The translations under genes were made by a program, and so were the position numbers. This document shows, piece after piece, positions 1 through 64,000 of a stretch of DNA of 64,000 nucleotides (its first letter is position 1; every line of letters starts with the position of its first letter). The DNA lies in IMG/VR virus record IMGVR_UViG_3300007597_000002; one strand, given 5' to 3'. The notes under the pieces are model-generated. The model was not told where the DNA came from and made no database searches. It saw only the letters and a program-made list of their open reading frames with translations. Source of the DNA: an uncultured virus (IMG/VR IMGVR_UViG_3300007597_000002) (lineage: Duplodnaviria > Heunggongvirae > Uroviricota > Caudoviricetes).

Positions 1-2
1 CC

Positions 3-233
3 TTTCGTTTTGCTGTTGAGTTGCTTGCTTGGGCTATTAGCATTGGTTGTGCGATCACTATGGCTGTCACAGTTCCCAATCCCCCTTTATTGGCTCTTTA
101 TCCTGTTTGGATCTCTGGTTGTGCCATGTACGCTTGGGCTGCTTATACTAGGAAATCATTTGGCATGCTTGTTAACTACCTCTTGTTAGTAGCAATTGAT
201 ATGTTTGGTTTGTTTCGGATGCTTACTCAGTGA
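3..233 (+). CDS. small membrane protein, probably 5'-truncated by the window edge
   Basis: Frame is open from base 3; hydrophobic helices; stop overlaps the next start (GTGA). Confidence 0.7.
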   Translation, partial: FRFAVELLAWAISIGCAITMAVTVPNPPLLALYPVWISGCAMYAWAAYTRKSFGMLVNYLLLVAIDMFGLFRMLTQ

Positions 234-841
234 ATATATTTTATCTTCACGAAGATACTAAAGAATGTGCAAAACAACATCTTGACAAACATGTCGTTAA
301 GATGATTCTAGAATACGCACAACTTTTGTCCACTGCTCATCGTCTTCTTGATGGGTATGAGTATGAAGGTAAGTCTATTTCTGGTCGCAAAGCAATGCGA
401 TGGAAATTAGATGATTCTCGTGAAGATAATTTGTATCTTGCATCGCATATGAAACACCCATCTGGTATTTGGTGTCGTCAATCACAAGATAATTATTGGT
501 GGTTATATAATCTGTGGCGAGATCTTATGAAAGAATATACATTTCGTTATGGTAAGCATCATGTCGCAGAAAGATTGATTCCATTCTTATCTTTTGCGCC
601 AACTAATATAACAGAAAGTATTGCAACTCCAATGCCACAGTGCATGCCAGAGCAATATAAAGTACCAACTGATTCTATTCAAGCATACCACAACTACTAT
701 ATTAATGACAAACAACCATTTGCTGTTTGGACAAATAGACCAATTCCAGAGTGGTATGTTTGTGAGTGGAAAAATAGAAACCACAAAGCAGTATATCAAA
801 AACAAAACGATAAAATAAAATTTAGAATGGTTCCTGCTTAA
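230..841 (+). CDS. pyrimidine-dimer DNA glycosylase / DenV-like family protein
   Basis: N-terminal MNIFYL...DKHVVKMILEYAQLLSTAH, HPS..W, PQCMP and AY.NYY motifs typical of this phage family. Confidence 0.75.
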   Translation: MNIFYLHEDTKECAKQHLDKHVVKMILEYAQLLSTAHRLLDGYEYEGKSISGRKAMRWKLDDSREDNLYLASHMKHPSGIWCRQSQDNYWWLYNLWRDLMKEYTFRYGKHHVAERLIPFLSFAPTNITESIATPMPQCMPEQYKVPTDSIQAYHNYYINDKQPFAVWTNRPIPEWYVCEWKNRNHKAVYQKQNDKIKFRMVPA

Positions 842-1444
842 ATGCAATACATAAATTTATTTCCAACACCATTGTTTATTGATGATCAATTAGTCCTTGC
901 AAAAGAAATTCTACCTGTCGCTGAAGATTATATAAACCAACATGGTATTAAATATCTTGGACAGGAATCGTACGATTCTACTTATAGCATTAACTCTGCA
1001 TCACTTTTGCAACAAAATGATTTTAGATTAAATAAACTTAATAATTATATAAGCACTGTCTCTAGAAAATACTTTGCAGATAATTGTATAGATTCTAGTA
1101 TGTGGACTCTTAAACCATATTATCTGTTTAATAAAATAAAAGCAGGTGGCACTCATCAAGCGCATACCCATCCAGGATCTATACTTTCTGGATGTTTTTA
1201 TTTAAAAGTCCCACAGAATTCTCCACCAATAATTTTTAATGATCCCAGAGTTTACTGGAAATTTATACATTATGCTATTAATTTCGGGAGACCCCGAGAA
1301 GATTATAAATTACTACCTGAGTATGTGATTAATCCGATCGAAGGAACATTTTTAATGTGGCCAAGTTGGTTAGAGCACCAAGTACCTACAAGTATTAGTT
1401 CTGAAGAGCGAATTTGTGTCGCTTTCAATCTTAATCCGAACTAA
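842..1444 (+). CDS. 2OG-Fe(II) oxygenase (TIGR02466-like)
   Basis: LFPTP N-terminus, HxH (HTHPGSILSGCFY), WPSWLEH, RICVAFN. Confidence 0.8.
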   Translation: MQYINLFPTPLFIDDQLVLAKEILPVAEDYINQHGIKYLGQESYDSTYSINSASLLQQNDFRLNKLNNYISTVSRKYFADNCIDSSMWTLKPYYLFNKIKAGGTHQAHTHPGSILSGCFYLKVPQNSPPIIFNDPRVYWKFIHYAINFGRPREDYKLLPEYVINPIEGTFLMWPSWLEHQVPTSISSEERICVAFNLNPN

Positions 1445-1463
1445 ATAAAACGAAGGAGTTATT

Positions 1464-1712
1464 ATGCCAACTTATGTATTTCGTAATAAAGAAACTGGTG
1501 AACAGTTTGAAAAATTGATGAAGATCTCAGAACTCGACTCATTCAGAGCCGACAATCCCCAATTAGAAACAGTAATTCAAGCAGTGTCATTTGGAGATCC
1601 CACTAAATTAAGTTCAACACGTAAATTTGATACTGGATTTAAAGAAGTCCTACAAAGGATACATGAAAAAACTCCAGGAAGTCAATTAGATAAGTCATCT
1701 TCACAACTATAA
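1464..1712 (+). CDS. FmdB-like small protein (Cys-less variant)
   Basis: MPTYVF.N..TGE.FE pattern; AAGGAG SD; CTAAATA motif at 1441-1447. Confidence 0.6.
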   Translation: MPTYVFRNKETGEQFEKLMKISELDSFRADNPQLETVIQAVSFGDPTKLSSTRKFDTGFKEVLQRIHEKTPGSQLDKSSSQL

Positions 1713-1721
1713 GGAATTCTA

Positions 1722-2489
1722 ATGGCTCGTACCACAGCAGCAAAAAAAGTAATAGATCTACATAATGAAGAACGTGAGTCAAAGCCAGTTGCTAGTAATC
1801 AATTAAAATTACGATTAGATAATTTAAAAACATTTCAACCATTAACAGATAATCAAAAAAAATTCTTCGATGCTTATAAACTAGGTGACTACTTTATAGC
1901 ATTGCATGGTGTCGCAGGAACAGGTAAAACTTTTATCGCACTTTATAAAGCAATAGAAGAAGTTCTCGATAAAAATAATCCATTCAATAAAATTATTGTA
2001 GTTCGATCTGCAGTACAATCACGTGAGATGGGACATCTTCCAGGAGATGTAGGTGAGAAGATGGAAATCTATGAACAACCTTATCGTCAAATCTGTCACC
2101 AGTTTTTTGATCGCAAAGATGCATGGGATCGTTTAGAAGAACAGGGTCATATTAGTTTTATCTCTACATCTTTTATTCGTGGTATGTCATTTGATAATGC
2201 TATTATTATTGTTGATGAGATGCAGAACTTAACTTATGAAGAGATTGATACAGTTATGACTCGTGTGGGACATATGTCTAAAATTCTTTGGTGTGGTGAT
2301 TATCGTCAAACTGATCTAAATAAGAAACGTAATGATATGTCAGGTATTCTTAAATTCTTTGATATCGCTCAGCATATGAAAGCATTTACTCGTATTGAGT
2401 TTACTGTAGACGATATTGTTCGGTCATCCTTAGTCAAGGATTATATTTTGGCTAAACTAAAATACGAAGATTACGAGGACAGAAAATGA
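1722..2489 (+). CDS. phoH: PhoH-family ATPase
   Basis: GVAGTGKT Walker A, GHLPG, RGMSF, IIVDEMQN, GDYRQTD. Confidence 0.92.
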   Translation: MARTTAAKKVIDLHNEERESKPVASNQLKLRLDNLKTFQPLTDNQKKFFDAYKLGDYFIALHGVAGTGKTFIALYKAIEEVLDKNNPFNKIIVVRSAVQSREMGHLPGDVGEKMEIYEQPYRQICHQFFDRKDAWDRLEEQGHISFISTSFIRGMSFDNAIIIVDEMQNLTYEEIDTVMTRVGHMSKILWCGDYRQTDLNKKRNDMSGILKFFDIAQHMKAFTRIEFTVDDIVRSSLVKDYILAKLKYEDYEDRK

Positions 2490-3106
2490 TAACATCAGAA
2501 CAATTTCACCATCTATTTCCAAGAGCACAAGACCCAACATCATGGGCAGAGTCTATGTGTAATGTATTTCCAACATATGATATAACAACACCAAAACGTG
2601 TGGCAGCATTCCTCGCTCAGTGCGGTCATGAGTCTGGTGGTTGGACAGTGTTTGAAGAAAACCTTAACTATTCAGCACAAGGATTAAATGGTATCTTCAA
2701 GAAGTATTTTCCTACACTTGAATCTGCACAACCTTATGCACGCAAACCAGAAATGATTGCCAATAAGATCTATGCTAATCGTATGGGTAATGGCGCACCA
2801 GAATCAGGTGATGGATATAGGTTTCGTGGTCGTGGACCAATTCAACTAACTGGTCGTGCAAACTATACAGCATTTGCTAAAGAGATGTTTGAAGACTGGC
2901 AGAATGTGGTAGATAATCCTGACTGGGTTACTGCTGATCGTGATTTTGCTCTTATGTCAGCTATTTGGTTCTGGAATAAAAATGGACTAAACAAAGAAGC
3001 AGACGCAGGTGATCTAAAATTAATGACCAAAAAGATTAATGGTGGTTACATTGGACTTGAAGATCGCATTAAACATTATAATGAGTGTATTGATTTACTT
3101 ACCTAA
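2486..3106 (+). CDS. glycoside hydrolase family 19 endolysin
   Basis: AFLAQCGHESGG, ENLNYS, FRGRGPIQLTGRANY, SAIWFW, TKKINGG. Confidence 0.9.
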   Translation: MITSEQFHHLFPRAQDPTSWAESMCNVFPTYDITTPKRVAAFLAQCGHESGGWTVFEENLNYSAQGLNGIFKKYFPTLESAQPYARKPEMIANKIYANRMGNGAPESGDGYRFRGRGPIQLTGRANYTAFAKEMFEDWQNVVDNPDWVTADRDFALMSAIWFWNKNGLNKEADAGDLKLMTKKINGGYIGLEDRIKHYNECIDLLT

Positions 3107-3756
3107 TGCCAACATTTATACATCATGATCTTCCCAAATTGGAACGTACCGACTCTAACCAAGTTAGACTTTACAAAACCCCGTCGGGTCGAGCCTATCC
3201 AAGCATCACCACCATTACAGGACTCCACTCAAAACAAGGAATCCTCGAATGGCGAAAAAGAGTCGGAGAAGCAGAAGCAAATAGAATCTCCAGCCAAGCA
3301 AGTAAACGTGGAACAAAAGTCCATGGATATTGTGAATCATATCTCCGCAGTGAACTCTGTGAACCTGACACGTTCGATTCAGAGATATTTGGAAGAATTA
3401 GACCCTACCTCGAAAAAATAGATAACATACATGCATTAGAAACACCATTGTATTCTGATCATCTTGAGGTTGCTGGGACTGTTGATTGTATTGCTGAGTA
3501 TGAAGGTAAACTTTCAGTTATTGATTTTAAAACTTCAAGCAAACCAAAGACTAGAGATCACATCCATGGCTATTTTATGCAGACTGCAGCATATGCTGTG
3601 GCATTCGAAGAACTAACAGGAATTCCAGTAGGAAGACTGGTTATCATAATGGGTATAGACGATAATCCGACAAAAATATTTGTCGAAAAAAGAGATGACT
3701 GGATCGATGGATTTAAAAGTCTAAGATTAGAATATAAAAGTAAACATGGAATCTAA
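3106..3756 (+). CDS. PD-(D/E)XK exonuclease of T4-like phages
   Basis: YPSITT, RGTKVH, AGTVDCIA, IDFKTS, YFMQ..AYA. Confidence 0.85.
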   Translation: MPTFIHHDLPKLERTDSNQVRLYKTPSGRAYPSITTITGLHSKQGILEWRKRVGEAEANRISSQASKRGTKVHGYCESYLRSELCEPDTFDSEIFGRIRPYLEKIDNIHALETPLYSDHLEVAGTVDCIAEYEGKLSVIDFKTSSKPKTRDHIHGYFMQTAAYAVAFEELTGIPVGRLVIIMGIDDNPTKIFVEKRDDWIDGFKSLRLEYKSKHGI

Positions 3757-4213
3757 TATTAATTTTTTTGAGCATGTATTATCTAATGATGACTGTCAGA
3801 CATTAATAAATTATTTACTAAATGATACTCCATCAGCAGTTTCATTAGATTATAATAATTTAAAAAGAACACGAGTATTAGAGCATTACATTGTTATTGA
3901 TCTAAGTAAAAAATTAAATATCAATTTTGATCGAGCGTTTTTAATGCATTATAATGCAGGAATTGGTTCCGTATTACATAATGATAACTATTCGATTGAA
4001 GAATCACGAGAAGTATTTAATGCATGGAAATCTTCTGCTGTTGTGTTTTTAAATCAAGAATTCGATGGTGGAGAATTGATTTATCCAAATCAGGGGATTA
4101 CTATAAAACCAGTAACAGGTAATATGGTAATTGCACCAGCAGATGAAAGCGCACCACACTTCGTGAGTCCATCATCTTCAGATAGATATGTATTAGTATT
4201 AAGAATTATTTGA
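3746..4213 (+). CDS. 2OG-Fe(II) oxygenase (prolyl-hydroxylase-like)
   Basis: LHND (HxD), FLN..FDGGEL, PHFV, RYVL. Confidence 0.75.
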   Translation: MESNINFFEHVLSNDDCQTLINYLLNDTPSAVSLDYNNLKRTRVLEHYIVIDLSKKLNINFDRAFLMHYNAGIGSVLHNDNYSIEESREVFNAWKSSAVVFLNQEFDGGELIYPNQGITIKPVTGNMVIAPADESAPHFVSPSSSDRYVLVLRII

Positions 4214-4238
4214 CACGTAAGAATATATAATGTATAAT
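4210..4238 (+). promoter_or_regulatory. consensus sigma70 promoter driving the tmRNA precursor
   Basis: TTGACA 4210-4215, 17 bp spacer, TATAAT 4233-4238. Confidence 0.9.
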
Positions 4239-4244
4239 TGTGAT

Positions 4245-4581
4245 ATTGCTGTATGAAGCAAAGAGAAAAGTGTTCTGGACGGGAGTTCGATTCTCCCCAC
4301 CTCCACCAAAAAGATAATTATGAAAAATAGATATACCGCATTGTGTCCAACTTGTTTTATTAGATTTCAGTGGATAAAGGACAATGGGTTATCGAAACAT
4401 AAGTGTCTTTCTGATGGGGGTGACTAGGTTTCGACAGGGCAACAAGTAAATGCGTGGACAGCACGAGACAGATACTCGTTAAAAGTAAAAAACCGTAAAC
4501 GCAAACGACGCACAGTTCGCATTAGCAGCCTAAACACTGCTTAGGGTTTCGGTAGGTTTCCTCGTAACAGAATAACCTACC
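4245..4581 (+). ncRNA. ssrA: circularly permuted (two-piece) tmRNA: acceptor piece ~4245-4308, intervening segment 4309-4415, coding piece 4416-~4581
   Basis: T-arm GGGAG-TTCGATT-CTCCC (4281-4297), then CACCTCC-A-CCA (4298-4308), lie upstream of the 5' strand GGGGGTG (4416-4422). They pair 7/7 with the G3.U70 alanine identity pair. Tag frame 4501-4533 encodes ANDAQFALAA*. Closing hairpin GGTAGGTT/AACCTACC at 4551-4581. Confidence 0.93.
4320..4427 (+). CDS. putative 35-aa CxxC/HxC micro-protein in the tmRNA intervening segment
   Basis: Manual translation: MKNRYTALCPTCFIRFQWIKDNGLSKHKCLSDGGD*. Not in the ORF track; only a weak SD. Confidence 0.45.
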   Translation: MKNRYTALCPTCFIRFQWIKDNGLSKHKCLSDGGD

Positions 4582-4652
4582 ACTTTATTATGCCAGCCAC
4601 GTAGTGTGCCAGCCATATAATTTTAACCTTATTACAACTTATAGGAAAATAA

Positions 4653-5216
4653 ATGAAATTGAAACTTATCACTGCTGCTTCTCTAGTAGCATTCTCTGCA
4701 ATGGCAAGCGCACAGTCATCTGTAACTGCAACATATGGTGTTAAAGAAGCAAATGTTACAAGTGTGCAGAGCCATGTAACGAACATGTCTGTTAAGACTC
4801 GTGCATTTACCAATGTCGATCTTGATGCAGGTATCAATACTGAAACTGCTGACGTAGCACGCACTGTTACAAATCGTTATGAAATTGGTGTATCTACAGG
4901 AATGGATCTAACTTCATTTCTTCGTGGTGATGTTCGTCTTGGTACTGGTATGAAGCAAAAATCAGGTGTTCAAGACTTTGGTTACTACTCTGTAGAACCT
5001 GGAGTTACTGCAAAGTTTGGTGATATTAGCACACGTGTAGCATATCGCTATCGTACTGCATATGACTCAAATGTTAATGCTGATACTAGTCAAACTATGC
5101 GTTATAGCGTAGGTTATGCATTAACTAAGAAAGATGCTATCCGACTTGGATATGATGTTCAAAGTGGTGATGGTGCTAACAAGCAAACTACTATCGCTTA
5201 CACTCGCTCATTCTAA
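4653..5216 (+). CDS. small outer-membrane beta-barrel (porin-like) protein
   Basis: Sec signal peptide (MKLK...AMASA), alternating amphipathic strands, C-terminal aromatic BAM signal (AYTRSF). Confidence 0.75.
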   Translation: MKLKLITAASLVAFSAMASAQSSVTATYGVKEANVTSVQSHVTNMSVKTRAFTNVDLDAGINTETADVARTVTNRYEIGVSTGMDLTSFLRGDVRLGTGMKQKSGVQDFGYYSVEPGVTAKFGDISTRVAYRYRTAYDSNVNADTSQTMRYSVGYALTKKDAIRLGYDVQSGDGANKQTTIAYTRSF

Positions 5217-5219
5217 TTT

Positions 5220-5248
5220 AAGAGTTGATGGTCTCTTTAAAACCATCA
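5220..5248 (+). ncRNA. predicted H-type pseudoknot, copy 1
   Basis: AAGAG/CTCTT crossed with TGATGGT/ACCATCA. Confidence 0.5.
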
Positions 5249-5363
5249 TGGATTAGTGAAGTCTTCGCTTGATGTTAGCAACCGATCACCCAATGGTATC
5301 TTGTACTAACTTATAGTGGCAACATTAATATTGTCAATTTATTTTTAATTGTTAGGATATGAT

Positions 5364-5600
5364 ATGAAATCACTTATCGCATTGGTAGCATTGGCATTCG
5401 CATCACTTTCTTTTGCAGCTGAACCTGTTAAGAAAGAAGAATCAAAGGCTCCAGCAAAAACTGAAGCAAACTGCGTAACTAAAGATAAATCTGGTAAGTG
5501 TCCACCTGCTCCAAAGTCTGAAAAGCCTACTCCTAAAAAAGTAGAACATAAAGACGAAAAGAAAGCAGACGCACCAAAAGCAGAAGCCGTAAAGAAGTAA
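5364..5600 (+). CDS. secreted Lys/Ala/Pro/Glu-rich low-complexity protein
   Basis: Signal peptide MKSLIALVALAFASLSFA; AGGA SD; one Cys pair. Confidence 0.75.
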   Translation: MKSLIALVALAFASLSFAAEPVKKEESKAPAKTEANCVTKDKSGKCPPAPKSEKPTPKKVEHKDEKKADAPKAEAVKK

Positions 5601-5623
5601 CAATTCCTAAATAATTGTTACAG

Positions 5624-5652
5624 TGGGTTGAAGGATCCCAATAAAACCTTCA
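5624..5652 (+). ncRNA. predicted H-type pseudoknot, copy 2
   Basis: TGGG/CCCA crossed with TGAAGG/CCTTCA; 10 nt downstream of CTAAATA (5607-5613). Confidence 0.5.
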
Positions 5653-5682
5653 TTTTACACACACAACACAAAGGAGTATTTT

Positions 5683-5958
5683 ATGTCAAATCTGACACCA
5701 TTCGAAATTCGTCTTGAACTATTAAAAATGGCCAAAGACATGTTAAATGATGATTATTATGGGAAGCGTGAGGTTATTAGCAATGTTTGGCAATCCAAAC
5801 TAGAAATTGCTAAAATCAATGGTGGTGAGTTGCCCGAACATCCAGGGTTTCCAACTTATCCATCAGAAGCTGAAATCATTTCAAAAGCACAAGTGCTTAA
5901 TGGTTTCGTTTCAAACATCCCAAATATAGATACAAAGACTAGCAAAAAGTCTGCCTGA
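5683..5958 (+). CDS. hypothetical protein of T4-like phages
   Basis: Strong AAGGAG SD; PFEIRLELLKMAK N-terminus. Confidence 0.75.
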   Translation: MSNLTPFEIRLELLKMAKDMLNDDYYGKREVISNVWQSKLEIAKINGGELPEHPGFPTYPSEAEIISKAQVLNGFVSNIPNIDTKTSKKSA

Positions 5959-5967
5959 TCGGGATAG

Positions 5968-5990
5968 GAGAAGTGCATTTTGCACTTCTC
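5968..5990 (+). terminator. stem-loop, possible terminator or processing hairpin
   Basis: GAGAAGTGCA-TTT-TGCACTTCTC perfect 10 bp stem; weak U-tract. Confidence 0.5.
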
Positions 5991-6011
5991 TCTAACTTTA
6001 AAAGGAGAACT

Positions 6012-6572
6012 ATGCGACAATATCGTTTATATGTTCCAATCATACTATTAATACTATGTTTAAGTTTTTATTTGAATTCAGTACTATCAAGTAAAGACAT
6101 TTATTTAAAGATTAACTATTCACAGTTAACACCAGAATCTCAAGAACAAGTGCGTTGTCTTGCAGACAACATTTATTATGAGGCTGGCTATGAGCCAGAT
6201 GATGGTAAACTTGCAGTCGCACTCGTCACAATGAATCGTTTACAAGATCCAAGATATCCAAAAGATATTTGCTCTGTAGTCAAACAAAAGGTAAGATCAA
6301 CATGTCAGTTTAGTTGGTTCTGCGAAAACGTAAAAGCCAAAAGAAATGAAGTATACAATAAAGCAATGGAAGTTGCTCTTGATGTCTATGCTAATTATGA
6401 GAAGCTGACAGACATCACGTATGGTGCATTATTTTATCATGCTGATTACGTCAATCCAAGATGGAAGTTAGAAAAGACGACTGTTATCGGTAGACATATT
6501 TTTTATAAAGAAAGTGAAAGAAAAGATGATGCAAAAAATGAACATTCAACTAAAGGAAGATCAGTCTTCTAA
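6012..6572 (+). CDS. SleB/Hydrolase_2 cell-wall hydrolase with N-terminal anchor
   Basis: CLADNIYYEA, AVALVTMNR, CQFSW, ALFYHADYVNPRW, IGRHIFY; start moved to the ATG after AAGGAG. Confidence 0.88.
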   Translation: MRQYRLYVPIILLILCLSFYLNSVLSSKDIYLKINYSQLTPESQEQVRCLADNIYYEAGYEPDDGKLAVALVTMNRLQDPRYPKDICSVVKQKVRSTCQFSWFCENVKAKRNEVYNKAMEVALDVYANYEKLTDITYGALFYHADYVNPRWKLEKTTVIGRHIFYKESERKDDAKNEHSTKGRSVF

Positions 6573-7086
6573 ACATTCCTTCTTCTTACTAATGGAAGAA
6601 GTTACGTTGACTAGTGTGAAACAAGCAGTTGAGTGGATATTCGAAGCCAACTTCTCTGAAGAACCACCTGAACTAATGAATTTAATCATTACAAGTCCAG
6701 GTGGTGATTTAAATGCTGCATTTGCATTGATTGATACTATTCGTGGTTCTTCAATTCCAGTTAGAACAATTGGACTTGGACAAGTTGCCTCAGCAGGATT
6801 GATGATCTTTATTGCAGGACATAAAGGACATCGTCTGCTGACACCAAATACATCAATACTCTCGCATCAATACTCTTGGGGTGCGTTTGGTAAAGAACAT
6901 GAACTGTTCGCTACTGTGAAAGAGTTTGATTTAACTACCAAGAAGATGATTTCCCATTACAAAAAATGTACTGGGTTATCAGAAACAAAAATTCGAGAAG
7001 TGCTATTGCCACCTCAGGATATCTGGCTTAGTGCTATCGAAGCAAAAAAGTTAGGACTCTGCGATGACATTAAAGAACTTTCTTAA
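6526..7086 (+). CDS. clpP: ClpP-family serine protease
   Basis: ITSPGG, GQVASAG (catalytic Ser), ILSHQ (His), QDIWLSAIEA..LGL.D (Asp). Exact start uncertain (6514-6538). Confidence 0.85.
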   Translation: MMQKMNIQLKEDQSSKHSFFLLMEEVTLTSVKQAVEWIFEANFSEEPPELMNLIITSPGGDLNAAFALIDTIRGSSIPVRTIGLGQVASAGLMIFIAGHKGHRLLTPNTSILSHQYSWGAFGKEHELFATVKEFDLTTKKMISHYKKCTGLSETKIREVLLPPQDIWLSAIEAKKLGLCDDIKELS

Positions 7087-7255
7087 TTATTGTAAGTATT
7101 CTGGTGTATGGATTTCTCTCACATTAAATCCATATCACTGGAGATTATCATTTGACTACACAAAACCAGATGATATGGATCCAAGTTTATATTCTATCCA
7201 TATCAGCATTGCGCCATTATCAATAAAATTTGTATTGGATGATGGATCATGGTAA
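7064..7255 (+). CDS. hypothetical protein
   Basis: 63-aa ORF in operon context. Confidence 0.6.
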   Translation: MTLKNFLNYCKYSGVWISLTLNPYHWRLSFDYTKPDDMDPSLYSIHISIAPLSIKFVLDDGSW

Positions 7256-7305
7256 CAGGAATTTTTACAAAACTTAAACCACCTTCTTTTTTAAAGGAAC
7301 TTATT

Positions 7306-7545
7306 ATGTCAGATAATGTTTTTATCATTTCAATTGCACTTGCTGTTTTGACTGCGATTTGCGCACTTGGTCACGATTCATATGTTTCAACAAAATCTAT
7401 TGAAAGAAACATTGAATCCGCTATCGTTAAAGGTATCGATCCATTAGCTGTTCGTTGTGCTTATGCTAAACGAGATGACACTATTTGTATCGTTTATGCA
7501 TCTTCACACAACTCACCCTCCAGTTTGTCTAGTTCTAAAAAGTAA
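7306..7545 (+). CDS. small single-TM membrane protein
   Basis: AAGGA SD before ATG 7306; N-terminal TM; GIDPLAVRCAY. Confidence 0.65.
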   Translation: MSDNVFIISIALAVLTAICALGHDSYVSTKSIERNIESAIVKGIDPLAVRCAYAKRDDTICIVYASSHNSPSSLSSSKK

Positions 7546-7564
7546 TACTTTAGGATTCTAGCCG

Positions 7565-7594
7565 ATACCCCTCATCTTTTGAGGGGTATTTTTC
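7565..7594 (+). terminator. Rho-independent terminator
   Basis: ATACCCCTCA-TCTTT-TGAGGGGTAT followed by a T-run. Confidence 0.85.
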
Positions 7595-7633
7595 CTTGTA
7601 GAATCAACAACTTACCCTCTCTCCAGAAAGTTG

Positions 7634-7662
7634 TTGTCTTTAATCGACCTTTGGAGCATAAT
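7634..7662 (+). promoter_or_regulatory. sigma70-type early promoter
   Basis: TTGTCT-17 bp-CATAAT directly after a terminator. Confidence 0.6.
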
Positions 7663-7692
7663 ATATCTTATAGTGAATGAGAAAGGTTTATT

Positions 7693-7866
7693 ATGAGTCG
7701 AATGGCTGAATTAGACATGGAAATAAACGATGCGTTAGATGCACATCGTGGTCCAGAAAATTGGATGTCCTGCGAGGAAATTGCATTTCAATTGGAAATT
7801 CCAGTTGAGTTGGTGCATCAGGTTGTTGAAAACAGATGGAACATTTTGATTGGAGAATCAGTATGA
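7693..7866 (+). CDS. 57-aa putative helix-turn-helix protein (below the ORF-track cutoff)
   Basis: MSRMAELDMEINDALDAHRGPENWMSCEEIAFQLEIPVELVHQVVENRWNILIGESV*; GAAAGG SD; ATGA overlap with the next gene. Confidence 0.7.
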   Translation: MSRMAELDMEINDALDAHRGPENWMSCEEIAFQLEIPVELVHQVVENRWNILIGESV

Positions 7867-8564
7867 GTTTACTTACAGTCGGCAACCCAAAATTGCTTAA
7901 AGGTGAGAAGAAAGGCTATTTGTCTTCTGTTCTACACTTTGCGCCAGCAACTCTTTCTGGTAAAGAAGTCTGCCCCAAGCGCACAGCTGGATGTACTGCT
8001 GCATGTTTGAATACTGCTGGTCGTGGTGGCATCTTCAAGAAAGGTGAAACCACCAATGTGATTCAAAAAGCACGGATCCGTAAGACCAAAGCATTCTTCG
8101 AAAATCGTCAAGCATTTCTCAATGAGTTGACTGTTGAGATTATCAAAACAAAAACCAAAGCAGAAAAACAAGGACTGATTCCAGTCTTTCGTTTGAATGG
8201 CACTTCAGATCTCGCATGGGAAAAGTATGAAGTTGCAAATGGTAAAAACATTTTCCAAATGTTTCCAGAAGTGCAATTTTACGATTACACCAAAATCAAC
8301 AATCGCAAAGTTGCACACATTCCAAACTACCACCTGACTTTCTCTAAAGCAGATGGAAACGATATGGATACTCGACTTGCAATTTCAAATGGTATGAATG
8401 TCGCAGTTGTATTCCACAAAGTGCCAGAGAACTATCTTGGTCGTCCAGTTATCAATGGCGATGAGACTGATCTTCGTTTCTTGGATCCTAAAGGTGTTAT
8501 CGTTGGTCTCAAAGCCAAAGGTAAAGCCAAGAAGGATCTTTCTGGATTCGTAGTTACTGCTTGA
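7863..8564 (+). CDS. GP88-family protein (Cys-cluster, radical-SAM-like)
   Basis: NPKLLKG, VCP....GC...CLNTAGRG, FRLNGTSD, FYDYTK, NYHLTFS, GDETDLRFLD, GLKAKG. Confidence 0.75.
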   Translation: MSLLTVGNPKLLKGEKKGYLSSVLHFAPATLSGKEVCPKRTAGCTAACLNTAGRGGIFKKGETTNVIQKARIRKTKAFFENRQAFLNELTVEIIKTKTKAEKQGLIPVFRLNGTSDLAWEKYEVANGKNIFQMFPEVQFYDYTKINNRKVAHIPNYHLTFSKADGNDMDTRLAISNGMNVAVVFHKVPENYLGRPVINGDETDLRFLDPKGVIVGLKAKGKAKKDLSGFVVTA

Positions 8565-8589
8565 CATTAATTCATAATTAGAGTATAAT
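8561..8589 (+). promoter_or_regulatory. consensus sigma70 promoter
   Basis: TTGACA 8561-8566, 17 bp spacer, TATAAT 8584-8589; ATG only 7 nt downstream, so the transcript is near-leaderless. Confidence 0.88.
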
Positions 8590-8596
8590 AGAACTT

Positions 8597-8941
8597 ATGC
8601 AGATGCTACATACATCACTTGGTAAAACCAAGAAGAAGAAACCGACTGCCAAACAACGAGAGTTGCAGTCGTCGTGGGAAACCATGTTAAAGAAGTATGC
8701 CACAAAGACGATTGCACCTAAACAACAATCACTCAGTGAAGTATACTCGCTCGGGAGACCTGCTGGTCGGGAGACCCCTAAGATTCCGAGTCTTCCATTC
8801 AGTGGTGCACCATGCACTAAAAAAGACTCACCAGTCTACACTGGATCTCTAATTAAGGGTATTGGTACTATGCACAAATCAAATGCCATACCAATTTTTA
8901 GTGATGAACAAGCAGTTGAAATTGCAACAATGAGGAGATGA
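8597..8941 (+). CDS. conserved hypothetical protein of T4-like phages
   Basis: Basic protein with C-terminal GIGTMHKSNAIP motif. Confidence 0.75.
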   Translation: MQMLHTSLGKTKKKKPTAKQRELQSSWETMLKKYATKTIAPKQQSLSEVYSLGRPAGRETPKIPSLPFSGAPCTKKDSPVYTGSLIKGIGTMHKSNAIPIFSDEQAVEIATMRR

Positions 8942-8942
8942 T

Positions 8943-9581
8943 ATGAAAGTGTTCTCTGCATTCCCAACTCCGATATATATTAATAATATTGAATACGATA
9001 ATGATCTACTTAATACTGTGAAAACCTATGACTATGAATCATTTCACTCTAAAGAACTATCTGGTCGTTACACAGTATCTAAAAATATATTAGATAAATC
9101 TGAGTTGAAATTTTTAAGAACAATTATTGAACAAAATTATAATACACTTTTTTATGATATACTTGGCTTTAATAAAGAAATTGAATTTAGAATAGCAACA
9201 TCTTGGGTAGTTAAATTAGAACCACAAGATTTTGGACACAAGCACTATCATTGCAATAGTTTTTTTAGTGGAGTGCTCTATTTGGAAGTTGATGAGACCA
9301 CTAGTCCCATCGTCTTTTATAGAAATACATCAAACATAAATGAAATGGGTAATCCAGTTATAATTGAAATTCCATTTGATGAAGACTTCTATTATAATGA
9401 ATTTAATTCGCCATCTTGGAAATATCAACCAAAGAAGGGTGATTTGATTTTATTTCCATCTAATTTGGCTCATATGATGCCAGAAAATAGTTCTAACATC
9501 ACAAGATATTCACTGGCATTTAATATATTTCCTTATGGAATATTCGGTAAAAATACTGAAAACGCATTGGAGTTAAAATGA
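8943..9581 (+). CDS. 2OG-Fe(II) oxygenase (TIGR02466-like)
   Basis: FPTP, HYHCNSFFSGVLY, LFPSNLAH, RYSLAFN. Confidence 0.8.
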   Translation: MKVFSAFPTPIYINNIEYDNDLLNTVKTYDYESFHSKELSGRYTVSKNILDKSELKFLRTIIEQNYNTLFYDILGFNKEIEFRIATSWVVKLEPQDFGHKHYHCNSFFSGVLYLEVDETTSPIVFYRNTSNINEMGNPVIIEIPFDEDFYYNEFNSPSWKYQPKKGDLILFPSNLAHMMPENSSNITRYSLAFNIFPYGIFGKNTENALELK

Positions 9582-9766
9582 AAACTTTACAACAACAAGA
9601 AACTGAAGCAGTCTTAGCAATGGGCGAGCAGTTAAAAATTTATGAACAACAAATTGATGTTCTCAAGAAACGAATCGAGAAACTTGAGTCTGATAATGAA
9701 GCCTTAGTTATGGATGTTGCATTCTATGGTGGTAACTTGCTTAACTTGTCTTGCAATAATAAATAA
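9578..9766 (+). CDS. small coiled-coil hypothetical protein
   Basis: Heptad-like sequence; GGAG SD. Confidence 0.65.
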   Translation: MKTLQQQETEAVLAMGEQLKIYEQQIDVLKKRIEKLESDNEALVMDVAFYGGNLLNLSCNNK

Positions 9767-9775
9767 GGTATAATT

Positions 9776-10012
9776 ATGAATAACTTTGAACTGGCTAACC
9801 TACACTTCAAATATCAAGATCTGCAATTAGAGGTTATGAAATTGGATAAATTTTTCACGATGTACTTAGATAAATTTTCTAAAAAATTAGATCCTGAAAA
9901 ACCAAATACTCCAATCTGGAAATTATACAAACAAAAAACGAAAGAATATCATGATCTTTGCAGAGAACTTCGAATCACCGACTACTACATTAAAAGAAAA
10001 ACCAATGTTTAA
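9776..10012 (+). CDS. hypothetical protein
   Basis: 78-aa ORF with AAGG SD in operon context. Confidence 0.65.
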   Translation: MNNFELANLHFKYQDLQLEVMKLDKFFTMYLDKFSKKLDPEKPNTPIWKLYKQKTKEYHDLCRELRITDYYIKRKTNV

Positions 10013-10220
10013 AACAGCCAACGAATTTTCAATGCATATTGAAGAAATTGTTCGTGATAAGAGATTGTCTTATATGGATGCTGTCTTGGAATACTGCAAA
10101 GAAAATTATTTGGAACCAGCAGATGTTGCATCTCTGATAAATAAATCTCTAAAGGATAAGATTGAAATGGATTTTAGAGAGTTGAACTATCTACCTAAAC
10201 AGGCAAAATTGGATGTGTGA
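10005..10220 (+). CDS. gp33: late-promoter transcription coactivator gp33
   Basis: FS..IE.IV....SYMDAVL.YC..N..E....LI.KSLK.KI; synteny with gp59-gp32. Confidence 0.85.
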   Translation: MFKTANEFSMHIEEIVRDKRLSYMDAVLEYCKENYLEPADVASLINKSLKDKIEMDFRELNYLPKQAKLDV

Positions 10221-10831
10221 TGGATGGCTTTAAAGCGTATCGTTATTACCTAGCGATTAAACTTCATTTCACTTCTGAAAAATTTAACGTCTTCGAAAAT
10301 CGAGGTAATGTTAAAGGTACACGTGAAGCATTCACCGCCAGAAATGATAGATATATATTCGAGAAACTTGCCAACAAGTACAACGATGATAGAGAAATTA
10401 TTCAGTTCTTTGTTGCAAATTTTGCTTATGGTAATGAGTCTGCGATATATGAAGGACAACAGGCAGAAGAAAATCTTGTCGAATGGATTAAACGAAAACA
10501 GTCAATCACACAAAGGTTCATTGATGACTTAGCTACTATATTAACACACACTGAGGTAAATAGGTTACCACAAACATCTATCTTCAACTTTATTGATTCT
10601 GCATATCCAGTTACATTAGAGTTGTTTGTTGGAGGTAAGGTATCGATAGAAACTCTTAGGATTATAGATGATTTTTATCCGATAATTGCAAAATGGCAAG
10701 ATAATACCTCTATTAAATATATTTGGAATCAAGAATTGTTGAGAATTAAAAAGTTGACTGGCTTCGTTAAATACGATAGAATTAAGGCTGAAAAGATCTT
10801 TAGTCACTTCATGGAAGAAATCGAGATTTGA
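10217..10831 (+). CDS. gp59: helicase loader gp59
   Basis: Y..YLAIKLHFT, F..RND.Y.FEKL, FFVANF, ISIET. Confidence 0.88.
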   Translation: MMDGFKAYRYYLAIKLHFTSEKFNVFENRGNVKGTREAFTARNDRYIFEKLANKYNDDREIIQFFVANFAYGNESAIYEGQQAEENLVEWIKRKQSITQRFIDDLATILTHTEVNRLPQTSIFNFIDSAYPVTLELFVGGKVSIETLRIIDDFYPIIAKWQDNTSIKYIWNQELLRIKKLTGFVKYDRIKAEKIFSHFMEEIEI

Positions 10832-10835
10832 CATC

Positions 10836-11054
10836 ATGGGCAAGACATATTATAAGTCATCGAAATCAGATGATGATAGTTTTGGTGGTCGTTCAGGGAA
10901 ACCTGCCAAACATGCTAGTGGTCGAAAGACTGGTGGTATGAGAACGATAAATAGTTATGTTGAAGAAGATTATGATTTAAACAATGAAGACTTTGATGAC
11001 GACATTGAACTAGATGATAAAATACAAATCGACCATACTAAAAATAAACCGTAA
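10836..11054 (+). CDS. hypothetical protein (basic N-terminus, acidic C-terminus)
   Basis: 72-aa ORF between gp59 and gp32. Confidence 0.65.
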   Translation: MGKTYYKSSKSDDDSFGGRSGKPAKHASGRKTGGMRTINSYVEEDYDLNNEDFDDDIELDDKIQIDHTKNKP

Positions 11055-11075
11055 TATTAATATAAAGGAAATACG

Positions 11076-11978
11076 ATGGACATTCAAACACTCCGCAAAA
11101 TGCGCAATCAAGACTTCGGAAAAATCTCTGGAGAATTCGATAAGATTGCTAATCCCCAAACCGAAAAGAAATCATATTCAGACGATCGCTTCTGGCGTCT
11201 CGAAGGTGACAAAGCTGGCAATGGCACAGCAACTTTCCGATTCCTACCACGTGTAGAAGGTGATGAACTCCCATGGGTTCGAATCTTTTCTCATGGCTTC
11301 CAAGGTCCAACTGGAAAGTGGTACATCGAAAATTCTCTAACCACTCTTGGTGAGAATGACCCTGTTGGTGAGTTGAACACAACTCTTTGGAACTCTGGTT
11401 CTGAAGCCAACAAAGAAATCGCTCGTAAACAAAAACGTAAGTTGTCATTTATTGCCAACATTCTCATTGTGTCTGATCCAAAGCATCCAGAGAATGAAGG
11501 TAAGGTATTCTTGTTTAAATTTGGCAAGAAAATCTTTGATAAGATCATGGACAAAGCACGTCCAACTTTCGAAGACGAAAAGCCTGTAAACGTGTTTGAT
11601 TTGTGGGAAGGTTCTAACTTCAAATTGCGTATGCGTAAGAAAGATGGCTACGCAAACTATGACGAATCTTCTTTTGCAGATCCAGCACCTGCTGCTTCTG
11701 ATGAAGACTTGGTTCGTATCGTAAATGGTCAGTACAAGTTGTCTGAGTTTACTGATCGTAGTAACTTCAAGTCTTATGATGAGTTGAAGAAGAAACTAGA
11801 TGCAGTTCTTTCTGGTGATTCTTTTGCTGGTAAGTCTGCTGCACAAATGGCTGAAGAAGAAGATCGTCCTGTTGCATCTGCACCAAAGATGGCTTCTAAA
11901 CCAGCACCTGTGTCAAAGTCGATGGATGACGATGAAGATGTTATGTCTTATTTTCAGAAGATCGCTAAAGAAGACTAA
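11076..11978 (+). CDS. gp32: single-stranded DNA-binding protein gp32 (lacks the T4 zinc Cys residues)
   Basis: DDRFW, GNG.A..RFLP, HGFQGPTGKWYIENS, FGKKIFDKI, acidic tail. Confidence 0.95.
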   Translation: MDIQTLRKMRNQDFGKISGEFDKIANPQTEKKSYSDDRFWRLEGDKAGNGTATFRFLPRVEGDELPWVRIFSHGFQGPTGKWYIENSLTTLGENDPVGELNTTLWNSGSEANKEIARKQKRKLSFIANILIVSDPKHPENEGKVFLFKFGKKIFDKIMDKARPTFEDEKPVNVFDLWEGSNFKLRMRKKDGYANYDESSFADPAPAASDEDLVRIVNGQYKLSEFTDRSNFKSYDELKKKLDAVLSGDSFAGKSAAQMAEEEDRPVASAPKMASKPAPVSKSMDDDEDVMSYFQKIAKED

Positions 11979-11990
11979 TTAGTTTTTACC

Positions 11991-12024
11991 AAAAAGAAAG
12001 GGGACTTTCGTCCCCTTTTTTATT
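11991..12024. terminator. bidirectional terminator between convergent gp32 and tape measure genes
   Basis: A-run + GGGGAC-TTTC-GTCCCC + T-run. Confidence 0.88.
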
Positions 12025-14113
12025 ATGCGAATTTAGATCGTAACCAACTACTTGCTGATGATTCAGGATTTCTTATCGCTGGTCTTGTTACTTGCGTTAC
12101 ATTAGAGTTGTTTGTTACTGGTGCATTTACTGCGACAGTGCCACCACCCTTAGCATTTTGTCCCTTAACTTCGGCAGAAGTATCTGCATTCATTTTAGAA
12201 GCATTGGCTACTTTAGTACCATCCACTTGCATGGCACCACCAGCTGCAACGAATGCTGTTGCTTTTAGCCATGGGAAGTCATTGACAGCATCCATTCCAC
12301 CTTTTGGAATTTTACCGAATGCTACCATAGCACCACTCAACTTATCGAGTCCCATTGCTGCTTTCATCACACCTTCGCCATTTTGACCAATTTTAATCAA
12401 TTGTTCAACAGGACTATCAGTGCCAATAGTCAATAGTCTACCAACTAAGTTTCCGATACCAGCAACTGCCTGACCAGCACCAAATGCTGCCATAGCAAGA
12501 CCCAATGCAGCTACACCTGCTGCTACTGATAGTAAATTACTACCATCCATCTTTCCTATTCGTTCGAGACCATCGGTCATGTCAGAAAAACCTTTTCCAA
12601 CTGCCTGCATGGCTTCACCGATTACATACAACGCACCACCCATTAATCCTAATGCCACTGCGCCAGCAATAATTAAAGGTGCTGCTGTACCAGCAATTGC
12701 ACCGATTATTCCAAGTCCTGCCACTGCTGCTAATCCTTTACCGATTGTTTCCCAATCTAATCCTTGGAAATTTTGCATAGCATCACCAGTGATCCATAGA
12801 GCACCAGCAAGTATTACTAATGCAGCACTGCCAATTAACATAGATGGAGAAGATTTTCCAAGCAACATAGCAATGCCAGCAAGTCCTAACAATGCCACCC
12901 CACCCATAGCGATACTTTCCCATTCGACATCAGCGAATTCTTGAAGTGCTTTTGCCGTTACGTATAATGCGCCAGCAAGTATCACCATCGATGCAGCACC
13001 TTTGATTACATTTGCATTACCAAATGAACCAATACCTTTAGCGATTCCAGTTAACAAACCTTGTATACCTGATCCAATACCTTTACCTAGTCCAGCGATA
13101 CCACCACCAAGTGCTTTAAGACCAGCACCAATTCCAGCCATTATACCGCCACCACCTTCTCCACCAGATGCAGCCTGTGCTTTAACTGGTGTAGAATCAC
13201 CTCTGGTATTTTCCTCAATCTTTTCCAGAAGATCAGTTTGAGAACCCATCATTCGATTATTTTCTAATTCAGTTTCTTCAGACTTACCTGCATTTGCTGC
13301 AGCTGTGGTAGCAGTTGGTGGTTTTAATCCAGCCGAGTTACCACTAAGATTACTAAGTATCGCTCTGTTCACTGGAGTTGGACTTTTCACATCAGTACTA
13401 TAATCGTACTTTGCATATTCATCTGCACTGGCTTGTCGTTTATCTAATAAAGCACGACCTGCTTTAGATTTACCCATCTCGTCATCACTATGACCCGTAA
13501 TAGATTTAAACTTTTCTATAGCAGCTTCATTTTTCTTTATTTCTTTTGACGCATTGTGCGCACCCTCATAATCTTTTTTCAGCTGTTCACGTGTTCCTGG
13601 ATTACCGAGTGCTTTTTGTTTTTCAATAAACTTTTCTCTTTCCATACTTTTATTGAATACACCACCGATGTTAAGTGCACCCATTACCTTCTGTTTCACA
13701 TTACTAACAGATAGAGATTGTTTTAAGTTGTCTTTTTTATCTTGAATCTTTTCGCCGAGTGTTTTGAATGTTGTCATACCTTTAGCAATTTCAGATATTG
13801 CTTTGGCTTCTTTGTCCCATTCTTTTTGGAAATCTTCGTCAGACTTCCCCATTCGTTTCGTAGTTTTTAACTGATCAGATAGAGTATCTCTAATTTTAGC
13901 GAGGATAGCAGTATCGCTTGCCTGTCCTCCACCAAGTTTAGCAGCAGTGGCAGATTGAACCTTATTCGATAATTCCATTAGTTGTTTAATGGAAGTCAAC
14001 TCACCTAATGTAGCAGATTGAACTGCTAAAATTTGTGAGAATCCTTCAGTAGTAGTACTGGTCTGTTCTCTAATACTAGAATTTACCGAACTGTTGCTGG
14101 TTCTCTTTGCCAT
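12023..14113 (-). CDS. tape measure protein (gp29 position)
   Basis: Helical N-terminal half, Gly/Ala-rich hydrophobic repeats (WESIAMG/WETIGKG), NAPVTNNSN tail; follows gp26/gp51. Confidence 0.7.
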   Translation of the reverse strand: MAKRTSNSSVNSSIREQTSTTTEGFSQILAVQSATLGELTSIKQLMELSNKVQSATAAKLGGGQASDTAILAKIRDTLSDQLKTTKRMGKSDEDFQKEWDKEAKAISEIAKGMTTFKTLGEKIQDKKDNLKQSLSVSNVKQKVMGALNIGGVFNKSMEREKFIEKQKALGNPGTREQLKKDYEGAHNASKEIKKNEAAIEKFKSITGHSDDEMGKSKAGRALLDKRQASADEYAKYDYSTDVKSPTPVNRAILSNLSGNSAGLKPPTATTAAANAGKSEETELENNRMMGSQTDLLEKIEENTRGDSTPVKAQAASGGEGGGGIMAGIGAGLKALGGGIAGLGKGIGSGIQGLLTGIAKGIGSFGNANVIKGAASMVILAGALYVTAKALQEFADVEWESIAMGGVALLGLAGIAMLLGKSSPSMLIGSAALVILAGALWITGDAMQNFQGLDWETIGKGLAAVAGLGIIGAIAGTAAPLIIAGAVALGLMGGALYVIGEAMQAVGKGFSDMTDGLERIGKMDGSNLLSVAAGVAALGLAMAAFGAGQAVAGIGNLVGRLLTIGTDSPVEQLIKIGQNGEGVMKAAMGLDKLSGAMVAFGKIPKGGMDAVNDFPWLKATAFVAAGGAMQVDGTKVANASKMNADTSAEVKGQNAKGGGTVAVNAPVTNNSNVTQVTRPAIRNPESSASSWLRSKFA

Positions 14114-14114
14114 T

Positions 14115-14264
14115 TTATCTTACTCTCTTTTGTGATTCTAATCTACGTTTTTCTTCTTCTAAATACTGAATCAACATATGCACATATATTTCTCGTTCAA
14201 ACGGTATCATTTCCTCAATTTCCGTAAGCGAGTACTTGTGGTATTGCATTAAAGCAAAATTCAT
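14115..14264 (-). CDS. gp51: baseplate hub assembly protein gp51 (not in the ORF track)
   Basis: MNFALMQYHKYSLTEIEEMIPFEREIYVHMLIQYLEEEKRRLESQKRVR*; the frame stays open upstream through the T8 run at the end of gp26. Confidence 0.85.
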   Translation of the reverse strand: MNFALMQYHKYSLTEIEEMIPFEREIYVHMLIQYLEEEKRRLESQKRVR

Positions 14265-14302
14265 CTTATAATAATTGTGCAATGTCTCATGACAAAGGTT
14301 TA

Positions 14303-15025
14303 TTAAAAAAAACTTTGGAGTCCCTCCAATGTCTTCTTATGTTCTTTACTACAAAGGGGACATGTGTACTCAATATCTTTTTTAATCTTAGGCATTGTAG
14401 TAAAGAATTTTTGTACTTTCAGAAACTGTTCTGAAGTTAAATTCTCAACGAATGCTAAAAGTTCTTTTTCTGTTTGTTCATGACCATGGAAAATTTCATC
14501 GCCTTGATAGATATAATCTATTGAATTTGCGATAATCTTAAAGATATTGTCGATATTTTCTGTATCTGCAAGTTCTAGTTTCTTGGACATTTCTACTGTT
14601 GGATATTTCATCACAACACCAACATCTCCAAACAACTCAATCTTTTTATTATGGTCTGCATCTTTTTCTACGGACAGTTTTGTTAAGTCAATACTAATCT
14701 TAACTTTGGCTTTGTCGTTTTCTTCACCATGATCTACATCACATGGGACTAAAATTTCAATAATTTCTCCAACAGACTTAGCACGAATCTGAGTAAACAT
14801 ATACTCAAGATCAAATGTTGCCAGTTTGTTAATATCAATCTTATCAAGAACACAAGAGCCGATAACACCCTTCAGACTATCTACCATCACAGATAAATCT
14901 TCACTTTGTTGGGCAATCAGCAGAGCCTTTTCTTCTTTAATAAGAAATGGACGGTATTTAATCGATTCATTAGTTGAGGGAACCACCATACTGTATGTTG
15001 GTGTACTCATCATTGGTAAAGACAT
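14303..15025 (-). CDS. gp26: baseplate hub assembly chaperone gp26
   Basis: MSLP...P.Y, YRPFLIKEEKALL, FDLEY.F..IRAKSVGE, CPLC, LEGLQSFF. Confidence 0.9.
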   Translation of the reverse strand: MSLPMMSTPTYSMVVPSTNESIKYRPFLIKEEKALLIAQQSEDLSVMVDSLKGVIGSCVLDKIDINKLATFDLEYMFTQIRAKSVGEIIEILVPCDVDHGEENDKAKVKISIDLTKLSVEKDADHNKKIELFGDVGVVMKYPTVEMSKKLELADTENIDNIFKIIANSIDYIYQGDEIFHGHEQTEKELLAFVENLTSEQFLKVQKFFTTMPKIKKDIEYTCPLCSKEHKKTLEGLQSFF

Positions 15026-15026
15026 A

Positions 15027-15443
15027 TTATTCTCCTTTAGACATATTCTTAATTAACTTATTCAACTCACTTGTGCTACCTACAAAGATAGCATTGTTTG
15101 TCACCTTCTTACTCGTTTCTGATTTAGAAGGTGCATCAAGTTTGGCTTTTTGCTGATGTATATCCATAAGTTGTTGGTTAACATCGGCTAACTGTTTCAT
15201 CAAATTACCCACGACTTCAAAAGCACGTGGGTGTTCACTAGATTTTGCTACTTCCAAAGCATGCATTAAAGCATTTTGTCCTGTAGTAAGTAACTCACGA
15301 AGATTATCTCTGGCTGTATCATAGTCAGATTCAATTCTTTCATTTGGTGGAGTTACTATTTCTCCTGTTTCAGCAACAATCATTTCATTCTTTGGTATTG
15401 AAGGGATATCAAAGACTTGTGACAAAGAATCATCAATTTTCAT
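15027..15443 (-). CDS. gp16: terminase small subunit gp16
   Basis: DYDTARDNL, A..SEHPRAFEV, TNNAIFVGST. Confidence 0.85.
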   Translation of the reverse strand: MKIDDSLSQVFDIPSIPKNEMIVAETGEIVTPPNERIESDYDTARDNLRELLTTGQNALMHALEVAKSSEHPRAFEVVGNLMKQLADVNQQLMDIHQQKAKLDAPSKSETSKKVTNNAIFVGSTSELNKLIKNMSKGE

Positions 15444-15448
15444 ATTTA

Positions 15449-15871
15449 TTAATCGTTTCTAGTGTTTCTTGTTGGTGGGTCACCTGGAAATCCTGCACCA
15501 AAACTTGCTGCTGGCGCAGGGGTTGGGAATGCTGGCGCAGGTACACCAGCAACTGGGAATGCTGGAGTTGTTGGTGTGATAGTAGGTGTAGCATTTGTTG
15601 CTGTTCCTGCAATCTTTTCTTGAGTTCTTCCGAATGCTGCGATACCTAATACCGCACCCATGGCTAAGTGAAACAAACCAGCACCTTGTAGTGTCAGTGG
15701 ATTCCATTGAGTGACTGGCTGTTTCATTGTTGCCTGTAGTAATGCCCACAGAACTGGAAATATAACCATGTCACACATACACACAATCATGTACATCCAA
15801 CCCATAGCTGGACGCCACTTTTTCTGCATCCAGTCTTCGTCTTTTTTAACTTCTTTAATTTCATCAGCCAT
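15449..15871 (-). CDS. holin (GTA 3TM-like)
   Basis: WRPAMGW motif, TM segments, LGIAAFGRTQEK. Confidence 0.7.
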   Translation of the reverse strand: MADEIKEVKKDEDWMQKKWRPAMGWMYMIVCMCDMVIFPVLWALLQATMKQPVTQWNPLTLQGAGLFHLAMGAVLGIAAFGRTQEKIAGTATNATPTITPTTPAFPVAGVPAPAFPTPAPAASFGAGFPGDPPTRNTRND

Positions 15872-15881
15872 CTTTATCTCC

Positions 15882-16610
15882 TTAACGTCTTCTTAACAGA
15901 CTTGGTATTTTTGTAACTAATTTTGCACCAATTGCACCTATAGCAAAATTCTTCAATTTGTCCACTAATGTATTTTGTTGTTTTGGACTAACTGAATCAA
16001 CAGTTGTTGTAAAGTCTGGACTATATCTGCTCGCTGAATCTGGAATCACCCCATAAGTCTGGGATATGTGTTCATCAGATAATTTAAATCCATCTGCAAC
16101 TCTTTCCGTAATATAGTATTTGTAGACAAAGTTCACTGACATCTTCATGACATCTTTTGAAGTTGTATCTAATTGTATAGCACCTACACTTTTTGGGTAT
16201 GCTTCAAACATAGTGACTTTATATCTAACATTATTTTCTAGATCTTCCACGAATACTGTAATGTCTGTAATGTATTCTTTATAGTAGCTGAACAGACGAG
16301 TATCTGGATTTTGAATAGAGATTGTCCATGTATCAAACAATTCTTTAACTGCCATTGCTCTGTCTACATAAAATGACATTGATATTGGTTCGTAAAGTCT
16401 TTCATATGGTGTTTCTCTAAATTCACCGAATGCTCTATTCTGTGTTGTTGAATAATTAGTACCTGGAATTTGTACTTGGTCACAAAGTAATCCAACTAAT
16501 CCTATCACTTCTGGATCCAGAAAAGGTGGTTGGAACATAACATGGAATCTATTAGTTCTAGATAATCCACCTCTTTTTATTTGAGCAACAAATTCGTTTA
16601 GTTCAGCCAT
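15882..16610 (-). CDS. gp54: tail-tube-like baseplate initiator (gp54-like)
   Basis: GGLSRTNRF, CD.V.IPG, F..W, EAYP..V..I.L tube-fold pattern. Confidence 0.7.
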   Translation of the reverse strand: MAELNEFVAQIKRGGLSRTNRFHVMFQPPFLDPEVIGLVGLLCDQVQIPGTNYSTTQNRAFGEFRETPYERLYEPISMSFYVDRAMAVKELFDTWTISIQNPDTRLFSYYKEYITDITVFVEDLENNVRYKVTMFEAYPKSVGAIQLDTTSKDVMKMSVNFVYKYYITERVADGFKLSDEHISQTYGVIPDSASRYSPDFTTTVDSVSPKQQNTLVDKLKNFAIGAIGAKLVTKIPSLLRRR

Positions 16611-17209
16611 TATAGTTTTCTTATTTTCTTTCTGGAGTCAGACCAGACTTGTTGTTTAGATGCGCCAACAAATCGTTCTACAGGAAGCAACATAGCAGTT
16701 GCCCAGTCAGCAGAACTAACTCTTCTAAATTGGCTTCTTACATGACTATTTAAATATTGTTTAACACATGGATGGGCTGCTTTGTATTTCGAAACACCAT
16801 CTATAAGAGCCCATGAATATTTCAACTTTGTAGTTTCATCCCAACGACTATTGTTCTTAAAGGTTAGCAGAGCATCTAATAAATAGATTCGAAGGTCGTA
16901 TGGAAGATAATGCATATTAAGACCATAGAATCCATCTGCAGTTTTTCTAAATGGAAACACTAGAGGGAATCTATCATAGTATGGAAGATCCTCTTTTGTT
17001 TTTGGATCATAAGCATACATATACAAACTTCCAGGTTGTATAGTAGTTGTATTCTGTGAAGGATCACCTTTTATCACTTGATTTGGGGTGATGTTTTGCT
17101 GGGCGAGAGAACTCACCTGTTTGTTGAACCAACTAGTAGATCGTTTAACTGATGTTAATAGATCGTACTGATTACGTTCAAATACGTCTTGCATTGGTTT
17201 TTTAGCCAT
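16610..17209 (-). CDS. gp2: DNA end protector gp2
   Basis: YDPKTKEDLPYYDRFPLV, GLNMHYLP, CVKQYL..HV.S. Confidence 0.9.
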   Translation of the reverse strand: MAKKPMQDVFERNQYDLLTSVKRSTSWFNKQVSSLAQQNITPNQVIKGDPSQNTTTIQPGSLYMYAYDPKTKEDLPYYDRFPLVFPFRKTADGFYGLNMHYLPYDLRIYLLDALLTFKNNSRWDETTKLKYSWALIDGVSKYKAAHPCVKQYLNSHVRSQFRRVSSADWATAMLLPVERFVGASKQQVWSDSRKKIRKL

Positions 17210-17222
17210 AATGTTATTTAGG

Positions 17223-17660
17223 TTACTTCAAACCAAGTTCGTGTTCTGTTATTATTTTAAATTCCCATCCACGATCTTTAGCGTATGCTCTTGCAGCAGC
17301 CCATTTGGCTTGATTTTTGATATACATAAACGATTCTTGTAGATAACGCTGGGTTTGTTTTCCAGGATATTGTGGAGGATTGGTTTGTTTCTCTGGCTTA
17401 ACTTCAATTAAGTATGTTTTCAACTTACCGTCATTAGAATTAACCTGTATTTTAAAGTCTACAAAGTAACGATGGATCAGGTTATCTGTTGGACAACGAT
17501 ATGGAACAACAGTTTCTTCTGAACTCCATTTAATAACACTAGGGTTCTTATCGCACCACATGGCAAAGCGTGTTTCCCAGCTAGATCTCATAATTATATT
17601 TGTAGGATCCCCTGCATATTTTTCTGCAAAAACTGGCTTGAACGATCTTTTATGGAACAT
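17223..17660 (-). CDS. gp4: head completion nuclease gp4
   Basis: KYAGDPTNII.RSSWE, WSSEE, HRYFVDF, EVKP.KQT, NQAKW.AA. Confidence 0.92.
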   Translation of the reverse strand: MFHKRSFKPVFAEKYAGDPTNIIMRSSWETRFAMWCDKNPSVIKWSSEETVVPYRCPTDNLIHRYFVDFKIQVNSNDGKLKTYLIEVKPEKQTNPPQYPGKQTQRYLQESFMYIKNQAKWAAARAYAKDRGWEFKIITEHELGLK

Positions 17661-17700
17661 AAATAACTAATTAGAAATAAATAACATCCCCTTTATTTAG
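17659..17700. promoter_or_regulatory. divergent T4-type late promoter motifs between gp4 and gp48
   Basis: ATAAATA twice on +, CTAAATA on -. The same (C/A)TAAATA motif precedes many late genes (1441, 5607, 24287, 31940, 38651, 40926, 43611, 44737, 48054, 51771, 58426, 60839). Confidence 0.65.
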
Positions 17701-17709
17701 AGAAACCAA

Positions 17710-18912
17710 ATGGCACTACAATATAACGACGATGGCGAACCAGAAGATCAGCCAGTAGAAACACCTGATAATCAGGCAGAGGTTCAAGCGCAAACACGTG
17801 CCGTACCTGTTTCTAAGAGAGAAACTTATCCAGAAAAACAAGCAACTAAATTTGAACAATTTGGTAAAGAAACTGGTAAGTATGACATCGGTAATTATCA
17901 GTATCCTGATGATTTAACTACTGATTTTAGGTATGGTGGTAACTATGTTATTTTTTACATTAACGTAGCAGAAGATTCGAAGTTAATATCAAAATATAAA
18001 GCAGATACGGTAGATGATTTCCCAGCCAGAGATGTTGGAGATAATCGTGCCATGAATTGGGATCAAAAGAGTCTTATCGGAGCAAATGCTGGGGTTAATA
18101 CTATTACTGGTATTGCAGGTGGAACCATCGGATTCGGTCCAGCTAAAAGTGTTGCTGAGGGTGTTGGTAATGCAGCTAAAGGTGCAGCTGTAGCAAATAT
18201 TGGAACTGTTGGTATTGCAGTAGCATCTACAATGACTACTGATCAGTTAAGATCTCAGAAAAGATTAAAGACTGCTATTGCTTTACATATACCAAACAAA
18301 CTTGGTATAAAGTATGGAGTTACATATGACTCCACTGATACTGCTGGGCTTGGTATGGTAAAAGCACTTGGTGGAGAAACAGCTGATGCTATTATGAATG
18401 CGCTTGGAAAATCTAGTAAAGAAAGTAATGTTACTGGTGTGGCTCAGGCAGTTATCACAAACCTAGCATTATCAAAAGGACCAAATGCCGAAGCAAATTC
18501 ACAGATGCTTGGCATGGCAGCAAATCCTAAGAAAGAACAAGTATTTAAGGGTGTTGACTTTAGATCGTTCTCTTTTGAATATCAATTCTTTCCAAGAGAT
18601 TATAGCGAAGCACAAAATGTACTTAGGATCATTGAAGAATTTAAGTTTCATATGCATCCAGAATTTAAAGATGACAATAACTTCGTTTATCTCTATCCTT
18701 CTGAATTTGATATTTTTTACTATCAGGGTGGAGAAGAGAATTTAAATTTACATCGTCATACGTCATGTGTTCTTACAGATTTAGATATTGATTATACTCC
18801 AAATGGACAATTTACTACATTTGCTGATGGCATGCCAACTCAAATTAATGTTACTTTAGCATTTAGAGAATTGGCTCTGTTGACAAAAGATAAGATTAAG
18901 GCAGGTCTATAA
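17710..18912 (+). CDS. gp48: baseplate tail-tube cap gp48
   Basis: IALHIP, NP..EQVFKGVDFRSFSF, YPSEFDI, CVLT...DYTP.G. Confidence 0.85.
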   Translation: MALQYNDDGEPEDQPVETPDNQAEVQAQTRAVPVSKRETYPEKQATKFEQFGKETGKYDIGNYQYPDDLTTDFRYGGNYVIFYINVAEDSKLISKYKADTVDDFPARDVGDNRAMNWDQKSLIGANAGVNTITGIAGGTIGFGPAKSVAEGVGNAAKGAAVANIGTVGIAVASTMTTDQLRSQKRLKTAIALHIPNKLGIKYGVTYDSTDTAGLGMVKALGGETADAIMNALGKSSKESNVTGVAQAVITNLALSKGPNAEANSQMLGMAANPKKEQVFKGVDFRSFSFEYQFFPRDYSEAQNVLRIIEEFKFHMHPEFKDDNNFVYLYPSEFDIFYYQGGEENLNLHRHTSCVLTDLDIDYTPNGQFTTFADGMPTQINVTLAFRELALLTKDKIKAGL

Positions 18913-19661
18913 TGTACTTCGAAAATTTTCAAAAAATATTATATGATTTTGACATAGAAGCAAAGGCTGGCACTGGCACTCAGGCATATGCAATCTGTGA
19001 TTTGGCTGGTGGTGGTGTGAATGCAATTACTGTAACGAACGTGGGTTCTGGATATACTTCAGCAACTTGTATATTTGGACCACCCGATAATGGTGAAGCT
19101 GGTGTATCTGCAACTGGAAGAGTAGTAGTTATTGGTGGACAGATATCATCTATAGTTGTAACAAATCCAGGAACTGGATATACTACTATACCAGATGTAA
19201 CAATTTCTAATCCATATGGTATCACTAGAAAATTTCATAAACTTATTGCCATGACGGATATTACTACAAATATTCGTTTTAGAAAAGAAATTCTATCTAA
19301 TGTAACTACATATGACTCATATGATATTAAAGATGGAGATACTCCAGAAATTCTTGCTGAGAAAATATATGGTAGTCCAGAATATCATTGGGTTATAATG
19401 TTAGCAAATAATCGTTATGATTATTTGGCTGACTGGCCACTAACGTATGGTGCTCTTCAAGAATATGTAGATTCAAAATATGGAGCCACTGCAGATAGCA
19501 TTCGTCATTATGAAGATGCCAATGGTCATGTAGTTATGGGTGGTGTTTCAGTATCTAATAGAGAATATGAAGAACGAATAAATGAAAGAAAGAGAAGAAT
19601 AAAAATAATTTCTCCTTCTTTAATTAGCACTATTCTGGCGAATTACAAAGATTTGATTTAA
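18912..19661 (+). CDS. gp53: baseplate wedge gp53 with an inserted beta-rich repeat domain
   Basis: MYFENF, GDTPEILAEKIYG...YHWVIML.N, HYE, YE..INE.KR.IK. Confidence 0.88.
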   Translation: MYFENFQKILYDFDIEAKAGTGTQAYAICDLAGGGVNAITVTNVGSGYTSATCIFGPPDNGEAGVSATGRVVVIGGQISSIVVTNPGTGYTTIPDVTISNPYGITRKFHKLIAMTDITTNIRFRKEILSNVTTYDSYDIKDGDTPEILAEKIYGSPEYHWVIMLANNRYDYLADWPLTYGALQEYVDSKYGATADSIRHYEDANGHVVMGGVSVSNREYEERINERKRRIKIISPSLISTILANYKDLI

Positions 19662-20939
19662 ATGACAGCCAAAACAATAAGATTCGCTGGTGATGTAAAC
19701 GTAAATTCTATTAAGATTGTTACCAGATCTGGTAACTCTCAGAATATTACTGCTCAGGTTATTAACATCCAAATATTCGAAGACTTATTTTCTCCATTTA
19801 TCACAGGCTCTCTTGTACTTAAAGAATCATTAGATTATGTTAATTTATTACCATTCACTGGTGAGGAACAAGTAGAAATTGATATTAGTACTCCAACCTT
19901 ATCCAAGGGTAATATTAAAGGTACATTTTATATTTACAAATTAACTGATAGAGAACTGCTTGGAGATAAGTCTGTTACATATCAGTTACATTTTATATCA
20001 ATGGAAGCCATTGTTGATTTAAATAAAAAGATTAGCAGAGTTTATACTGGTAAAGTTAATGATGTTATTGCAGATATACTAACAAATAAAACTGATGGTC
20101 TTCAATCTACTAAAAGATTTATATCAGAAGAATCATCTCGTTCAGTTAAATTCATATCTAATTTTTGGTCTCCTGTTAAGTCCATTAATTATGCTGCACA
20201 GTTTGCAGAAAATAACAATAACTCTCCAAGTTTTTTATTCTTCGAAAATAGAGATGGATTTTATTTCACTAGTTTAGAATCTATGTATGAATCTCAATCG
20301 GTGCAGAAGTTTACTTATGACAGATATACACGTGATAAAAAGCCTAATGGAGAAGATGCTAGAAATGTAACTGAAGATTTCAAACGAATAAACCTAATAA
20401 GTATACCAATAGGGTTTGATTATATTGATAGAATAAGAAGTGGTATGTTTGCTTCTAAAGCAACTTCGTATGATCTAACTAAAAAGTCTTATAGAGTTAA
20501 GACATATAATATGTTTGATAAATTTGATACATCTAAACATCTCAACAAATATAACGTGGCTTCTTTAAATTCTATTTTTAGAACAAATTCTTCCATGATG
20601 ATTATACCAAGATACACTGACGGATTTAGTGGTGGTGGTGATCTTAGTTATTTTAAATCAATTCAACAAAGAATTTCTTTATTGAAAGCAGCAGAGGCGA
20701 ACAAGATTCACATTTCTGTTCCTGGAAGATTAGATTATACAGTCGGGCAAAAAGTAGAAGTTAGATTGAATAAAGTAGAACCATTAAGAAGCAGTGATAG
20801 AGATATCGAAGATAAAATGTTTTCAGGTTTTTATATAATTTCTGCTATCAATCATAATGTAGATAAAGAAATGCATGAGTGTCATATGGAATTGATTAAA
20901 GATAGTTTGTTAATGAGTGTAGATAAGGCGAAAAAATAA
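19662..20939 (+). CDS. baseplate hub protein (gp27-like)
   Basis: IFEDLFSPFITG, FFENRDGFYF, VPG...TVG, SG.Y.I..I.H; located before gp5. Confidence 0.7.
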   Translation: MTAKTIRFAGDVNVNSIKIVTRSGNSQNITAQVINIQIFEDLFSPFITGSLVLKESLDYVNLLPFTGEEQVEIDISTPTLSKGNIKGTFYIYKLTDRELLGDKSVTYQLHFISMEAIVDLNKKISRVYTGKVNDVIADILTNKTDGLQSTKRFISEESSRSVKFISNFWSPVKSINYAAQFAENNNNSPSFLFFENRDGFYFTSLESMYESQSVQKFTYDRYTRDKKPNGEDARNVTEDFKRINLISIPIGFDYIDRIRSGMFASKATSYDLTKKSYRVKTYNMFDKFDTSKHLNKYNVASLNSIFRTNSSMMIIPRYTDGFSGGGDLSYFKSIQQRISLLKAAEANKIHISVPGRLDYTVGQKVEVRLNKVEPLRSSDRDIEDKMFSGFYIISAINHNVDKEMHECHMELIKDSLLMSVDKAKK

Positions 20940-23900
20940 TGTTTTATTCAGGTATTGTAGAAAACAGATCAGATCCACTTCAACTTGGTCGTTGTCAGGT
21001 TCGTATTGTGGGATTACACACCCATGATAAAACTCAATTACCGACTAATGAATTACCATGGGCACTTCCAGTACAACAAATTGGTTCTGCTGCAATGAAT
21101 GGTATTGGTTATACTCCAGTTGGTCCAGTTGAAGGTACTACTGTTATTATTATGTTTGCTGATGAAGATCAACAACAACCAATTATACTTGGTACTATTG
21201 GTGGTATACCACAAGCACCAACTGCTATTGATGATGATGACAACTCTAGTCCTGTAGAAGATAGCACAGAAGTTTCTAAGATAGAGTTGAGAACTATTGT
21301 TGGTCCAGTTAATGGAAAGAAATTAACATTCATAGACAAAGCAACAGGAAGAACTGATTTAACTAAAGATCTAAAAGCCAATATGAAAGTTATTGGCTTT
21401 CAGTTACCTGAAGATACATTTATTGTTAGTGTAGATAGTGGCACTCAGATAACTATTAATAATGTAGTTGCAGGTTATGGTGAAAATATCATAACATTTA
21501 AAGATGCACCCACTAATCTTGCAGAAGTTAATGCAAGTAAAGCACAAAATTATTTGACAGATGGCTCAGGAAAACCAGTTACTTCTGGAGATGGAACACC
21601 AATTACCGTTGGAGAATCTCCAGTTCAACCAACGAAAACTAATCTTGCAATACCTACAAAACCACCAAAAGGTGCATCTCTAAATCCTGCTAAAGCGGAG
21701 GAAGGCATCAAAGCACTTATTGCTGCATGTGATAAAGTTGGATTAACTACCAGAGAACAGAAGTGTGCGCTGCTTGGTATTGCTGGTGGTGAGTCTGGTT
21801 GGATCCCACAATTAGAAAGTTATAATTACAGTAAAGATCGTCTGAAACAAATATTTTCTTTTGCGACTGATGCTACTGCTGAACAATATTCACAAGCATC
21901 AAAAAAGGGAATGACTAGAGCACAATTTTTCTCTTGGGTTTATGGACCAACTACACGTGGTAAAAACTTTCTTGGTAATCAAACAGATGAAGATGGTGGT
22001 AAGTATTTCGGTCGTGGATTTATTCAGTTAACTGGTAAAGCAAACTATAAAAAGTATCAGGACATGTCAAACAAGATGGGTCTAAATTTAGATCTTATCA
22101 ATAATCCTGACTCACTTGATACTGATATTAATACATCTGCTTTAGTTGCTGCTCTCTATATTAAAGACAGAGTGCCATCTTCTGCAAAAACAACAGATCA
22201 TCCTGGATATTTTTATGCTGCTAAAAAAGCAGTTGGTGTTAACTCACCAGATATCGCAGCACGTAAATTATCTTATTATGAATATTTTTATGGAGAAGTA
22301 GCAGGTGGTGTAGTAGAAAAAGACGCAGGAACAAAAGCAGCAACACCACCAAAAGATGGATCTTCTCCAACTCCTGGACCATCTGCAGAATCTAAAAAAC
22401 GAGGTTCAGATAATACTGGATTTAGAGATCCAAATAATAAGTATCCTTTAAAATCATATATTAATGAGCCAGACACAAATCGTTTGGCACGTGGTATAAT
22501 TACTGGAACTGTTATAGAGAAAAAAGATTCTAATATAAAAAAGGGTGTGCCGAAAGCAGTAGATCAAGGATCATGGGATCAACCAAATAATGGCTTTGGC
22601 TCAAAATATCCTTTCAATAAAGTTATGGAAACTGAGTCTGGTCACATTCAAGAATTTGATGATAGTCCTGGACATGAGAGAATACATACGTATCATCGCT
22701 CTGGTACATTTACTGAGATTGATCCAAATGGAACTCAGGTAAATTATATCATTGGTGATAATTTCACACTAATGGAACGAAATGGTTCTATCCATGTGGC
22801 TGGTGAATATAATCTAACTGCTGATGGAAACGCAAATATATTCTGCAGATCAGATGCAAACATTGAAGTCTCTTCTAATGCAAATGTTCGAGTTGGAAAT
22901 AATGTATCACTTGCAGTGGCAAACGATGTAGATATTGCAGTTGGTGGTCATTTTAATGTTAAGGCAGTTGGTGATTTTAATGTTCAGGCTGCAAATATTA
23001 ATCAGTTAGCTGACAGTGCTATGAAAATAGGATCGAGTGGAACTGTTGATATTAATTCTTCTGGTGTTATGAATGTTAATTATAGTCGAGGTAATTTTGG
23101 TGTTAGCGCAACAGCACCTTCTACTGTAGCAGGTACACCACCACCAGCAGGGCAACCTTTAAATCCAACTATTCCTTATTTAATTCCTCCAGAAAGAGAA
23201 CTCGAACAACAGGCTGCAGTAGAAACCCCAGAAGATTTTAATACACCAGAAGGTCGTAAGCAATCACAAATACAAACACAAAAGGGCGAGCCTAATGCTC
23301 CAGCACCTGTTGCAACAGAAGAAGCACCAACACCAACTGGTGGAGCACAATCTAAACCAGTTGCTGCTGATTGTAAGATAATCTATACTACTAAGAATTT
23401 CACTAATGACTATACGATATCTAAGAATTTTACATTGGGTATGTTAATGGATGGTGGTGTTAATGGAAAACATAAACTTGTTGACCAAATGCTTCAACCA
23501 ACGGCTAATACACCATTAAGATTATATACTGTTCAAGAAATTGTTTGTAATTTAGCGATGAGTGCTCAGAATCTACTTGAAAATTATCTAGCTGTTCTTC
23601 CAAACGGCATAAGTGGATATAAGAAACAATGGACTATTTCTTCTGGTTATAGATTAAAGGGTGTTGTTAGTTATGAGAGCGCAACATCAGATCACTGTAA
23701 GGGACACTGTTTTGATGTTTGTTTACTAGGTGCAGATGTGAGTAATAAAACATATGATCTCGTTCAGAAGATGGAACCACTAGTAACATATGATCAGATG
23801 ATTTTAGAATATAGAAATCCGACTTCAGTGTGGATTCATTCTAGCTACAAAGCCCCAGGATCACCAGCAGGTGGTAATCGTAAGATGGCATTCACTATGG

Positions 23901-23989
23901 TAAATGACACAACTTATAAACGAAATGCTAAAGGGATACCTGAGGGATTCGTCTTAATTAATCCAATACCTCCAAAGAATAAAGCATAA
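20939..23989 (+). CDS. gp5: baseplate central spike gp5 with GH19 and C-terminal peptidase-M15-like domains
   Basis: OB-fold (DPLQLGRCQVRI.G.H, LPWA), GH19 (GESG, GRGFIQLTG..NY), YPFNKV.ETESGH..EFDD, beta-helix, SSGYR..SDH..G...D..WIH. Confidence 0.88.
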   Translation: MFYSGIVENRSDPLQLGRCQVRIVGLHTHDKTQLPTNELPWALPVQQIGSAAMNGIGYTPVGPVEGTTVIIMFADEDQQQPIILGTIGGIPQAPTAIDDDDNSSPVEDSTEVSKIELRTIVGPVNGKKLTFIDKATGRTDLTKDLKANMKVIGFQLPEDTFIVSVDSGTQITINNVVAGYGENIITFKDAPTNLAEVNASKAQNYLTDGSGKPVTSGDGTPITVGESPVQPTKTNLAIPTKPPKGASLNPAKAEEGIKALIAACDKVGLTTREQKCALLGIAGGESGWIPQLESYNYSKDRLKQIFSFATDATAEQYSQASKKGMTRAQFFSWVYGPTTRGKNFLGNQTDEDGGKYFGRGFIQLTGKANYKKYQDMSNKMGLNLDLINNPDSLDTDINTSALVAALYIKDRVPSSAKTTDHPGYFYAAKKAVGVNSPDIAARKLSYYEYFYGEVAGGVVEKDAGTKAATPPKDGSSPTPGPSAESKKRGSDNTGFRDPNNKYPLKSYINEPDTNRLARGIITGTVIEKKDSNIKKGVPKAVDQGSWDQPNNGFGSKYPFNKVMETESGHIQEFDDSPGHERIHTYHRSGTFTEIDPNGTQVNYIIGDNFTLMERNGSIHVAGEYNLTADGNANIFCRSDANIEVSSNANVRVGNNVSLAVANDVDIAVGGHFNVKAVGDFNVQAANINQLADSAMKIGSSGTVDINSSGVMNVNYSRGNFGVSATAPSTVAGTPPPAGQPLNPTIPYLIPPERELEQQAAVETPEDFNTPEGRKQSQIQTQKGEPNAPAPVATEEAPTPTGGAQSKPVAADCKIIYTTKNFTNDYTISKNFTLGMLMDGGVNGKHKLVDQMLQPTANTPLRLYTVQEIVCNLAMSAQNLLENYLAVLPNGISGYKKQWTISSGYRLKGVVSYESATSDHCKGHCFDVCLLGADVSNKTYDLVQKMEPLVTYDQMILEYRNPTSVWIHSSYKAPGSPAGGNRKMAFTMVNDTTYKRNAKGIPEGFVLINPIPPKNKA

Positions 23990-24285
23990 TGGCTAAGGTA
24001 ACGTATAAGGGAGCTATGTCAGATGCATCTTGTGGTTTACCTGCAAATGCATTGACTACTGAAGTATGTACCAAAAGTTTTGTAGCAGAGGGTGCTATAG
24101 GACTAGTTGGTTCTAAATTCACACAACAGCAGGTGGGAAGTAGTATACATCCTATTAGTGCTAGAAATATAAGTTCTGGTGCATCTAAAACTTTCTTTGA
24201 AGGTAAGGCTGCAGCAAGAATTGGAGATTCAATTTCTTGTGGTGATAAAGTAAAAGATGGATCTGCAAAAACGAACGTAGAGTAA
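23989..24285 (+). CDS. PAAR-like spike tip (gp5.4)
   Basis: GASKTFFEGKAAARIGDSISCG; directly after gp5. Confidence 0.8.
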   Translation: MAKVTYKGAMSDASCGLPANALTTEVCTKSFVAEGAIGLVGSKFTQQQVGSSIHPISARNISSGASKTFFEGKAAARIGDSISCGDKVKDGSAKTNVE

Positions 24286-24298
24286 CCTAAATAAGAAT

Positions 24299-24691
24299 AT
24301 GGCAAGAAATACAAGAATCTTCTCTGATCTAGACTTCAATTTCACGGCTCACCCAGTGACTAAGGATTTGACACGTCGATATGGCGACAATGCCATAAAG
24401 ACTGCGCTAAAAAATCTTATCCTAACCAACAACTTTGAACGACCATTTCATAGTGAAATTGGTAGTCCTATTAGACGTTTACTGTTCGAGCCAGCAACTC
24501 CTCTACTTGCAGCTTCCCTAAAACAGGCTATTATTAATACTATTAATAACTTCGAGCCAAGAGTAGAGCTAATTAATGTAATAGTTAGCGTAGATGAAGA
24601 TTCTTATTCAGTTGGAGTTTCTATAGAATTTCAAGTTATTAATACAACAAGACCACTAACTCTTGACCTAACGCTAGAGAGAACACGATAA
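24299..24691 (+). CDS. gp25: baseplate wedge gp25
   Basis: FSDLD..F..HP, NLILT...ERPF, FEPRV. Confidence 0.92.
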   Translation: MARNTRIFSDLDFNFTAHPVTKDLTRRYGDNAIKTALKNLILTNNFERPFHSEIGSPIRRLLFEPATPLLAASLKQAIINTINNFEPRVELINVIVSVDEDSYSVGVSIEFQVINTTRPLTLDLTLERTR

Positions 24692-24692
24692 A

Positions 24693-26522
24693 ATGGCAAA
24701 TAAAAGAATCACCGTAACAGAGTTAGACTTTGATGGTATCAAAGGAAACTTAAAGAATTTTTTAAAAGGACAGACAGAATTTCAAGATTACGATTTTGAA
24801 GGTTCTGCTATGTCAGTTTTAATAGATGTTTTAGCATACAACACGCATTATAATGCTTTGTACAATAACATGTCTATTAATGAGATGTTTCTTGATTCTG
24901 CTAGAAAACGTAACAGTGTAGTTTCTATTTCTAAGATGCTTGGTTATTCTCCAAGATCAGCAACATGTTCTCAAGCAACAGTCAATATAGTAGTTTCTGG
25001 TGGAACTTCTTCTCCTGGAAATTTATCGTTACCTTCATATAGTCCATTCACAAGTAGTATAAATGGAAAGACATATACTTTCTATACACAGGGAACTATA
25101 ACTGTGAATAGAGTAGCCAATTCATACACATTTGCTGATGTTTCTATCATTGAAGGTACTCCTCTTTCTTATCAATATAATGTTTCTGCTGGAACACGTT
25201 ATGTTATACCAAACCTTGGTATTGATCTTGCTACATTAAAGGTTAGAGTACAAGAAAATTCTTCTTCCAACGTCTATGAGACATGGTATAAAGCAGGAGA
25301 ACTTGTAGATATTGATAATAGCACTCTTGCATATTGGACGAAAGAAATTGATGATGGTTTATATGAACTAACATTCGGAGATGATAATCTTGGTAAAGCA
25401 CTAGAAGCTGGTAACGTAGTTCACTTAGATTATTTTGTATCTAGTTTAGAAGCACCAAATGGTGCACGATCATTCACATATAATGGATCAACTTTAATTT
25501 CTGGTGCTACTGTTGCTATTACAACAAACGATCCTGCCAATAATGGTGCTGATCGTGAAGACACAGAAAGTATTCGTTTTAATGCGCCAAGATCATATGC
25601 AGCACAAAATCGTGCAGTAACTCCAGATGACTACAAAGCATTGATTTATTCTGCTGTTCCAGAAGCACAATCAGTAACAGTTTGGGGTGGTGAGGATAAT
25701 GATCCTCCAGTATATGGCAAAACATACATTTGTGTTAAACCTAGAAATGCTAGTAAGTTAACATCAATCCAAAAGGCTAATATTATTAGTACGGTTTTGG
25801 GCAAACGTGGTGTTGTTTCAGTTATACCAGAAATTGTAGATCCAGAATATATTAATATTGCTTTACATGTAACTGTTTATTATAACGAACAAACAACAAC
25901 AAAAACATCAGATGAAATTGCTAGTCGAGTTAGAACAGCAGTCATGGAATATAATAATACAGATCTCCAAACTTTCGATGGTGTTTTTAGATTCTCTAAA
26001 TTGAGTAAACTTATAGATGAAACAGATACATCTATCGTAAATAATATTACAACTGTTCTTCTTCGTAGACAACTAACTCCAAGATATAATGTACGTGCTC
26101 AGTATATTCTTAATATGATTAACCCTATTTTGAGTACTGGGCTTCCAGAAAATGCTTTTAGTAGTACTGGTTTTTATATTTCTGGTTCGGATCAAATTCA
26201 CTATCTTGACGATGATGGTGTTAAATATGTTCGTCTTTGGAGATATGGCGATAATGGTATTAAAATTATTGTAGACAATCAATTGGGAACTATTGATTAT
26301 GCCAAAGGATATGTTGATATACGCAATCTAAATATTGTTGCACTAGCAGATATTGATTTAGAAATTTCAATTCGTCCGCTATCCAATGATGTAGTTTCAG
26401 CACTTACACAAATTGCAGAAATTGCAACTGACCACTTATACATAACAGCTATTGCGGATAAAACTGCTTCTGGGGATTTACGTGGTGGTTATAACTATAC
26501 ATTCGCTTCAAGTAGATCATAA
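24693..26522 (+). CDS. gp6: baseplate wedge gp6
   Basis: LDFDGIK, DYDFEGS, LAYNTHY, FLDSA, QNRAVT..DY, WGGEDN.PP.YGK. Confidence 0.93.
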   Translation: MANKRITVTELDFDGIKGNLKNFLKGQTEFQDYDFEGSAMSVLIDVLAYNTHYNALYNNMSINEMFLDSARKRNSVVSISKMLGYSPRSATCSQATVNIVVSGGTSSPGNLSLPSYSPFTSSINGKTYTFYTQGTITVNRVANSYTFADVSIIEGTPLSYQYNVSAGTRYVIPNLGIDLATLKVRVQENSSSNVYETWYKAGELVDIDNSTLAYWTKEIDDGLYELTFGDDNLGKALEAGNVVHLDYFVSSLEAPNGARSFTYNGSTLISGATVAITTNDPANNGADREDTESIRFNAPRSYAAQNRAVTPDDYKALIYSAVPEAQSVTVWGGEDNDPPVYGKTYICVKPRNASKLTSIQKANIISTVLGKRGVVSVIPEIVDPEYINIALHVTVYYNEQTTTKTSDEIASRVRTAVMEYNNTDLQTFDGVFRFSKLSKLIDETDTSIVNNITTVLLRRQLTPRYNVRAQYILNMINPILSTGLPENAFSSTGFYISGSDQIHYLDDDGVKYVRLWRYGDNGIKIIVDNQLGTIDYAKGYVDIRNLNIVALADIDLEISIRPLSNDVVSALTQIAEIATDHLYITAIADKTASGDLRGGYNYTFASSRS

Positions 26523-26534
26523 TTAGTTAATAAA

Positions 26535-28856
26535 ATGGCAATCACAAAACCGCAGTTAAAGTCGCTGGTCAAATCCCAGCTACCAGAATTCGTAAGAGAA
26601 GAGTACGACACATTCGTACAATTCCTACAAGCATATTATGAATTTCTTGAAACGACTCAGGTAAATTTAAATACGACACGTGATTTAGATAACACATTAG
26701 AAAGTTTTGTTAGTTATTTTAAAAATGAGTTAGCTGCTAAACTTCCTTATTCTACTATAGATGAGAGATTTTTATTACAACATATTAAAGATCATTATCG
26801 TGCTAAAGGTTCTGAGAACTCATTTAAACTTTTATTCAGGATTCTTTTCAATAAGGAAGTTACACTAGACTATCCATCGAAACAGATGCTACGTGCATCA
26901 GATGGTAAATGGAATCAAGATGTATCAGTATTCGTTAGAATCATTCAAGGAAACCCAAACGATATCGTCGGTAAACTTGTTGATGTTGTAACAACTACTA
27001 AAATCATTCGTGTCTTAGTTGATCGTCGTCAGTATGTTGAGGTAGAAGTAGATCGTGCAATTCGAATCTCTGATGATGTTTATGAGTTTATCATAGATCG
27101 TCGTTTCTTCGGTAATATTTCTGTCGGTGATAGATTACGTTATCGAGATGATGCCAATGGCATTTTCTTTAATGGTACGATCTTAACTACAACAGCTAGC
27201 CTTATAATTCAACAACCTGGAACTGGATTTAAAGTAGGTGATTTATATAATGTTAAAAACTTTGATGGTTATGGATCTATATTAAAAGTTTCAGGTGTAA
27301 CATCAACAGGTGGTATGGCATCTGCTGTTTTTATTAAATATGGTATTGGATATACCACTGACTTTACTACTACAATTTCTTCTACAAGTGGTCAGGATGT
27401 AGCTGGTACTGCAGGAACAATTATTCAGCGTGTAGATTCTATAGTTGGTGGGGTTAATACATTAAGTACATTAACCATATCAGAAGGTATGGATGGCTTC
27501 TCTGAGAGTGGAACATTCAGTGTGGCAGACTATAACCAACAGGTACCAGCAGATTCTAACTATGCGACTGGACCAGCAATAGATGGAACTTATGCTGGTC
27601 TTGTTGTTCGTGAATTTGGTATTAGTTCTGTAGATTCTCAAGCATCTACAACTGAACCAGCTATTCTTAAAGTTACTCTTGGACCACTTGCAAAATATCC
27701 AGGTTATTATATTAATAATGATGGATTCTTGGATGATGCAATTTATATCCAAGATAGTCGTTACTATCAATCATACTCTTATGTTATTAAGATTGATGAA
27801 GCATTAGACAGTTACAAAACCGCTGTTAAGAATTTAATTCACCCCGCTGGTATGGCAATTTTCGGTGAATATGATATTCGAAATGAATTTAATGTCGGTA
27901 TTACTTTGGAGTCTATGTTAAAGATTCTAAACGTAACTGTGAACGATTCGTTCATGCTTGGCGATACTACTGGAACATTATTCACTAGAACTGTCCCGTA
28001 TTTAAATTTATCAAAACCGATTGATGATACTACATTAAATTATGATAATTACGCTGATGGACATTCTGTAACTATAACAGAAATTGGATATGCGAGTGAT
28101 TTAACGAGAACACTTCCGTATCTTGATTTATCAAAACCAATTAATAGTACTACATTAAATTATGGTTTAGTCACAGAATCGCAGGATGTAACTCCAAGCG
28201 AACTTACATCTACATATGCTGATGCTAGCACTCGTTTGGGTGCAAATATATTTGACTTCTCCAAGAGTTTAAGTCTTGGACACTTTATTAACAATGGAAC
28301 TACGACAGACGATGAATCTGTTATAATGACTGAAACTGGTTATACTGCAGATCTTGGTAGAACTCTACCAATTTTAAATGTTTCTAAGTTACTTTATAAC
28401 AACACATTTAACTATGATAATGTATTAGACGATAATACAGCGACTATGACAGAAGTTGATTATGCTGGTATTCTAGGAACCAGACTTGGCATTTCAGCAA
28501 TTGATAGTAATAAAGTACTAAGTGCTGGACATTATTTACTTGATGGTTCATCTACAGATACTGAAACTGCCACTATGCTGGATACAGATGCCTCAAGCGC
28601 ATCTGACCTAAATAGAACAAACCCTGCATTCTCTTTAACAACTACCCTAAATAGTCAGTACTACATTGTTGGTACTGCTACATATGCTGGCGATAATAGT
28701 ATTACTTTACCCACTGGTGGTGAGAGTGGTGTTTTAGATCTTAACCCATATGCTGCAGGAGATTATTTCTTGCATGACGATGGTTTATACGTTGGAGTTC
28801 TATATGTTGCAGGGCAAGGATACGGATATCAGACCTTTACTGGGGCTGGTGTATAA
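26535..28856 (+). CDS. gp7: baseplate wedge gp7-like protein with C-terminal repeats
   Basis: QLPEFV, FL.AYYE, Y.AKGS..S..LLFR.LF, QDSRYYQ.YSY, HPAG; repeated RT.P.L.LSK units. Confidence 0.8.
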   Translation: MAITKPQLKSLVKSQLPEFVREEYDTFVQFLQAYYEFLETTQVNLNTTRDLDNTLESFVSYFKNELAAKLPYSTIDERFLLQHIKDHYRAKGSENSFKLLFRILFNKEVTLDYPSKQMLRASDGKWNQDVSVFVRIIQGNPNDIVGKLVDVVTTTKIIRVLVDRRQYVEVEVDRAIRISDDVYEFIIDRRFFGNISVGDRLRYRDDANGIFFNGTILTTTASLIIQQPGTGFKVGDLYNVKNFDGYGSILKVSGVTSTGGMASAVFIKYGIGYTTDFTTTISSTSGQDVAGTAGTIIQRVDSIVGGVNTLSTLTISEGMDGFSESGTFSVADYNQQVPADSNYATGPAIDGTYAGLVVREFGISSVDSQASTTEPAILKVTLGPLAKYPGYYINNDGFLDDAIYIQDSRYYQSYSYVIKIDEALDSYKTAVKNLIHPAGMAIFGEYDIRNEFNVGITLESMLKILNVTVNDSFMLGDTTGTLFTRTVPYLNLSKPIDDTTLNYDNYADGHSVTITEIGYASDLTRTLPYLDLSKPINSTTLNYGLVTESQDVTPSELTSTYADASTRLGANIFDFSKSLSLGHFINNGTTTDDESVIMTETGYTADLGRTLPILNVSKLLYNNTFNYDNVLDDNTATMTEVDYAGILGTRLGISAIDSNKVLSAGHYLLDGSSTDTETATMLDTDASSASDLNRTNPAFSLTTTLNSQYYIVGTATYAGDNSITLPTGGESGVLDLNPYAAGDYFLHDDGLYVGVLYVAGQGYGYQTFTGAGV

Positions 28857-28880
28857 TAAATCACTCAATAGGAGATTCTT

Positions 28881-29348
28881 ATGAATTTAAACGAACAAGA
28901 TATAAAAGCAACAGGACATGTAGAAATTGTTGTTACCGATAAACAAGGCAAGATTAAAGAAACACGTAGTGTAAAGAATCTCGTTATGACTGTTGGTAAA
29001 GCATATATTGCACAACGTATGACTTCTGGTTCTACGCAGATTATGAACACAATGGCCATTGGTGTTGGAACTACAACCCCAGCTGCTACTCAGACTGCTT
29101 TGTCATCTGAGGCTGGTCGTGTTGCGACTTCTTCTTTCTCTGCAGGTGGTACTTCTGGTAATGAAGTTACTGCGACTGCTACATTTCCAGCTGGTACTGG
29201 TACTGGATCTATTACTGAAGCGGGAATTTTTAACCCATCTTCAGCTGGTGCAGCTGCTGGTACTATGATGTGTCGTACAACCTTCCCAGTTGTTAGTAAA
29301 GCTGCTGGTGATTCTATCGCCATCACATGGAAAGTTACTGTATCCTAA
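28881..29348 (+). CDS. virion structural protein
   Basis: NLV...G, MAIG.G, ITEAGIFN, ITW.VT pattern of tail-associated proteins. Confidence 0.7.
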   Translation: MNLNEQDIKATGHVEIVVTDKQGKIKETRSVKNLVMTVGKAYIAQRMTSGSTQIMNTMAIGVGTTTPAATQTALSSEAGRVATSSFSAGGTSGNEVTATATFPAGTGTGSITEAGIFNPSSAGAAAGTMMCRTTFPVVSKAAGDSIAITWKVTVS

Positions 29349-29363
29349 ACTAGGAAAATCTAA

Positions 29364-31940
29364 ATGGCATCACTACTGAAATCACCATTACACAATTCGA
29401 TTGCAGAAGGGTTGTATAATGAACTTCAGAATCGTACATCACGATACTATTATTTCTTAGGAAAATCTCTCAGTTGGACAGATTCGGATACACCTCCACT
29501 GCCTATTGATAGTTTTGACTATGAGTTACAAACACGTAACGAAATAATTACAATGAAGGAGATAAAGTCCACAGACGTGGCTTTCGTCATTCTACGCAGA
29601 GACTGGATTTCTGGTACAATCTATGATATGTATGATGATCAATATAGTGATGAACTGCAAGGTATTAATTTAATCTCTGGTGGATATGGTTATTCAGATA
29701 CACCAAGTGTAACTATTACTGGTGGTGGTGGTACAGGTGCTACAGCAACAGCACAACTAACAGATGGATTCGTTACATCAATAATTTTATCTTCTCGTGG
29801 CAGAGGTTATACAACTGCTCCAACAGTTAATATTTTAGGTGGTGGTGGAGAAGGTGCTGCTGCACTTGGTGTTATCACTAAAGCACCTTCTGGAACTCAA
29901 AAATTAGAAGACACTAACTGTTATGTAATGACAGATGAATACAACGTATATAAATGTCTCGATAACAACAATAATGCGATTTCTACTTACAAACCAATTG
30001 GTACTGTTGTAGATCCTGTTATCATGCCAGACGGATATATGTGGAAATATTTGTATAGTATTCCAATTGCATTGCGCAATAAATTCTTGACTGATGTCTA
30101 TATGCCTGTTGTTAATGCATTAAGATCTCAGTTTTATTCTGATGGCGAAATCCTAAACATAGTTGTTGAGAATGGTGGGCAGAATTATACCACAGCAAGC
30201 ATTTCAGTTGCTGGTGATGGATATAGAGCATCAGATCCTCTATTACTAACTGGTGTTAATATAACTACTGGAGGTACTGGATATAGTGGTGGAGCCACAT
30301 GTTTAATGACTCCTCCTTTCAATGGTGCAAATAACTGGGTTGCTAACATAGGTATTCTTCTTGGACAATTGGTGGAGCATGATAATAACATTTATATTGC
30401 AACTCTTACTGGCACCACAGCAACTCCTGCCCCATCTCATAAATCTGGAATTGTTGCCAATGGAACTGCAGCACTAAAATATATTGGTTCAAGAGTAACT
30501 GGTACACCAATAGTTTCTAGTGGTGTAATAACTGGTGTTACTCTTAATGGTAGTATTTATGATATTACTATGGCGACTTCTGGATCAGGATATACATCTG
30601 CTCCAGCTGTAACATTAATTGGTGGAGGTGGTTCTGGATTTGTTGGTTCTTCAATTATGAATGGTACTTCTGTACAAAGAGTATACATAACTAATTCTGG
30701 AATAAATTTTACTAGCGTTCCAACTGTAAGATTTGGAACTTTATTTACAAATTCTACTGTATATACTGTTGGACAACAGGTATACTTTTCAACTAGATTA
30801 TATACTGTGACTGGTGCAGGAACATCCCATGCATCTACTACACCGAGCCACACTTCTGGAGCAGTTGTTAATGGAACTGCTACATTAACATATGTTGGCT
30901 CTCCTGCAACTGGTACTGCTACTCTAAAATATGGTGCTGGTTATTCTACACTACCATCTATATCGTTCTCTCCGATTTCAGGTGGGGCTGGTGGAACAGG
31001 TTATTTTGCAGGTATAAAATCTGAAGCCAAACTAATTCCTATATTAAACAATGGACAGATTTATGGTGTGCAGATTGACGATGGTGGTGTTGGATATACA
31101 TATGCTAACTTAACTGTTACTGGTAATGGTACTCTTGCTTCTCTAACTGCAGATCTATCTCCAGGTGATATTAATACACTTCAAGCGAATACTGAATTGT
31201 TGACACCTGATGGTCGTATTATGGCTTACCCAGTTATTTCTGGGGGTTTTGGATACGGTGGTGCTCCTACTGTTACTGTTACTGGTGATGGTACAGGGGC
31301 TAGTGCAACAGCTACTGTTGTAAATGGGGCTGTTAAAAAGTTAATTGTTGTTGATTATGGTACTGGTTATCGTTGGGCAAATGTTTCTATAACAGGTTCT
31401 GGATATGGAGCATCAGCTAGAGCAGTTCGTGCGCCATATGGTGGCCATGGTAAAGATCCAATTACTGGTATGTTTGCCAATACATTGATGTTTTATACTA
31501 ATATTTCTAAAGATAAAAATCAAGGATTTGATGTTAATAATGACTTCAGACAACTTGGTATAATTAAAAACCCCAGACAGTTTGGTTCTTATGGAAACCT
31601 AAAAAGTGCGCTAGCATCTGCATGCTATGTTGTAACTGCTTCTATGAACACTACATATTTTACACAAGATATGCAAGTAAGACTTGGTACTCTAACTGGA
31701 CCAAGATTTACAATTGTTGCACTAACAACAACTTCTTGTTTACTTCAATCTATAGATAATGCTGTTCCTGCTGTTGGGTCTGTATTTCTAAATTCTGTGG
31801 CACAAACATTTAGTGCAGCTGGTGTCACTACTCCAACGGCAGATAAATACTCAGGACACATCTTGTTTATTGATAATAAACAAGCATTTACTCCTACAGC
31901 AGACCAGACTGTTACTTTGAGAACTGTTATAAAATTCTAA
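29364..31940 (+). CDS. gp8: baseplate wedge gp8 with inserted repeat and CBM-like domains
   Basis: YDMYDD, YVMTDEYNVYKCLDNN, DGYMWKYLY, NDFRQLGIIKNP, KYSG.ILFIDN. Confidence 0.85.
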   Translation: MASLLKSPLHNSIAEGLYNELQNRTSRYYYFLGKSLSWTDSDTPPLPIDSFDYELQTRNEIITMKEIKSTDVAFVILRRDWISGTIYDMYDDQYSDELQGINLISGGYGYSDTPSVTITGGGGTGATATAQLTDGFVTSIILSSRGRGYTTAPTVNILGGGGEGAAALGVITKAPSGTQKLEDTNCYVMTDEYNVYKCLDNNNNAISTYKPIGTVVDPVIMPDGYMWKYLYSIPIALRNKFLTDVYMPVVNALRSQFYSDGEILNIVVENGGQNYTTASISVAGDGYRASDPLLLTGVNITTGGTGYSGGATCLMTPPFNGANNWVANIGILLGQLVEHDNNIYIATLTGTTATPAPSHKSGIVANGTAALKYIGSRVTGTPIVSSGVITGVTLNGSIYDITMATSGSGYTSAPAVTLIGGGGSGFVGSSIMNGTSVQRVYITNSGINFTSVPTVRFGTLFTNSTVYTVGQQVYFSTRLYTVTGAGTSHASTTPSHTSGAVVNGTATLTYVGSPATGTATLKYGAGYSTLPSISFSPISGGAGGTGYFAGIKSEAKLIPILNNGQIYGVQIDDGGVGYTYANLTVTGNGTLASLTADLSPGDINTLQANTELLTPDGRIMAYPVISGGFGYGGAPTVTVTGDGTGASATATVVNGAVKKLIVVDYGTGYRWANVSITGSGYGASARAVRAPYGGHGKDPITGMFANTLMFYTNISKDKNQGFDVNNDFRQLGIIKNPRQFGSYGNLKSALASACYVVTASMNTTYFTQDMQVRLGTLTGPRFTIVALTTTSCLLQSIDNAVPAVGSVFLNSVAQTFSAAGVTTPTADKYSGHILFIDNKQAFTPTADQTVTLRTVIKF

Positions 31941-31974
31941 TAAATAATAGTAACTAACATAAAGAAGAAAAAGA

Positions 31975-34900
31975 ATGCTAGATTTTAATACCGAACCGTA
32001 TAATGATGATTTCGATGAAGAAAAAAAATTCTATCGAATTTTGTTTCGCCCTTCTTTTGCTGTTCAGGCACGTGAACTAACACAACTCCAGACAATCCTT
32101 CAGAATCAGATTACTCGCCATGGCGATAATATTTTCAAACAAGGTGCCATGGTTATACCTGGACAGGTATCTGCTGAAACTATTACTAATACTACAAAAG
32201 GTATTGATTATGTTAAACTACAGGCATTGTATAATGGTGTAGCCGTTGCTACATTTATTGATTCTTTGCAGGGTTTAGTTATCACAGGTTCAAGTGGATT
32301 AAAAGCACAGGTTATCAAGGCACAACGAGCAGAAGATACAGATCCAACAACTCTTTATGTTCGCTATTTAAATTCTGCAACTGATACTACGCAAAAAGTT
32401 TTTGCTGGTAATGAAGTTCTTCATACTGATACTGGTTTTTATTTTCAAGCACAAGCAAGTTCAGCTACAGGTAAAGGATCTTTGGCTACAATTGAGAGAG
32501 GTGTCTATTACATTAATGGACATTTTGTTCTTTGCGATACACAAGCAATTACACTAAACAAATATGACCCTTCTCCATCATATCGTGTTGGATTGAATGT
32601 ATCAGAAAATATCACTACTGCAGAAGATGATGAAACTCTTTTAGATAATGCGCAGAATAGTTATAACTTTGCTGCTCCAGGTGCTCATCGTTACTTTATT
32701 GATTTAACACTATCTAAAAGATCTTTGGAGTCAACTGATGATCAGAACTTCGTAGAATTGATTCGTGTAACTGGTGGTGTTGTTAATACCATTGTTAAAG
32801 AAACTGCATATAATATAATCTATACTCAGATTCAAAATGAGATGGAAAGAAGAACATTCGATACTAATGGTGATTACACTGTTAATGGATGGTCTGTAGA
32901 TGTTCGTGAATCACGTAATAATAATCGTGGAGCATGGGCTCAAAATAGTGCATATCTAATTAATGATATTGTTACATATGGTGGTTATACATATACTGCT
33001 AAAAATAGTGCATCTTCAGTAACTACTCCTCCAACTCATAATTCTGGCTCAGCATATGATGGTGCAGGTAATAGCGGTGTTAACTGGCAATATGATGAAA
33101 ATCCAGTATACAATCGTGGTATAAAATTAACTGGTAATGAAGGTGATCTTGCTATCGGTATTGATGCTGGAAGAGCATATGTTTCTGGAGCAGAACTTGA
33201 AAATCCTGCTACTGCATACATAACAGTACCAAAGGCTAGAGATTATGATCAAGCGATCGATTCTGTAATAACTCCAGTTGTTGGAAATTATGTTATTGTA
33301 ACTAACTTAAATTATGTACCAACTATCGATACAGGTACGTTAGTTAATATCTATGACGGTATCACTGGATCTTCTAATCGAGGTAATGCGTCAGCAGTTT
33401 CTAATGCACAATTAATCGGAACTGCCCGTGCTCGTTTTATTGAGTGGCACAATATTCTTCCTTATGGATCTACTTCACAATATAAATTAGGTCTATGGGA
33501 TATCCAGATGAAATCTGGATTTGATTTCAACAGAAATGCTAAGTCTTTCTATACTGTTGGCAGTGGTGTTGGGACTTCTTTCTCAGCCGACATACAACCA
33601 GCATTAGTTAATTTAACTGGTTCAGTTACTGCAGTTGCAACTAATACTGTAACTGGTGTTGGGACTTCTTTCCTAACAGATTTAAAAGTTGGTGATTACA
33701 TCCTTATTAACGATTCTCTGTATAGAAGAATCTCAGCCATTACTTCTCAAAATTCTTTAACAGTTGATAGCTCAATATCATCAGTGACTGGTGTAAAATA
33801 TCAACTAGTAACAACTGTTCTACAAGAAGCCATAGCAAATAATTTAGTGTTCCCTCTTGCATATAGTTCTGTTCGTTCTATGAGAACATCTGGCAATAGT
33901 GGAGTTAACAATTTAAACTATACAGCTTATGTTAAGTTTAATAGTGTAAATACTGCTACTACTACTCTTGCATTAAATACATCAGGTAATTTTGCTTCTG
34001 CTGCAGATAATGATAGTTATCTTGTAGTTAAAGATTCTGATGGATCTGTTGTGAACATCACAGCATCTAATATTAGTGGTACTGGTACTTCTAACGTAAG
34101 TATCACTGTTCCGACATCTGGAACATATACTGTAATTGCTGCAGTTATTCGTTCTGGATCTGGTTTCGAAAAATCTAAAACACTAACACAAGTCACTGAA
34201 ACATTCATTAGTGCTACTGCTGCTCAACAAGCATCAATCGTTCTAGATAAAGCAGATATATTCAGAATCATAAGCATTAAGATGGCTCCAGGAACTGCCT
34301 TTGATAGCACTCCAGGATCTTATACTCAAGATATTTCAGAGAGATATTCTTTCGATAATGGTCAGCGTTTGACACATTATGATTATGGTAAATTAAATTT
34401 ACTACCATCTTATACTCAACCATCTAATCCAGTTCAAGTTGTATATGAATACTTTGAACATGGTGCTGGTGACTATTTTGATGTTAACTCTTATAGTGGT
34501 ATTGATTACAAACAGATTCCTGCCAATCTACGAGACTCTATTGATTTTAGACCAAGAGTTGCTAATAAAACAACTGGTAGTGGAGTGAAGAACTTTACTA
34601 GCACAGGCTCTTCTATGACTTCTATACCAAAACGTGGTGAATATGTCAAAGCAGATTACAGTTACTATCTTGCTAGAAAAGATAAAATTATTTTAGAGCC
34701 AACTGGTAAATTAGTTGATATACAAGGTGTTCCATCTACTGTTCCTGGAGAACCAGTAACACCAGCACTTGGAATGGTATTGTATAATCTATCTCTAGAA
34801 CCATATACTTTTGGTACTGCATCAACTAATGTGAGCGTTTCAAAAGTTGATAATAAACGCTACACAATGCGTGACATCGGTAAGTTAGAAAATAGAATTA

Positions 34901-37900
34901 ATAATTTAGAGTACTACACATCATTATCTCTGTTGGAATCAGAAACATCTAGTTTAAAAATTCCAGATAGTAATGGTATGGATAGAATGAAGAATGGTTT
35001 TGTTGTTGATAACTTCGGTAGCAGTGCTCTTGTAGCTGATCCAAAAACTTCTGATCTTAGCTGTTCTATTGATATGGGGGCTAACTTACTGCGCCCAGCG
35101 CACACAATGCATAATGTAGATTTAATCGAACAAGCCTCTACTACTTCTGCAAGAACTAATGCTAATTATCAGCTAACTGGTGATATTATAACTTTACCTT
35201 ATACTACTACACCTCTGGTCACACAGGCATATGCGTCTAGACTAGAATATGTTAATCCATTTGCCATCTATACATTCTTAGGAAGTGTTCAGATAACCCC
35301 AGCATCAGATGATTGGTTTGACACTGACAGAGTACCTGATCTTATTCAGCAGGTAGAGGGGAATTATAATTCTCTTAAGAATATGATAGATTTAAATAAT
35401 GGTTGGCCAATTTATGGCGCATGGACTACAGATTGGTCTGGAACTCCTCAACATACTGTTACTACTAATAACTACATAAGTGGTAATCTTTTGATGGAAA
35501 CAACTACTGATTCATGGTCTCAGACTGGTATTAAGTCAAGAAATGGTACTAAAACTTCTATAGTAGCAAAAACAGATTATGAGTCAGTTGGTGACAGAAC
35601 AGTATCAACTTCTATCGTTCCTTATGTACGATCACGTTTTGTATTAGTTCAATCTAAACAATTAAAGCCATCTACTCGCTTTTATGCTTATTTTAATGAA
35701 GTTGATATAAATTCATATTGTACTCCAACGACTAAACTGGTGTATACTCCAACAGGTTCTACTGAAATTCTAAAAGCAGCAAACCATAAACTTTGGAATA
35801 CTTCAACTAATGTCGGTGGATCTAGCACAGACATTAAAAGAAGAATCGGTACAGACGTACAAGTTTGTTTAACACGTGGTGACGTAATAACAAAATCAGA
35901 CAATTCTGCATCAGCAGTAGTTGTTGGTAAATATTTAATACATAATGATGATGGTACTACATCTTATGCGCTTGATTTAGTTAATATTATCGGAACATTT
36001 AGTTCAGGTAATACATTTACTGGATCTATTAGTAATCAAACAGGAACTGTAGTTTCGGTAACAACTAATACTACATTAACTACAAATCAATCAGGTGAAG
36101 TAAACTTCTTGTTTAATATACCAAATACTGAATCTGTTCGTTTCCGTACTGGTAAATCTACATTAAAACTAATGGATTCTGCAACTTCTACAGGAAATTA
36201 TACTTCTCGTGGAATCGGCACTTATGAAGCCACTGGAACACTTCAAACTGTTCAAGGTATAGTTAATGCTGTTAGAAATTCTACTATTGTTCAAGAACAG
36301 ATTAATCCTCGTGCTGGTGATCCTAATACTTATGAGGTCGTTAATAGAAATGGTAGTTCTACTTCTACCAGAGTTATTGCTGATTTAACACCAGCATGGA
36401 CAGATCCACTTGCACAATCATTTTATGTAGAATCAAGAGGTGGTGCATTCTTAACAAGTATTGATTTATTCTTTGCAACTAAATCTGCAAATGTCCCAGT
36501 AACTGTACATATTCGTGAGATGGTCAACGGTAATCCGACACATCAGGTTCTTCCATTCAGTAGTGTAACTTTAAATCCAGATTTGGTTAATGCTCCTGTT
36601 TCTGGAACTACTGCAGAAGCATCAGGATATACATCTGTTGCTCTGCCTGATGGTAATTCTTATGCAGACTATAACACAGCAACGAAATTCACATTCGAAT
36701 CTCCTGTCTTTGTAGAAGACAGTAAAGAGTATGCATTTGTTATTCAGTCTGATTCAAATGATTACAGAGTTTGGATTTCTAATATGGGTGATGTCATCCC
36801 AGGAACAAGTAGAACTATTTCTGAACAACCATATGCTGGTGTAATGTTCAAATCTCAGAATGCTTCTACATGGACACCAGATCAAAATCAAGATATTAAA
36901 TTTACAATACATCGTGCTGTATTTGCTACAAATACGGTTGGTGCTATTGTTATGACGAATAATGTTTTACCTCATGACCAATTGAAAAATAACCCAATCC
37001 AAACTGTTACTGGATCTAATGTTATTAGAATTTGGCATCCTAATCATGGTATGTCTTCTGGTTCTAGTGTTCAACTTAGTGGATTGACTTCTAATATTAA
37101 TGGAATCCCAGTCGGTGAAATCAATACGACTAAAGTTATTGCTAACGTAGATGCTCATTGTTATACAATAACTACTAGCACAGTTGCTACTTCTACTGGT
37201 TATTCTGGTGGTAACTTACTAAAGGCTTCTAGAAATATTGCATATGATTTAATTAAACCAACTTTGCAGATGCAAACTTTCGGTGAATCATTAGCAAAAT
37301 TCTCTATGAAAACAACATCAGGAACATCACCTGATGGAGCACAAACATCATATGTTATAGATACTTCTTATTCTCCAGTTGTAGTTGATATTGACAACAT
37401 TTGGGACAAAACAAGAGTTGTTGCTTCTGAGGTTAATGAAAACACTTATATGAGTGGAGAAAAATCTCTACAATTGTTGTGTCAGATTTCTACTACAAAC
37501 AATGCAGTTTCTCCTGTTATTGATACTGCTCGTTCTAGTGCAGTATTAGTTTCAAATAAATTAAATTATCCTACTGAATCTAATACAAATGTGGCTTCTT
37601 TAGATACAAAAATAATGTTTGCTGGAGCAGCTGGAACTATTACTGGTGTTCCAAATAGTGGTGTGGCAGTAGCAGTTACTGGTGGATCATATAACTATGC
37701 TATTACTGGAACTCTATTAACTTTATCAGGCTCTCAATCCTTAACTCAAGGAACACAGTACTATTATGGAAATAAACTTTACCTATGTACTGTAGGAGGA
37801 ACTGCTAGTGTCAGCGCACCTACTCACACATATGGTGTAGCAACAAATGGCACAGCAACTTTACAGTGGGTTGGAAGTGCATCTTCTATAACTTCTACTA

Positions 37901-38493
37901 ATGCGACTGTTAGAGGATTAATGGCTGGACTTGGAATTGGTAGATATCTAACTACTGGTGGTTCTTCAAACACAGCAAATAATAGTACATGGATAGTTAC
38001 TGGCTATGGTGATAATGGTACTACTGGAACTGTTTATGTAGATTCTGTTTCTGGGGCTGTATTCACTGCAGAGACAGTTACTTCTTCTGCAATTTATGTT
38101 GCAGTCAGAGAATTATTCTACGATGAAATCGCCCCACGTGGAGGAAGTTCGCTAAGTAAGTATGTAACAACACCTATTAAATTTGCGAATTCTTCTAGTT
38201 TCGTGAGAATTAAACTTGGAGCTAATTGCCCGAATGAGGCTGATATCAAAGTTTACTATAAGACTTGTCTGGGTGATAGCAAACAGTTAGATACTATTAG
38301 ATATACGCTAGCCTCCGCTGATAATAATGGAATAATTAAAGTCGACAATGGAAACTATGCATTCTCTGATGTAGACTATACTATGAACAATATGACACCA
38401 TTCGATACTATTGCGATTAAAATCGTTATGCAGTCCACTAATAGTTCTGCTACTCCAATCATCAAAGACTTTAGGGTTATTGCCTGCGCATAA
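31975..38493 (+). CDS. large virion structural protein (VrlC/DUF4815-like)
   Basis: PYNDDFD, LFRP...VQARELTQLQ, APGAHR, YTMRDIGKLE.RI.NLEYYTSL, DPLAQSF, FKSQNASTW. Confidence 0.8.
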   Translation: MLDFNTEPYNDDFDEEKKFYRILFRPSFAVQARELTQLQTILQNQITRHGDNIFKQGAMVIPGQVSAETITNTTKGIDYVKLQALYNGVAVATFIDSLQGLVITGSSGLKAQVIKAQRAEDTDPTTLYVRYLNSATDTTQKVFAGNEVLHTDTGFYFQAQASSATGKGSLATIERGVYYINGHFVLCDTQAITLNKYDPSPSYRVGLNVSENITTAEDDETLLDNAQNSYNFAAPGAHRYFIDLTLSKRSLESTDDQNFVELIRVTGGVVNTIVKETAYNIIYTQIQNEMERRTFDTNGDYTVNGWSVDVRESRNNNRGAWAQNSAYLINDIVTYGGYTYTAKNSASSVTTPPTHNSGSAYDGAGNSGVNWQYDENPVYNRGIKLTGNEGDLAIGIDAGRAYVSGAELENPATAYITVPKARDYDQAIDSVITPVVGNYVIVTNLNYVPTIDTGTLVNIYDGITGSSNRGNASAVSNAQLIGTARARFIEWHNILPYGSTSQYKLGLWDIQMKSGFDFNRNAKSFYTVGSGVGTSFSADIQPALVNLTGSVTAVATNTVTGVGTSFLTDLKVGDYILINDSLYRRISAITSQNSLTVDSSISSVTGVKYQLVTTVLQEAIANNLVFPLAYSSVRSMRTSGNSGVNNLNYTAYVKFNSVNTATTTLALNTSGNFASAADNDSYLVVKDSDGSVVNITASNISGTGTSNVSITVPTSGTYTVIAAVIRSGSGFEKSKTLTQVTETFISATAAQQASIVLDKADIFRIISIKMAPGTAFDSTPGSYTQDISERYSFDNGQRLTHYDYGKLNLLPSYTQPSNPVQVVYEYFEHGAGDYFDVNSYSGIDYKQIPANLRDSIDFRPRVANKTTGSGVKNFTSTGSSMTSIPKRGEYVKADYSYYLARKDKIILEPTGKLVDIQGVPSTVPGEPVTPALGMVLYNLSLEPYTFGTASTNVSVSKVDNKRYTMRDIGKLENRINNLEYYTSLSLLESETSSLKIPDSNGMDRMKNGFVVDNFGSSALVADPKTSDLSCSIDMGANLLRPAHTMHNVDLIEQASTTSARTNANYQLTGDIITLPYTTTPLVTQAYASRLEYVNPFAIYTFLGSVQITPASDDWFDTDRVPDLIQQVEGNYNSLKNMIDLNNGWPIYGAWTTDWSGTPQHTVTTNNYISGNLLMETTTDSWSQTGIKSRNGTKTSIVAKTDYESVGDRTVSTSIVPYVRSRFVLVQSKQLKPSTRFYAYFNEVDINSYCTPTTKLVYTPTGSTEILKAANHKLWNTSTNVGGSSTDIKRRIGTDVQVCLTRGDVITKSDNSASAVVVGKYLIHNDDGTTSYALDLVNIIGTFSSGNTFTGSISNQTGTVVSVTTNTTLTTNQSGEVNFLFNIPNTESVRFRTGKSTLKLMDSATSTGNYTSRGIGTYEATGTLQTVQGIVNAVRNSTIVQEQINPRAGDPNTYEVVNRNGSSTSTRVIADLTPAWTDPLAQSFYVESRGGAFLTSIDLFFATKSANVPVTVHIREMVNGNPTHQVLPFSSVTLNPDLVNAPVSGTTAEASGYTSVALPDGNSYADYNTATKFTFESPVFVEDSKEYAFVIQSDSNDYRVWISNMGDVIPGTSRTISEQPYAGVMFKSQNASTWTPDQNQDIKFTIHRAVFATNTVGAIVMTNNVLPHDQLKNNPIQTVTGSNVIRIWHPNHGMSSGSSVQLSGLTSNINGIPVGEINTTKVIANVDAHCYTITTSTVATSTGYSGGNLLKASRNIAYDLIKPTLQMQTFGESLAKFSMKTTSGTSPDGAQTSYVIDTSYSPVVVDIDNIWDKTRVVASEVNENTYMSGEKSLQLLCQISTTNNAVSPVIDTARSSAVLVSNKLNYPTESNTNVASLDTKIMFAGAAGTITGVPNSGVAVAVTGGSYNYAITGTLLTLSGSQSLTQGTQYYYGNKLYLCTVGGTASVSAPTHTYGVATNGTATLQWVGSASSITSTNATVRGLMAGLGIGRYLTTGGSSNTANNSTWIVTGYGDNGTTGTVYVDSVSGAVFTAETVTSSAIYVAVRELFYDEIAPRGGSSLSKYVTTPIKFANSSSFVRIKLGANCPNEADIKVYYKTCLGDSKQLDTIRYTLASADNNGIIKVDNGNYAFSDVDYTMNNMTPFDTIAIKIVMQSTNSSATPIIKDFRVIACA

Positions 38494-38494
38494 A

Positions 38495-38722
38495 ATGGAT
38501 TATTTGAAAGTTCAAGGACATGATGGCTTAGTTAGAGATACCTCTACTGGAGCCATTATAAATACTAATAGAACAGAATATGAAACCTATATGAGCAGAA
38601 AAAAGATGGCTGAGCAGAGAGAGTTAGAGATTTCTCAACATACAGAAGACATAAATATATTGAAGAACGAACTGCAAGACATAAAATCTCTTATTTTACA
38701 GCTTTTGCACAAAAAAGATTGA
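38495..38722 (+). CDS. small conserved virion-associated protein
   Basis: KVQGHDGLVRD..TGAIINTN plus a coiled coil; start moved to ATG 38495. Confidence 0.75.
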   Translation: MDYLKVQGHDGLVRDTSTGAIINTNRTEYETYMSRKKMAEQRELEISQHTEDINILKNELQDIKSLILQLLHKKD

Positions 38723-38736
38723 CTAAGGAAACTTAA

Positions 38737-39942
38737 ATGCCAAATATTACATCCGCATCTATTACGCTAAGATCGACTAAGGGTAGTCCTCTTACGAATA
38801 CAGAAGTCGATAATAACTTTAATAACTTAAACACAGCCATTGCGACTGGTTTAACTGCAGCCAGCTATACCGCAGCTGATGTTCTAGCCAAACTAGTTAC
38901 TGTTGATGGTGCTGGATCTGGTCTAGACGCTGACTTACTTGATGGACTGACTACTGCTTCAGCAAATACAGCATCTACTGTTGTTGTTCGTGACGCTTCT
39001 GGTAACTTCTCTGCTGGTACTATTACTGCAGCGTTAACTGGCACAGCGACTATCGCTTCCAGCTTGAATTATACAGTGGCTATCTCTGGTGGTGGTACTG
39101 GTGCTACTACTGCATCATCTGCTAGATCTAACTTAGGTTTGGCAATCGGCTCTGATGTTCAGGCTTATGATGGTGAACTAGCTGCGTTGGCTTCTACCAC
39201 TTCTTCAGCAAATGCACTACCTTACTTTACTGGCGCAGGTACTGCTTCTACTACAACTCTTTCTGCATATGGTCGCACTCTTATCGATGATGCAGATGCA
39301 TCTACTGCTCGTGGTACACTTGGTTTAACGATTGGTTCTGATGTTCAGGCTTATGCGGCAAACTTAGCTGCACTTGCAGGTGTTTCTGGTAATGGTCTTT
39401 ATATTCGTACTGGTGCAGGTACTGCTGTTAATAGATCAATTGCAGCTGGTTCTGGTATTACTGTCTCCAATGGTGATGGTGTTTCTGGTAATCCAACGAT
39501 TAATGCAAACGTATTGTCTGTTCAGGGTAATACTGGTAACGTAATCGTTTCAGTTCCTGTTACTTCTGTTCAGGGTAATACTGGTGCGGTTATTGTTTCT
39601 AACATTGCTGGTAATGCTGCCACTGCCACCAACGCACATGCTGCACATACTTCTCAGTTCTCACACCATGCTCAGTATACTCCATGGTCTCAGGTTCAAG
39701 GTCGTCCACACCACTTATCTCAATTTGCCAACGACTTAGGTAACTATGGTGGTTGGGTTCCACATAATACTAAACATACTAACCCAGATGTCAGCTCTAC
39801 CATTGGGCGAAATGCTGGTGGTGTAGGAAATTGTGGTAATATCGTATCTAGAAACGTATCGAGAATGCACTTAGATACAAACCACCATTTTGATCCTCAC
39901 CACCACCACAATAATTGTACCAATTGTAACTGTAACTGTTAA
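38737..39942 (+). CDS. tail fibre protein with His/Cys-rich C-terminal peptide
   Basis: [45 protein letters not shown] fibre motifs; ends [14 protein letters not shown]. Confidence 0.85.
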
Positions 39943-39959
39943 TAGGTAATAGGAAAACT

Positions 39960-40895
39960 ATGCAATATATAACTAAACTCCAACATCGTGCTAGATATTT
40001 GGGATACCCAAATGCAGTATTACCAAAACATTTCGATGATTCGGTAGGTTTAACTGGTATCACTGATCCTGTAGAATACGATAGAATATCAGCTGCTGCT
40101 GACCCAACTATTTTCGAACAGATGGAATTTGATTTTAAGTGGGATTTAAATTTAACTGGTAATATTTTAAAAGCAAAATTTATTAATGTTACCGAAAATA
40201 ATAGAATTATTAATAATTTTTCTATTGATATGTCATATTTAAGTAATGCAGACGCATGTACTCTTTGGTATATTAAAGATGATATTATTTTAAGTAATAT
40301 ATCCAAAGTACTTGATGCAGATGCAGAAGAACTAACTATAGTAGATACAGATCTAGTTAATTCTTTCGCAAATACTTTACCAACCAAAAATTTTAATATT
40401 TATGGAACCCATGGTTTAATAGTATTTTATGTGACTAAAGATAATCCAACTCCTGCTGATATTATCACTTGTATTATTAGACCTATAGTTAGCACAGATA
40501 CGGACTATAATACAGTTTTACCAGAAATGTTAAGAAATAATATCGAAATTAAACCACTAGGTGATTATAGAGTTACTGTTACAGGTAATTTGACTAAGCA
40601 TCCTGCTGATCCTACTACATTACTGATTATTGATACACTTTTACCAGAAATAACAGTGACATCTTCAACAGTATCTGGTGATATTGTTACAGTTAATTTT
40701 ACAACAGATTCGAAAATCAATAACATTTATCTGGTCCAATCTGAAGGTTATTTACCAAAATTAAAAATCCCAGTTACTAATGGAACTGGTTCTTTTAAAG
40801 TAGTCACAACTGGTATGGATGCAGGTGATACTATTAAAGTTAAAATGGGTTTTAAATATTGGGTTAACAGAACTGAGTTCACTAAAATATTATAA
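39960..40895 (+). CDS. hypothetical protein with beta-sandwich-like C-terminus
   Basis: 311 aa, AGGA SD, between the fibre and the radical SAM gene. Confidence 0.75.
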   Translation: MQYITKLQHRARYLGYPNAVLPKHFDDSVGLTGITDPVEYDRISAAADPTIFEQMEFDFKWDLNLTGNILKAKFINVTENNRIINNFSIDMSYLSNADACTLWYIKDDIILSNISKVLDADAEELTIVDTDLVNSFANTLPTKNFNIYGTHGLIVFYVTKDNPTPADIITCIIRPIVSTDTDYNTVLPEMLRNNIEIKPLGDYRVTVTGNLTKHPADPTTLLIIDTLLPEITVTSSTVSGDIVTVNFTTDSKINNIYLVQSEGYLPKLKIPVTNGTGSFKVVTTGMDAGDTIKVKMGFKYWVNRTEFTKIL

Positions 40896-40912
40896 AATTT
40901 ATATTTTGAACA

Positions 40913-40954
40913 TATCCTATCGGAGATAAATACTCTGATAGGATAATTTATTTT
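40913..40954 (+). terminator. 13-bp hairpin with ATAAATA loop and T-rich tail
   Basis: TATCCTATCGGAG-ATAAATA-CTCTGATAGGATA-ATTTATTTT. Confidence 0.6.
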
Positions 40955-40964
40955 GAGGGATAGT

Positions 40965-42356
40965 ATGGCAACTTTTGAAATTTCAGCATGGAGTCCAGCA
41001 GAAAAGGTTACTAAGAAATTATTTTACAATAGTTCTCTTAGCACATTAAAGTGGGAAGATGGTTCCAATGTTATTGCAGATGTTAGAACACAACCTGATG
41101 TTGTTTCTCCTGCAAAGATTGAACATGGTAAAAAAGATTTAAAAACTGTTAAGATTCAACTAGGTCTTTCTTGTAACTTTGAATGTGATTATTGCAATCA
41201 AAGATTCGTACCACATGCAGATGAAACTAATCCAAACGATGTAGATCCATTTGTATTGAATATGGACTCATGGTATGAAGGTGGGTCTGATGGATTTGGT
41301 AAAGATACAAACTTCGAGTTTTGGGGTGGTGAACCATTTGTTTATTGGAAAACAATGAAGCCTCTTGCAGAAGCACTTAATAAAAAATACCCAAATGCTC
41401 GTATGTCAGTAATTACAAATGGTAGTTTATTAGACATAGAAAAAAATGAGTGGTTAGAACGATATAATTTTGGTGTGGCGGTTTCACATGATGGTCCAGG
41501 ACAACCAGTTCGTGGACCAGATCCTTTAGATGATCCAAAATCTAAAGAAGGTATTATAGATCTTTATAAAAGACTTGCACCAAAGCGTATGTTTAGTTTT
41601 AATTCTATGATTAACTCTAAGAATACTAGTCGTGCTGAGATTGAAAAATTCTTCTTCAATTTTGTTGATACTGAAATCGGTGAGAAATATAAACAGTTCT
41701 TAACAATAGGCGAAGGTGCTTTCGTTGATGCTTATGATGAGGGTGGATTAGCAAATTCTTTAGTTGATGGTGAAGAAGATATTTCTTATAGAAATCAAGC
41801 ATTAGAAGAATTGCGTGCTGGTAAGGTAACAAGATTTGATGTTATCGGGCAGAAAGTCGGTGGGTTTATTGACTCATTAGCGAATGGTGTTAGAATCGAA
41901 TCACTACCCCAAAAGTGTGGTATGGATAAATCTAATTCTATTGCTCTTGACTTAAATGGTAATGTTTTAACCTGCCAAAATGTAAGTCCAGTTTCTACAA
42001 ATCCCGCAGGTATATCTCATAAACTTGGACATATATCTGATCTTTCTTCAACTAGATTAGATTCAGCTACTCATTGGAGTGATAGAAAAGAATGCCCAAA
42101 CTGCCCAGTAGTACATATTTGCAAGGGTGCTTGTATGTTTCTTTCTGGTCCACTATGGGATGCTTCTTGTGATAATGCATTTAGTGATAATATCATCCCA
42201 TTTTGTATCGCAATTGAAGAGATAACAGGATGTATCCCTGAGTATATCGAGGGTCCATTAAGAGAAGATCGTAAAGATATTTTCTGGTGGGTTAAGGGTA
42301 AACCAGAAAAGGTTAGAAAACCTAAAAAGATTATACCGATTGTGATGGCATCATGA
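40965..42356 (+). CDS. radical SAM enzyme with SPASM domain
   Basis: CNFECDYC (CxxxCxxC), FWGGEP, ITNG, SHDGP; SPASM Cys pattern KCG...TCQ...CPNCPVVHICKGAC...C; GAGGGA SD before ATG 40965. Confidence 0.92.
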   Translation: MATFEISAWSPAEKVTKKLFYNSSLSTLKWEDGSNVIADVRTQPDVVSPAKIEHGKKDLKTVKIQLGLSCNFECDYCNQRFVPHADETNPNDVDPFVLNMDSWYEGGSDGFGKDTNFEFWGGEPFVYWKTMKPLAEALNKKYPNARMSVITNGSLLDIEKNEWLERYNFGVAVSHDGPGQPVRGPDPLDDPKSKEGIIDLYKRLAPKRMFSFNSMINSKNTSRAEIEKFFFNFVDTEIGEKYKQFLTIGEGAFVDAYDEGGLANSLVDGEEDISYRNQALEELRAGKVTRFDVIGQKVGGFIDSLANGVRIESLPQKCGMDKSNSIALDLNGNVLTCQNVSPVSTNPAGISHKLGHISDLSSTRLDSATHWSDRKECPNCPVVHICKGACMFLSGPLWDASCDNAFSDNIIPFCIAIEEITGCIPEYIEGPLREDRKDIFWWVKGKPEKVRKPKKIIPIVMAS

Positions 42357-42667
42357 GTAGTTTCTTTAAAGGATACGTATTAGAGATTAATCAATTCCCT
42401 AGAATTGTAGGAAACATTGGAACTATCGAACACTATACAGTCAAAGAAGTATTTGAATTTGATAGTGATACTAAAGAATATGGGTACAGAGATAGCCTAA
42501 TTCCACTACAATCTGTTATAAATAAAGATGAGATTGACCTAAATACAATTAAAGATCTTATAAATAATAAGGTGGCTTTCTTGAGAAGAACCTTAAATTT
42601 TCAGAACCAAACACAAGTCTGGTCTTTTGATACCAGCAAATTAGGAGAACTAAAAAATGACAGTTAA
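42353..42667 (+). CDS. hypothetical protein, translationally coupled to the radical SAM gene
   Basis: ATGA overlap; 104 aa. Confidence 0.7.
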   Translation: MSSFFKGYVLEINQFPRIVGNIGTIEHYTVKEVFEFDSDTKEYGYRDSLIPLQSVINKDEIDLNTIKDLINNKVAFLRRTLNFQNQTQVWSFDTSKLGELKNDS

Positions 42668-43604
42668 AAATGTAAAATGGGTTATCGCTCATGAGCCTAT
42701 TGGTTTATTTTTGAAGGTAGCCGAAGCATTTTCCAAAGAAGTTAACGAAAGAACTAATGGGAAATTTAATGTTGAGATTCTCTCATTGACTGAGTATTCT
42801 CAAAAGTACAATTTCGGTAAACAACTAACAAAACGATCTATGATGGATTTAGTTGGTTCTGGACAAGTTGAGATGGGTCACATCTATACAACTTGGCTCG
42901 CAGATATCAATCCAGATCTTAATGTTTTAGATTTACCATTCTTGTTTAGAGATCACGATCATGCTGATGCTATTCTTGATGGTCCAATCGGTGCTGATTT
43001 GTTAGCTGGTGTTGAGAAGAACTCTCAGATCAAAGCAATGGCATTTACATATTCTGGTGGATATCGTGTGGTTCCTGCTAATTTTAAAGCAGATACGATT
43101 GAATCTTGGAAAGGTAAAAAAGTTAGAATTAGTTCTAGCCCAGTTGCCCAAGCAACTTTCGAAACACTCGGTGCAATTGCAAATCCTAATATCGAATTAG
43201 AACAAATGAATGAACAAGCCGATCGTGGAAACATCGATGCAGGTGAATCAACTTATGTTCGCATTTTCCCACTACAGCAAAACAAATCTTTCAAGTATGT
43301 TAATGATACTGCACACAGTTTGTTCTTGACTTCTATTATTGTCAATGAGGCTTTCTTCAATCAGTTTGACGATGAAACTAAACAGATCATGTCTGAAGCA
43401 GCATTTAATGCAGCAAAGGCAGAACGTAAAGAATCTGTTGCAGATATTCCAAATATTTTAGATCAATGTAAAGCTGAAAAAGTTGAAGTTATCTCTATGT
43501 CTAAATCTGAACAGAAAAAGATGCAAGATCTATTGACCCCTCTCCATGATAGATTTGAGGCTTCCTTTAGTGATGGATTAGTCAAGAGCATTAAGTCTCA
43601 TTAA
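42657..43604 (+). CDS. DctP/TRAP-type solute-binding-fold protein, no signal peptide
   Basis: F...V.E.T.G, V..G.VEM, LDLPFLFRD.DH, GKKVR, F..LGA, IDAGE. Confidence 0.82.
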   Translation: MTVKNVKWVIAHEPIGLFLKVAEAFSKEVNERTNGKFNVEILSLTEYSQKYNFGKQLTKRSMMDLVGSGQVEMGHIYTTWLADINPDLNVLDLPFLFRDHDHADAILDGPIGADLLAGVEKNSQIKAMAFTYSGGYRVVPANFKADTIESWKGKKVRISSSPVAQATFETLGAIANPNIELEQMNEQADRGNIDAGESTYVRIFPLQQNKSFKYVNDTAHSLFLTSIIVNEAFFNQFDDETKQIMSEAAFNAAKAERKESVADIPNILDQCKAEKVEVISMSKSEQKKMQDLLTPLHDRFEASFSDGLVKSIKSH

Positions 43605-43625
43605 TCTAAACTAAATATATTATAC

Positions 43626-43655
43626 AGGGGATGTTTAGCATCCCCTTTTTATTTT
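43626..43655 (+). terminator. Rho-independent terminator-like hairpin
   Basis: AGGGGATG-TTTAG-CATCCCCT followed by a T-run. Confidence 0.8.
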
Positions 43656-44711
43656 ATGGAAAATATAATGAAACCTAGAATTTTATATTATAACAAAAAA
43701 CAAGCACCTTTCTTAATTAATAGAGATGCTTCTTCAATGTCACCATTTTTATCTAAAACGTATACATATAAAATTTTTAATTCATATGAGACACTTGGAT
43801 TAAATAAACATAATATGGTATATGATAGATCTGGTTCTGTACCACATTATTTAAATATTGCAGAAGATGCCCACCCAATACCAGAGGTGGGTATTTCTTT
43901 TAATAAATCATTTTATCAAGCATGTGAAGAACGTGCAAAGCACCTCCTAAGTCTTAATAAAGTAGTACATGTACTTTGGTCTGGTGGAATTGATAGCACT
44001 TTTGTTTTATTCATGTTAAAGAAATTCTCCAACGATCCCGATCAGGTTAGAGTTTGGGGTACATTAAATTCTATCTTAGAATCTGGTGATATGTTTGATA
44101 GAAGATTAAAGAATGAATTTCCTTACACTATCCTAGAACCAACAGATAATGAGTTTTCCTTTAATGTAAATGAATGTATTTTTGTCAGTGGGATGGGTGG
44201 GAATCAGTTATTTGGACCAACAGATGATATGTTCGCCACTGGTGGAACTGCTATGTTCCACCACACTCTTGGTACTCCAGAAACTATATACGAATCTTAC
44301 GAGAATAACATAGACCCTAAACTATTAGAATTTCTGGATCCAATGATAAAGAATTCTTATAGGAAAATTGAAACAGTCGCCGATCTAAGATGGTATTGTA
44401 TTTTTAATCTAGACTGGTACACTGGCTTATATGAACATAGAACAATGCTTCAGATAGAAAAGACTAAAAAGATGCATGCGTTTTTTGATTCTGACGATCT
44501 ACAACGCTGGGCTATGACTACTAAAGAACCATTCACCAAAGTTCGTGGGAATGCCAATACACATCGTTGGCAAATGAGGCAAATTCTGTCCGAAGAATTC
44601 GGAGAACGAGATTATGCTTTAAACAAATCAAAGAAAATATCAAACCTAAACGTCCAACGTCCTCAGTGGCTATTTTTACTAGACGATTTCCATAATGTCC
44701 TGATCGACTAA
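43656..44711 (+). CDS. asparagine-synthetase-like PP-loop ATP pyrophosphatase, synthetase domain only
   Basis: VLWSGGIDST PP-loop; FVSGMGGNQLFG matches the AsnB SGEGADELFG motif; no N-terminal Cys glutaminase domain. Confidence 0.7.
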   Translation: MENIMKPRILYYNKKQAPFLINRDASSMSPFLSKTYTYKIFNSYETLGLNKHNMVYDRSGSVPHYLNIAEDAHPIPEVGISFNKSFYQACEERAKHLLSLNKVVHVLWSGGIDSTFVLFMLKKFSNDPDQVRVWGTLNSILESGDMFDRRLKNEFPYTILEPTDNEFSFNVNECIFVSGMGGNQLFGPTDDMFATGGTAMFHHTLGTPETIYESYENNIDPKLLEFLDPMIKNSYRKIETVADLRWYCIFNLDWYTGLYEHRTMLQIEKTKKMHAFFDSDDLQRWAMTTKEPFTKVRGNANTHRWQMRQILSEEFGERDYALNKSKKISNLNVQRPQWLFLLDDFHNVLID

Positions 44712-44773
44712 GTTGCAAATACAAAAATCCCTCGCTTATAAATAAAGAGGTAAAAGCAATTTAGGATCAGAAA

Positions 44774-45109
44774 ATGGCGACTGTTAGTAATCTATTCGTT
44801 GACGCTGGGGCTAACTACAGCAATATAATTACTGTATCCGCATCCAATGGTCAAGCACTCGATTTGACTGGATATACTGTGGCTTCTCAAATGAGAAAGT
44901 CATATCAGTCCAGCACATCCTATAATTTCACATCAAGTATATACTTAGCAGCTTCTGGTAAGGTTAGACTTCAATTAACAGATGTACAATCTGCTAGTAT
45001 TCCAGCTGGACGCTGGCTTTATGATGTAGAGATAACTTCTCCATCTGGTACAAAAACCAGAGTAGTCGAGGGAGTTGTCACAGTTAACCCACAAATTACA
45101 CAGATTTAA
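44774..45109 (+). CDS. small virion structural/adaptor protein
   Basis: DLTGYTVASQMRKSY, GRWLYDVEI, RVVEG.V.V.P; TATAAATA at 44737. Confidence 0.75.
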   Translation: MATVSNLFVDAGANYSNIITVSASNGQALDLTGYTVASQMRKSYQSSTSYNFTSSIYLAASGKVRLQLTDVQSASIPAGRWLYDVEITSPSGTKTRVVEGVVTVNPQITQI

Positions 45110-45111
45110 TT

Positions 45112-45363
45112 ATGACAGATACAATAGCAATTGTTACCCCAGATGAAGCGTTAACTGTTGCAGTTTCCGAAGGTGTTCTTACACTTTCACAATCAAACTT
45201 AGCTGCACCAGCTGTAGTCGAATCTATGTCAAACATCGCCGATGTCGATGTTACTACGAATGGTAAGTTAAATGGATCGCTTTTAGTATACAGAACAATA
45301 ACAAATAAATGGACTGCTTCTACTACGCTTGATGCGCAGAATTTAGAAGGTGGCGAATTTTAA
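45112..45363 (+). CDS. small fibre-associated protein
   Basis: DVD.T...NGSLLVY....KW, ends LEGGEF. Confidence 0.65.
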   Translation: MTDTIAIVTPDEALTVAVSEGVLTLSQSNLAAPAVVESMSNIADVDVTTNGKLNGSLLVYRTITNKWTASTTLDAQNLEGGEF

Positions 45364-45377
45364 TCGGAGAATAAAAG

Positions 45378-48053
45378 ATGGCATCAATAATTAGAATAAA
45401 ACGCTCATCGGTTTCAGGGAATCCAGCTACACTGGGTGCTGGTGAATTAGCGTATTCAGCACTTAATGGGGCTGGTGGTAATCGTCTATACATTGGTATG
45501 GGCACAGAGACCTCAGGTAATGCTGCTAACCACTTAGTAATCGGTGGTACTTACTACACTGGTTTAATTGACGCATCAGTTGCTGGCACATTAACTACTA
45601 GTGCATCCTCAATTCCAGTTCTTTCTGCAACTGGTACGATCGATACTTGGAAAGTTGGTAATACTCAATTAACTGGTAACACATTATCATCTACTGACAC
45701 CAATGGTAACATTAACCTTACACCAAATGGTACTGGTAAATTAGTTCTTAATAATCCGTACATTAATGGTACGACTGATACTCTTGCTGAGTATATCTTT
45801 GATACAGTTGGTGGAGCAGTAACTGCTGGTACAGGTATTACTGTAACACCAAGTGATGTTGGTAATACTACTACCATTTCAATAACTAATACTGCGGTAA
45901 CTCCTGGAACTTATGGCTCTGCTACTTCGATTCCAACATTCACTGTTAATCAACAAGGTCAATTAACTGCTGCAGGTAGTGCTTCTTTAGCAACTACTTT
46001 AAATATCGCTGGTGATACTGGTACGTCAGCATTTGCTCTACTAACAGACACCATGACTTTTGTTGGTGGTACTGGTATTACTTCTGTTGTCGCAAAAGTT
46101 GGTGCTGCTACTAGTGTAACTTTTGATATTGATTCAACTGTTACTACTTTAACTGGTACTCAGACACTTACTAATAAGACTTTAACTAGCCCAATAATCA
46201 ATGGTGCAACCATTGGTGCTACAGGTGCTACATTTAATGGTTCTACTTCTGGTACAATTACTGTACTTGCATCAGCTGTTGCTGGAACAAATTCATTAAC
46301 TCTACCAGCTGCAACTGATACTTTAGTCGGTAAAGCAACAACTGATACACTTACTAACAAGTCTATCAACTTAGCAAACAATACACTAACTACTACTTCT
46401 GCTCAGTTAGCAACTGCTATCTCTGATGAGACTGGTACTGGTGTTGTTGTATTCTCTAATACTCCAACTCTTGTTACTCCTATTCTTGGTGTTGCTTCTG
46501 CTACTTCTATTAATAAAGTAGCAATTACTGCTCCTGCCACTGGTTCTACTTTAACTATTGCTGATGGTAAAACCTTTACTGCAAGCAATACTTTAACTCT
46601 AACTGGTACTGATACTTCATCTATTGCTTTCGGTGCTGGTGGTACTGTTGCTTATGTAGCAAACAAACTAAGCGTATTTGCTGCCACTACTTCTGCTGAA
46701 CTTGCTGGCGTTATCTCTGATGAGACTGGTACTGGTGTTCTAGTATTCTCTAACAGCCCAACTCTAGTTACTCCAACTCTTGGTGCTGCTTTAGCAACTA
46801 GCATTACTGCCACTTCTGGCAATATGACTGTTAATGCTGCAGCTGGTAATAACAGTGTAAACTTAGTTGCAACTGGTACTGGTACTGTTGACGTTGCCAA
46901 CAAGCGTATTACTTCTGTTGCTGAACCTACTCAGTCTAGCGATGCTGCTACTAAGAACTATGTTGATGCTGTTAAGACTGGTCTAAAAGTTAAAGATGCT
47001 GTTCGTGCTGCAACTACTGCAAACCTAGCTGCAACATATGCTAACGGATCTTCTGGTGTTGGTGCTACATTAACTAACTCTGGATCTCAAGCTGCCTTTA
47101 CAATTGATTCGATCGTATTAACTGCTGGACAACGAGTTCTTGTTAAAGATCAATCAACTGCCTTCCAAAATGGTATCTATACAGTAACAACTGTTGGTAC
47201 TGTTTCTACAAACTGGGTTCTTACTCGTGCTATTGACAATGATAGTAATGTCACTGTTCTAGAAGTTGAAGGTGGAGATTTCTGTTTCGTTCAAGAAGGT
47301 ACAGTAAACGCTGATAATGGTTTCGTTGTAACTACTAATGGATCTATTACAATTGGTACTACTGGAATTGACTATGTTCAATTCTCTGGTGCTGGACAAG
47401 TTATCGCTGGTGATGGTTTAACTAAGACTGGCAATACTCTAAACGCAGTTGGTACTAATAACCGTATCTCTATTTCTGCTGATGCGATTGACATCTCTTC
47501 AAGTTATGTTGGTCAAGCAACTATTACTACTCTTGGTACTATCGCAACTGGTACTTGGCAAGGTACTATCGTTGGTTCAACTTATGGTGGTACTGGTGTT
47601 AATAATGGATCTAGCACTATTACACTTGGTGGTAGTTTAAGCACTATCGGTGCGTTTACTACTGCGTTAACTGCAACTGCTAATACTACATTAACACTAC
47701 CTGTTACTGGCACTCTTGCTACACTAGCTGGTACTGAAACATTTACTAACAAAACTTTAACTGCTCCAGTTATCGCAACTATTGTTAATACTGGTACTTT
47801 AACACTACCAACTTCAACTGATACTTTAGTTGGTCGTGCCACTACTGATACACTTACTAATAAAACAATCACTGGTGCGATAATCACTACTGGTAGTATT
47901 AACAATACTCCAATCGGTGCCACTACTACAAACACTGGTGCGTTCACTACATTAAATGCAAGTGGTACTATTACTGCTCAAGGTAATATTACTGGTGCTG
48001 GTGCTGGTACTTCTACTCTCGATGGATTCAATATCGATGGTGGTACGTACTAA
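45378..48053 (+). CDS. long tail fibre protein
   Basis: IRIKRS...P..L..GELAY, TQTLTNKT repeats, DAATKNYVD, ends IDGGTY. Confidence 0.85.
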   Translation: MASIIRIKRSSVSGNPATLGAGELAYSALNGAGGNRLYIGMGTETSGNAANHLVIGGTYYTGLIDASVAGTLTTSASSIPVLSATGTIDTWKVGNTQLTGNTLSSTDTNGNINLTPNGTGKLVLNNPYINGTTDTLAEYIFDTVGGAVTAGTGITVTPSDVGNTTTISITNTAVTPGTYGSATSIPTFTVNQQGQLTAAGSASLATTLNIAGDTGTSAFALLTDTMTFVGGTGITSVVAKVGAATSVTFDIDSTVTTLTGTQTLTNKTLTSPIINGATIGATGATFNGSTSGTITVLASAVAGTNSLTLPAATDTLVGKATTDTLTNKSINLANNTLTTTSAQLATAISDETGTGVVVFSNTPTLVTPILGVASATSINKVAITAPATGSTLTIADGKTFTASNTLTLTGTDTSSIAFGAGGTVAYVANKLSVFAATTSAELAGVISDETGTGVLVFSNSPTLVTPTLGAALATSITATSGNMTVNAAAGNNSVNLVATGTGTVDVANKRITSVAEPTQSSDAATKNYVDAVKTGLKVKDAVRAATTANLAATYANGSSGVGATLTNSGSQAAFTIDSIVLTAGQRVLVKDQSTAFQNGIYTVTTVGTVSTNWVLTRAIDNDSNVTVLEVEGGDFCFVQEGTVNADNGFVVTTNGSITIGTTGIDYVQFSGAGQVIAGDGLTKTGNTLNAVGTNNRISISADAIDISSSYVGQATITTLGTIATGTWQGTIVGSTYGGTGVNNGSSTITLGGSLSTIGAFTTALTATANTTLTLPVTGTLATLAGTETFTNKTLTAPVIATIVNTGTLTLPTSTDTLVGRATTDTLTNKTITGAIITTGSINNTPIGATTTNTGAFTTLNASGTITAQGNITGAGAGTSTLDGFNIDGGTY

Positions 48054-48111
48054 CTAAATATAGTATAATACTGGGGATTCTTATCCCCAGATAACCTTTT
48101 TAGGAAGATGA

Positions 48112-48888
48112 ATGAGTAATCAAATCATACTCAAGAAATCATCTGTTGGAGCAAAAGTTCCAGTTGCAGGTGATTTGGCATACGGTGAATTGGCATTAAA
48201 CTATGCTGATGGTAAACTGTATTTCAAAAACTCTTCCAATGCAATTCAATCGTTCTCAAACGATTCGAATAATGCATCAAATGTTACCTTAACTGGTACA
48301 CAAACCCTAACAAACAAAACAATCGCTTTTGGTAGTAATACTATTAGTGGAACAACAGCACAGTTTAATACAGCATTAACTGATGGCGATTTTGCTACGT
48401 TAGCTGGCACTGAAACCCTAACAAATAAAACTTTAACATCTCCAAGTCTTAGTGGTACAGTTGCATTAACTTCTACTACGCTACTTTCTATTAATGGTAG
48501 TACTGGAAGTTCTGGACAATTCCTTGCACGTGGACCAACTGGTCTTACTTGGACAGCAGCACCCAGTCCAGCACTATCAACATTAAGTGATGTTGCGATT
48601 AGTGGACCAACAGCACAACAAGTTTTAACATATACAGGTTCCGCATGGATTAACGCTGATTCAAATGCAGTTGTTGCTTCTGCGGTTTTTGCCACTTCTC
48701 AATCAGATCTTGGATACGTCTATGATGGTAACGTAACTATCACAGAAGAGTTAGGTACAATTACTGAAATTGCCAACAGTATTTACGATTTGGGTGTACT
48801 AAGTTTTACAGGTATTATCTCATTAAACAACATAGACCAATCGATCAAATCAGATTATCTTGGTTACTCTATTATTTTCGGATTCTAA
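48112..48888 (+). CDS. tail fibre protein
   Basis: GELALNYADGKLYFK, TLTNKT repeats, LSDV.I. Confidence 0.75.
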   Translation: MSNQIILKKSSVGAKVPVAGDLAYGELALNYADGKLYFKNSSNAIQSFSNDSNNASNVTLTGTQTLTNKTIAFGSNTISGTTAQFNTALTDGDFATLAGTETLTNKTLTSPSLSGTVALTSTTLLSINGSTGSSGQFLARGPTGLTWTAAPSPALSTLSDVAISGPTAQQVLTYTGSAWINADSNAVVASAVFATSQSDLGYVYDGNVTITEELGTITEIANSIYDLGVLSFTGIISLNNIDQSIKSDYLGYSIIFGF

Positions 48889-48897
48889 GGATATACA

Positions 48898-51774
48898 ATG
48901 GCACGTCAGTTAATTGAAAAATACATCTTCTCTCCAAATGCAGCAGGATATGGTACAGTAAAATTTCCTGGTAAAGTTGATTTAACTCAACTTTTGATTA
49001 TTGCAAATAAAACTCAACAAACAAACGTCTATGCGATTGGTGACCCTACTAAGAATGGTACAATCGTATATGATCCAGATGATGTTACTTTTATGGGTAG
49101 CACAGCACAGTATTCTGAACAGGTTGGTGCAAGTACTGTAACATTCGCAGCTGATACTGCTTCAATGTTATCTACTGATAAAATTGCTATCTATACTGAT
49201 GCGCCAAAACAAATTGGTAACATCGTTCGTCCTTACGCATTCGGTGTTGATGCTATTGAACGCCAGAGGGTGGCAATGCCCCAAGCGTTAATTGACGCTG
49301 ACTTTGAGTATGGATTACAACCAACTAAATGGCAGAACTATTCTGACATTCGTGGTATTCCAGGTATTTACGAAAAACCTGGACTTGACTTGTTCATGAC
49401 TAACATTACTTCAGATGGTGGTAATCCATCTGTTATGACAGTTACATGTTCACAGGCGCATGGACTTTCTGTGGCTCAGCCAGTTATTATCTTCGGTACT
49501 GCTGGTGTATCAAATGCTGCTCGTGCTGAAGGTGCTTTCGTTGTAACAGCTGTGCCAACTTCTACTACCTTTACATTCTTTGCTAAAGGTATTGTTGGAA
49601 CTAATGGATCTTCTATTTGGAATCAGTCTACATATGCTCGTCGTGGTGGCTTTTATGCTGGTGCTGGTCTACCAATCACTGGATATGTTTCTAATGCAGC
49701 ATCTCCTTCTATCATTACTGTAACATGTTCTGCCAACCATGGTTTAGTGGCTGGTGCTCCAATCGTTAACATTGTTACTTCTTCTGGAGTATATCATGAC
49801 CTAATGGGTGGTAACTTCTTCGTTGAATCAGTTCCCACTGGAAATACATTTACATTTACTGCTCGAGTTGGTGGAGCAGTAGCAAATGCGTCTATCGTAG
49901 CTACAACATATACTCGTTCTGATGCTTATGTTCAACACAGACCATTCGATGGTGGTGTTAACATTGGTACATTCTTACCGTCTCATGGTGCATCTGTTTC
50001 TCGTCAAACTAAAAAATATATGCGTTACCAATCTGGTAAAGGTATGCTCTGGACTTCAGGTGTTCTGTTTAATCCAGTTATGAACTTAGACCAAATTTCT
50101 GCAGCAGCAACTTCTGTTGGTTCATTAATTACAGTATCCACTGAAATTGACCATGGTCTACAGGCTGGCGCAACTATTCAAATTGCTGGTGTTGTTACTT
50201 CTGGTTATAATGGTACATATGGTGTAGGAACTATTGTTAATGAATCGTCATTTACAGTTAATGCTATTCAGACTCTTGGTTCTACTTCTGCTGTTATTAC
50301 TAATCTACCACGTGTTACTGTTAAAAATTGGATTGGTGCTTCTACTCGATGCGGTCCATTTGATGATCAAAATGGATTATTCTGGGAATTTGATGGTCAA
50401 GAATTAGCAGTCGTTAAGAGATCTGCGACTTATCAGTTATCAGGATTCGTTGCTGTAACTGCTGGTTCACAATCTGTTGCTGGAACTAACTGTCGTTTTA
50501 CTCAACAATTAAAAGTTGGTGATTCTATCGTTATTCGTGGTATGACATATCGTGTTGGTTCTATTACTGATGATAACACTATGTCTATCAATCCAGAATA
50601 CCGTGGTGTTAATAATTCATCTGGTATTAAAATTGCTCACGTAATTGATACTCGCATTCCACAATCACAATTTAATTTTGATAAGATCGATGGTACTGGT
50701 ATCTCTGGTTACAATATTAACCTAAACAAAATGCAGATGTTGGGGATTTCATTCTCATGGTATGGTGCTGGTTTTATTGACTTTATAGTTCGTGGTGGTG
50801 ATGGTAATATGATTCAAGTTCATCGCATGAAACAGAATAACGTAAATGATGAAGCATATATGCGCACAGGTAATACTACTGTTCGTTATCAAGCGATTAA
50901 CGAATCTGCTAGAGATCGTTTGGCTGCAACTATGACAAACAGTCAAACAAGCATGACATTAGTAGATGCATCAAGATTTCCATCTACTGGTGGCATTGTA
51001 TTAGTTGATAGTGAATACATTTCATTTACTGGTAAAGCAGGTAATGTATTAACTGGACTAACTCGAGCAGCAACATTCTCTATGTTCGTTGGTGGATCTA
51101 CTAAAACATTCTCTGGTGGTGCAGCTGCAGTTCATGCTGTTGGTAATGGATTTAACTCAGTGACTCTTATTAGTTGCACTTGCTCTCCAATTATCAATCA
51201 CTGGGGTTCTTCATATATTATGGATGGTAACTTTGATACAGATCGTGGTTATTATTTTAACTACGCTGCAACTGGAATTGCATTAACATCTGGTCAAACT
51301 AAAACTGCATTCTTCTTAAGACTTGCACCGTCCGTATCAAACTCAATTGCTGGTCAATTTGGAGATCGAGATCTTATTAATCGTTCACAATTATTACTAC
51401 AGCAATTACAAATTCAATCAGATCAGTCAGTACAGGTTTACGGCATTTTAAATCCAGGTAATATTGATGCGTCATCATTAACTTGGACAGCGGTTAATAC
51501 TACTGCTCTTGGTTCTCAACCTTCGTTCGCTCAAGTTTCTACAAGTAGTTCAACTACTGCATCTCCAGGAGAACAAAACTTTAGTACGTTGGGTCAACCA
51601 GCTGGATTTGCGCAGATTGACTTATCAAACCTTAAAGAATTAACAAACTCAGCAATTGGTGGTTACTCAAATTATCCAGATGGTCCAGACGTCTTAGCAG
51701 TTGTTGTTAAAAATCTAACTACCAATACTGCTACTGCCAATATTAACCTATTCTGGTCAGAAGCACAAGCCTAA
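48898..51774 (+). CDS. large virion structural protein with repeated HGL beta-domains
   Basis: LIDADFEYGLQPTKW, three T....HGL repeats, RQTKKY.RYQSGKG. Confidence 0.7.
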   Translation: MARQLIEKYIFSPNAAGYGTVKFPGKVDLTQLLIIANKTQQTNVYAIGDPTKNGTIVYDPDDVTFMGSTAQYSEQVGASTVTFAADTASMLSTDKIAIYTDAPKQIGNIVRPYAFGVDAIERQRVAMPQALIDADFEYGLQPTKWQNYSDIRGIPGIYEKPGLDLFMTNITSDGGNPSVMTVTCSQAHGLSVAQPVIIFGTAGVSNAARAEGAFVVTAVPTSTTFTFFAKGIVGTNGSSIWNQSTYARRGGFYAGAGLPITGYVSNAASPSIITVTCSANHGLVAGAPIVNIVTSSGVYHDLMGGNFFVESVPTGNTFTFTARVGGAVANASIVATTYTRSDAYVQHRPFDGGVNIGTFLPSHGASVSRQTKKYMRYQSGKGMLWTSGVLFNPVMNLDQISAAATSVGSLITVSTEIDHGLQAGATIQIAGVVTSGYNGTYGVGTIVNESSFTVNAIQTLGSTSAVITNLPRVTVKNWIGASTRCGPFDDQNGLFWEFDGQELAVVKRSATYQLSGFVAVTAGSQSVAGTNCRFTQQLKVGDSIVIRGMTYRVGSITDDNTMSINPEYRGVNNSSGIKIAHVIDTRIPQSQFNFDKIDGTGISGYNINLNKMQMLGISFSWYGAGFIDFIVRGGDGNMIQVHRMKQNNVNDEAYMRTGNTTVRYQAINESARDRLAATMTNSQTSMTLVDASRFPSTGGIVLVDSEYISFTGKAGNVLTGLTRAATFSMFVGGSTKTFSGGAAAVHAVGNGFNSVTLISCTCSPIINHWGSSYIMDGNFDTDRGYYFNYAATGIALTSGQTKTAFFLRLAPSVSNSIAGQFGDRDLINRSQLLLQQLQIQSDQSVQVYGILNPGNIDASSLTWTAVNTTALGSQPSFAQVSTSSSTTASPGEQNFSTLGQPAGFAQIDLSNLKELTNSAIGGYSNYPDGPDVLAVVVKNLTTNTATANINLFWSEAQA

Positions 51775-51797
51775 ATATATCGAATTAGAGGAAAACT

Positions 51798-54197
51798 ATG
51801 TCAACACAAGTACAATTTAGACGAGGTACAACTACACAAAATAATGCGTTCACTGGAGCGCAGGGTGAATTGTCTGTTGACACCGATCTTAAAACGATTC
51901 GTCTACACGATGGAACTACCGCAGGTGGTGGTTCCACTATGCTTAATAACATCTCTGCACAAACTGCTTTAAATAAAACATTTAGTACTGGTTCTGTTTG
52001 GCAGGGTAATGCTGTTGGTTTAGGTTATGGTGGTACAGGTTCTGCTCTCAGCCCAGCAGCTGGTGCTGTTCTGTATTCTACTGCCAGTGGTCTTGCTCTT
52101 TCTGCAGCTGGTACTTCTGGTCAAATTCTAGTTTCTGGTGGTGCTGGTGCTCCGACATTCGTTGCTGCTTCTTCTATCGCAGCTGGTACTTCTACTACAG
52201 CTGCTACTGCTACTAACATCGCTGGCGGTTCTGCTGGTCAGTTAGTTATTCAAGCAGATACAAGTTTATCTACATTCATTACTGCTGGTGCATCAGGTAC
52301 ATTCTTGCGCTCTGCTGGTGCTGGTTATGCACCTACTTGGGCGACTGCAGACGTAACAATTGGTTCTACTGTTATTGCTCTGGGTAGTTCTTCTACTAGT
52401 TTAGCTGGTATGAATATTATTGCAGCTACTGGTACTAGCCATTGGACACTTCCAGTGGGTACAACTGGTAATCGTCCAGTTTCTCCTGCTGCTGGTATGG
52501 TTCGTTACAACTCTACAATCACTTCGTTCGAGGGTTATTCATCTGGTGCATGGTCTTCTCTTGGTGGTGTATCTTCTGTAGATAAGTTTACATACATTCA
52601 AGCAGAAACTTCTGCCAATGCTTCTAATGGTGATCTAGATTTCTTTGCTGAAGATGCAGCTGGCACTGCTGCCACTCAAGTTGGTCAGTGGAATAGAACT
52701 AACCTTAAAGATTATACTGGTACTTTAGTTGGAACACAAACTACTCAGAATGTCTTTAACGCTACTGCAACAACTGTTAATGCTTTTGGCGCAGCGACTA
52801 CACTTTCTCTTGGTGCTGCAAGTGGTACAGCGACTGTTAATAACTCAACAGTAACATTAGCCAATGCTACTGCTCTTAACATTAATGGTGCGTCTCCAGC
52901 AATTGCTACAACTAGTACTACTGCTTCCCTATTCAACTCAACAGTTACTACATTAAATATCGGTGGTGCAGCAACTACTATTTCTATAGGTGCTGCAACT
53001 GGCACACTAACAATCAATAATGCAAATACAGTTATTACTGGTAACTTAACTGTAAACGGCACAACTACAACAATTAACTCAACAGTAACTTCTGTTGATG
53101 ATATTGAATTTGAATTAGGTTCTGTTGCATCTCCAACTAATGTTACTGCCAATGGCGGTGGTATTCGTCTTAAAGGTACTACCGATAAGACTATTACTTG
53201 GGATAGCACTAATGCTAACTGGACTTCTAGTGAAAACTGGAATCTTGCTACTGGTAAGACATTTAAGATCAACAACGTATCAGTTCTAACTGCTAATGCT
53301 GTTCTTAATGATTCTACTCAAACATCTATTACTGTTGGTGGTTCTGCCACTGCGATTACTCTAGGTGCTAATAGTGGAACATTAACTATTGGTAACCCAA
53401 CTGTTGTTGGAACACAAACAACACAAAACTTATTTAATACAGTAGCAACTACTTTAAATATTGGTGGTGCATCGACTGCACTAAACTTAGGTGCATCTAC
53501 AGGTACAGCGACTATCGCTAACCAAACTGTTACATTAAGTAATGCCACTGCATTGAATTTGAATGGCGCTTCTCCTGTAATTGCTACAACTAGTACTACT
53601 GCTTCAGTTTTTAACTCATCAGTTACTACTCTCCATATTGGTAGTGCAGCAACTACACTAGCGATTGGTAATGCCACTTCTGCTACCTTGACTCTTCGTC
53701 CAGGAACTGTTGTTGGATCTAATACCACTCAGAACTTATATAATACAGTTGCCACTACTTTAAACTTAGGTGGTGCAGCAACTGCACTAAACTTAGGTGC
53801 ATCTACTGGTACTACAACAGTTAACAATGATTTAACAGTTGCCTCTGGTAAAAAGATAGTAATGACTAACATCTACGATATCGTAGCATTTAGTGGTTCA
53901 ACTTCTGGAACTGGTGCCACAGCAATAACTACTTTATCTTCTTCTGTGTATCGTTCTGGTAAAGTTGTACTGTCAATCACTAATGGTTCTGTTTATAGAA
54001 TTATGGAAATGTTGTTTATGCATGATGGTACTACTGTAACATTTAACGAAAACTACACAGTTGCCAATGAAATGCAAAGTGCAACTACTAATACTACATT
54101 TAGTGGATCTATCTCTGCTGGAACTTTAACGATCTTTGCTACTTGTTCTTCTGGAACTTCTGCAATAAAAGGTCAAGCAACTTTATTCAAGGTATAA
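51798..54197 (+). CDS. tail fibre with Mtd-like N-terminal domain
   Basis: QVQFRRGTT...FTGA.GE..VDT....LHDG.T.GG; Thr/Ala/Gly repeats. Confidence 0.8.
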   Translation: MSTQVQFRRGTTTQNNAFTGAQGELSVDTDLKTIRLHDGTTAGGGSTMLNNISAQTALNKTFSTGSVWQGNAVGLGYGGTGSALSPAAGAVLYSTASGLALSAAGTSGQILVSGGAGAPTFVAASSIAAGTSTTAATATNIAGGSAGQLVIQADTSLSTFITAGASGTFLRSAGAGYAPTWATADVTIGSTVIALGSSSTSLAGMNIIAATGTSHWTLPVGTTGNRPVSPAAGMVRYNSTITSFEGYSSGAWSSLGGVSSVDKFTYIQAETSANASNGDLDFFAEDAAGTAATQVGQWNRTNLKDYTGTLVGTQTTQNVFNATATTVNAFGAATTLSLGAASGTATVNNSTVTLANATALNINGASPAIATTSTTASLFNSTVTTLNIGGAATTISIGAATGTLTINNANTVITGNLTVNGTTTTINSTVTSVDDIEFELGSVASPTNVTANGGGIRLKGTTDKTITWDSTNANWTSSENWNLATGKTFKINNVSVLTANAVLNDSTQTSITVGGSATAITLGANSGTLTIGNPTVVGTQTTQNLFNTVATTLNIGGASTALNLGASTGTATIANQTVTLSNATALNLNGASPVIATTSTTASVFNSSVTTLHIGSAATTLAIGNATSATLTLRPGTVVGSNTTQNLYNTVATTLNLGGAATALNLGASTGTTTVNNDLTVASGKKIVMTNIYDIVAFSGSTSGTGATAITTLSSSVYRSGKVVLSITNGSVYRIMEMLFMHDGTTVTFNENYTVANEMQSATTNTTFSGSISAGTLTIFATCSSGTSAIKGQATLFKV

Positions 54198-54200
54198 TAT

Positions 54201-55160
54201 ATGGCAATCCCAACAACTAGAGAAGGTTTAAAACAATACTGTCTCCGTGACTTGGGTGCACCTGTACTCGAAATTAACGTAGATGATGATCAACTAGAAG
54301 ATCGTATTGATGAATCGTTAGATTATTGGAGACAATATCACTATGATGGTATTGAAGAAATTTATTTAAAACAACTTATACGTGCTTCTGAGATCACTCT
54401 AACAGCTAGCGTGGCTGGTACATTTGATACTGGTGAAATAATTACAGGTGTTTCTTCTGGAGCAAAAGCAACAGTTTGTGTAGAATCTCAAAGAAAATCT
54501 AATGGAACATTACTATTAGTTAAAAAGGTCACTGGAACATTTACTGCAGGTGAAGCAATTACTGGTTCTGCTGGACATAATGCTACTCTTAGTTCTATCA
54601 CTCTAAGAGAGTACGATAACAAATACATAATTGTCCCAGATTATGTTTGGGGTATAACAGGTATTCTTAACATTGGGCAAGCATCTTCTTCTAAGAATAT
54701 GTTCGACTTGCAATACCAGTTGCGTTTAAATGACTTGTATGATTTAACTTCTACATCAATCATTTATTATACAACTGTGATGCAGCATTTAGACTTACTT
54801 GATTGGACTCTAAATGGTAAAGCAGATTTTAGATTCAATAGACTCCAAGATCGCATGTACTTAGACATTAACTGGGACTCAGATTTATTTCTTGGTGATT
54901 ACATAATCATTAAAGGATATCGTGCAATGGATCCTACCACTTGGTCTAAAGTTTGGAACGAGACTTGGCTAAAGAAATATACATCTGCATTGTTTAAGAA
55001 ACAATGGGGAACAAACCTTAAGAAATTCAAAGGTATTCAACTTCCAGGTGGAGTTGTTTTAGATGGCGATACACTATACCAAGAAGCAATTGCAGAAATA
55101 CAGATGTTAGAACAAGATTTAATTACCAAGTCTGCGCCACTAAACTTCATAATGGGCTAA
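54201..55160 (+). CDS. gp13: neck protein gp13
   Basis: YCLR.LGAPVLEINVDDDQ.EDRID, QWG.NL.KF.G.QLPGGV. Confidence 0.93.
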   Translation: MAIPTTREGLKQYCLRDLGAPVLEINVDDDQLEDRIDESLDYWRQYHYDGIEEIYLKQLIRASEITLTASVAGTFDTGEIITGVSSGAKATVCVESQRKSNGTLLLVKKVTGTFTAGEAITGSAGHNATLSSITLREYDNKYIIVPDYVWGITGILNIGQASSSKNMFDLQYQLRLNDLYDLTSTSIIYYTTVMQHLDLLDWTLNGKADFRFNRLQDRMYLDINWDSDLFLGDYIIIKGYRAMDPTTWSKVWNETWLKKYTSALFKKQWGTNLKKFKGIQLPGGVVLDGDTLYQEAIAEIQMLEQDLITKSAPLNFIMG

Positions 55161-55161
55161 A

Positions 55162-56091
55162 ATGTCAACAACAAATGTTTATTTCTCTCAGGGAACTAAA
55201 AACGAACAGTTCCTAATTGAGGATTTGATCATAGAATCGTTACGTATTTACGGTAACGAAGTTATGTACATCCCTAGAACTTTGGTTTCTAAGGATAATA
55301 TTCTTGGTGAAGATCGTCTCTCTCAATTTAAGTCTGCATTTCCTATTGAAATGTACTTCGAGAACGTAGACTCGTTTGCAGGACAAGGTGCTTTTATTCA
55401 GAAGTTTGGTTTAATGATTGAACAATCTGCCACTCTGGTATGCGCACGTAGAAGATGGGAACAGTTTGTTGGGCGCTATGGAGTAACTACAATTCCAAGT
55501 CGCCCAAACGAAGGTGATTTGATTTACTTCCCACTATCAAAGGGGTTGTTTGAAATCAAATTTGTTCAACATCAAGATCCATTTTATCAACTTGGTAAAC
55601 TTTATGTTTACAAACTGCAAATTGAATTGTTTCAATATGCTTCTGAGTTTATCGATACTGGTATACCTGCTGTAGATGCATTCGAATCTCTAAAATCATT
55701 CACAACTAATACTACCAGAAGTTCTCGTGGTGAGGTTGTTAGTATCACTATGACCAATCTTGGATCTGGATATACTTCTGTTCCGACAGTTTCATTTGTT
55801 AGTGGAAGTGGTTCTGGTGCTACTGCTACAGCAATTAGGGGAACCTCTGGAGCAAACCTTAATAAAATTACAGGTGTGACTATTACAAATGGTGGTACTG
55901 GTTATCAAAGTGCTCCAGTCGTACAATTTACTGGAGGTGGTGGAATTGGTGCTCAAGCAACTGCTACTATCGAGACTAATATAGACAAAGCAGCAGACTC
56001 TTTCGCTGACAATAATTCATTCAAGAAAGAATCTGTTAATGTTATTAATTTTGATGAATCAAATCCATTCGGTGAAATAAACAATGCTTAA
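55162..56091 (+). CDS. gp14: neck protein gp14 with inserted repeat domain
   Basis: EQ.LIEDLIIES, YIPR, RPNEGDLIYFP, PFYQLGK, FDESNPFGE. Confidence 0.92.
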   Translation: MSTTNVYFSQGTKNEQFLIEDLIIESLRIYGNEVMYIPRTLVSKDNILGEDRLSQFKSAFPIEMYFENVDSFAGQGAFIQKFGLMIEQSATLVCARRRWEQFVGRYGVTTIPSRPNEGDLIYFPLSKGLFEIKFVQHQDPFYQLGKLYVYKLQIELFQYASEFIDTGIPAVDAFESLKSFTTNTTRSSRGEVVSITMTNLGSGYTSVPTVSFVSGSGSGATATAIRGTSGANLNKITGVTITNGGTGYQSAPVVQFTGGGGIGAQATATIETNIDKAADSFADNNSFKKESVNVINFDESNPFGEINNA

Positions 56092-56827
56092 CGATAACGT
56101 ATACTATCATGGAATAATTCGAAAAAGCATTGTTGCTTTTGGTCGTTTATTCAGCGACATCTATATTGATCGCAAACAAGGTGACTCTGTTACTGGAACT
56201 ACACTACAGCGTTTGCAGATTCCTCTTGCCTATGCACCAAAAGAAAAATGGTTAGTTAGAATTGATGGAGATCCAACTTTAGAAAATAACGTAAACACTG
56301 TTCTCCCAAGAATGTCTTTTGAGATCACTGGTTACAATTATGATGCTGCTCGTAAGACTAATCGTATGCAGCAGATTAAATCTGGTAATAGTCTTAACAA
56401 ATCAGTTATGTACACACCAGTCCCATACAACTTAGATATTTCTTTGTATGTGTTAACTAAAACACAAGAAGATGGTCTTCAAATTATCGAACAGATTCTC
56501 CCAACATTCACACCAGAGTATACATTAAGTGTTAATGCTGTGCCAGATATGGGTGTTGTTATTGATGTTCCCATTGTATTAAATTCTATTCAAGTACAAG
56601 ATGAATACGATGGCGATTTTCAAACTAGAAGATCAGTGGTTCATACATTAAATTTCCAAATGAAATTAAACCTATTTGGACCAATGTCAAATCAAGCAGT
56701 TATTGGTACTGTGTATGCCAATGTTGGTCAAAATGAAAACTTCGCAAATGCAAATAGAGTTTATACTGCAGAAGGTGATGTTACCACAGCTACTGTAACA
56801 ACAGAAGACTGGACTTCGAATTTCTAA
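56084..56827 (+). CDS. gp15: tail sheath stabiliser/terminator gp15
   Basis: FG.LF.DI, PLAYAPKEK, LPRMSFE, QIIEQILP.F.P. Confidence 0.93.
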   Translation: MLNDNVYYHGIIRKSIVAFGRLFSDIYIDRKQGDSVTGTTLQRLQIPLAYAPKEKWLVRIDGDPTLENNVNTVLPRMSFEITGYNYDAARKTNRMQQIKSGNSLNKSVMYTPVPYNLDISLYVLTKTQEDGLQIIEQILPTFTPEYTLSVNAVPDMGVVIDVPIVLNSIQVQDEYDGDFQTRRSVVHTLNFQMKLNLFGPMSNQAVIGTVYANVGQNENFANANRVYTAEGDVTTATVTTEDWTSNF

Positions 56828-56829
56828 AC

Positions 56830-58407
56830 ATGGCTGAAATTTATAATTCGAATTCGAACTTAAAAGCTGCTGGTGTAACTGTACAATTTACTCCAGAAAA
56901 TATTCAAGAGTACATTAAGTGTTCTCAAGATTACGTTTACTTTATTGAAAACTATTGCTATATCGTTACACTTGACCATGGTCTTCAGTTGTTTAAACTG
57001 TATGAGTGTCAGAAAAATAAACTACATATAATCCATCAGAATCGTCGTGTGATTTTAATGGAAGGTCGTCAGCAGGGTAAGACAACTACATCAGCTGCAT
57101 ACATTTTATGGTATACCTTATTCCAAGCAAACAAAACTGTAGCGATTTTGGCTAACAAAGCTACATCTGCTCGTGAAGTTTTAAATCGTTATCAAACTAT
57201 GTATGAATTGCTTCCTCAATGGATGCAACAAGGTGTCACTACTTGGAATAAAGGTGATATTGAACTAGAGAATGGATCTAAAGTATTCACTTCAGCAACT
57301 TCTGCTTCTGGTATTCGTGGTAAATCTGTTAACTTACTTTATGTTGACGAAGCTGCGATTATCCCAAATCAAGTTGCCGAGGAATTCTTTACATCTGTTT
57401 ATCCAACGATTTCTGCTGGACAGACTACTAAGATTCTTTTATCTTCTACACCACTCGGCTATAACCATTTCTGGAAGTTTTGGAATGATGCTGAAAATGG
57501 TCGCAATGGGTTTACACCATTATTCATTCCTTATTGGGAAATTCCAGGTCGTGATGATAAGTGGGCAGCTGAACAGAAAGCCATGCTTGGTGAACTTAAA
57601 TATAACCAAGAGGTTGCTTGTAAATTCCTTGGTTCTAGTTTAACTTTAATCTCTGCAGATGTTATCGCCAAGATGCCAGTCGATCCTATCATCTATACAA
57701 AAGATGGATTGGATGTTTATGTTAAGCCACAGGCTGGACATACTTATTGTATGGTCTGTGACGTAGCAAAAGGTGTTGGTGGTGACTATTCAGCATTCCA
57801 ATTAATAGATATAACAGAAGTTCCATATAGAACAGTCGCAAAATACAGAAAGAATGATATTAGTCCTCTCTTATATCCCAATGTGATATACAAAGTGGGT
57901 AAAGAATACAACGAAGCATACGTATTAATAGAAATTAACTCGAGTGAACAGGTCGCCCATATCTTATACTCAGAATTAGAATATGAAAATCTTCTATTCG
58001 TTAATCGCCATAATATGGGTCAGTATATCGGTGGAGGATTTGGTGGAGGTAAAACTCAACTAGGTGTCAATACTGATAAAAAGATCAAAAGAATTGGATG
58101 TCACAACTTCAAATCATTGATCGAAGAAAACAAGTTACTTGTAACCGATGCAGATACGATTTCTGAAATTTCAACATTTATAGAAATTAAAGGATCATAT
58201 GCTGCTGATGAAGGATATCACGATGATTTGGTAATGCCTTTGGTGCTCTTTGGATGGGTCACAACTCAGCCGTATTTCAAAGACCTAAATAATGTTAACC
58301 TTAGAGAAATTATGTACAAAAAGCAAATACAAGCTATTGAAGAGGAATTGACACCATTCGGATTCTATGACGATGGAAGTCCTGAAAAGGCTCCACTGAA
58401 TTTTTGA
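56830..58407 (+). CDS. gp17: terminase large subunit gp17
   Basis: RQQGKTT, ILANK, YVDEAA, SSTP.G.NHF, DVAKGVGGDYS, HDDLVM. Confidence 0.96.
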   Translation: MAEIYNSNSNLKAAGVTVQFTPENIQEYIKCSQDYVYFIENYCYIVTLDHGLQLFKLYECQKNKLHIIHQNRRVILMEGRQQGKTTTSAAYILWYTLFQANKTVAILANKATSAREVLNRYQTMYELLPQWMQQGVTTWNKGDIELENGSKVFTSATSASGIRGKSVNLLYVDEAAIIPNQVAEEFFTSVYPTISAGQTTKILLSSTPLGYNHFWKFWNDAENGRNGFTPLFIPYWEIPGRDDKWAAEQKAMLGELKYNQEVACKFLGSSLTLISADVIAKMPVDPIIYTKDGLDVYVKPQAGHTYCMVCDVAKGVGGDYSAFQLIDITEVPYRTVAKYRKNDISPLLYPNVIYKVGKEYNEAYVLIEINSSEQVAHILYSELEYENLLFVNRHNMGQYIGGGFGGGKTQLGVNTDKKIKRIGCHNFKSLIEENKLLVTDADTISEISTFIEIKGSYAADEGYHDDLVMPLVLFGWVTTQPYFKDLNNVNLREIMYKKQIQAIEEELTPFGFYDDGSPEKAPLNF

Positions 58408-58489
58408 ATTGAAAACTTGTAAAAACTAAATAAAATGTAGACAAGAAATTTCTGTCTAAAGTAAAAACTTATTAACAAGGAGAATTACA

Positions 58490-60832
58490 ATGCCTTTCCA
58501 ATTATCTCCAGGCGTTGCAGTCGTAGAAAAAGATTACACATCGATCGTTCCAGCTGTATCTAGCTCTCGTGGAGCGTTTGCTGGTGCTTTCCAATGGGGT
58601 CCAGTTTTGGCTCCTACTCAGGTTAGTTCCGAGAACGAATTAGTTCGTTACTTCGGTAAACCAACTGATGCGAATGCGCAAGCCTTTTTTACTGCAGCGA
58701 ACTTCCTGTCATACACAAATGCTCTCTTAATTTCTCGTGCAGACGTAACTGCAGCTAGAAATGCAGTTGCTACTCAAACTGGTACAGTTACATCAGTCAC
58801 TATGGTGACTGGTGGTACTGGTTACGATGCAACTCTTTTACCTGCTGTTACATTTAGCGCACCTCAAATTACAGGTGGTGCAGCTGCAACTGGTACTGCA
58901 ATTTCTTCTGGTGCTTCTGTTACTGGTGTCACTCTTTCAAATGGTGGTACAGGTTATACTGCAGCAACGCTAACATTTAGTGCGCCTCAAGTTGCGGGCG
59001 GTGTTACTGCTACAGGTACTGCTACTATCGTTAGTGGTTCAATTACTGGTATTACTGTTACTAATGGTGGATCTGGTTACACAACTGCCCCAACTATTAA
59101 CATTACTGCTAATGGTACTAATGCAGCGATCGGTACAGTTTCTCTAGGAACTGCCACTATTACTGGTATCACAGTAACTTCTGCTGGATCTGGTTATACC
59201 GCTGCTCCAAATATATCAGTCGCTTTTGCTGGTTCTGATCAGGGAACTGCATGGTCAGCTACTACAGCATTGGCTCAAAATGTTTACGTTTCTTTTGCTG
59301 GTAGATTATATACAGTTACAGTAGCTGGAACAACAGGTTCTACTGGTCCATCTCATACAACTGGTAGTGTGGCTAACGGCTCTGCTACGTTATTGTTTGT
59401 TAGTACTGCTGCTGCCGCAACTGCAGCTATTACTGTCGGTGGTTTAAAGATCAATAACAATAATGATTACTTGGCTGCTTATGGTAGTGGACAAGCTGTT
59501 GTTGGTGAATTTGCTGCACGTTGCCCTGGAACTTTAGGAAACTCACTATTAGTTTCTCTGGCTGACTCTGCATCTTTTGCTGGTTGGACTTATGCAGCAA
59601 ATTTTGATGCTGCTCCTTCTACTTCAACATATGCAGCAAACAATAATGCTTCTTTAGATGAAGTTCATATTGTTGTTATTGATCAACTTGGTTACTTCAC
59701 TGGAGTTCCAGGTTATGTATTAGAAAAATTTGCGTTTGCTTCTAAAGCATCTGATGCGAAAAAGTCTGATGGTACTAATAACTACTACAAAAATGTAATC
59801 AATACAAACTCAGAATATATCTACTGGATGGATCATACAGCATCAGGTACAGATTGGGGAAGTACTGCAGTTGTTGGAGGTGCTTTTGTTACTGTTGGTA
59901 CAGCTATCACTCGTCAATTGTCTGGTGGTATTGATGGATTGACTGCTACTGCTGGTCAACTACAAACTGCTTATGCATTGTTTGCCGATGATGCTGCTTA
60001 TGATATCTCATTAGTTATGATGGGTAAAGCAGATGCAGCTACAACTGCTGCTGTTATTGGATCGGTTGCAGAAACTCGTCTTGATTGCGTAGTGTTTGCA
60101 TCTCCACAGAACACTTCTACTGGTGATCCAATTATTGGTTCTGGTTCTGGTTCTACAAATGCCATCATTGCTTACCGTAATGCACTTCCAAGTACTTCTT
60201 ATGCAGTACTAGATTCTGGTTGCAAATATCAGTATGATCGCTACAATGACGTATATCGTTGGGTTCCATTGAATGGTGACATTGCTGGTCTATGTGCTCG
60301 CACTGATTACCAACAAGATCCATGGTTCTCTCCAGGTGGTCTAAATCGTGGTCAGATTAAGAGTGTTGTTAAATTAGCACACAATCCTACTAAAGCAGAT
60401 CGTGATCTACTGTACAAAGCTGGTGTAAACCCAGTTGTTACTTTCCCAGGAGAAGGTACAGTTCTATTCGGTGACAAGACTCTCTTGGCTAAACCAAGTG
60501 CGTTCGATCGTATTAACGTGCGTCGTTTGTTTATCGTTATGGAAAAGGCGATTGCTACAGCTGCTAAATTCCAGTTGTTTGAATTCAATGATCCTTTCAC
60601 TCGTGCTCAGTTTAAGAACTTGATCGAGCCATTCCTGCGTGATGTCCAAGGTCGTCGTGGTATTACAGACTTTAGAGTTAAGTGTGATGATTCGAACAAC
60701 ACAGGACAAGTTATTGACGCAAATGAATTTGTTGCTGATATTTTCGTTAAGCCAAATCGTTCTATCAACTACATTACTTTGAACTTTGTTGCTGCTCGCT
60801 CTGGAATTAACTTCAGCGAAGTCGGTGCGTAA
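58490..60832 (+). CDS. gp18: tail sheath gp18 with inserted domains
   Basis: QLSPGV.V.E.D, FQWGP, PWFSPGG..RG, FDRINVRRLF, FEFND..TR. Confidence 0.95.
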   Translation: MPFQLSPGVAVVEKDYTSIVPAVSSSRGAFAGAFQWGPVLAPTQVSSENELVRYFGKPTDANAQAFFTAANFLSYTNALLISRADVTAARNAVATQTGTVTSVTMVTGGTGYDATLLPAVTFSAPQITGGAAATGTAISSGASVTGVTLSNGGTGYTAATLTFSAPQVAGGVTATGTATIVSGSITGITVTNGGSGYTTAPTINITANGTNAAIGTVSLGTATITGITVTSAGSGYTAAPNISVAFAGSDQGTAWSATTALAQNVYVSFAGRLYTVTVAGTTGSTGPSHTTGSVANGSATLLFVSTAAAATAAITVGGLKINNNNDYLAAYGSGQAVVGEFAARCPGTLGNSLLVSLADSASFAGWTYAANFDAAPSTSTYAANNNASLDEVHIVVIDQLGYFTGVPGYVLEKFAFASKASDAKKSDGTNNYYKNVINTNSEYIYWMDHTASGTDWGSTAVVGGAFVTVGTAITRQLSGGIDGLTATAGQLQTAYALFADDAAYDISLVMMGKADAATTAAVIGSVAETRLDCVVFASPQNTSTGDPIIGSGSGSTNAIIAYRNALPSTSYAVLDSGCKYQYDRYNDVYRWVPLNGDIAGLCARTDYQQDPWFSPGGLNRGQIKSVVKLAHNPTKADRDLLYKAGVNPVVTFPGEGTVLFGDKTLLAKPSAFDRINVRRLFIVMEKAIATAAKFQLFEFNDPFTRAQFKNLIEPFLRDVQGRRGITDFRVKCDDSNNTGQVIDANEFVADIFVKPNRSINYITLNFVAARSGINFSEVGA

Positions 60833-60869
60833 TTCAGAATAAATAAAGAAAAGAACAAAGGAGAATTAA

Positions 60870-61457
60870 ATGGCAAATATTGCTGATTTCAAATCACAGA
60901 TGATCGGGGGCGGTGCTCGTCCCAATCAGTTTAGAGTTGAATTATCTTTTCCATCATTTGTTACACTTGGTCCAGTAGCTGGTCAGCGTGCACAGTTTTT
61001 GTGTAAGGCTGCTCAGTTACCTGCTTCTACTTTAGAGAACATCTCTGTTCTCTTCAAAGGTCGCCCAGTTAACTTTGCTGGTGAGCGTACATTCCAACCA
61101 TGGACTGTAACAATTTACAACGATACTACTTTCGGTATTCGTAATGCACTAGAACAGTGGCAATCTGGTATCCAGAATTATGACACTACTCTTGGTCGCA
61201 CAAACCCAACAGACTATCAAGTTGATATGCAAGTGCATCAATTAGATCGTTCTGGTTCTATCATCAAGACTTATAAGTTTGTTGATGCTTATCCTACTAA
61301 CATTTCTGCTATTGGTTTAGATTACGAACAGCAAAATGCTATTGAACAGTTTGATGTAGAGTTCCAATACAACTTCTTTACATCTGCTACAGGTGCATCT
61401 GGTGGCTTTGGAGTTAATGTTTCTATCGACACACCAGTTGGATCTATTCCTCTATAA
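60870..61457 (+). CDS. gp19: tail tube gp19
   Basis: GGARPNQF, CKAAQLP, GERTF..WT.T..ND, QLDR. Confidence 0.95.
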   Translation: MANIADFKSQMIGGGARPNQFRVELSFPSFVTLGPVAGQRAQFLCKAAQLPASTLENISVLFKGRPVNFAGERTFQPWTVTIYNDTTFGIRNALEQWQSGIQNYDTTLGRTNPTDYQVDMQVHQLDRSGSIIKTYKFVDAYPTNISAIGLDYEQQNAIEQFDVEFQYNFFTSATGASGGFGVNVSIDTPVGSIPL

Positions 61458-61477
61458 TTTAACCGAAGGTTTATATA

Positions 61478-63076
61478 ATGCAATTTTTTGGCTTCGAGAT
61501 AAGTCGTAAAAAAGAGAAAGAACTTGGAAGTGTAGTACCTCCGAGTCCTCAAGATGGCGCAACCGTAATAAATACTGGCGTAAATGCTGGTGGTTATTAC
61601 GGTATGGTCATGGATCTGGATGGGGTCGTTAAGAATGAAAATGATCTTATTCGTCGTTATCGTGAAGTTGCTTCATACAGCGACTGCGATATGGCGATTG
61701 AAGATATTATTAATGAAGCAATTGTTACTGATGAACACAAACCATCAGTAGAGATCAACTTAGATGATCTAACTGTTTCAGAAAGTATTAAGAAAAAAAT
61801 TCGTGAAGAGTTTAGGAATATTTTACGTGTTCTAAAATTTGAAGATTGTGGTCATGACACTTTTAGAACTTGGTATATTGATGGTCGTTTATACTATCAT
61901 ATCTTAATAGATGAGAAGAATTTAAAACAAGGTATTGTTGAATTACGTTACATTGATCCTCGCAAAATTCGTCGTATCAAAAACGTAGTTAAAGAAAAAA
62001 CACCACAAGGTGTTGAAGTTATAAAGAACATCGAAGAATACTATCTTTATAACGACAAGGGTATTACTGAAAGTACTACTCAGGGTATTAAGTTATCCTT
62101 AGATTCAGTAGTCTATGTACCATCAGGTTACTTAGATTCAAATACTGGAATGATGATGTCTTATTTACATAAGGCAATCAAACCAGTAAATCAGTTAAAG
62201 ATGATTGAGGATTCTCTAGTCATCTATCGTATTAGTCGTGCACCTGAACGCAGAATTTTTTACATTGATGTAGGTAACTTACCTAAAGTAAAAGCTGAAC
62301 AATATGTTCAGGACATCATGAATAAATTCCGTAACAAGATTGTGTATGATGCCACTACTGGCGAAACTCGTGATGATAGAAAACATCTTTCAATGATGGA
62401 AGATTTCTGGATGCCTCGTCGTGAAGGTGGTAAGGGTACTGAAATTACTACACTTCCAGGTGGTCAGAATCTTGGTGAGATTCAAGACATTGAGTATTTC
62501 CAAAATAAATTATTCCATGCTTTAAATGTTCCAATTGGTCGTTTACAGGAACAAGCAGGATTTAGTATTGGACGAGCAACTGAGATCTCTCGTGACGAGA
62601 TTAAGTTTCATAAATTTGTTGGTCGTCTTCGTAAGAAGTTTTCTAATATATTTACTGATGCATTATATGTTCAGTTAGTAGCTAAAAATATTATTCGTCC
62701 CGATGAATGGGAAGATTTAAAACATGAAATTAGATATGACTACATCGAAGACAATCATTATTCTGAATTAAAAGATAATGAAATTCTTAATGCTAGACTC
62801 GCCACTCTACAATTAGTAGAACCATACATCGGTAAGTTTTATTCTATGGACTGGATTCGTAAAAATATTCTTCAGATGAATGAACAAGAAATGGAAGAGA
62901 TGAGCAAACAGATGGAATCAGATGGTGAGATTCAGATGCAGCATGCTGAGATGGATGGAACTGTTGCAGCTGCGGCACAAGCAGCACAGCAGAACTTTTT
63001 ACAGGCAAATGCACCACAAGCAGATGAAGCACCAACTGACCAAGGTAAACAAGATAATCAAGGAGTGAATAAATGA
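61478..63076 (+). CDS. gp20: portal protein gp20
   Basis: WYIDGR, YR..RAPERRIFYIDVGNLP, EDFWMPRREGGKGTEITTLPGG. Confidence 0.97.
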   Translation: MQFFGFEISRKKEKELGSVVPPSPQDGATVINTGVNAGGYYGMVMDLDGVVKNENDLIRRYREVASYSDCDMAIEDIINEAIVTDEHKPSVEINLDDLTVSESIKKKIREEFRNILRVLKFEDCGHDTFRTWYIDGRLYYHILIDEKNLKQGIVELRYIDPRKIRRIKNVVKEKTPQGVEVIKNIEEYYLYNDKGITESTTQGIKLSLDSVVYVPSGYLDSNTGMMMSYLHKAIKPVNQLKMIEDSLVIYRISRAPERRIFYIDVGNLPKVKAEQYVQDIMNKFRNKIVYDATTGETRDDRKHLSMMEDFWMPRREGGKGTEITTLPGGQNLGEIQDIEYFQNKLFHALNVPIGRLQEQAGFSIGRATEISRDEIKFHKFVGRLRKKFSNIFTDALYVQLVAKNIIRPDEWEDLKHEIRYDYIEDNHYSELKDNEILNARLATLQLVEPYIGKFYSMDWIRKNILQMNEQEMEEMSKQMESDGEIQMQHAEMDGTVAAAAQAAQQNFLQANAPQADEAPTDQGKQDNQGVNK

Positions 63077-63276
63077 GTGAAACAGTGAAAAATTTAGTAG
63101 ATGCGATTCAAGCCAAAGATGCAATTGGAACAGAGGCTGCATTTCAAGCAGCAATGGCAGAAAAGATTTCTGCTAGATTAGACAGTATGCGTCAAGACGT
63201 TGCACAGAGTATGTTTAAAACTCAAGAGGTAGAAGTATCTACTGAAGAGCCAAACGCAGAAACAGAAGTAGAATAA
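63073..63276 (+). CDS. prohead core protein (gp67 position)
   Basis: Small acidic helical protein directly after the portal gene. Confidence 0.6.
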   Translation: MSETVKNLVDAIQAKDAIGTEAAFQAAMAEKISARLDSMRQDVAQSMFKTQEVEVSTEEPNAETEVE

Positions 63277-63821
63277 TGCGTTACTACCAATTAACAAAAT
63301 CTTTAAAGAGATCTGATGTTGTCGAAAGCATCAGATCTTACTCACATCTGATTGAAAGAACATCAGAAAATAAGATTTTGATTAATGGCGTAGAGTCAAA
63401 GTATAAAAGTTTGGAAGAAGCAAAAGATTTTATCAAACAAGAATATATCTCGCAAAAATTAGAAGAACAAGTATCAAAAGAATCATACGACGAATTATCA
63501 GACGAAAAAGTCGCTAGTATTATCAAAGAATACCATGATGTAAAAGTTACAGATACGTTAATAGAAACATATATTAAACTTGCTTCTTCCAACATTTTTA
63601 ACGTAGACCCTGTTGTTCAGAATATTCGTTCTTTGAATAAACTTGACAGAATCGTTGAAGGTAAATTACACTACGTGCTTGCTGATGAAACTATTGTTGC
63701 AATTAATCAGCAAACGCAAGATCACCTAAATAAGTTATTAGGTAATCAACCAGAGATTATCGAGTACATGCGAGAGTCAAAAGAGAACTTCTGTCATGTG
63801 CTTGAACAAATAGAGGAATAA
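63276..63821 (+). CDS. hypothetical head-region protein
   Basis: 181 aa, coupled to the upstream stop. Confidence 0.65.
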   Translation: MRYYQLTKSLKRSDVVESIRSYSHLIERTSENKILINGVESKYKSLEEAKDFIKQEYISQKLEEQVSKESYDELSDEKVASIIKEYHDVKVTDTLIETYIKLASSNIFNVDPVVQNIRSLNKLDRIVEGKLHYVLADETIVAINQQTQDHLNKLLGNQPEIIEYMRESKENFCHVLEQIEE

Positions 63822-63824
63822 CAA

Positions 63825-64000
63825 ATGGCTGTCACCAAGACTATTTTAAAGAACACTAATTTAGAGACTGTTGTCAAAATTAGTGGTACTGCAGCATCTG
63901 CTACTATTAGTTTAGCAACTGATTGTTTAGCATCTACACAAGCACTTTCTGGTGGAACACAGACTGTTGACATCATTACTTCTCAAGTAACTGGTCTATT
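63825..64000 (+). CDS. virion protein, 3'-truncated by the window edge
   Basis: GAGGA SD; MAVTKTILKNTNLETVVKISG... is open to the end of the window. Confidence 0.65.
   Translation, partial: MAVTKTILKNTNLETVVKISGTAASATISLATDCLASTQALSGGTQTVDIITSQVTGL

Follow-up and report, generated by a model that had tools for sequence, protein, structure and literature searches.

A permuted tmRNA gene with a long intervening segment

The stretch of DNA analyzed here (henceforth the window) comprises 64,000 nucleotides of an uncultured caudoviral genome, IMG/VR record IMGVR_UViG_3300007597_000002. On its forward strand, which bears all the features described below, ARAGORN identifies a permuted tmRNA gene at 4216–4624 with the tag ANDAQFALAA, and two Rfam models match the same locus well above their cut-offs: RF04321 with 131.8 bits (4247–4533; cut-off 47) and RF01850 with 127.2 bits (cut-off 84). 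The gene order is the permuted one: an acceptor piece (4247–4308, from the RF04321 alignment and ARAGORN), consisting of the T-arm and the 3′ acceptor strand with its CCA at 4306–4308, lies upstream of a coding piece (4416–4624, from ARAGORN and Rfam), which begins with the 5′ acceptor strand GGGGGTG (4416–4422) and contains the tag reading frame with its stop codon (4501–4533). The 3′ end of the coding piece at 4624 is that given by ARAGORN, the RF01850 match stopping at 4587. The gene is preceded by a sigma-70-type promoter (4210–4238) with the hexamers TTGACA (4210–4215) and TATAAT (4233–4238) separated by a 17-nt spacer; it matches the consensus at 12 of 12 positions, and the Rfam beta_tmRNA model aligns the same region. 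The phage is T4-like and from freshwater, and its circularly permuted tmRNA (4247–4533) is of the beta type; a BLAST search with 4150–4700 against 50,697 phage records returned a single weak match, to the Xanthomonas phage Rb1 at 13% coverage, and no close cultured relative.

Between the CCA end at 4308 and G1 of the coding piece at 4416 lies an intervening segment (IVS) of 107 nt (4309–4415), a 95-nt insertion relative to the 18-nt Rfam consensus, which, judging by homology with other permuted tmRNAs, would be missing from the mature molecule. Its minimum free energy is −24.1 kcal/mol (z −3.08), and none of 200 shuffles folds equally well. The pairing of its ends that the initial annotation had pointed out (AAAGATA with TGTCTTT) is real and extends further, giving a terminal stem of 12 pairs in which IVS nucleotides 2–8 pair with 96–102, and 10–14, the AUG included, pair with 90–94. 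The 5′ arm of this stem (4310–4322, i.e., 4310–4316 and 4318–4322) holds a purine-rich, Shine–Dalgarno (SD)-like AAAGA and the start codon of the ORF described next, and the bases of its 3′ arm (4398–4410, i.e., 4398–4402 and 4404–4410) double as the codons for His27-Lys28-Cys29-Leu30-Ser31 of the same ORF.

This ORF, of 35 codons (MKNRYTALCPTCFIRFQWIKDNGLSKHKCLSDGGD), runs from an ATG at 4320 to a TAG ending at 4427, with a conserved core of residues 1–32 (4320–4415), so that the IVS is a stem-closed segment between mature RNA parts, 96 of whose 107 nt are covered by the ORF. The final four codons, GGG GGT GAC TAG, lie within the 5′ acceptor strand of the tmRNA. It had been proposed earlier, from this DNA alone, as a micro-ORF hidden in the spacer; 4320–4427 translates exactly as had been stated, and the comparisons below mark it as a genuine, selected coding sequence. 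By itself, the ORF is only mildly unlikely by chance, an ORF spanning this IVS from an ATG being present in 5.3% of its dinucleotide shuffles, and it is the comparative data that lift it above chance. Its leader in the window (AAAAGATAATT) has no canonical SD sequence; among 21 variants of the ORF (see below), an AAGGA SD is present in the leaders of 12 and missing in nine, the window among them. The peptide is not present in a collection of ~15 billion proteins, and searches of Pfam and PHROGs recovered no family matching it. Its neighbors in a protein atlas are only unnamed small viral proteins with scores of 0.91–0.92, named leads following at 0.85.

Conservation of the micro-ORF and selection on its product

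Homologues were recovered with degenerate DNA patterns and by searching 1.84 billion proteins with a profile. The former yielded 21 distinct DNA variants of the ORF in tmRNA IVSs, associated with at least five different T-arm/acceptor sequences. In all 21, the ATG lies 11 nt past the CCA and the frame is open, the 101-nt forms of the IVS differing by an in-frame 6-nt deletion; likewise, the family alignment shows no stop in frame 0, whereas the alternative frames gain stops in 4–9 codon columns. The profile search added three further small proteins to the family (E 2e-23 to 4e-13), in which both the CPxC and the KHKC motifs are retained without an imposed pattern. Four of the seven matches in that search were long proteins (552–1538 aa) with repeated weak stretches, which we treated as unrelated Cys-rich repeats. 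Altogether, 34 of the 35 family members in viral contigs are located in tmRNA IVSs, and these belong to several tmRNA types.

The substitutions point to selection on the protein. Gly23 is encoded by all four of its codons among the variants, and in a comparison of ten variants the differences by codon position are 7/7/16, an excess at the third position. Under the GY codon model, omega is 0.27 (lnL −587.2 versus −603.3 for omega = 1; p ~1e-8, chi-square); in a reduced set leaving out the search-imposed codons, the start codon and stem codons 28–32, it is 0.36 (lnL −462.5 versus −469.8; p ~1e-4, chi-square).

We also uncovered a free-standing homologue (L375:406–504) of 32 aa, which has its own SD sequence and TAG and is situated between the tRNA-Arg and tRNA-Thr genes of another phage. 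It is identical to the window peptide at 21 of 30 positions (70%). Eight of the codon differences are synonymous and nine non-synonymous, and the nucleotide changes are distributed 5/4/13 over the three codon positions. The RNA of this copy shows no unusual degree of structure (z −0.26); hence, the conservation of KHKC is not just the outcome of a stem constraint. No tmRNA was found in its 13.9-kb record, which is 25% complete.

These observations bear on a reading in which the IVS serves solely as a structured hairpin for processing and codes for nothing, the ORF having arisen incidentally from the constraints that the stems place on the sequence. Such a reading would account for the fold beyond that of shuffled sequences, for the retention of the terminal-stem pairs in 20–21 of the 21 variants and for the ORF-free hairpins that fill 15 of 23 long IVS families and the 28–59-nt IVSs of bacterial relatives, and it can draw on the frequency with which a spanning ORF appears in shuffles. 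However, it is at odds with both omega estimates, for which omega = 1 is rejected, with the in-frame indel among the variants, with the third-position excess both within the IVS variants and relative to the free-standing copy, and with the very existence of that copy outside the context of an IVS stem. By these comparisons it appears largely refuted, and we consider it extremely unlikely. Thus, on the comparative evidence the micro-ORF is a real, conserved and selected gene; the alignment of homologous spacers, by which the initial annotation had proposed that its own claim be judged, shows both the frame and the Cys/His residues to be preserved. It follows that the transcript very probably serves as a messenger as well as a tmRNA precursor.

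The Cys/His core

The conserved core is marked by Cys9, Cys12 and Cys29, present in 23 of 23 aligned sequences, and by His27, present in 22 and replaced by Tyr in one variant; the free-standing copy and the three small proteins from the profile search also have all four Cys/His residues. In reading this pattern it should be borne in mind that, for 20 of these 23 sequences, the DNA search patterns themselves required Cys9, Pro10, Cys12, Phe13, Arg15, Phe16 and Trp18. Moreover, unrelated IVS ORFs in the same frame likewise end in ...CLYDGG (L134 and L293), and the codons for His27 and Cys29 also form part of the 3′ arm of the stem; hence, the conservation of the motif inside IVSs is partly confounded.

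Structural comparisons were made with two AlphaFold models (pLDDT 63.8 and 74.3). Foldseek recovered nothing at E ≤0.001 with either, the VIA fold search gave a best Z of 3.7 for the first model and no matches for the second, and the best hit of a sequence-profile search of the PDB was a thymidine kinase at E 0.8. The C2HC metal site proposed in the initial annotation is accordingly plausible as far as the conserved residues go, but it finds no match in Pfam or among known folds, and one variant has Tyr in place of His27. We believe that the CPxC...HKC core of ~32 residues is probably a metal-binding knuckle or ribbon; as no zinc-finger family or fold was matched, metal binding is proposed at the level of the motif.

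The intervening segment as a cargo slot

A survey of relatives places the micro-ORF among a diversity of IVS contents. Among the viral loci sharing the T-arm of the window, 115 of 119 are permuted tmRNAs, with IVSs of 28–208 nt, and the Rfam permuted-tmRNA model, run on five records, found a tmRNA in all five at E ≤1, three of them above the cut-off. An ORF that spans the IVS from an ATG occurs in eight of the 23 IVS families of at least 80 nt, against 1.74 expected (P ~1e-4), the remaining 15 being non-coding hairpins; SD-like motifs accompany six of the eight ORF-bearing families versus one of the other 15. At 35 loci with flanks identical to those of the window there are 21 different IVSs in 18 families, and across the relatives the slot contains genes for membrane peptides, coiled-coil-like peptides or an HNH nuclease, or non-coding hairpins, behind identical tmRNA flanks. 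The nuclease is encoded in a 483-nt IVS (L295 and L296) by a 156-aa ORF that starts 11 nt past the CCA and ends with a TGA one base before GGGGGTG; its product matches PHROG 655, a homing endonuclease (E 6.7e-15), and scores 20.6 bits with Pfam HNH, just below the cut-off of 21.4. A 52-aa IVS peptide is specified identically by five different DNA sequences. For the other IVS peptides, no family was found in Pfam (nine tested) or PHROGs (11 tested). In seven bacterial loci, the IVSs are short ORF-free hairpins.

We interpret the IVS as a general cargo slot and the micro-ORF as portable cargo that is not part of the tmRNA, with the conserved tmRNA flanks acting as recombination arms for cassette exchange. 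A different view would hold that the peptide is a dedicated tmRNA accessory, which might bind, for example, the pre-tmRNA, SmpB, RNase P or tag-dependent proteases, its location in the IVS reflecting functional coupling rather than hitch-hiking. This would fit the near-confinement of the viral-contig members to the IVSs of several tmRNA types, the sole exception also lying in the spacer of a stable-RNA (tRNA) operon, and the nearest named leads from the language model, Zn_ribbon_Com and SR1P, are small RNA-linked zinc proteins, though their score of 0.85 is below the reliable range. Yet the same slot holds many unrelated genes and hairpins behind identical flanks, and the free-standing copy occurs in a record without a detected tmRNA, incomplete as that record is. 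We accordingly regard an accessory role as unlikely; our best guess for the cargo peptide is a small early nucleic-acid- or protein-binding factor that is unrelated to trans-translation.

Timing of translation and the fate of the transcript

The terminal stem also suggests how such cargo could be expressed. In the folding predictions, opening 4309–4325 costs at most 1.1 kcal/mol at eight of the nine nascent lengths tested up to 4405; the exception, which ends at 4375, requires 3.8 kcal/mol. From 4427 onward, i.e., in the folded precursor, the cost is 10.8 kcal/mol. The same rise, from 1.3–7.0 to 7.3–17.7 kcal/mol, was seen in 12 of 12 parsed ORF-bearing IVSs (15 attempted). The predicted burial of the ribosome-binding site by the stem in the folded precursor suggests that translation occurs before folding. 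In the explanation that we favor, the gene would be transcribed from the consensus promoter of the tmRNA within the pre-tmRNA, and its ribosome-binding site would be free during the synthesis of the first ~90 nt of the IVS. As soon as transcription has produced the 3′ arm and the 5′ acceptor strand, that site would be locked in the 12-bp stem, with the acceptor stem stacked on top of it. A small number of ribosomes, perhaps just one, would load co-transcriptionally, pass the RNase P site and terminate at a stop codon in the tmRNA body (TAG at +12 in the window); the RNA would then fold, the IVS would be excised and the two tmRNA pieces would mature. This timing is our inference, as are the binding of a metal and the processing of the precursor at homologous positions; taken as a whole, the account of a small-protein gene carried as portable cargo in the pre-tmRNA and translated before folding seems to us somewhat more probable than not. 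A further point against this account is that the read-through tails contributed by tmRNA sequence, 3–27 residues long in the variants, are odd for a functional protein.

RNA-library contigs from four runs of three studies include some pieces that join the CCA, the IVS and G1, at low depth. Much deeper contigs begin at 4427–4430 beside adapter sequence, and no joints are seen in the contigs, but contigs cannot give RNA ends or levels, nor does a lack of coverage in any part carry meaning; in one run (X1) the depth of the IVS equals that of the upstream gene, and the RNA-library contigs may come from contaminating DNA.

The initial annotation had gone further and envisaged a feedback circuit, in which RNase P cleavage at 4416 removes the stop codon and turns the spacer into a non-stop message that is a substrate of the tmRNA itself. 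In its sharper form, this is an ArfA-like non-stop sensor: the cut would leave a stop-less IVS mRNA, whose product is tagged and destroyed if trans-translation works and accumulates if it does not. Several features of the ORF would suit such a device. It reads across the RNase P site and G1 in 21 of 21 variants with no earlier in-frame stop, and the later stops look unconstrained (+12, +24, +27, +54, +57, +60, +69 and +90); further, the IVS-encoded part has 32 codons, equal to the 32 residues of the free-standing homologue, so that the truncated product would be a complete protein. A precedent, and the model for the proposed circuit, is the arfA mRNA, which an RNase cut deprives of its stop codon and which, as a stop-less message, is repressed by trans-translation (PMC10107115). 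For the IVS of the window, in contrast to arfA, folding predictions leave the ribosome-binding site buried after the cut: the excised segment retains both arms of the stem, and opening the site costs 6.8 kcal/mol, which speaks against efficient translation. In most other families of IVS ORFs, the stop is a TGA one base ahead of G1, still within the IVS, and the non-stop configuration is thus not a general design; the free-standing homologue, too, ends at an ordinary stop codon, with no tmRNA in its vicinity. Finally, a tmRNA tag ending in ALAA, as here, is a degradation signal, and no stable product would be left under normal conditions. With the site predicted to be buried, the stops drifting between +12 and +90, most other IVS ORFs ending within the IVS and a homologue that exists without a tmRNA, the feedback circuit finds no support, and we judge the sensor to be very unlikely.

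A broader proposition, on which we would place only slightly more weight, is that the excised spacers of phage stable-RNA operons, both tmRNA IVSs and tRNA gaps, form a dedicated class of slots whose contents are translated once and then folded, and that, where the ORF extends past the RNase P cut, the tmRNA gene has an ArfA-like sensor of its own. If this were true, the fate of the protein in the family found in the window would hinge on tmRNA maturation and on the capacity for trans-translation.

Comparison with known systems and implications

Phage-encoded two-piece permuted tmRNA genes have been described in the OM43 phage Melnitz and in pelagimyophages (Buchholz et al. 2022, PMC9004378). 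As there, a permuted ssrA lies behind an early-type promoter in a T4-like aquatic phage, but the tmRNA of the window is of the beta type (RF01850) and theirs is of the alpha type. The main text of that paper does not use the word "intervening", and we found no protein gene described between the pieces. More generally, a full-text search of the literature found no paper on protein genes in tmRNA IVSs.

Excision of intervening sequences is also familiar from 23S rRNA, where it is performed by RNase III. Those of Coxiella burnetii carry an S23p ORF, which is apparently not made (PMC4990558), and thus resemble the IVS of the window in being stem-closed, ORF-bearing segments cut from a stable-RNA precursor. 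As described there, however, the host is an rRNA and the ORF belongs to a single family, whereas in the tmRNA we find many exchangeable genes and measurable purifying selection. Foreign cargo is tolerated in the removed parts of other tmRNA genes as well: the 2025 tmRNA database paper (PMC11915505) reports LAGLIDADG homing-endonuclease genes in self-splicing group I introns of the T-loop and, in the IVSs of permuted tmRNAs, a tRNA-Ala gene or a repeat element. In those cases, the protein genes are in introns and the IVS cargo is RNA or repeat DNA, while here it is the IVS itself that contains protein genes, in relatives even one for an HNH nuclease.

The dual role proposed for the precursor also has parallels. 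SgrS/SgrT and SR1/SR1P are dual-function RNAs that additionally encode a small protein, and, as with them, a single transcript here would be a small-protein mRNA and a functional RNA. Unlike in these, the mature RNA here no longer contains the coding part, and folding probably keeps the two roles apart in time.

tmRNA genes are annotated as pure RNA, with the IVS of the two-piece form regarded as throw-away filler; in the window, this supposed filler includes a protein gene under selection, and the IVSs of relatives contain dozens of others, some as large as that for a homing endonuclease. They constitute a reservoir of phage small proteins that has been overlooked by gene callers and RNA annotators alike. 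One strong early transcript appears to be used as a messenger before it becomes the precursor of a stable RNA, an RNA stem controlling the change of role, which would make this locus a compact and testable example of the kinetic control of translation by RNA folding.

An ORF spanning the intervening segment of a permuted tmRNA gene

The 110-kb virus record containing the window is 67% complete and bears T4-type genes for a gp32-like SSB, a baseplate wedge protein, the sheath, the portal and PhoH. ARAGORN places a permuted tmRNA gene with the tag ANDAQFALAA at 4216–4624 on the plus strand (Rfam: tmRNA_permuted, 131.8 bits; beta_tmRNA, 127.2 bits), with a sigma-70 promoter at 4210–4238 (+) that matches the consensus at 12/12 positions. 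The CCA end at 4308 (+) forms the 3′ limit of the acceptor piece and the coding piece starts at 4416 (+) with GGGGGTG, the two being separated by an intervening segment (IVS) of 107 nt. A 35-codon frame runs from the ATG at 4320 to the TAG at 4425–4427 (+), i.e., into the 5′ acceptor strand of the tmRNA; both the frame and the position of its stop are exactly as the initial annotation had read them. The pairing of the spacer ends claimed there also holds and extends further: nucleotides 2–8 of the IVS pair with 96–102, and 10–14, which include the AUG, with 90–94, in a fold (MFE −24.1 kcal/mol, z −3.08) whose stability was reached by none of 200 shuffles. The upstream neighbors encode a PD-(D/E)XK nuclease-family protein (3106–3756, +; PF12705, E 1.2e-7) and a 2OG-Fe(II) oxygenase-family protein (3746–4213, +; PF13640, E 4e-7). 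Directly 3′ of the tmRNA lies a gene (4653–5216, +) whose 187-aa product has an N-terminus resembling a signal peptide; the sole match to this protein is the Pfam PEP_mutase model at 22.8 bits, below the cut-off of 31.5.

Comparative evidence for a selected small protein

When this IVS is shuffled with its dinucleotide content kept, 5.3% of the resulting sequences have an ATG-started spanning ORF; taken alone, the ORF is only mildly beyond chance, and it is the comparative evidence that settles the matter. Using back-translated IUPAC DNA patterns, we recovered 10 viral loci with the strict form CPTCFIRF, 8/10 of them in tmRNA IVSs, and at least 119 metagenomic loci, with 8 in IVSs among the matches listed. 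The looser CPxCFxRFxW returned 56 viral loci, 35 of which have a correctly spaced [H/Y]KC; 34 of these 35 lie directly 3′ of a tmRNA CCA, as do none of the remaining 21. Pooled, the matches listed comprise 21 distinct DNA variants, located in tmRNAs whose T-arm/acceptor sequences are of at least five kinds (acceptor strands include CACCTCC, CAGGTCC, CAGCTCC and CTGGTCC). In all 21 the ATG stands 11 nt past the CCA and the frame is open, and the 101-nt form of the IVS differs from the 107-nt one by the in-frame loss of two codons. The family locus L333 and nine others are preceded by an odd T-arm, GCGGGGGCAGTGCCCGCC, without the usual GTTCGA T-loop, which may represent a degenerate or unusual tRNA-like domain of the tmRNA.

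The substitutions follow the reading frame. Among the first 10 variants, with imposed codons excluded, the variable states number 7/7/16 at codon positions 1/2/3, and all four codons are in use for Gly23. Across the 21 variants, frame 0 shows 22 synonymous versus 40 non-synonymous codon-state differences and no stops, as against 10/36 and 10/33 in the other two frames, with stops in 4–5 codon columns. Under a GY codon model, omega is estimated at 0.27 (lnL −587.214 versus −603.262 at omega = 1); on a reduced set without the start codon, stem codons 28–32 and the seven codons fixed by the search patterns, it is 0.36 (−462.457 versus −469.824). By our own chi-square arithmetic, omega = 1 is rejected at p ~1e-8 and ~1e-4, respectively. 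Homologous spacers thus preserve the frame, with a synonymous bias. When 1.84 billion representative proteins were screened with a profile built from 10 variants, seven matches reached E ≤ 0.001. Four are long proteins; the other three (49, 49 and 34 aa; E 2e-23 to 4e-13) are small members of the family, in which CPTC, CPSC or CPKC occurs together with KHKC. We conclude that the ORF is a genuine gene for a small protein, that it is under selection and that its Cys/His motif is conserved; the initial observation is confirmed.

The proposal that these residues form a C2HC metal site fares less evenly. All 23 aligned sequences have Cys9, Cys12 and Cys29, and 22 have His27, which is replaced by Tyr in the locus L234; on the other hand, the window’s peptide retrieved no family from Pfam or PHROGs, and a profile search of the PDB with the family gave a best E of only 0.8. 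AlphaFold models of the 35-aa peptide (10 sequences; three short strands) and of the 32-aa core (23 sequences) reached pLDDT 63.8 and 74.3, and Foldseek and VIA searches with both found no convincing match. The nearest clusters in a protein atlas are unnamed viral mini-proteins (0.91–0.92); the named leads SR1P, Zn_ribbon_Com and the PhnA zinc ribbon score 0.84–0.85, under the reliable range. A zinc finger is therefore plausible but unproven, the case being made at the level of the motif.

A free-standing homologue

One 32-codon member of the family lies outside any tmRNA, at 406–504 on the minus strand of the locus L375, with its own AAGGA and TAG and flanked by tRNA-Arg(tct) (684–758) and tRNA-Thr(tgt) (318–391); a search of its 13.9-kb record (25% complete) found no permuted tmRNA. 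Its peptide is identical to that of the window at 21 of 30 positions, the codons differing by 8 synonymous and 9 non-synonymous changes and the nucleotides by 5/4/13 at the three codon positions. The RNA of this gene is no more stably folded than its shuffles (z −0.26) and its ribosome-binding site is unpaired. Such a copy is important: within IVSs, the terminal stem takes its 3′ arm from the very codons of His27-Lys28-Cys29-Leu30-Ser31, and IVS ORFs that share the frame but are unrelated likewise end in CLYDGG. Since KHKC is present in the free-standing copy and in the profile matches, it is kept without the IVS stem. The place of this copy in a spacer of a phage tRNA cluster suggests that the spacers of stable-RNA operons generally, beyond the tmRNA IVS, host this peptide gene.

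Proposed translation and processing of the precursor

Both the SD-like purines and the AUG are located in the 5′ arm of the stem that closes the IVS. Opening 4309–4325 is computed to cost at most 1.1 kcal/mol at eight of nine nascent lengths up to 4405 (3.8 with the end at 4375), but 5.6 at 4415 and 10.8 from 4427 onward, once formation of the 3′ arm and of the acceptor stem becomes possible. Of 15 other ORF-bearing IVSs chosen, three could not be parsed, and all 12 parsed ones show a similar rise (1.3–7.0 to 7.3–17.7 kcal/mol). These predicted energies point to an order of events in which ribosomes most likely load co-transcriptionally, before the RNA folds: they would load during transcription of the IVS, cross the processing site and terminate within the tmRNA body, after which the RNA would fold, closing the ribosome-binding site, and the precursor would be processed.

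The initial annotation had gone further, proposing that RNase P cleavage at 4416 releases the IVS as a stop-less message sensed by its own tmRNA, for which the best likeness is the arfA mRNA (PMC10107115). The geometry stands: the ORF crosses 4416 in 21/21 variants, so that a released IVS would be without a stop, and its 32 codons equal the 32 residues of the free-standing protein. However, the position of the stop drifts (counted from the IVS end, +12 in eight variants, +27 in five, +90 in three, and +24, +54, +57, +60 and +69 in one each), and most other IVS ORF families stop within the IVS, at a TGA one base before the coding piece. Moreover, the ribosome-binding site is computed to stay buried in the excised IVS (6.8 kcal/mol), and the homologue in the tRNA cluster requires no tmRNA. 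We consider such a circuit unsupported and very improbable, and favor translation ahead of folding.

Metatranscriptome contigs from four runs in three studies contain the CCA, IVS and coding piece joined, with 0–9 differences and a depth of ~3, and separate contigs of depth 19–57 start at 4427–4430, immediately after adapter sequence. Such depths fit a precursor that is scarce beside a plentiful mature coding piece. However, contigs give neither RNA ends nor levels, and they may stem from DNA carry-over, as the IVS and the upstream gene have the same depth in run X1.

The intervening segment as an exchangeable gene slot

A 32-nt pattern from the window’s T-arm matched at least 119 viral loci; among the matches listed, 115 are permuted tmRNAs with IVSs of 28–208 nt, representing 73 unique sequences in 53 families. 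Among these matches, 8 of the 23 families of at least 80 nt have a spanning ORF with an ATG within ~20 nt of the CCA (1.74 expected from dinucleotide shuffles, P ~1e-4), and an SD-like motif is present in 6/8 ORF families versus 1/15 others. At least 35 loci with flanks identical to the window’s (32 nt upstream, 30 nt downstream) accommodate 21 different IVSs from 18 families. The motif CCA followed by TAAGGA was matched at 42 loci; at 24 of these a script located the 5′ strand, and 23 of the 24 have a spanning ORF of 22–73 aa. Compared with L035 and L133, the exception, L143, and L072 have a 52–53-nt IVS retaining the SD arm and last 12 codons of the 64-aa ORF of L035, and look like internal deletion remnants of that gene. 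Among the remaining 18, the Rfam model detected a tmRNA in 5/5 examined, and five loci in this search resemble chance matches in protein genes.

The cargo is diverse. In two virus records (G005, locus L295; G001, locus L296) a 483-nt IVS is filled by the ORF of a 156-aa HNH-type homing endonuclease (L296:1611–2081, −; PHROG 655, E 6.7e-15; Pfam HNH, 20.6 bits, just under the cut-off), which starts 11 nt past the CCA and ends with a TGA one base before GGGGGTG; L127, L142 and L150 share its ORF start. A 52-aa, coiled-coil-looking peptide (L124, L125, L140, L141, L159 and L123/L147; diverged homologue beginning MDEQDKLKELQEH) has one and the same amino-acid sequence in five different DNA versions, all differences being synonymous, and looks like a second IVS gene family under purifying selection. 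Short ORFs for strongly hydrophobic, membrane-helix-like peptides of 22–32 aa, preceded by TAAGGAG-type SD sequences, occur in L006/L021/L089, L025/L028, L066, L094 and L136/L144, with L006 and L089 differing by V-to-I, L-to-V and one synonymous change. Bacterial genomes contain 30 loci with the window-type T-arm, including seven permuted genes; six of their IVSs are GC-rich, ORF-free hairpins of 28–59 nt (Herminiimonas, Noviherbaspirillum and three less precisely named MAGs) and the seventh is identical to a phage one. L308, a contig of 45% GC from a MAG titled bacterium UBP17_UBA6191, shares its 88-nt IVS with viral L002, L054, L063 and L113; it probably derives from a phage and was wrongly assigned to the bacterial bin. 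We conclude that the IVS serves as a slot for exchangeable genes.

Two-piece tmRNAs are carried by aquatic phages (PMC9004378), in a paper whose main text lacks the word “intervening”. A 2025 tmRNA database paper, which covers only 79 phage sequences, lists a repeat element and a tRNA-Ala gene as IVS contents; the homing-endonuclease genes it reports are all in group I introns of tmRNA genes (PMC11915505). A literature search over titles and the beginnings of abstracts found no protein genes in permuted-tmRNA IVSs, though the supplementary tables of both papers might list IVS contents. The nearest published analogue found is the ORF-bearing IVS of 23S rRNA (PMC4990558). Cargo ORFs in the excised parts of stable-RNA genes are a known kind of arrangement, to which the gene in the window’s IVS belongs.

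Follow-up and report, generated by a model that had tools for sequence, protein, structure and literature searches.

A phage-encoded candidate protein-maturation module with an Asn/Asp-Cys ladder at the end of a tail-fibre protein as its proposed substrate

Described radical SAM/SPASM systems and the phage locus

To our knowledge, the substrates that radical SAM (rSAM) enzymes with a SPASM domain are known to crosslink are short antibiotic-like peptides and a very small number of cellular proteins. For the streptococcal RiPP pair NxxcB/NxxcA (NxxC subfamily), the relevant passages of PMC9389541 report that NxxcB links Cys to the beta-carbon of Asn, and that Ala, Gln and Asp can take the place of the acceptor Asn. 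The phage locus described here is comparable in that an rSAM enzyme accompanies a Cys/Asn motif, and the tolerated acceptors are the very residues that replace Asn in the tails of some relatives; this likeness is one of motif. It differs in that NxxcA, as those passages present it, has a single NxxC motif in a short leader-core peptide, whereas the phage motif is a direct alternation of Asn and Cys at the extreme C-terminus of a 401-aa fibre.

CrpC of Methanococcus voltae (Dieter et al. 2026, PMC13692751) is, in the sections of that paper that describe it, a SPASM rSAM enzyme with three [4Fe-4S] clusters which forms ranthionines on CrpA. As is proposed for the phage, its substrate is a Cys-rich protein encoded alongside and not a short peptide; CrpC and CrpA are, however, archaeal and cellular, CrpC has a predicted RRE according to the same sections, and the CrpC-related model TIGR04463 gives the phage enzyme only 28 bits against a cut-off of 525. 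The word "phage" is absent from the text of the CrpC paper. QhpD, in the account given in PMC13692751, is an rSAM/SPASM enzyme that makes intra-protein Cys-Asp and Cys-Glu thioethers, and its model (TIGR03906) is among the top NCBIfam matches of the phage enzyme (3.7e-11), but with 42 bits against a cut-off of 453 and over the N-terminal half only; furthermore, its substrate QhpC is a small, leader-bearing subunit of an enzyme, where that of the phage would be a fibre. PapB is the best NCBIfam match (NF047865, 1.6e-13; 50.6 bits against a cut-off of 340) and CteB (5wgg) the second-best solved sequence match (1.3e-11), and both have SPASM architecture in common with the phage enzyme. Unlike these ranthipeptide maturases (PapB/PapA, CteB/CteA), however, the phage enzyme falls far below the family cut-offs, matches over the rSAM core only and has no RRE-sized N-terminal domain, its N-terminal extension being only about 60 aa.

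In the passages of Zaragoza-Solas et al. (2020, PMC7029224) on host recognition clusters of pelagimyophages and cyanomyophages, radical SAM cassettes are mentioned without a function; these passages draw no link to a Cys-tailed fibre and propose no fibre modification, and our literature search found no description of this Cys-tailed fibre and rSAM system. The window analysed here, a 64,000-nucleotide stretch of an uncultured virus from IMG/VR, encodes at 31975-38493 a 2172-aa protein (phrog_358) of the type found in those clusters, as the same passages describe them; PMC7029224 uses the name VrlC for this type of protein.

The cassette and its proteins

A tail-fibre gene (38737..39942; 401 aa; tail-fibre PHROGs 24210, 7389 and 11303), whose product is the presumed substrate, is followed in the window by five non-structural-looking genes, all on the + strand, after which structural genes resume from 44774 (phrog_1084/3304 by PHROG profile search). 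The original prediction had placed in this order a fibre, a 311-aa protein, an rSAM enzyme, a 104-aa protein, a DctP-fold protein and a PP-loop enzyme before the next structural gene, and the open reading frames confirm it. The Cys-tailed fibre with a GNCGN motif is likewise borne out by translation and by the PHROG matches: GNCGN occupies residues 364-368, and the alternating Asn-Cys ladder NNCTNCNCNC forms the C-terminus (residues 392-401; codons at 39910..39939, + strand, then TAA). Such a tail occurs in just one of the 83 ORFs of at least 80 aa in the window. In an alignment of 13 fibre homologues, N396, C397, N398 and C399 are invariant and the preceding ~60 columns variable, such that the tail is the sole conserved part of the fibre C-terminal region; Ala, Gln or Asp stands in for Asn in the tails of some relatives. 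JWF, 2-1 and B. paludis MSh1 have a Hint domain (PF05203, 3e-12) immediately after the ladder, an arrangement that fits a self-cleavage that would leave the ladder as the new C-terminus. At some loci the tail proteins are small and take the place of full fibres: L294 has one of 61 aa, L030 three of 86-87 aa, L043 one of 95 aa and L047 one of 133 aa.

The rSAM enzyme (40965..42356, + strand) has 463 aa from the ATG at 40965, with a TTG upstream at 40953; its homologues start MATFEI in the alignment. It had been described as a CxxxCxxC radical SAM protein with a full set of SPASM cysteines, a description that the invariant cysteines and a match to TIGR04085 (SPASM; 34 bits against a cut-off of 27, residues 322-396) uphold. 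All 12 aligned homologues share C70, C74 and C77 (CX3CX2C); C318, C337, C377, C380, C386, C390 and C402 are likewise invariant in the alignment, and CPNCPVVHICKGAC fits the SPASM pattern CX2CX5CX3C. The radical SAM family PF04055 matches the protein at 1.3e-6 and 29.2 bits, slightly below the Pfam cut-off of 29.5, and at 31.5 bits, above the cut-off, in the genome search; phrog_1802 matches at 5e-62. Judged by these sequence features, the enzyme belongs to the radical SAM superfamily and to its SPASM-domain enzymes. Its nearest NCBIfam profiles are peptide and protein maturases (PapB, nif11, QhpD, anSME), and its nearest solved structures by sequence are 8vpo, CteB and anSME. Among the NCBIfam maturase models listed (PapB, CteB/SCIFF, QhpD, anSME, TIGR04463/CrpC-type, CcpM, CefB) none reaches its cut-off, and the phage enzyme is a family separate from the named maturase equivalogs. 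Pfam and NCBIfam scans of the cassette proteins, both general profile scans, gave no RRE family.

Two companions flank the enzyme. The 311-aa protein upstream (p311; 39960..40895, + strand) yields a structure model (pLDDT 91, pTM 0.85), in which residues 228-311 form an intimin/invasin-type Ig-like domain (VIA match to intimin, Z 9.2); the N-terminal 227 residues matched no solved fold in the structure search, and a BFVD search returned uncharacterised phage proteins and nothing else. Members of the p311 family range from ~250 to 330 aa, and RSP15 ORF047 is one of them. Downstream, the 104-aa p104 (42353..42667, + strand), whose start overlaps the rSAM stop (ATGA), had no Pfam, PHROG or NCBIfam match; its family HMM is found in 51 of 80 DctP loci, 49 of which carry the rSAM gene. 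Within this phage clade, the occurrence of p104 follows that of the rSAM.

The next gene (42657..43604, + strand) encodes a protein for which the predicted DctP fold is substantiated by PF03480 (1.7e-45) and NF037995 (116 bits against a cut-off of 50). Its alignment with solved TRAP solute-binding proteins begins at residue ~20, leaving no space for a signal peptide: its KVRI lies opposite their KMRT or KIRT, residue 20-23 corresponds to the start of their mature domain, and an upstream extension of the ORF is impossible. As a signal peptide is absent and none of the scanned cassette and flanking ORFs of the window matched the DctQ or DctM families, the protein has the DctP fold but is not a component of a TRAP transporter here.

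The last gene (43668..44711, + strand; 347 aa from the ATG at 43668, with another ATG upstream at 43656) encodes a PP-loop ATP pyrophosphatase-type protein, which had been taken for an AsnB-like enzyme. The PP-loop assignment holds, residues S105, G106, G107, D109 and S110 (SGGxDS) being invariant in 11 of 11 aligned homologues, but the likeness to AsnB extends to a weak Foldseek match only: the model (pLDDT 66 overall, 75-94 over core residues ~80-175) retrieves LarE, asparagine synthetase, carbapenam synthetase and beta-lactam synthetase at E values of 5e-3 to 2e-2, and the profile matches nitrile synthetase 9lei at E 0.055.

Late-promoter motifs had been reported ahead of the fibre, rSAM and PP-loop genes. 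ATAAATA is indeed present at 38651 and 40926, but position 43611 reads CTAAATA; the window contains no excess of the motif (19 copies observed against 29.7 expected), and the copy at 40926 sits inside the loop of a terminator-like hairpin (13-bp stem and T-rich run; 40913..40945, + strand) in the gap between p311 and rSAM. A 9-bp GC-rich hairpin followed by TTTTATTTTA lies between the DctP and PP-loop genes (43626..43646, + strand).

Co-occurrence of ladder and enzyme

That rSAM homologues should co-occur with Cys-tailed fibres had been set as a test beforehand, and the association proved strong in both directions, which supports the original prediction. Searches by tblastn and pattern scans gave 111 relatives of the enzyme (three GenBank phages, 28 IMG/VR loci and 80 genome loci kept of 152), 76 of which have at least 3.5 kb of upstream DNA. 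A strict criterion asked for a protein of at least 60 aa in which three or more X-C units in a row either end the chain or precede a Hint domain. By this criterion, 69 of these 76 loci encode a protein with an alternating (N/D-C)n tail, or 46 of 52 and 22 of 26 when enzymes are clustered at 90% and 70% identity. Inspection by eye raises the count to 74, as five of the seven strict misses are variant tails (NTNCQCGN in RSP15, NCRNCNC in L014 and L015, a Hint variant in L167, and L177); a tail is absent at the remaining two of the 76, namely L189, which is rearranged, and L224, where the enzyme lies beside an ABC/HlyD exporter.

In the reverse direction, the DNA pattern for NCNCNC followed by a stop gave 117 stretches in viral contigs, of which 32 are ORFs of at least 80 aa with at least 3.5 kb downstream. 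An rSAM gene (above 100 bits on the family HMM) follows 28 of these, with a p311 family member in the same 28; none of 54 short chance ORFs ending in NCNCNC has the rSAM gene. The other four proteins, which belong to three families (L046/L104, L049 and L092), have no rSAM or p311 gene within 7 kb. The L104 record, rated 100% complete, contains no member of the rSAM family anywhere, only a 16-bit match to PF04055. Since that genome is complete and without the enzyme family, an NCNCNC tail can occur without being modified by this enzyme, and it may have a function of its own, e.g. metal binding.

The conserved core is the trio of tail protein, p311 family and rSAM, and it moves between unrelated phage backbones: marine or freshwater-type T4-like phages, one Ackermannviridae-like phage, Achromobacter siphoviruses and many Burkholderiales prophage-like regions. 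The isolated phages JWF and RSP15 carry related versions. Accessory genes differ by locus, being one to three 2OG-Fe(II) oxygenases (PF13759, PF13640), or p104 with DctP and PP-loop, or none, and in this variability the phage loci resemble RiPP clusters. Among 56 well-covered DctP loci, the PP-loop gene is present in 50, and the rSAM gene and tail in only 39. DctP and PP-loop are a separable module that is also found without fibre tail or rSAM. The prediction that the five genes form a single system accordingly stands for the core trio, but not for the DctP/PP-loop pair, nor for p104, a clade-specific companion of the rSAM.

Proposed mechanism and alternative readings

We are inclined to regard the locus as a phage-encoded protein-maturation module whose substrate is the (Asn/Asp-Cys)n ladder that ends the tail-fibre protein, and whose proposed action is a thioether stapling of the tip. 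The proposed link between enzyme and tail is one of genomic association. Because ladder fibre and enzyme travel together across unrelated phages, the phages that carry the cassette probably modify their own fibre tips chemically, and Cys-to-Asn/Asp thioether crosslinking seems to us the most likely mechanism. The SPASM auxiliary clusters would bind cysteine thiolates of the tail and the 5'-deoxyadenosyl radical would abstract hydrogen from an adjacent Asn or Asp, giving sulfur-to-carbon (ranthionine-type) thioethers within a chain or among the three fibre chains, such that the host-contacting tip would be covalently stapled. In such a scheme p311, made with the fibre ahead of the hairpin, may be a tip-associated partner or chaperone, and p104, translationally coupled to the rSAM, a clade-specific helper of that enzyme. 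The DctP protein (a carboxylate binder) and the PP-loop protein (of carboxylate-adenylating type) may perform an extra step on a carboxylate, e.g. the fibre C-terminus, or alternatively some unrelated task. A fuller version, in which inter-chain Cys-Asn thioethers lock the three fibre chains, or fibre and p311, into a single covalent tip, and in this clade DctP and PP-loop also bind and activate the C-terminal carboxylate for a second modification, strikes us as rather improbable; were it true, a virion would have its receptor-binding end shaped by natural-product-style multi-step chemistry.

The same loci can be read in other ways. T4 fibres have His-X-His metal sites, and the ladder might have a comparable role, serving the trimeric tip mainly in metal binding or redox chemistry, the rSAM being idle on it, directed at another target, or concerned with metal or cluster loading only. 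This would agree with the three structural-protein families that bear NCNCNC tails without the enzyme, one in a complete genome, and with the His-rich C-terminal region of the fibre, where the GNCGN cysteine upstream of the tail is replaced by His in L010, L014 and L015, a swap typical of metal ligands. It leaves unexplained, however, why a dedicated SPASM enzyme and p311 stand behind the tail in 28 of 32 cases on unrelated backbones, and SPASM enzymes of known function act on peptides, proteins or cofactors; we consider it unlikely, noting that metal binding by the ladder and its enzymatic modification are mutually compatible. The enzyme might also carry out a different radical reaction on the tail, such as anSME-like conversion of Cys to formylglycine, epimerisation, or C-C or C-O crosslinking of Asn. 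Only anSME aligns over the full length including the SPASM part (TIGR03942, residues 70-394; 4k37, 70-391), the JWF copy is annotated as an anaerobic sulfatase-maturating enzyme, and a paper on radical SAM cyclopropyl synthases names 8vpo, the best solved match. The tail, however, does not contain C/S-x-P/A-x-R, the sulfatase motif, no sulfatase is encoded nearby, and its Cys and Asn/Asp are the donor and acceptor of known beta-thioether enzymes, which makes such a reaction appear doubtful to us.

We judge it very improbable that the product of the cassette is instead released, as a peptide or small protein of true RiPP or toxin-like kind for which the fibre-like N-terminus would be a large leader. 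The small tail proteins that replace full fibres would suit such a product, as would a Sulfuritalea MAG in which a 39%-identical rSAM gene follows an ABC transporter and an HlyD-type gene; yet the phage loci are without protease or exporter, their tail proteins lie within structural operons and match fibre families, and in the Hint-bearing versions cleavage would leave the ladder attached to the fibre.

Under the thioether reading, the enzyme probably acts on the part of a virion that binds the host, the fibre tip. If confirmed, such stapling would be a further level at which phages control host recognition and the stability of their particles, and would account for part of the radical SAM cassettes recorded without a function in pelagimyophage host recognition clusters. 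It would also make available a family of enzymes that staple proteins at a tag both simple and portable, a C-terminal (NC)n. The module is widespread, the enzyme family comprising 508 clusters of 50% identity at an E value of 1e-30 or better.

A radical SAM cassette within the fibre block

The window is a T4-like myovirus's structural region, with genes for baseplate, sheath, tube, portal and terminase, and comes from a source record of 110,195 bases that is rated 67% complete. After a 2172-aa protein (31975-38493; phrog_358) the fibre genes form a variable block, within which the genes of the cassette lie closely packed and all on the plus strand. The predicted layout, a Cys-tailed fibre ahead of five genes that include a radical SAM/SPASM enzyme, is borne out by the open reading frames and their profile matches. 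A 401-aa tail fibre with a Cys-tailed C-terminus (38737-39942; tail-fibre PHROGs) precedes the 311-aa protein p311 (39960-40895), the radical SAM/SPASM enzyme (from 40953 or 40965 to 42356), the 104-aa protein p104 (42353-42667), whose start overlaps the stop of the enzyme gene, a DctP-family protein (42657-43604) and a PP-loop protein (from 43656 or 43668 to 44711); fibre-related genes (phrog_1084/3304) appear again from 44774. No GenBank phage matched the cassette in a megablast search. Upstream of the fibre gene, an ORF listed from a TTG at 38411 (38411-38722) overlaps the 2172-aa gene at its 3' end; its homologues are 75-81 aa long, phrog_473 (virion structural protein) matches it from residue 29, and its translation probably begins at the ATG of 38495.

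The enzyme reaches 29.2 bits against PF04055 and, with a cut-off of 27, 34 bits against the SPASM model TIGR04085; phrog_1802 matches it at 5e-62. In an alignment of 12 diverse homologues the cysteines of the CX3CX2C motif (C70, C74 and C77) are invariant, as are C318, C337, C377, C380, C386, C390 and C402, and the enzyme is shown, as read from this alignment, to have the full set of features required of a SPASM maturase. Maturases of peptides or proteins are its closest matches among both named families and solved structures; the enzyme falls outside all curated maturase families, every score being far under the cut-off. With 508 clusters at 50% identity (E 1e-30 or better), it is by these measures a member of the radical SAM/SPASM class that forms a large family of its own.

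Late-promoter motifs had also been proposed at three positions in the cassette. ATAAATA is indeed present on inspection at 38651 and 40926, but the site at 43611 reads CTAAATA and the motif is not enriched, occurring 19 times in the window against 29.7 expected; with TATAAATA also at 4 observed against 7.7 expected, the T4 late-promoter reading was dropped as evidence. Two strong, terminator-like hairpins are found inside the cassette, one with a 13-bp stem and then a T-rich run after the p311 gene (40913-40945, with the ATAAATA of 40926 in its loop) and the other GC-rich with a T-run after the DctP gene (43626-43646), in a region that holds 9 terminator-like sites against 3.3 expected. The hairpin 3' of the p311 gene is consistent with the fibre and p311 being expressed above the enzymes.

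Co-occurrence of the enzyme with Cys-tailed proteins

The fibre of the window belongs with proteins whose C-terminus carries an alternating (N/D-C)n ladder, such as NCNCNC. In a tblastn search of GenBank phages, enzymes of 41-47% identity were found in Ralstonia phage RSP15 (Ackermannviridae) and in the Achromobacter phages JWF and 2-1. In RSP15 a 'side tail fiber' protein with the C-terminus ...SMSNTNCQCGN comes first, then proteins of 271 and 288 aa and the enzyme; JWF and 2-1 encode a 480-483-aa fibre with ...NCNCDCNCNCS and a Hint domain directly after it (PF05203, 3e-12), then a 240-aa protein and the enzyme. IMG/VR contributed a further 28 loci. A single-sequence scan of genome contigs recovered two weak enzyme cores only, and an alignment query was required; this yielded 152 relatives, 80 of which were retained, mostly from Burkholderiales (Limnohabitans, Polaromonas, Rhodoferax, B. 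paludis MSh1) and in phage-like surroundings.

The collection comprised 111 loci in all (L-numbers below), and the 76 with at least 3.5 kb upstream were counted. Under a strict rule, by which a same-strand ORF of at least 60 aa must contain at least three consecutive X-C units no more than 8 residues from its C-terminus or before a Hint domain, an upstream Cys tail is present at 69 of the 76 loci, a count that the original prediction had proposed as its test, and the association persists when enzymes are clustered at 90% identity (46/52) or 70% identity (22/26). The distance from the tail down to the enzyme ranges from 694 to 3939 bases, with a median of 1455. Five of the seven strict misses have variant tails on inspection (RSP15, L014, L015, L167 and L177), among them ...NCRNCNC in L014 and L015 and, in L167, NCDCNCNCGTCC followed by FP (Hint). 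The tail is absent at two loci (2/76), L189, which is rearranged, and L224, from a Sulfuritalea MAG. In L224 (2542-8302) a 39%-identical enzyme is encoded after an ABC transporter of 733 aa and a HlyD-type protein of 490 aa; no fibre was seen, and a reading of the locus for a small Cys-rich precursor or a Cys-tailed ORF revealed none; it may represent a cellular, exported-peptide version of the system.

The reverse search, in which a degenerate DNA pattern for NCNCNC plus a stop was sought in viral contigs, returned at least 117 stretches. Among the matches listed, 63 were ORFs of at least 80 aa, and 32 of these had at least 3.5 kb downstream; the enzyme, scored as present above 100 bits on the family HMM, accompanied 28 of the 32 eligible ORFs in those listed matches, and a p311 member was found at the same 28. 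Counted by distinct 40-residue tails, the figure is 22/26 among the matches listed. Short chance ORFs with the pattern served as an internal control and had the enzyme in 0 of 54, equal downstream DNA being available for 24 of the 54 (again among the matches listed). The association of tail and enzyme far exceeds chance and spans unrelated virion architectures.

Among the matches listed, the enzyme and p311 are both missing within 7 kb at four of the 32 eligible loci, whose tail proteins fall into three families. These are structural-region proteins of 184 aa (L046/L104), 202 aa (L049) and 184 aa (L092), the tail ORFs ending at position 7021 of each oriented locus. In the L104 record, rated 100% complete, the enzyme family is absent, PF04055 reaching a sub-threshold 16 bits elsewhere. 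Because of these exceptions, including a complete record, an NCNCNC tail can occur without the enzyme, and such a tail may have an independent role. L092 additionally encodes a 99-aa protein ending CGGCSCNC.

Proposed modification of the Cys ladder

The fibre C-terminus is variable apart from the ladder, its sole conserved element; in the tails, D, A, Q, T, S and G are seen as substitutes for Asn. Given the comparative evidence, we consider it probable that the enzyme modifies the Cys ladder of the fibre, and the interpretation of the original prediction, that the enzyme would modify the tip of the phage's own fibre, draws strong comparative support from these gene neighbourhoods. The nature of the product is a more tentative matter; by analogy, it could be a Cys-Asn/Asp thioether, in which the sulfur of Cys would be joined to an Asn or Asp carbon of the ladder, a step for which two papers offer support. 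NxxcB joins Cys to the beta-carbon of Asn and also accepts Ala, Gln and Asp at that position (PMC9389541). Enzymes such as QhpD and CrpC are able to act on proteins (PMC13692751). The strand-like context before the ladder (e.g. ...RSVKYFTNCDCNC) suggests that Cys and Asn would project on opposite faces; any links might run inside one chain or join the three chains. In JWF-type fibres, the Hint domain behind the ladder fits a self-cleavage that would leave the ladder C-terminal, in line with its strict C-terminal position elsewhere.

Further upstream in the fibre, the Cys of the conserved GNCGN motif (39826-39840, residues 364-368) is replaced by His in three homologues (L010, L014 and L015), and a His-rich stretch is Tyr-rich in other homologues; these swaps among His, Cys and Tyr suggest metal ligands in the C-terminal domain.

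Full-text searches of openly available papers brought up none that connects a radical SAM enzyme with a phage fibre. The nearest mention among them is that of radical SAM cassettes in pelagimyophage host recognition clusters (Zaragoza-Solas et al. 2020, PMC7029224). PMC12801897 was set aside as a precedent, as it places the radical SAM gene among 'antibiotic synthesis genes' of a cyanophage and not in a fibre cassette.

Companion genes of the tail and enzyme

By gene content, the conserved core is a trio of the tail protein, the p311 family and the enzyme. T4-like loci, RSP15 (ORF047, 1.4e-25) and most Burkholderiales loci pair the enzyme with a p311-family member, which stands before or after it and is at times duplicated. 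Proteins of 240 aa in JWF and 236 aa in L029 fill the p311 slot and have no match to the p311 HMM even at E 10. The structure model of p311 (pLDDT 91, pTM 0.85) predicts an intimin/invasin-type Ig-like domain at residues 228-311 (VIA Z 9.2, rmsd 2.2 over 81 residues). Fold searches against solved structures returned only generic Ig-like matches for this part, and the N-terminal 227 residues had no clear match; BFVD held uncharacterised phage proteins only and the protein atlas no usable match. A complex prediction of three copies of fibre 285-401 with p311 scored 0.00, a result that was run without controls and says nothing on binding. In RSP15, the 288-aa ORF046 (L001:6078-6944), between the p311 homologue and the enzyme, has no Pfam match.

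The remaining genes vary. One to three 2OG-Fe(II) oxygenases (PF13759, PF13640) occur in L023, L030, L057, L077 and Burkholderiales loci; the extras of L099 are a protein of 95 aa and a PP-loop-like one, and L044 has none. The set of p104, DctP and PP-loop genes is that of the window's clade, and in L017 it stands between the p311 gene and the enzyme. The five genes had been predicted to act as one system. A scan for DctP relatives gave 80 loci, with p104 in 51 and the enzyme in 49 of those 51. Flanks of at least 5 kb upstream and 2.5 kb downstream are available for 56 of the loci, of which 50 have a PP-loop family member and 39 the enzyme with a Cys tail; the other 17 have no tail by an 80-aa rule, although one of them, L294, has a 61-aa NC-ended protein and a 36% relative of the enzyme. 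Elsewhere, leaderless DctP proteins adjoin larger, distantly related PP-loop proteins, with fibre tail and enzyme absent. On these locus counts, p104 accompanies the enzyme in this clade, and DctP and PP-loop make up a separable pair, which is probably an add-on.

No upstream extension of the DctP ORF is possible, and residue 20-23 aligns with the start of the mature domain in solved TRAP binding proteins (best 4pdh, 2.1e-24); the protein therefore has no signal peptide. The motif 'KVRI' lines up with 'KMRT'/'KIRT' in these structures, the position of the carboxylate-binding arginine in TRAP binding proteins. The PP-loop protein has an invariant SGGxDS and by fold weakly resembles LarE, asparagine synthetase, carbapenam synthetase and beta-lactam synthetase (Foldseek E 5e-3 or worse, model pLDDT 66), and none of the searches assigned it to a subfamily (Pfam Asn_synthase E 0.098; NCBIfam LarE E 0.005; a marginal PDB profile hit to a nitrile synthetase, E 0.055). 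Known relatives of both proteins handle carboxylates, which is the sole hint to the role of the pair. The IMG/VR locus L277 (3832-8948) encodes, in order, a PP-loop-like protein, hydrophobic proteins of 156 and 436 aa, a protein of 362 aa whose N-terminus resembles a signal peptide, and a leaderless DctP. The two hydrophobic proteins resemble DctQ and DctM by size and hydrophobic N-termini only, and the locus may hold a complete TRAP system beside the leaderless DctP.

Small tail-bearing proteins replace the long fibre in L030 (three of 86-87 aa), L043 (95 aa), L047 (133 aa) and L294 (61 aa). The three of L030 are encoded in tandem (1802-2611), have similar N-termini (MSVILGNGIVTFGDG...) and each end in NCNCNC; downstream of them are two genes of the p311 family, three for 2OG oxygenases and the enzyme gene. 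A 488-aa protein of L043 (oriented 10986-12452; original 1570-3036, minus strand) was drawn in by tblastn as a PP-loop relative and removed from the PP-loop alignment when this showed CX3CX2C. Encoded directly after the SPASM enzyme, it is, by its motif GCIFQCKFC, a second and different radical SAM enzyme of the same cassette.
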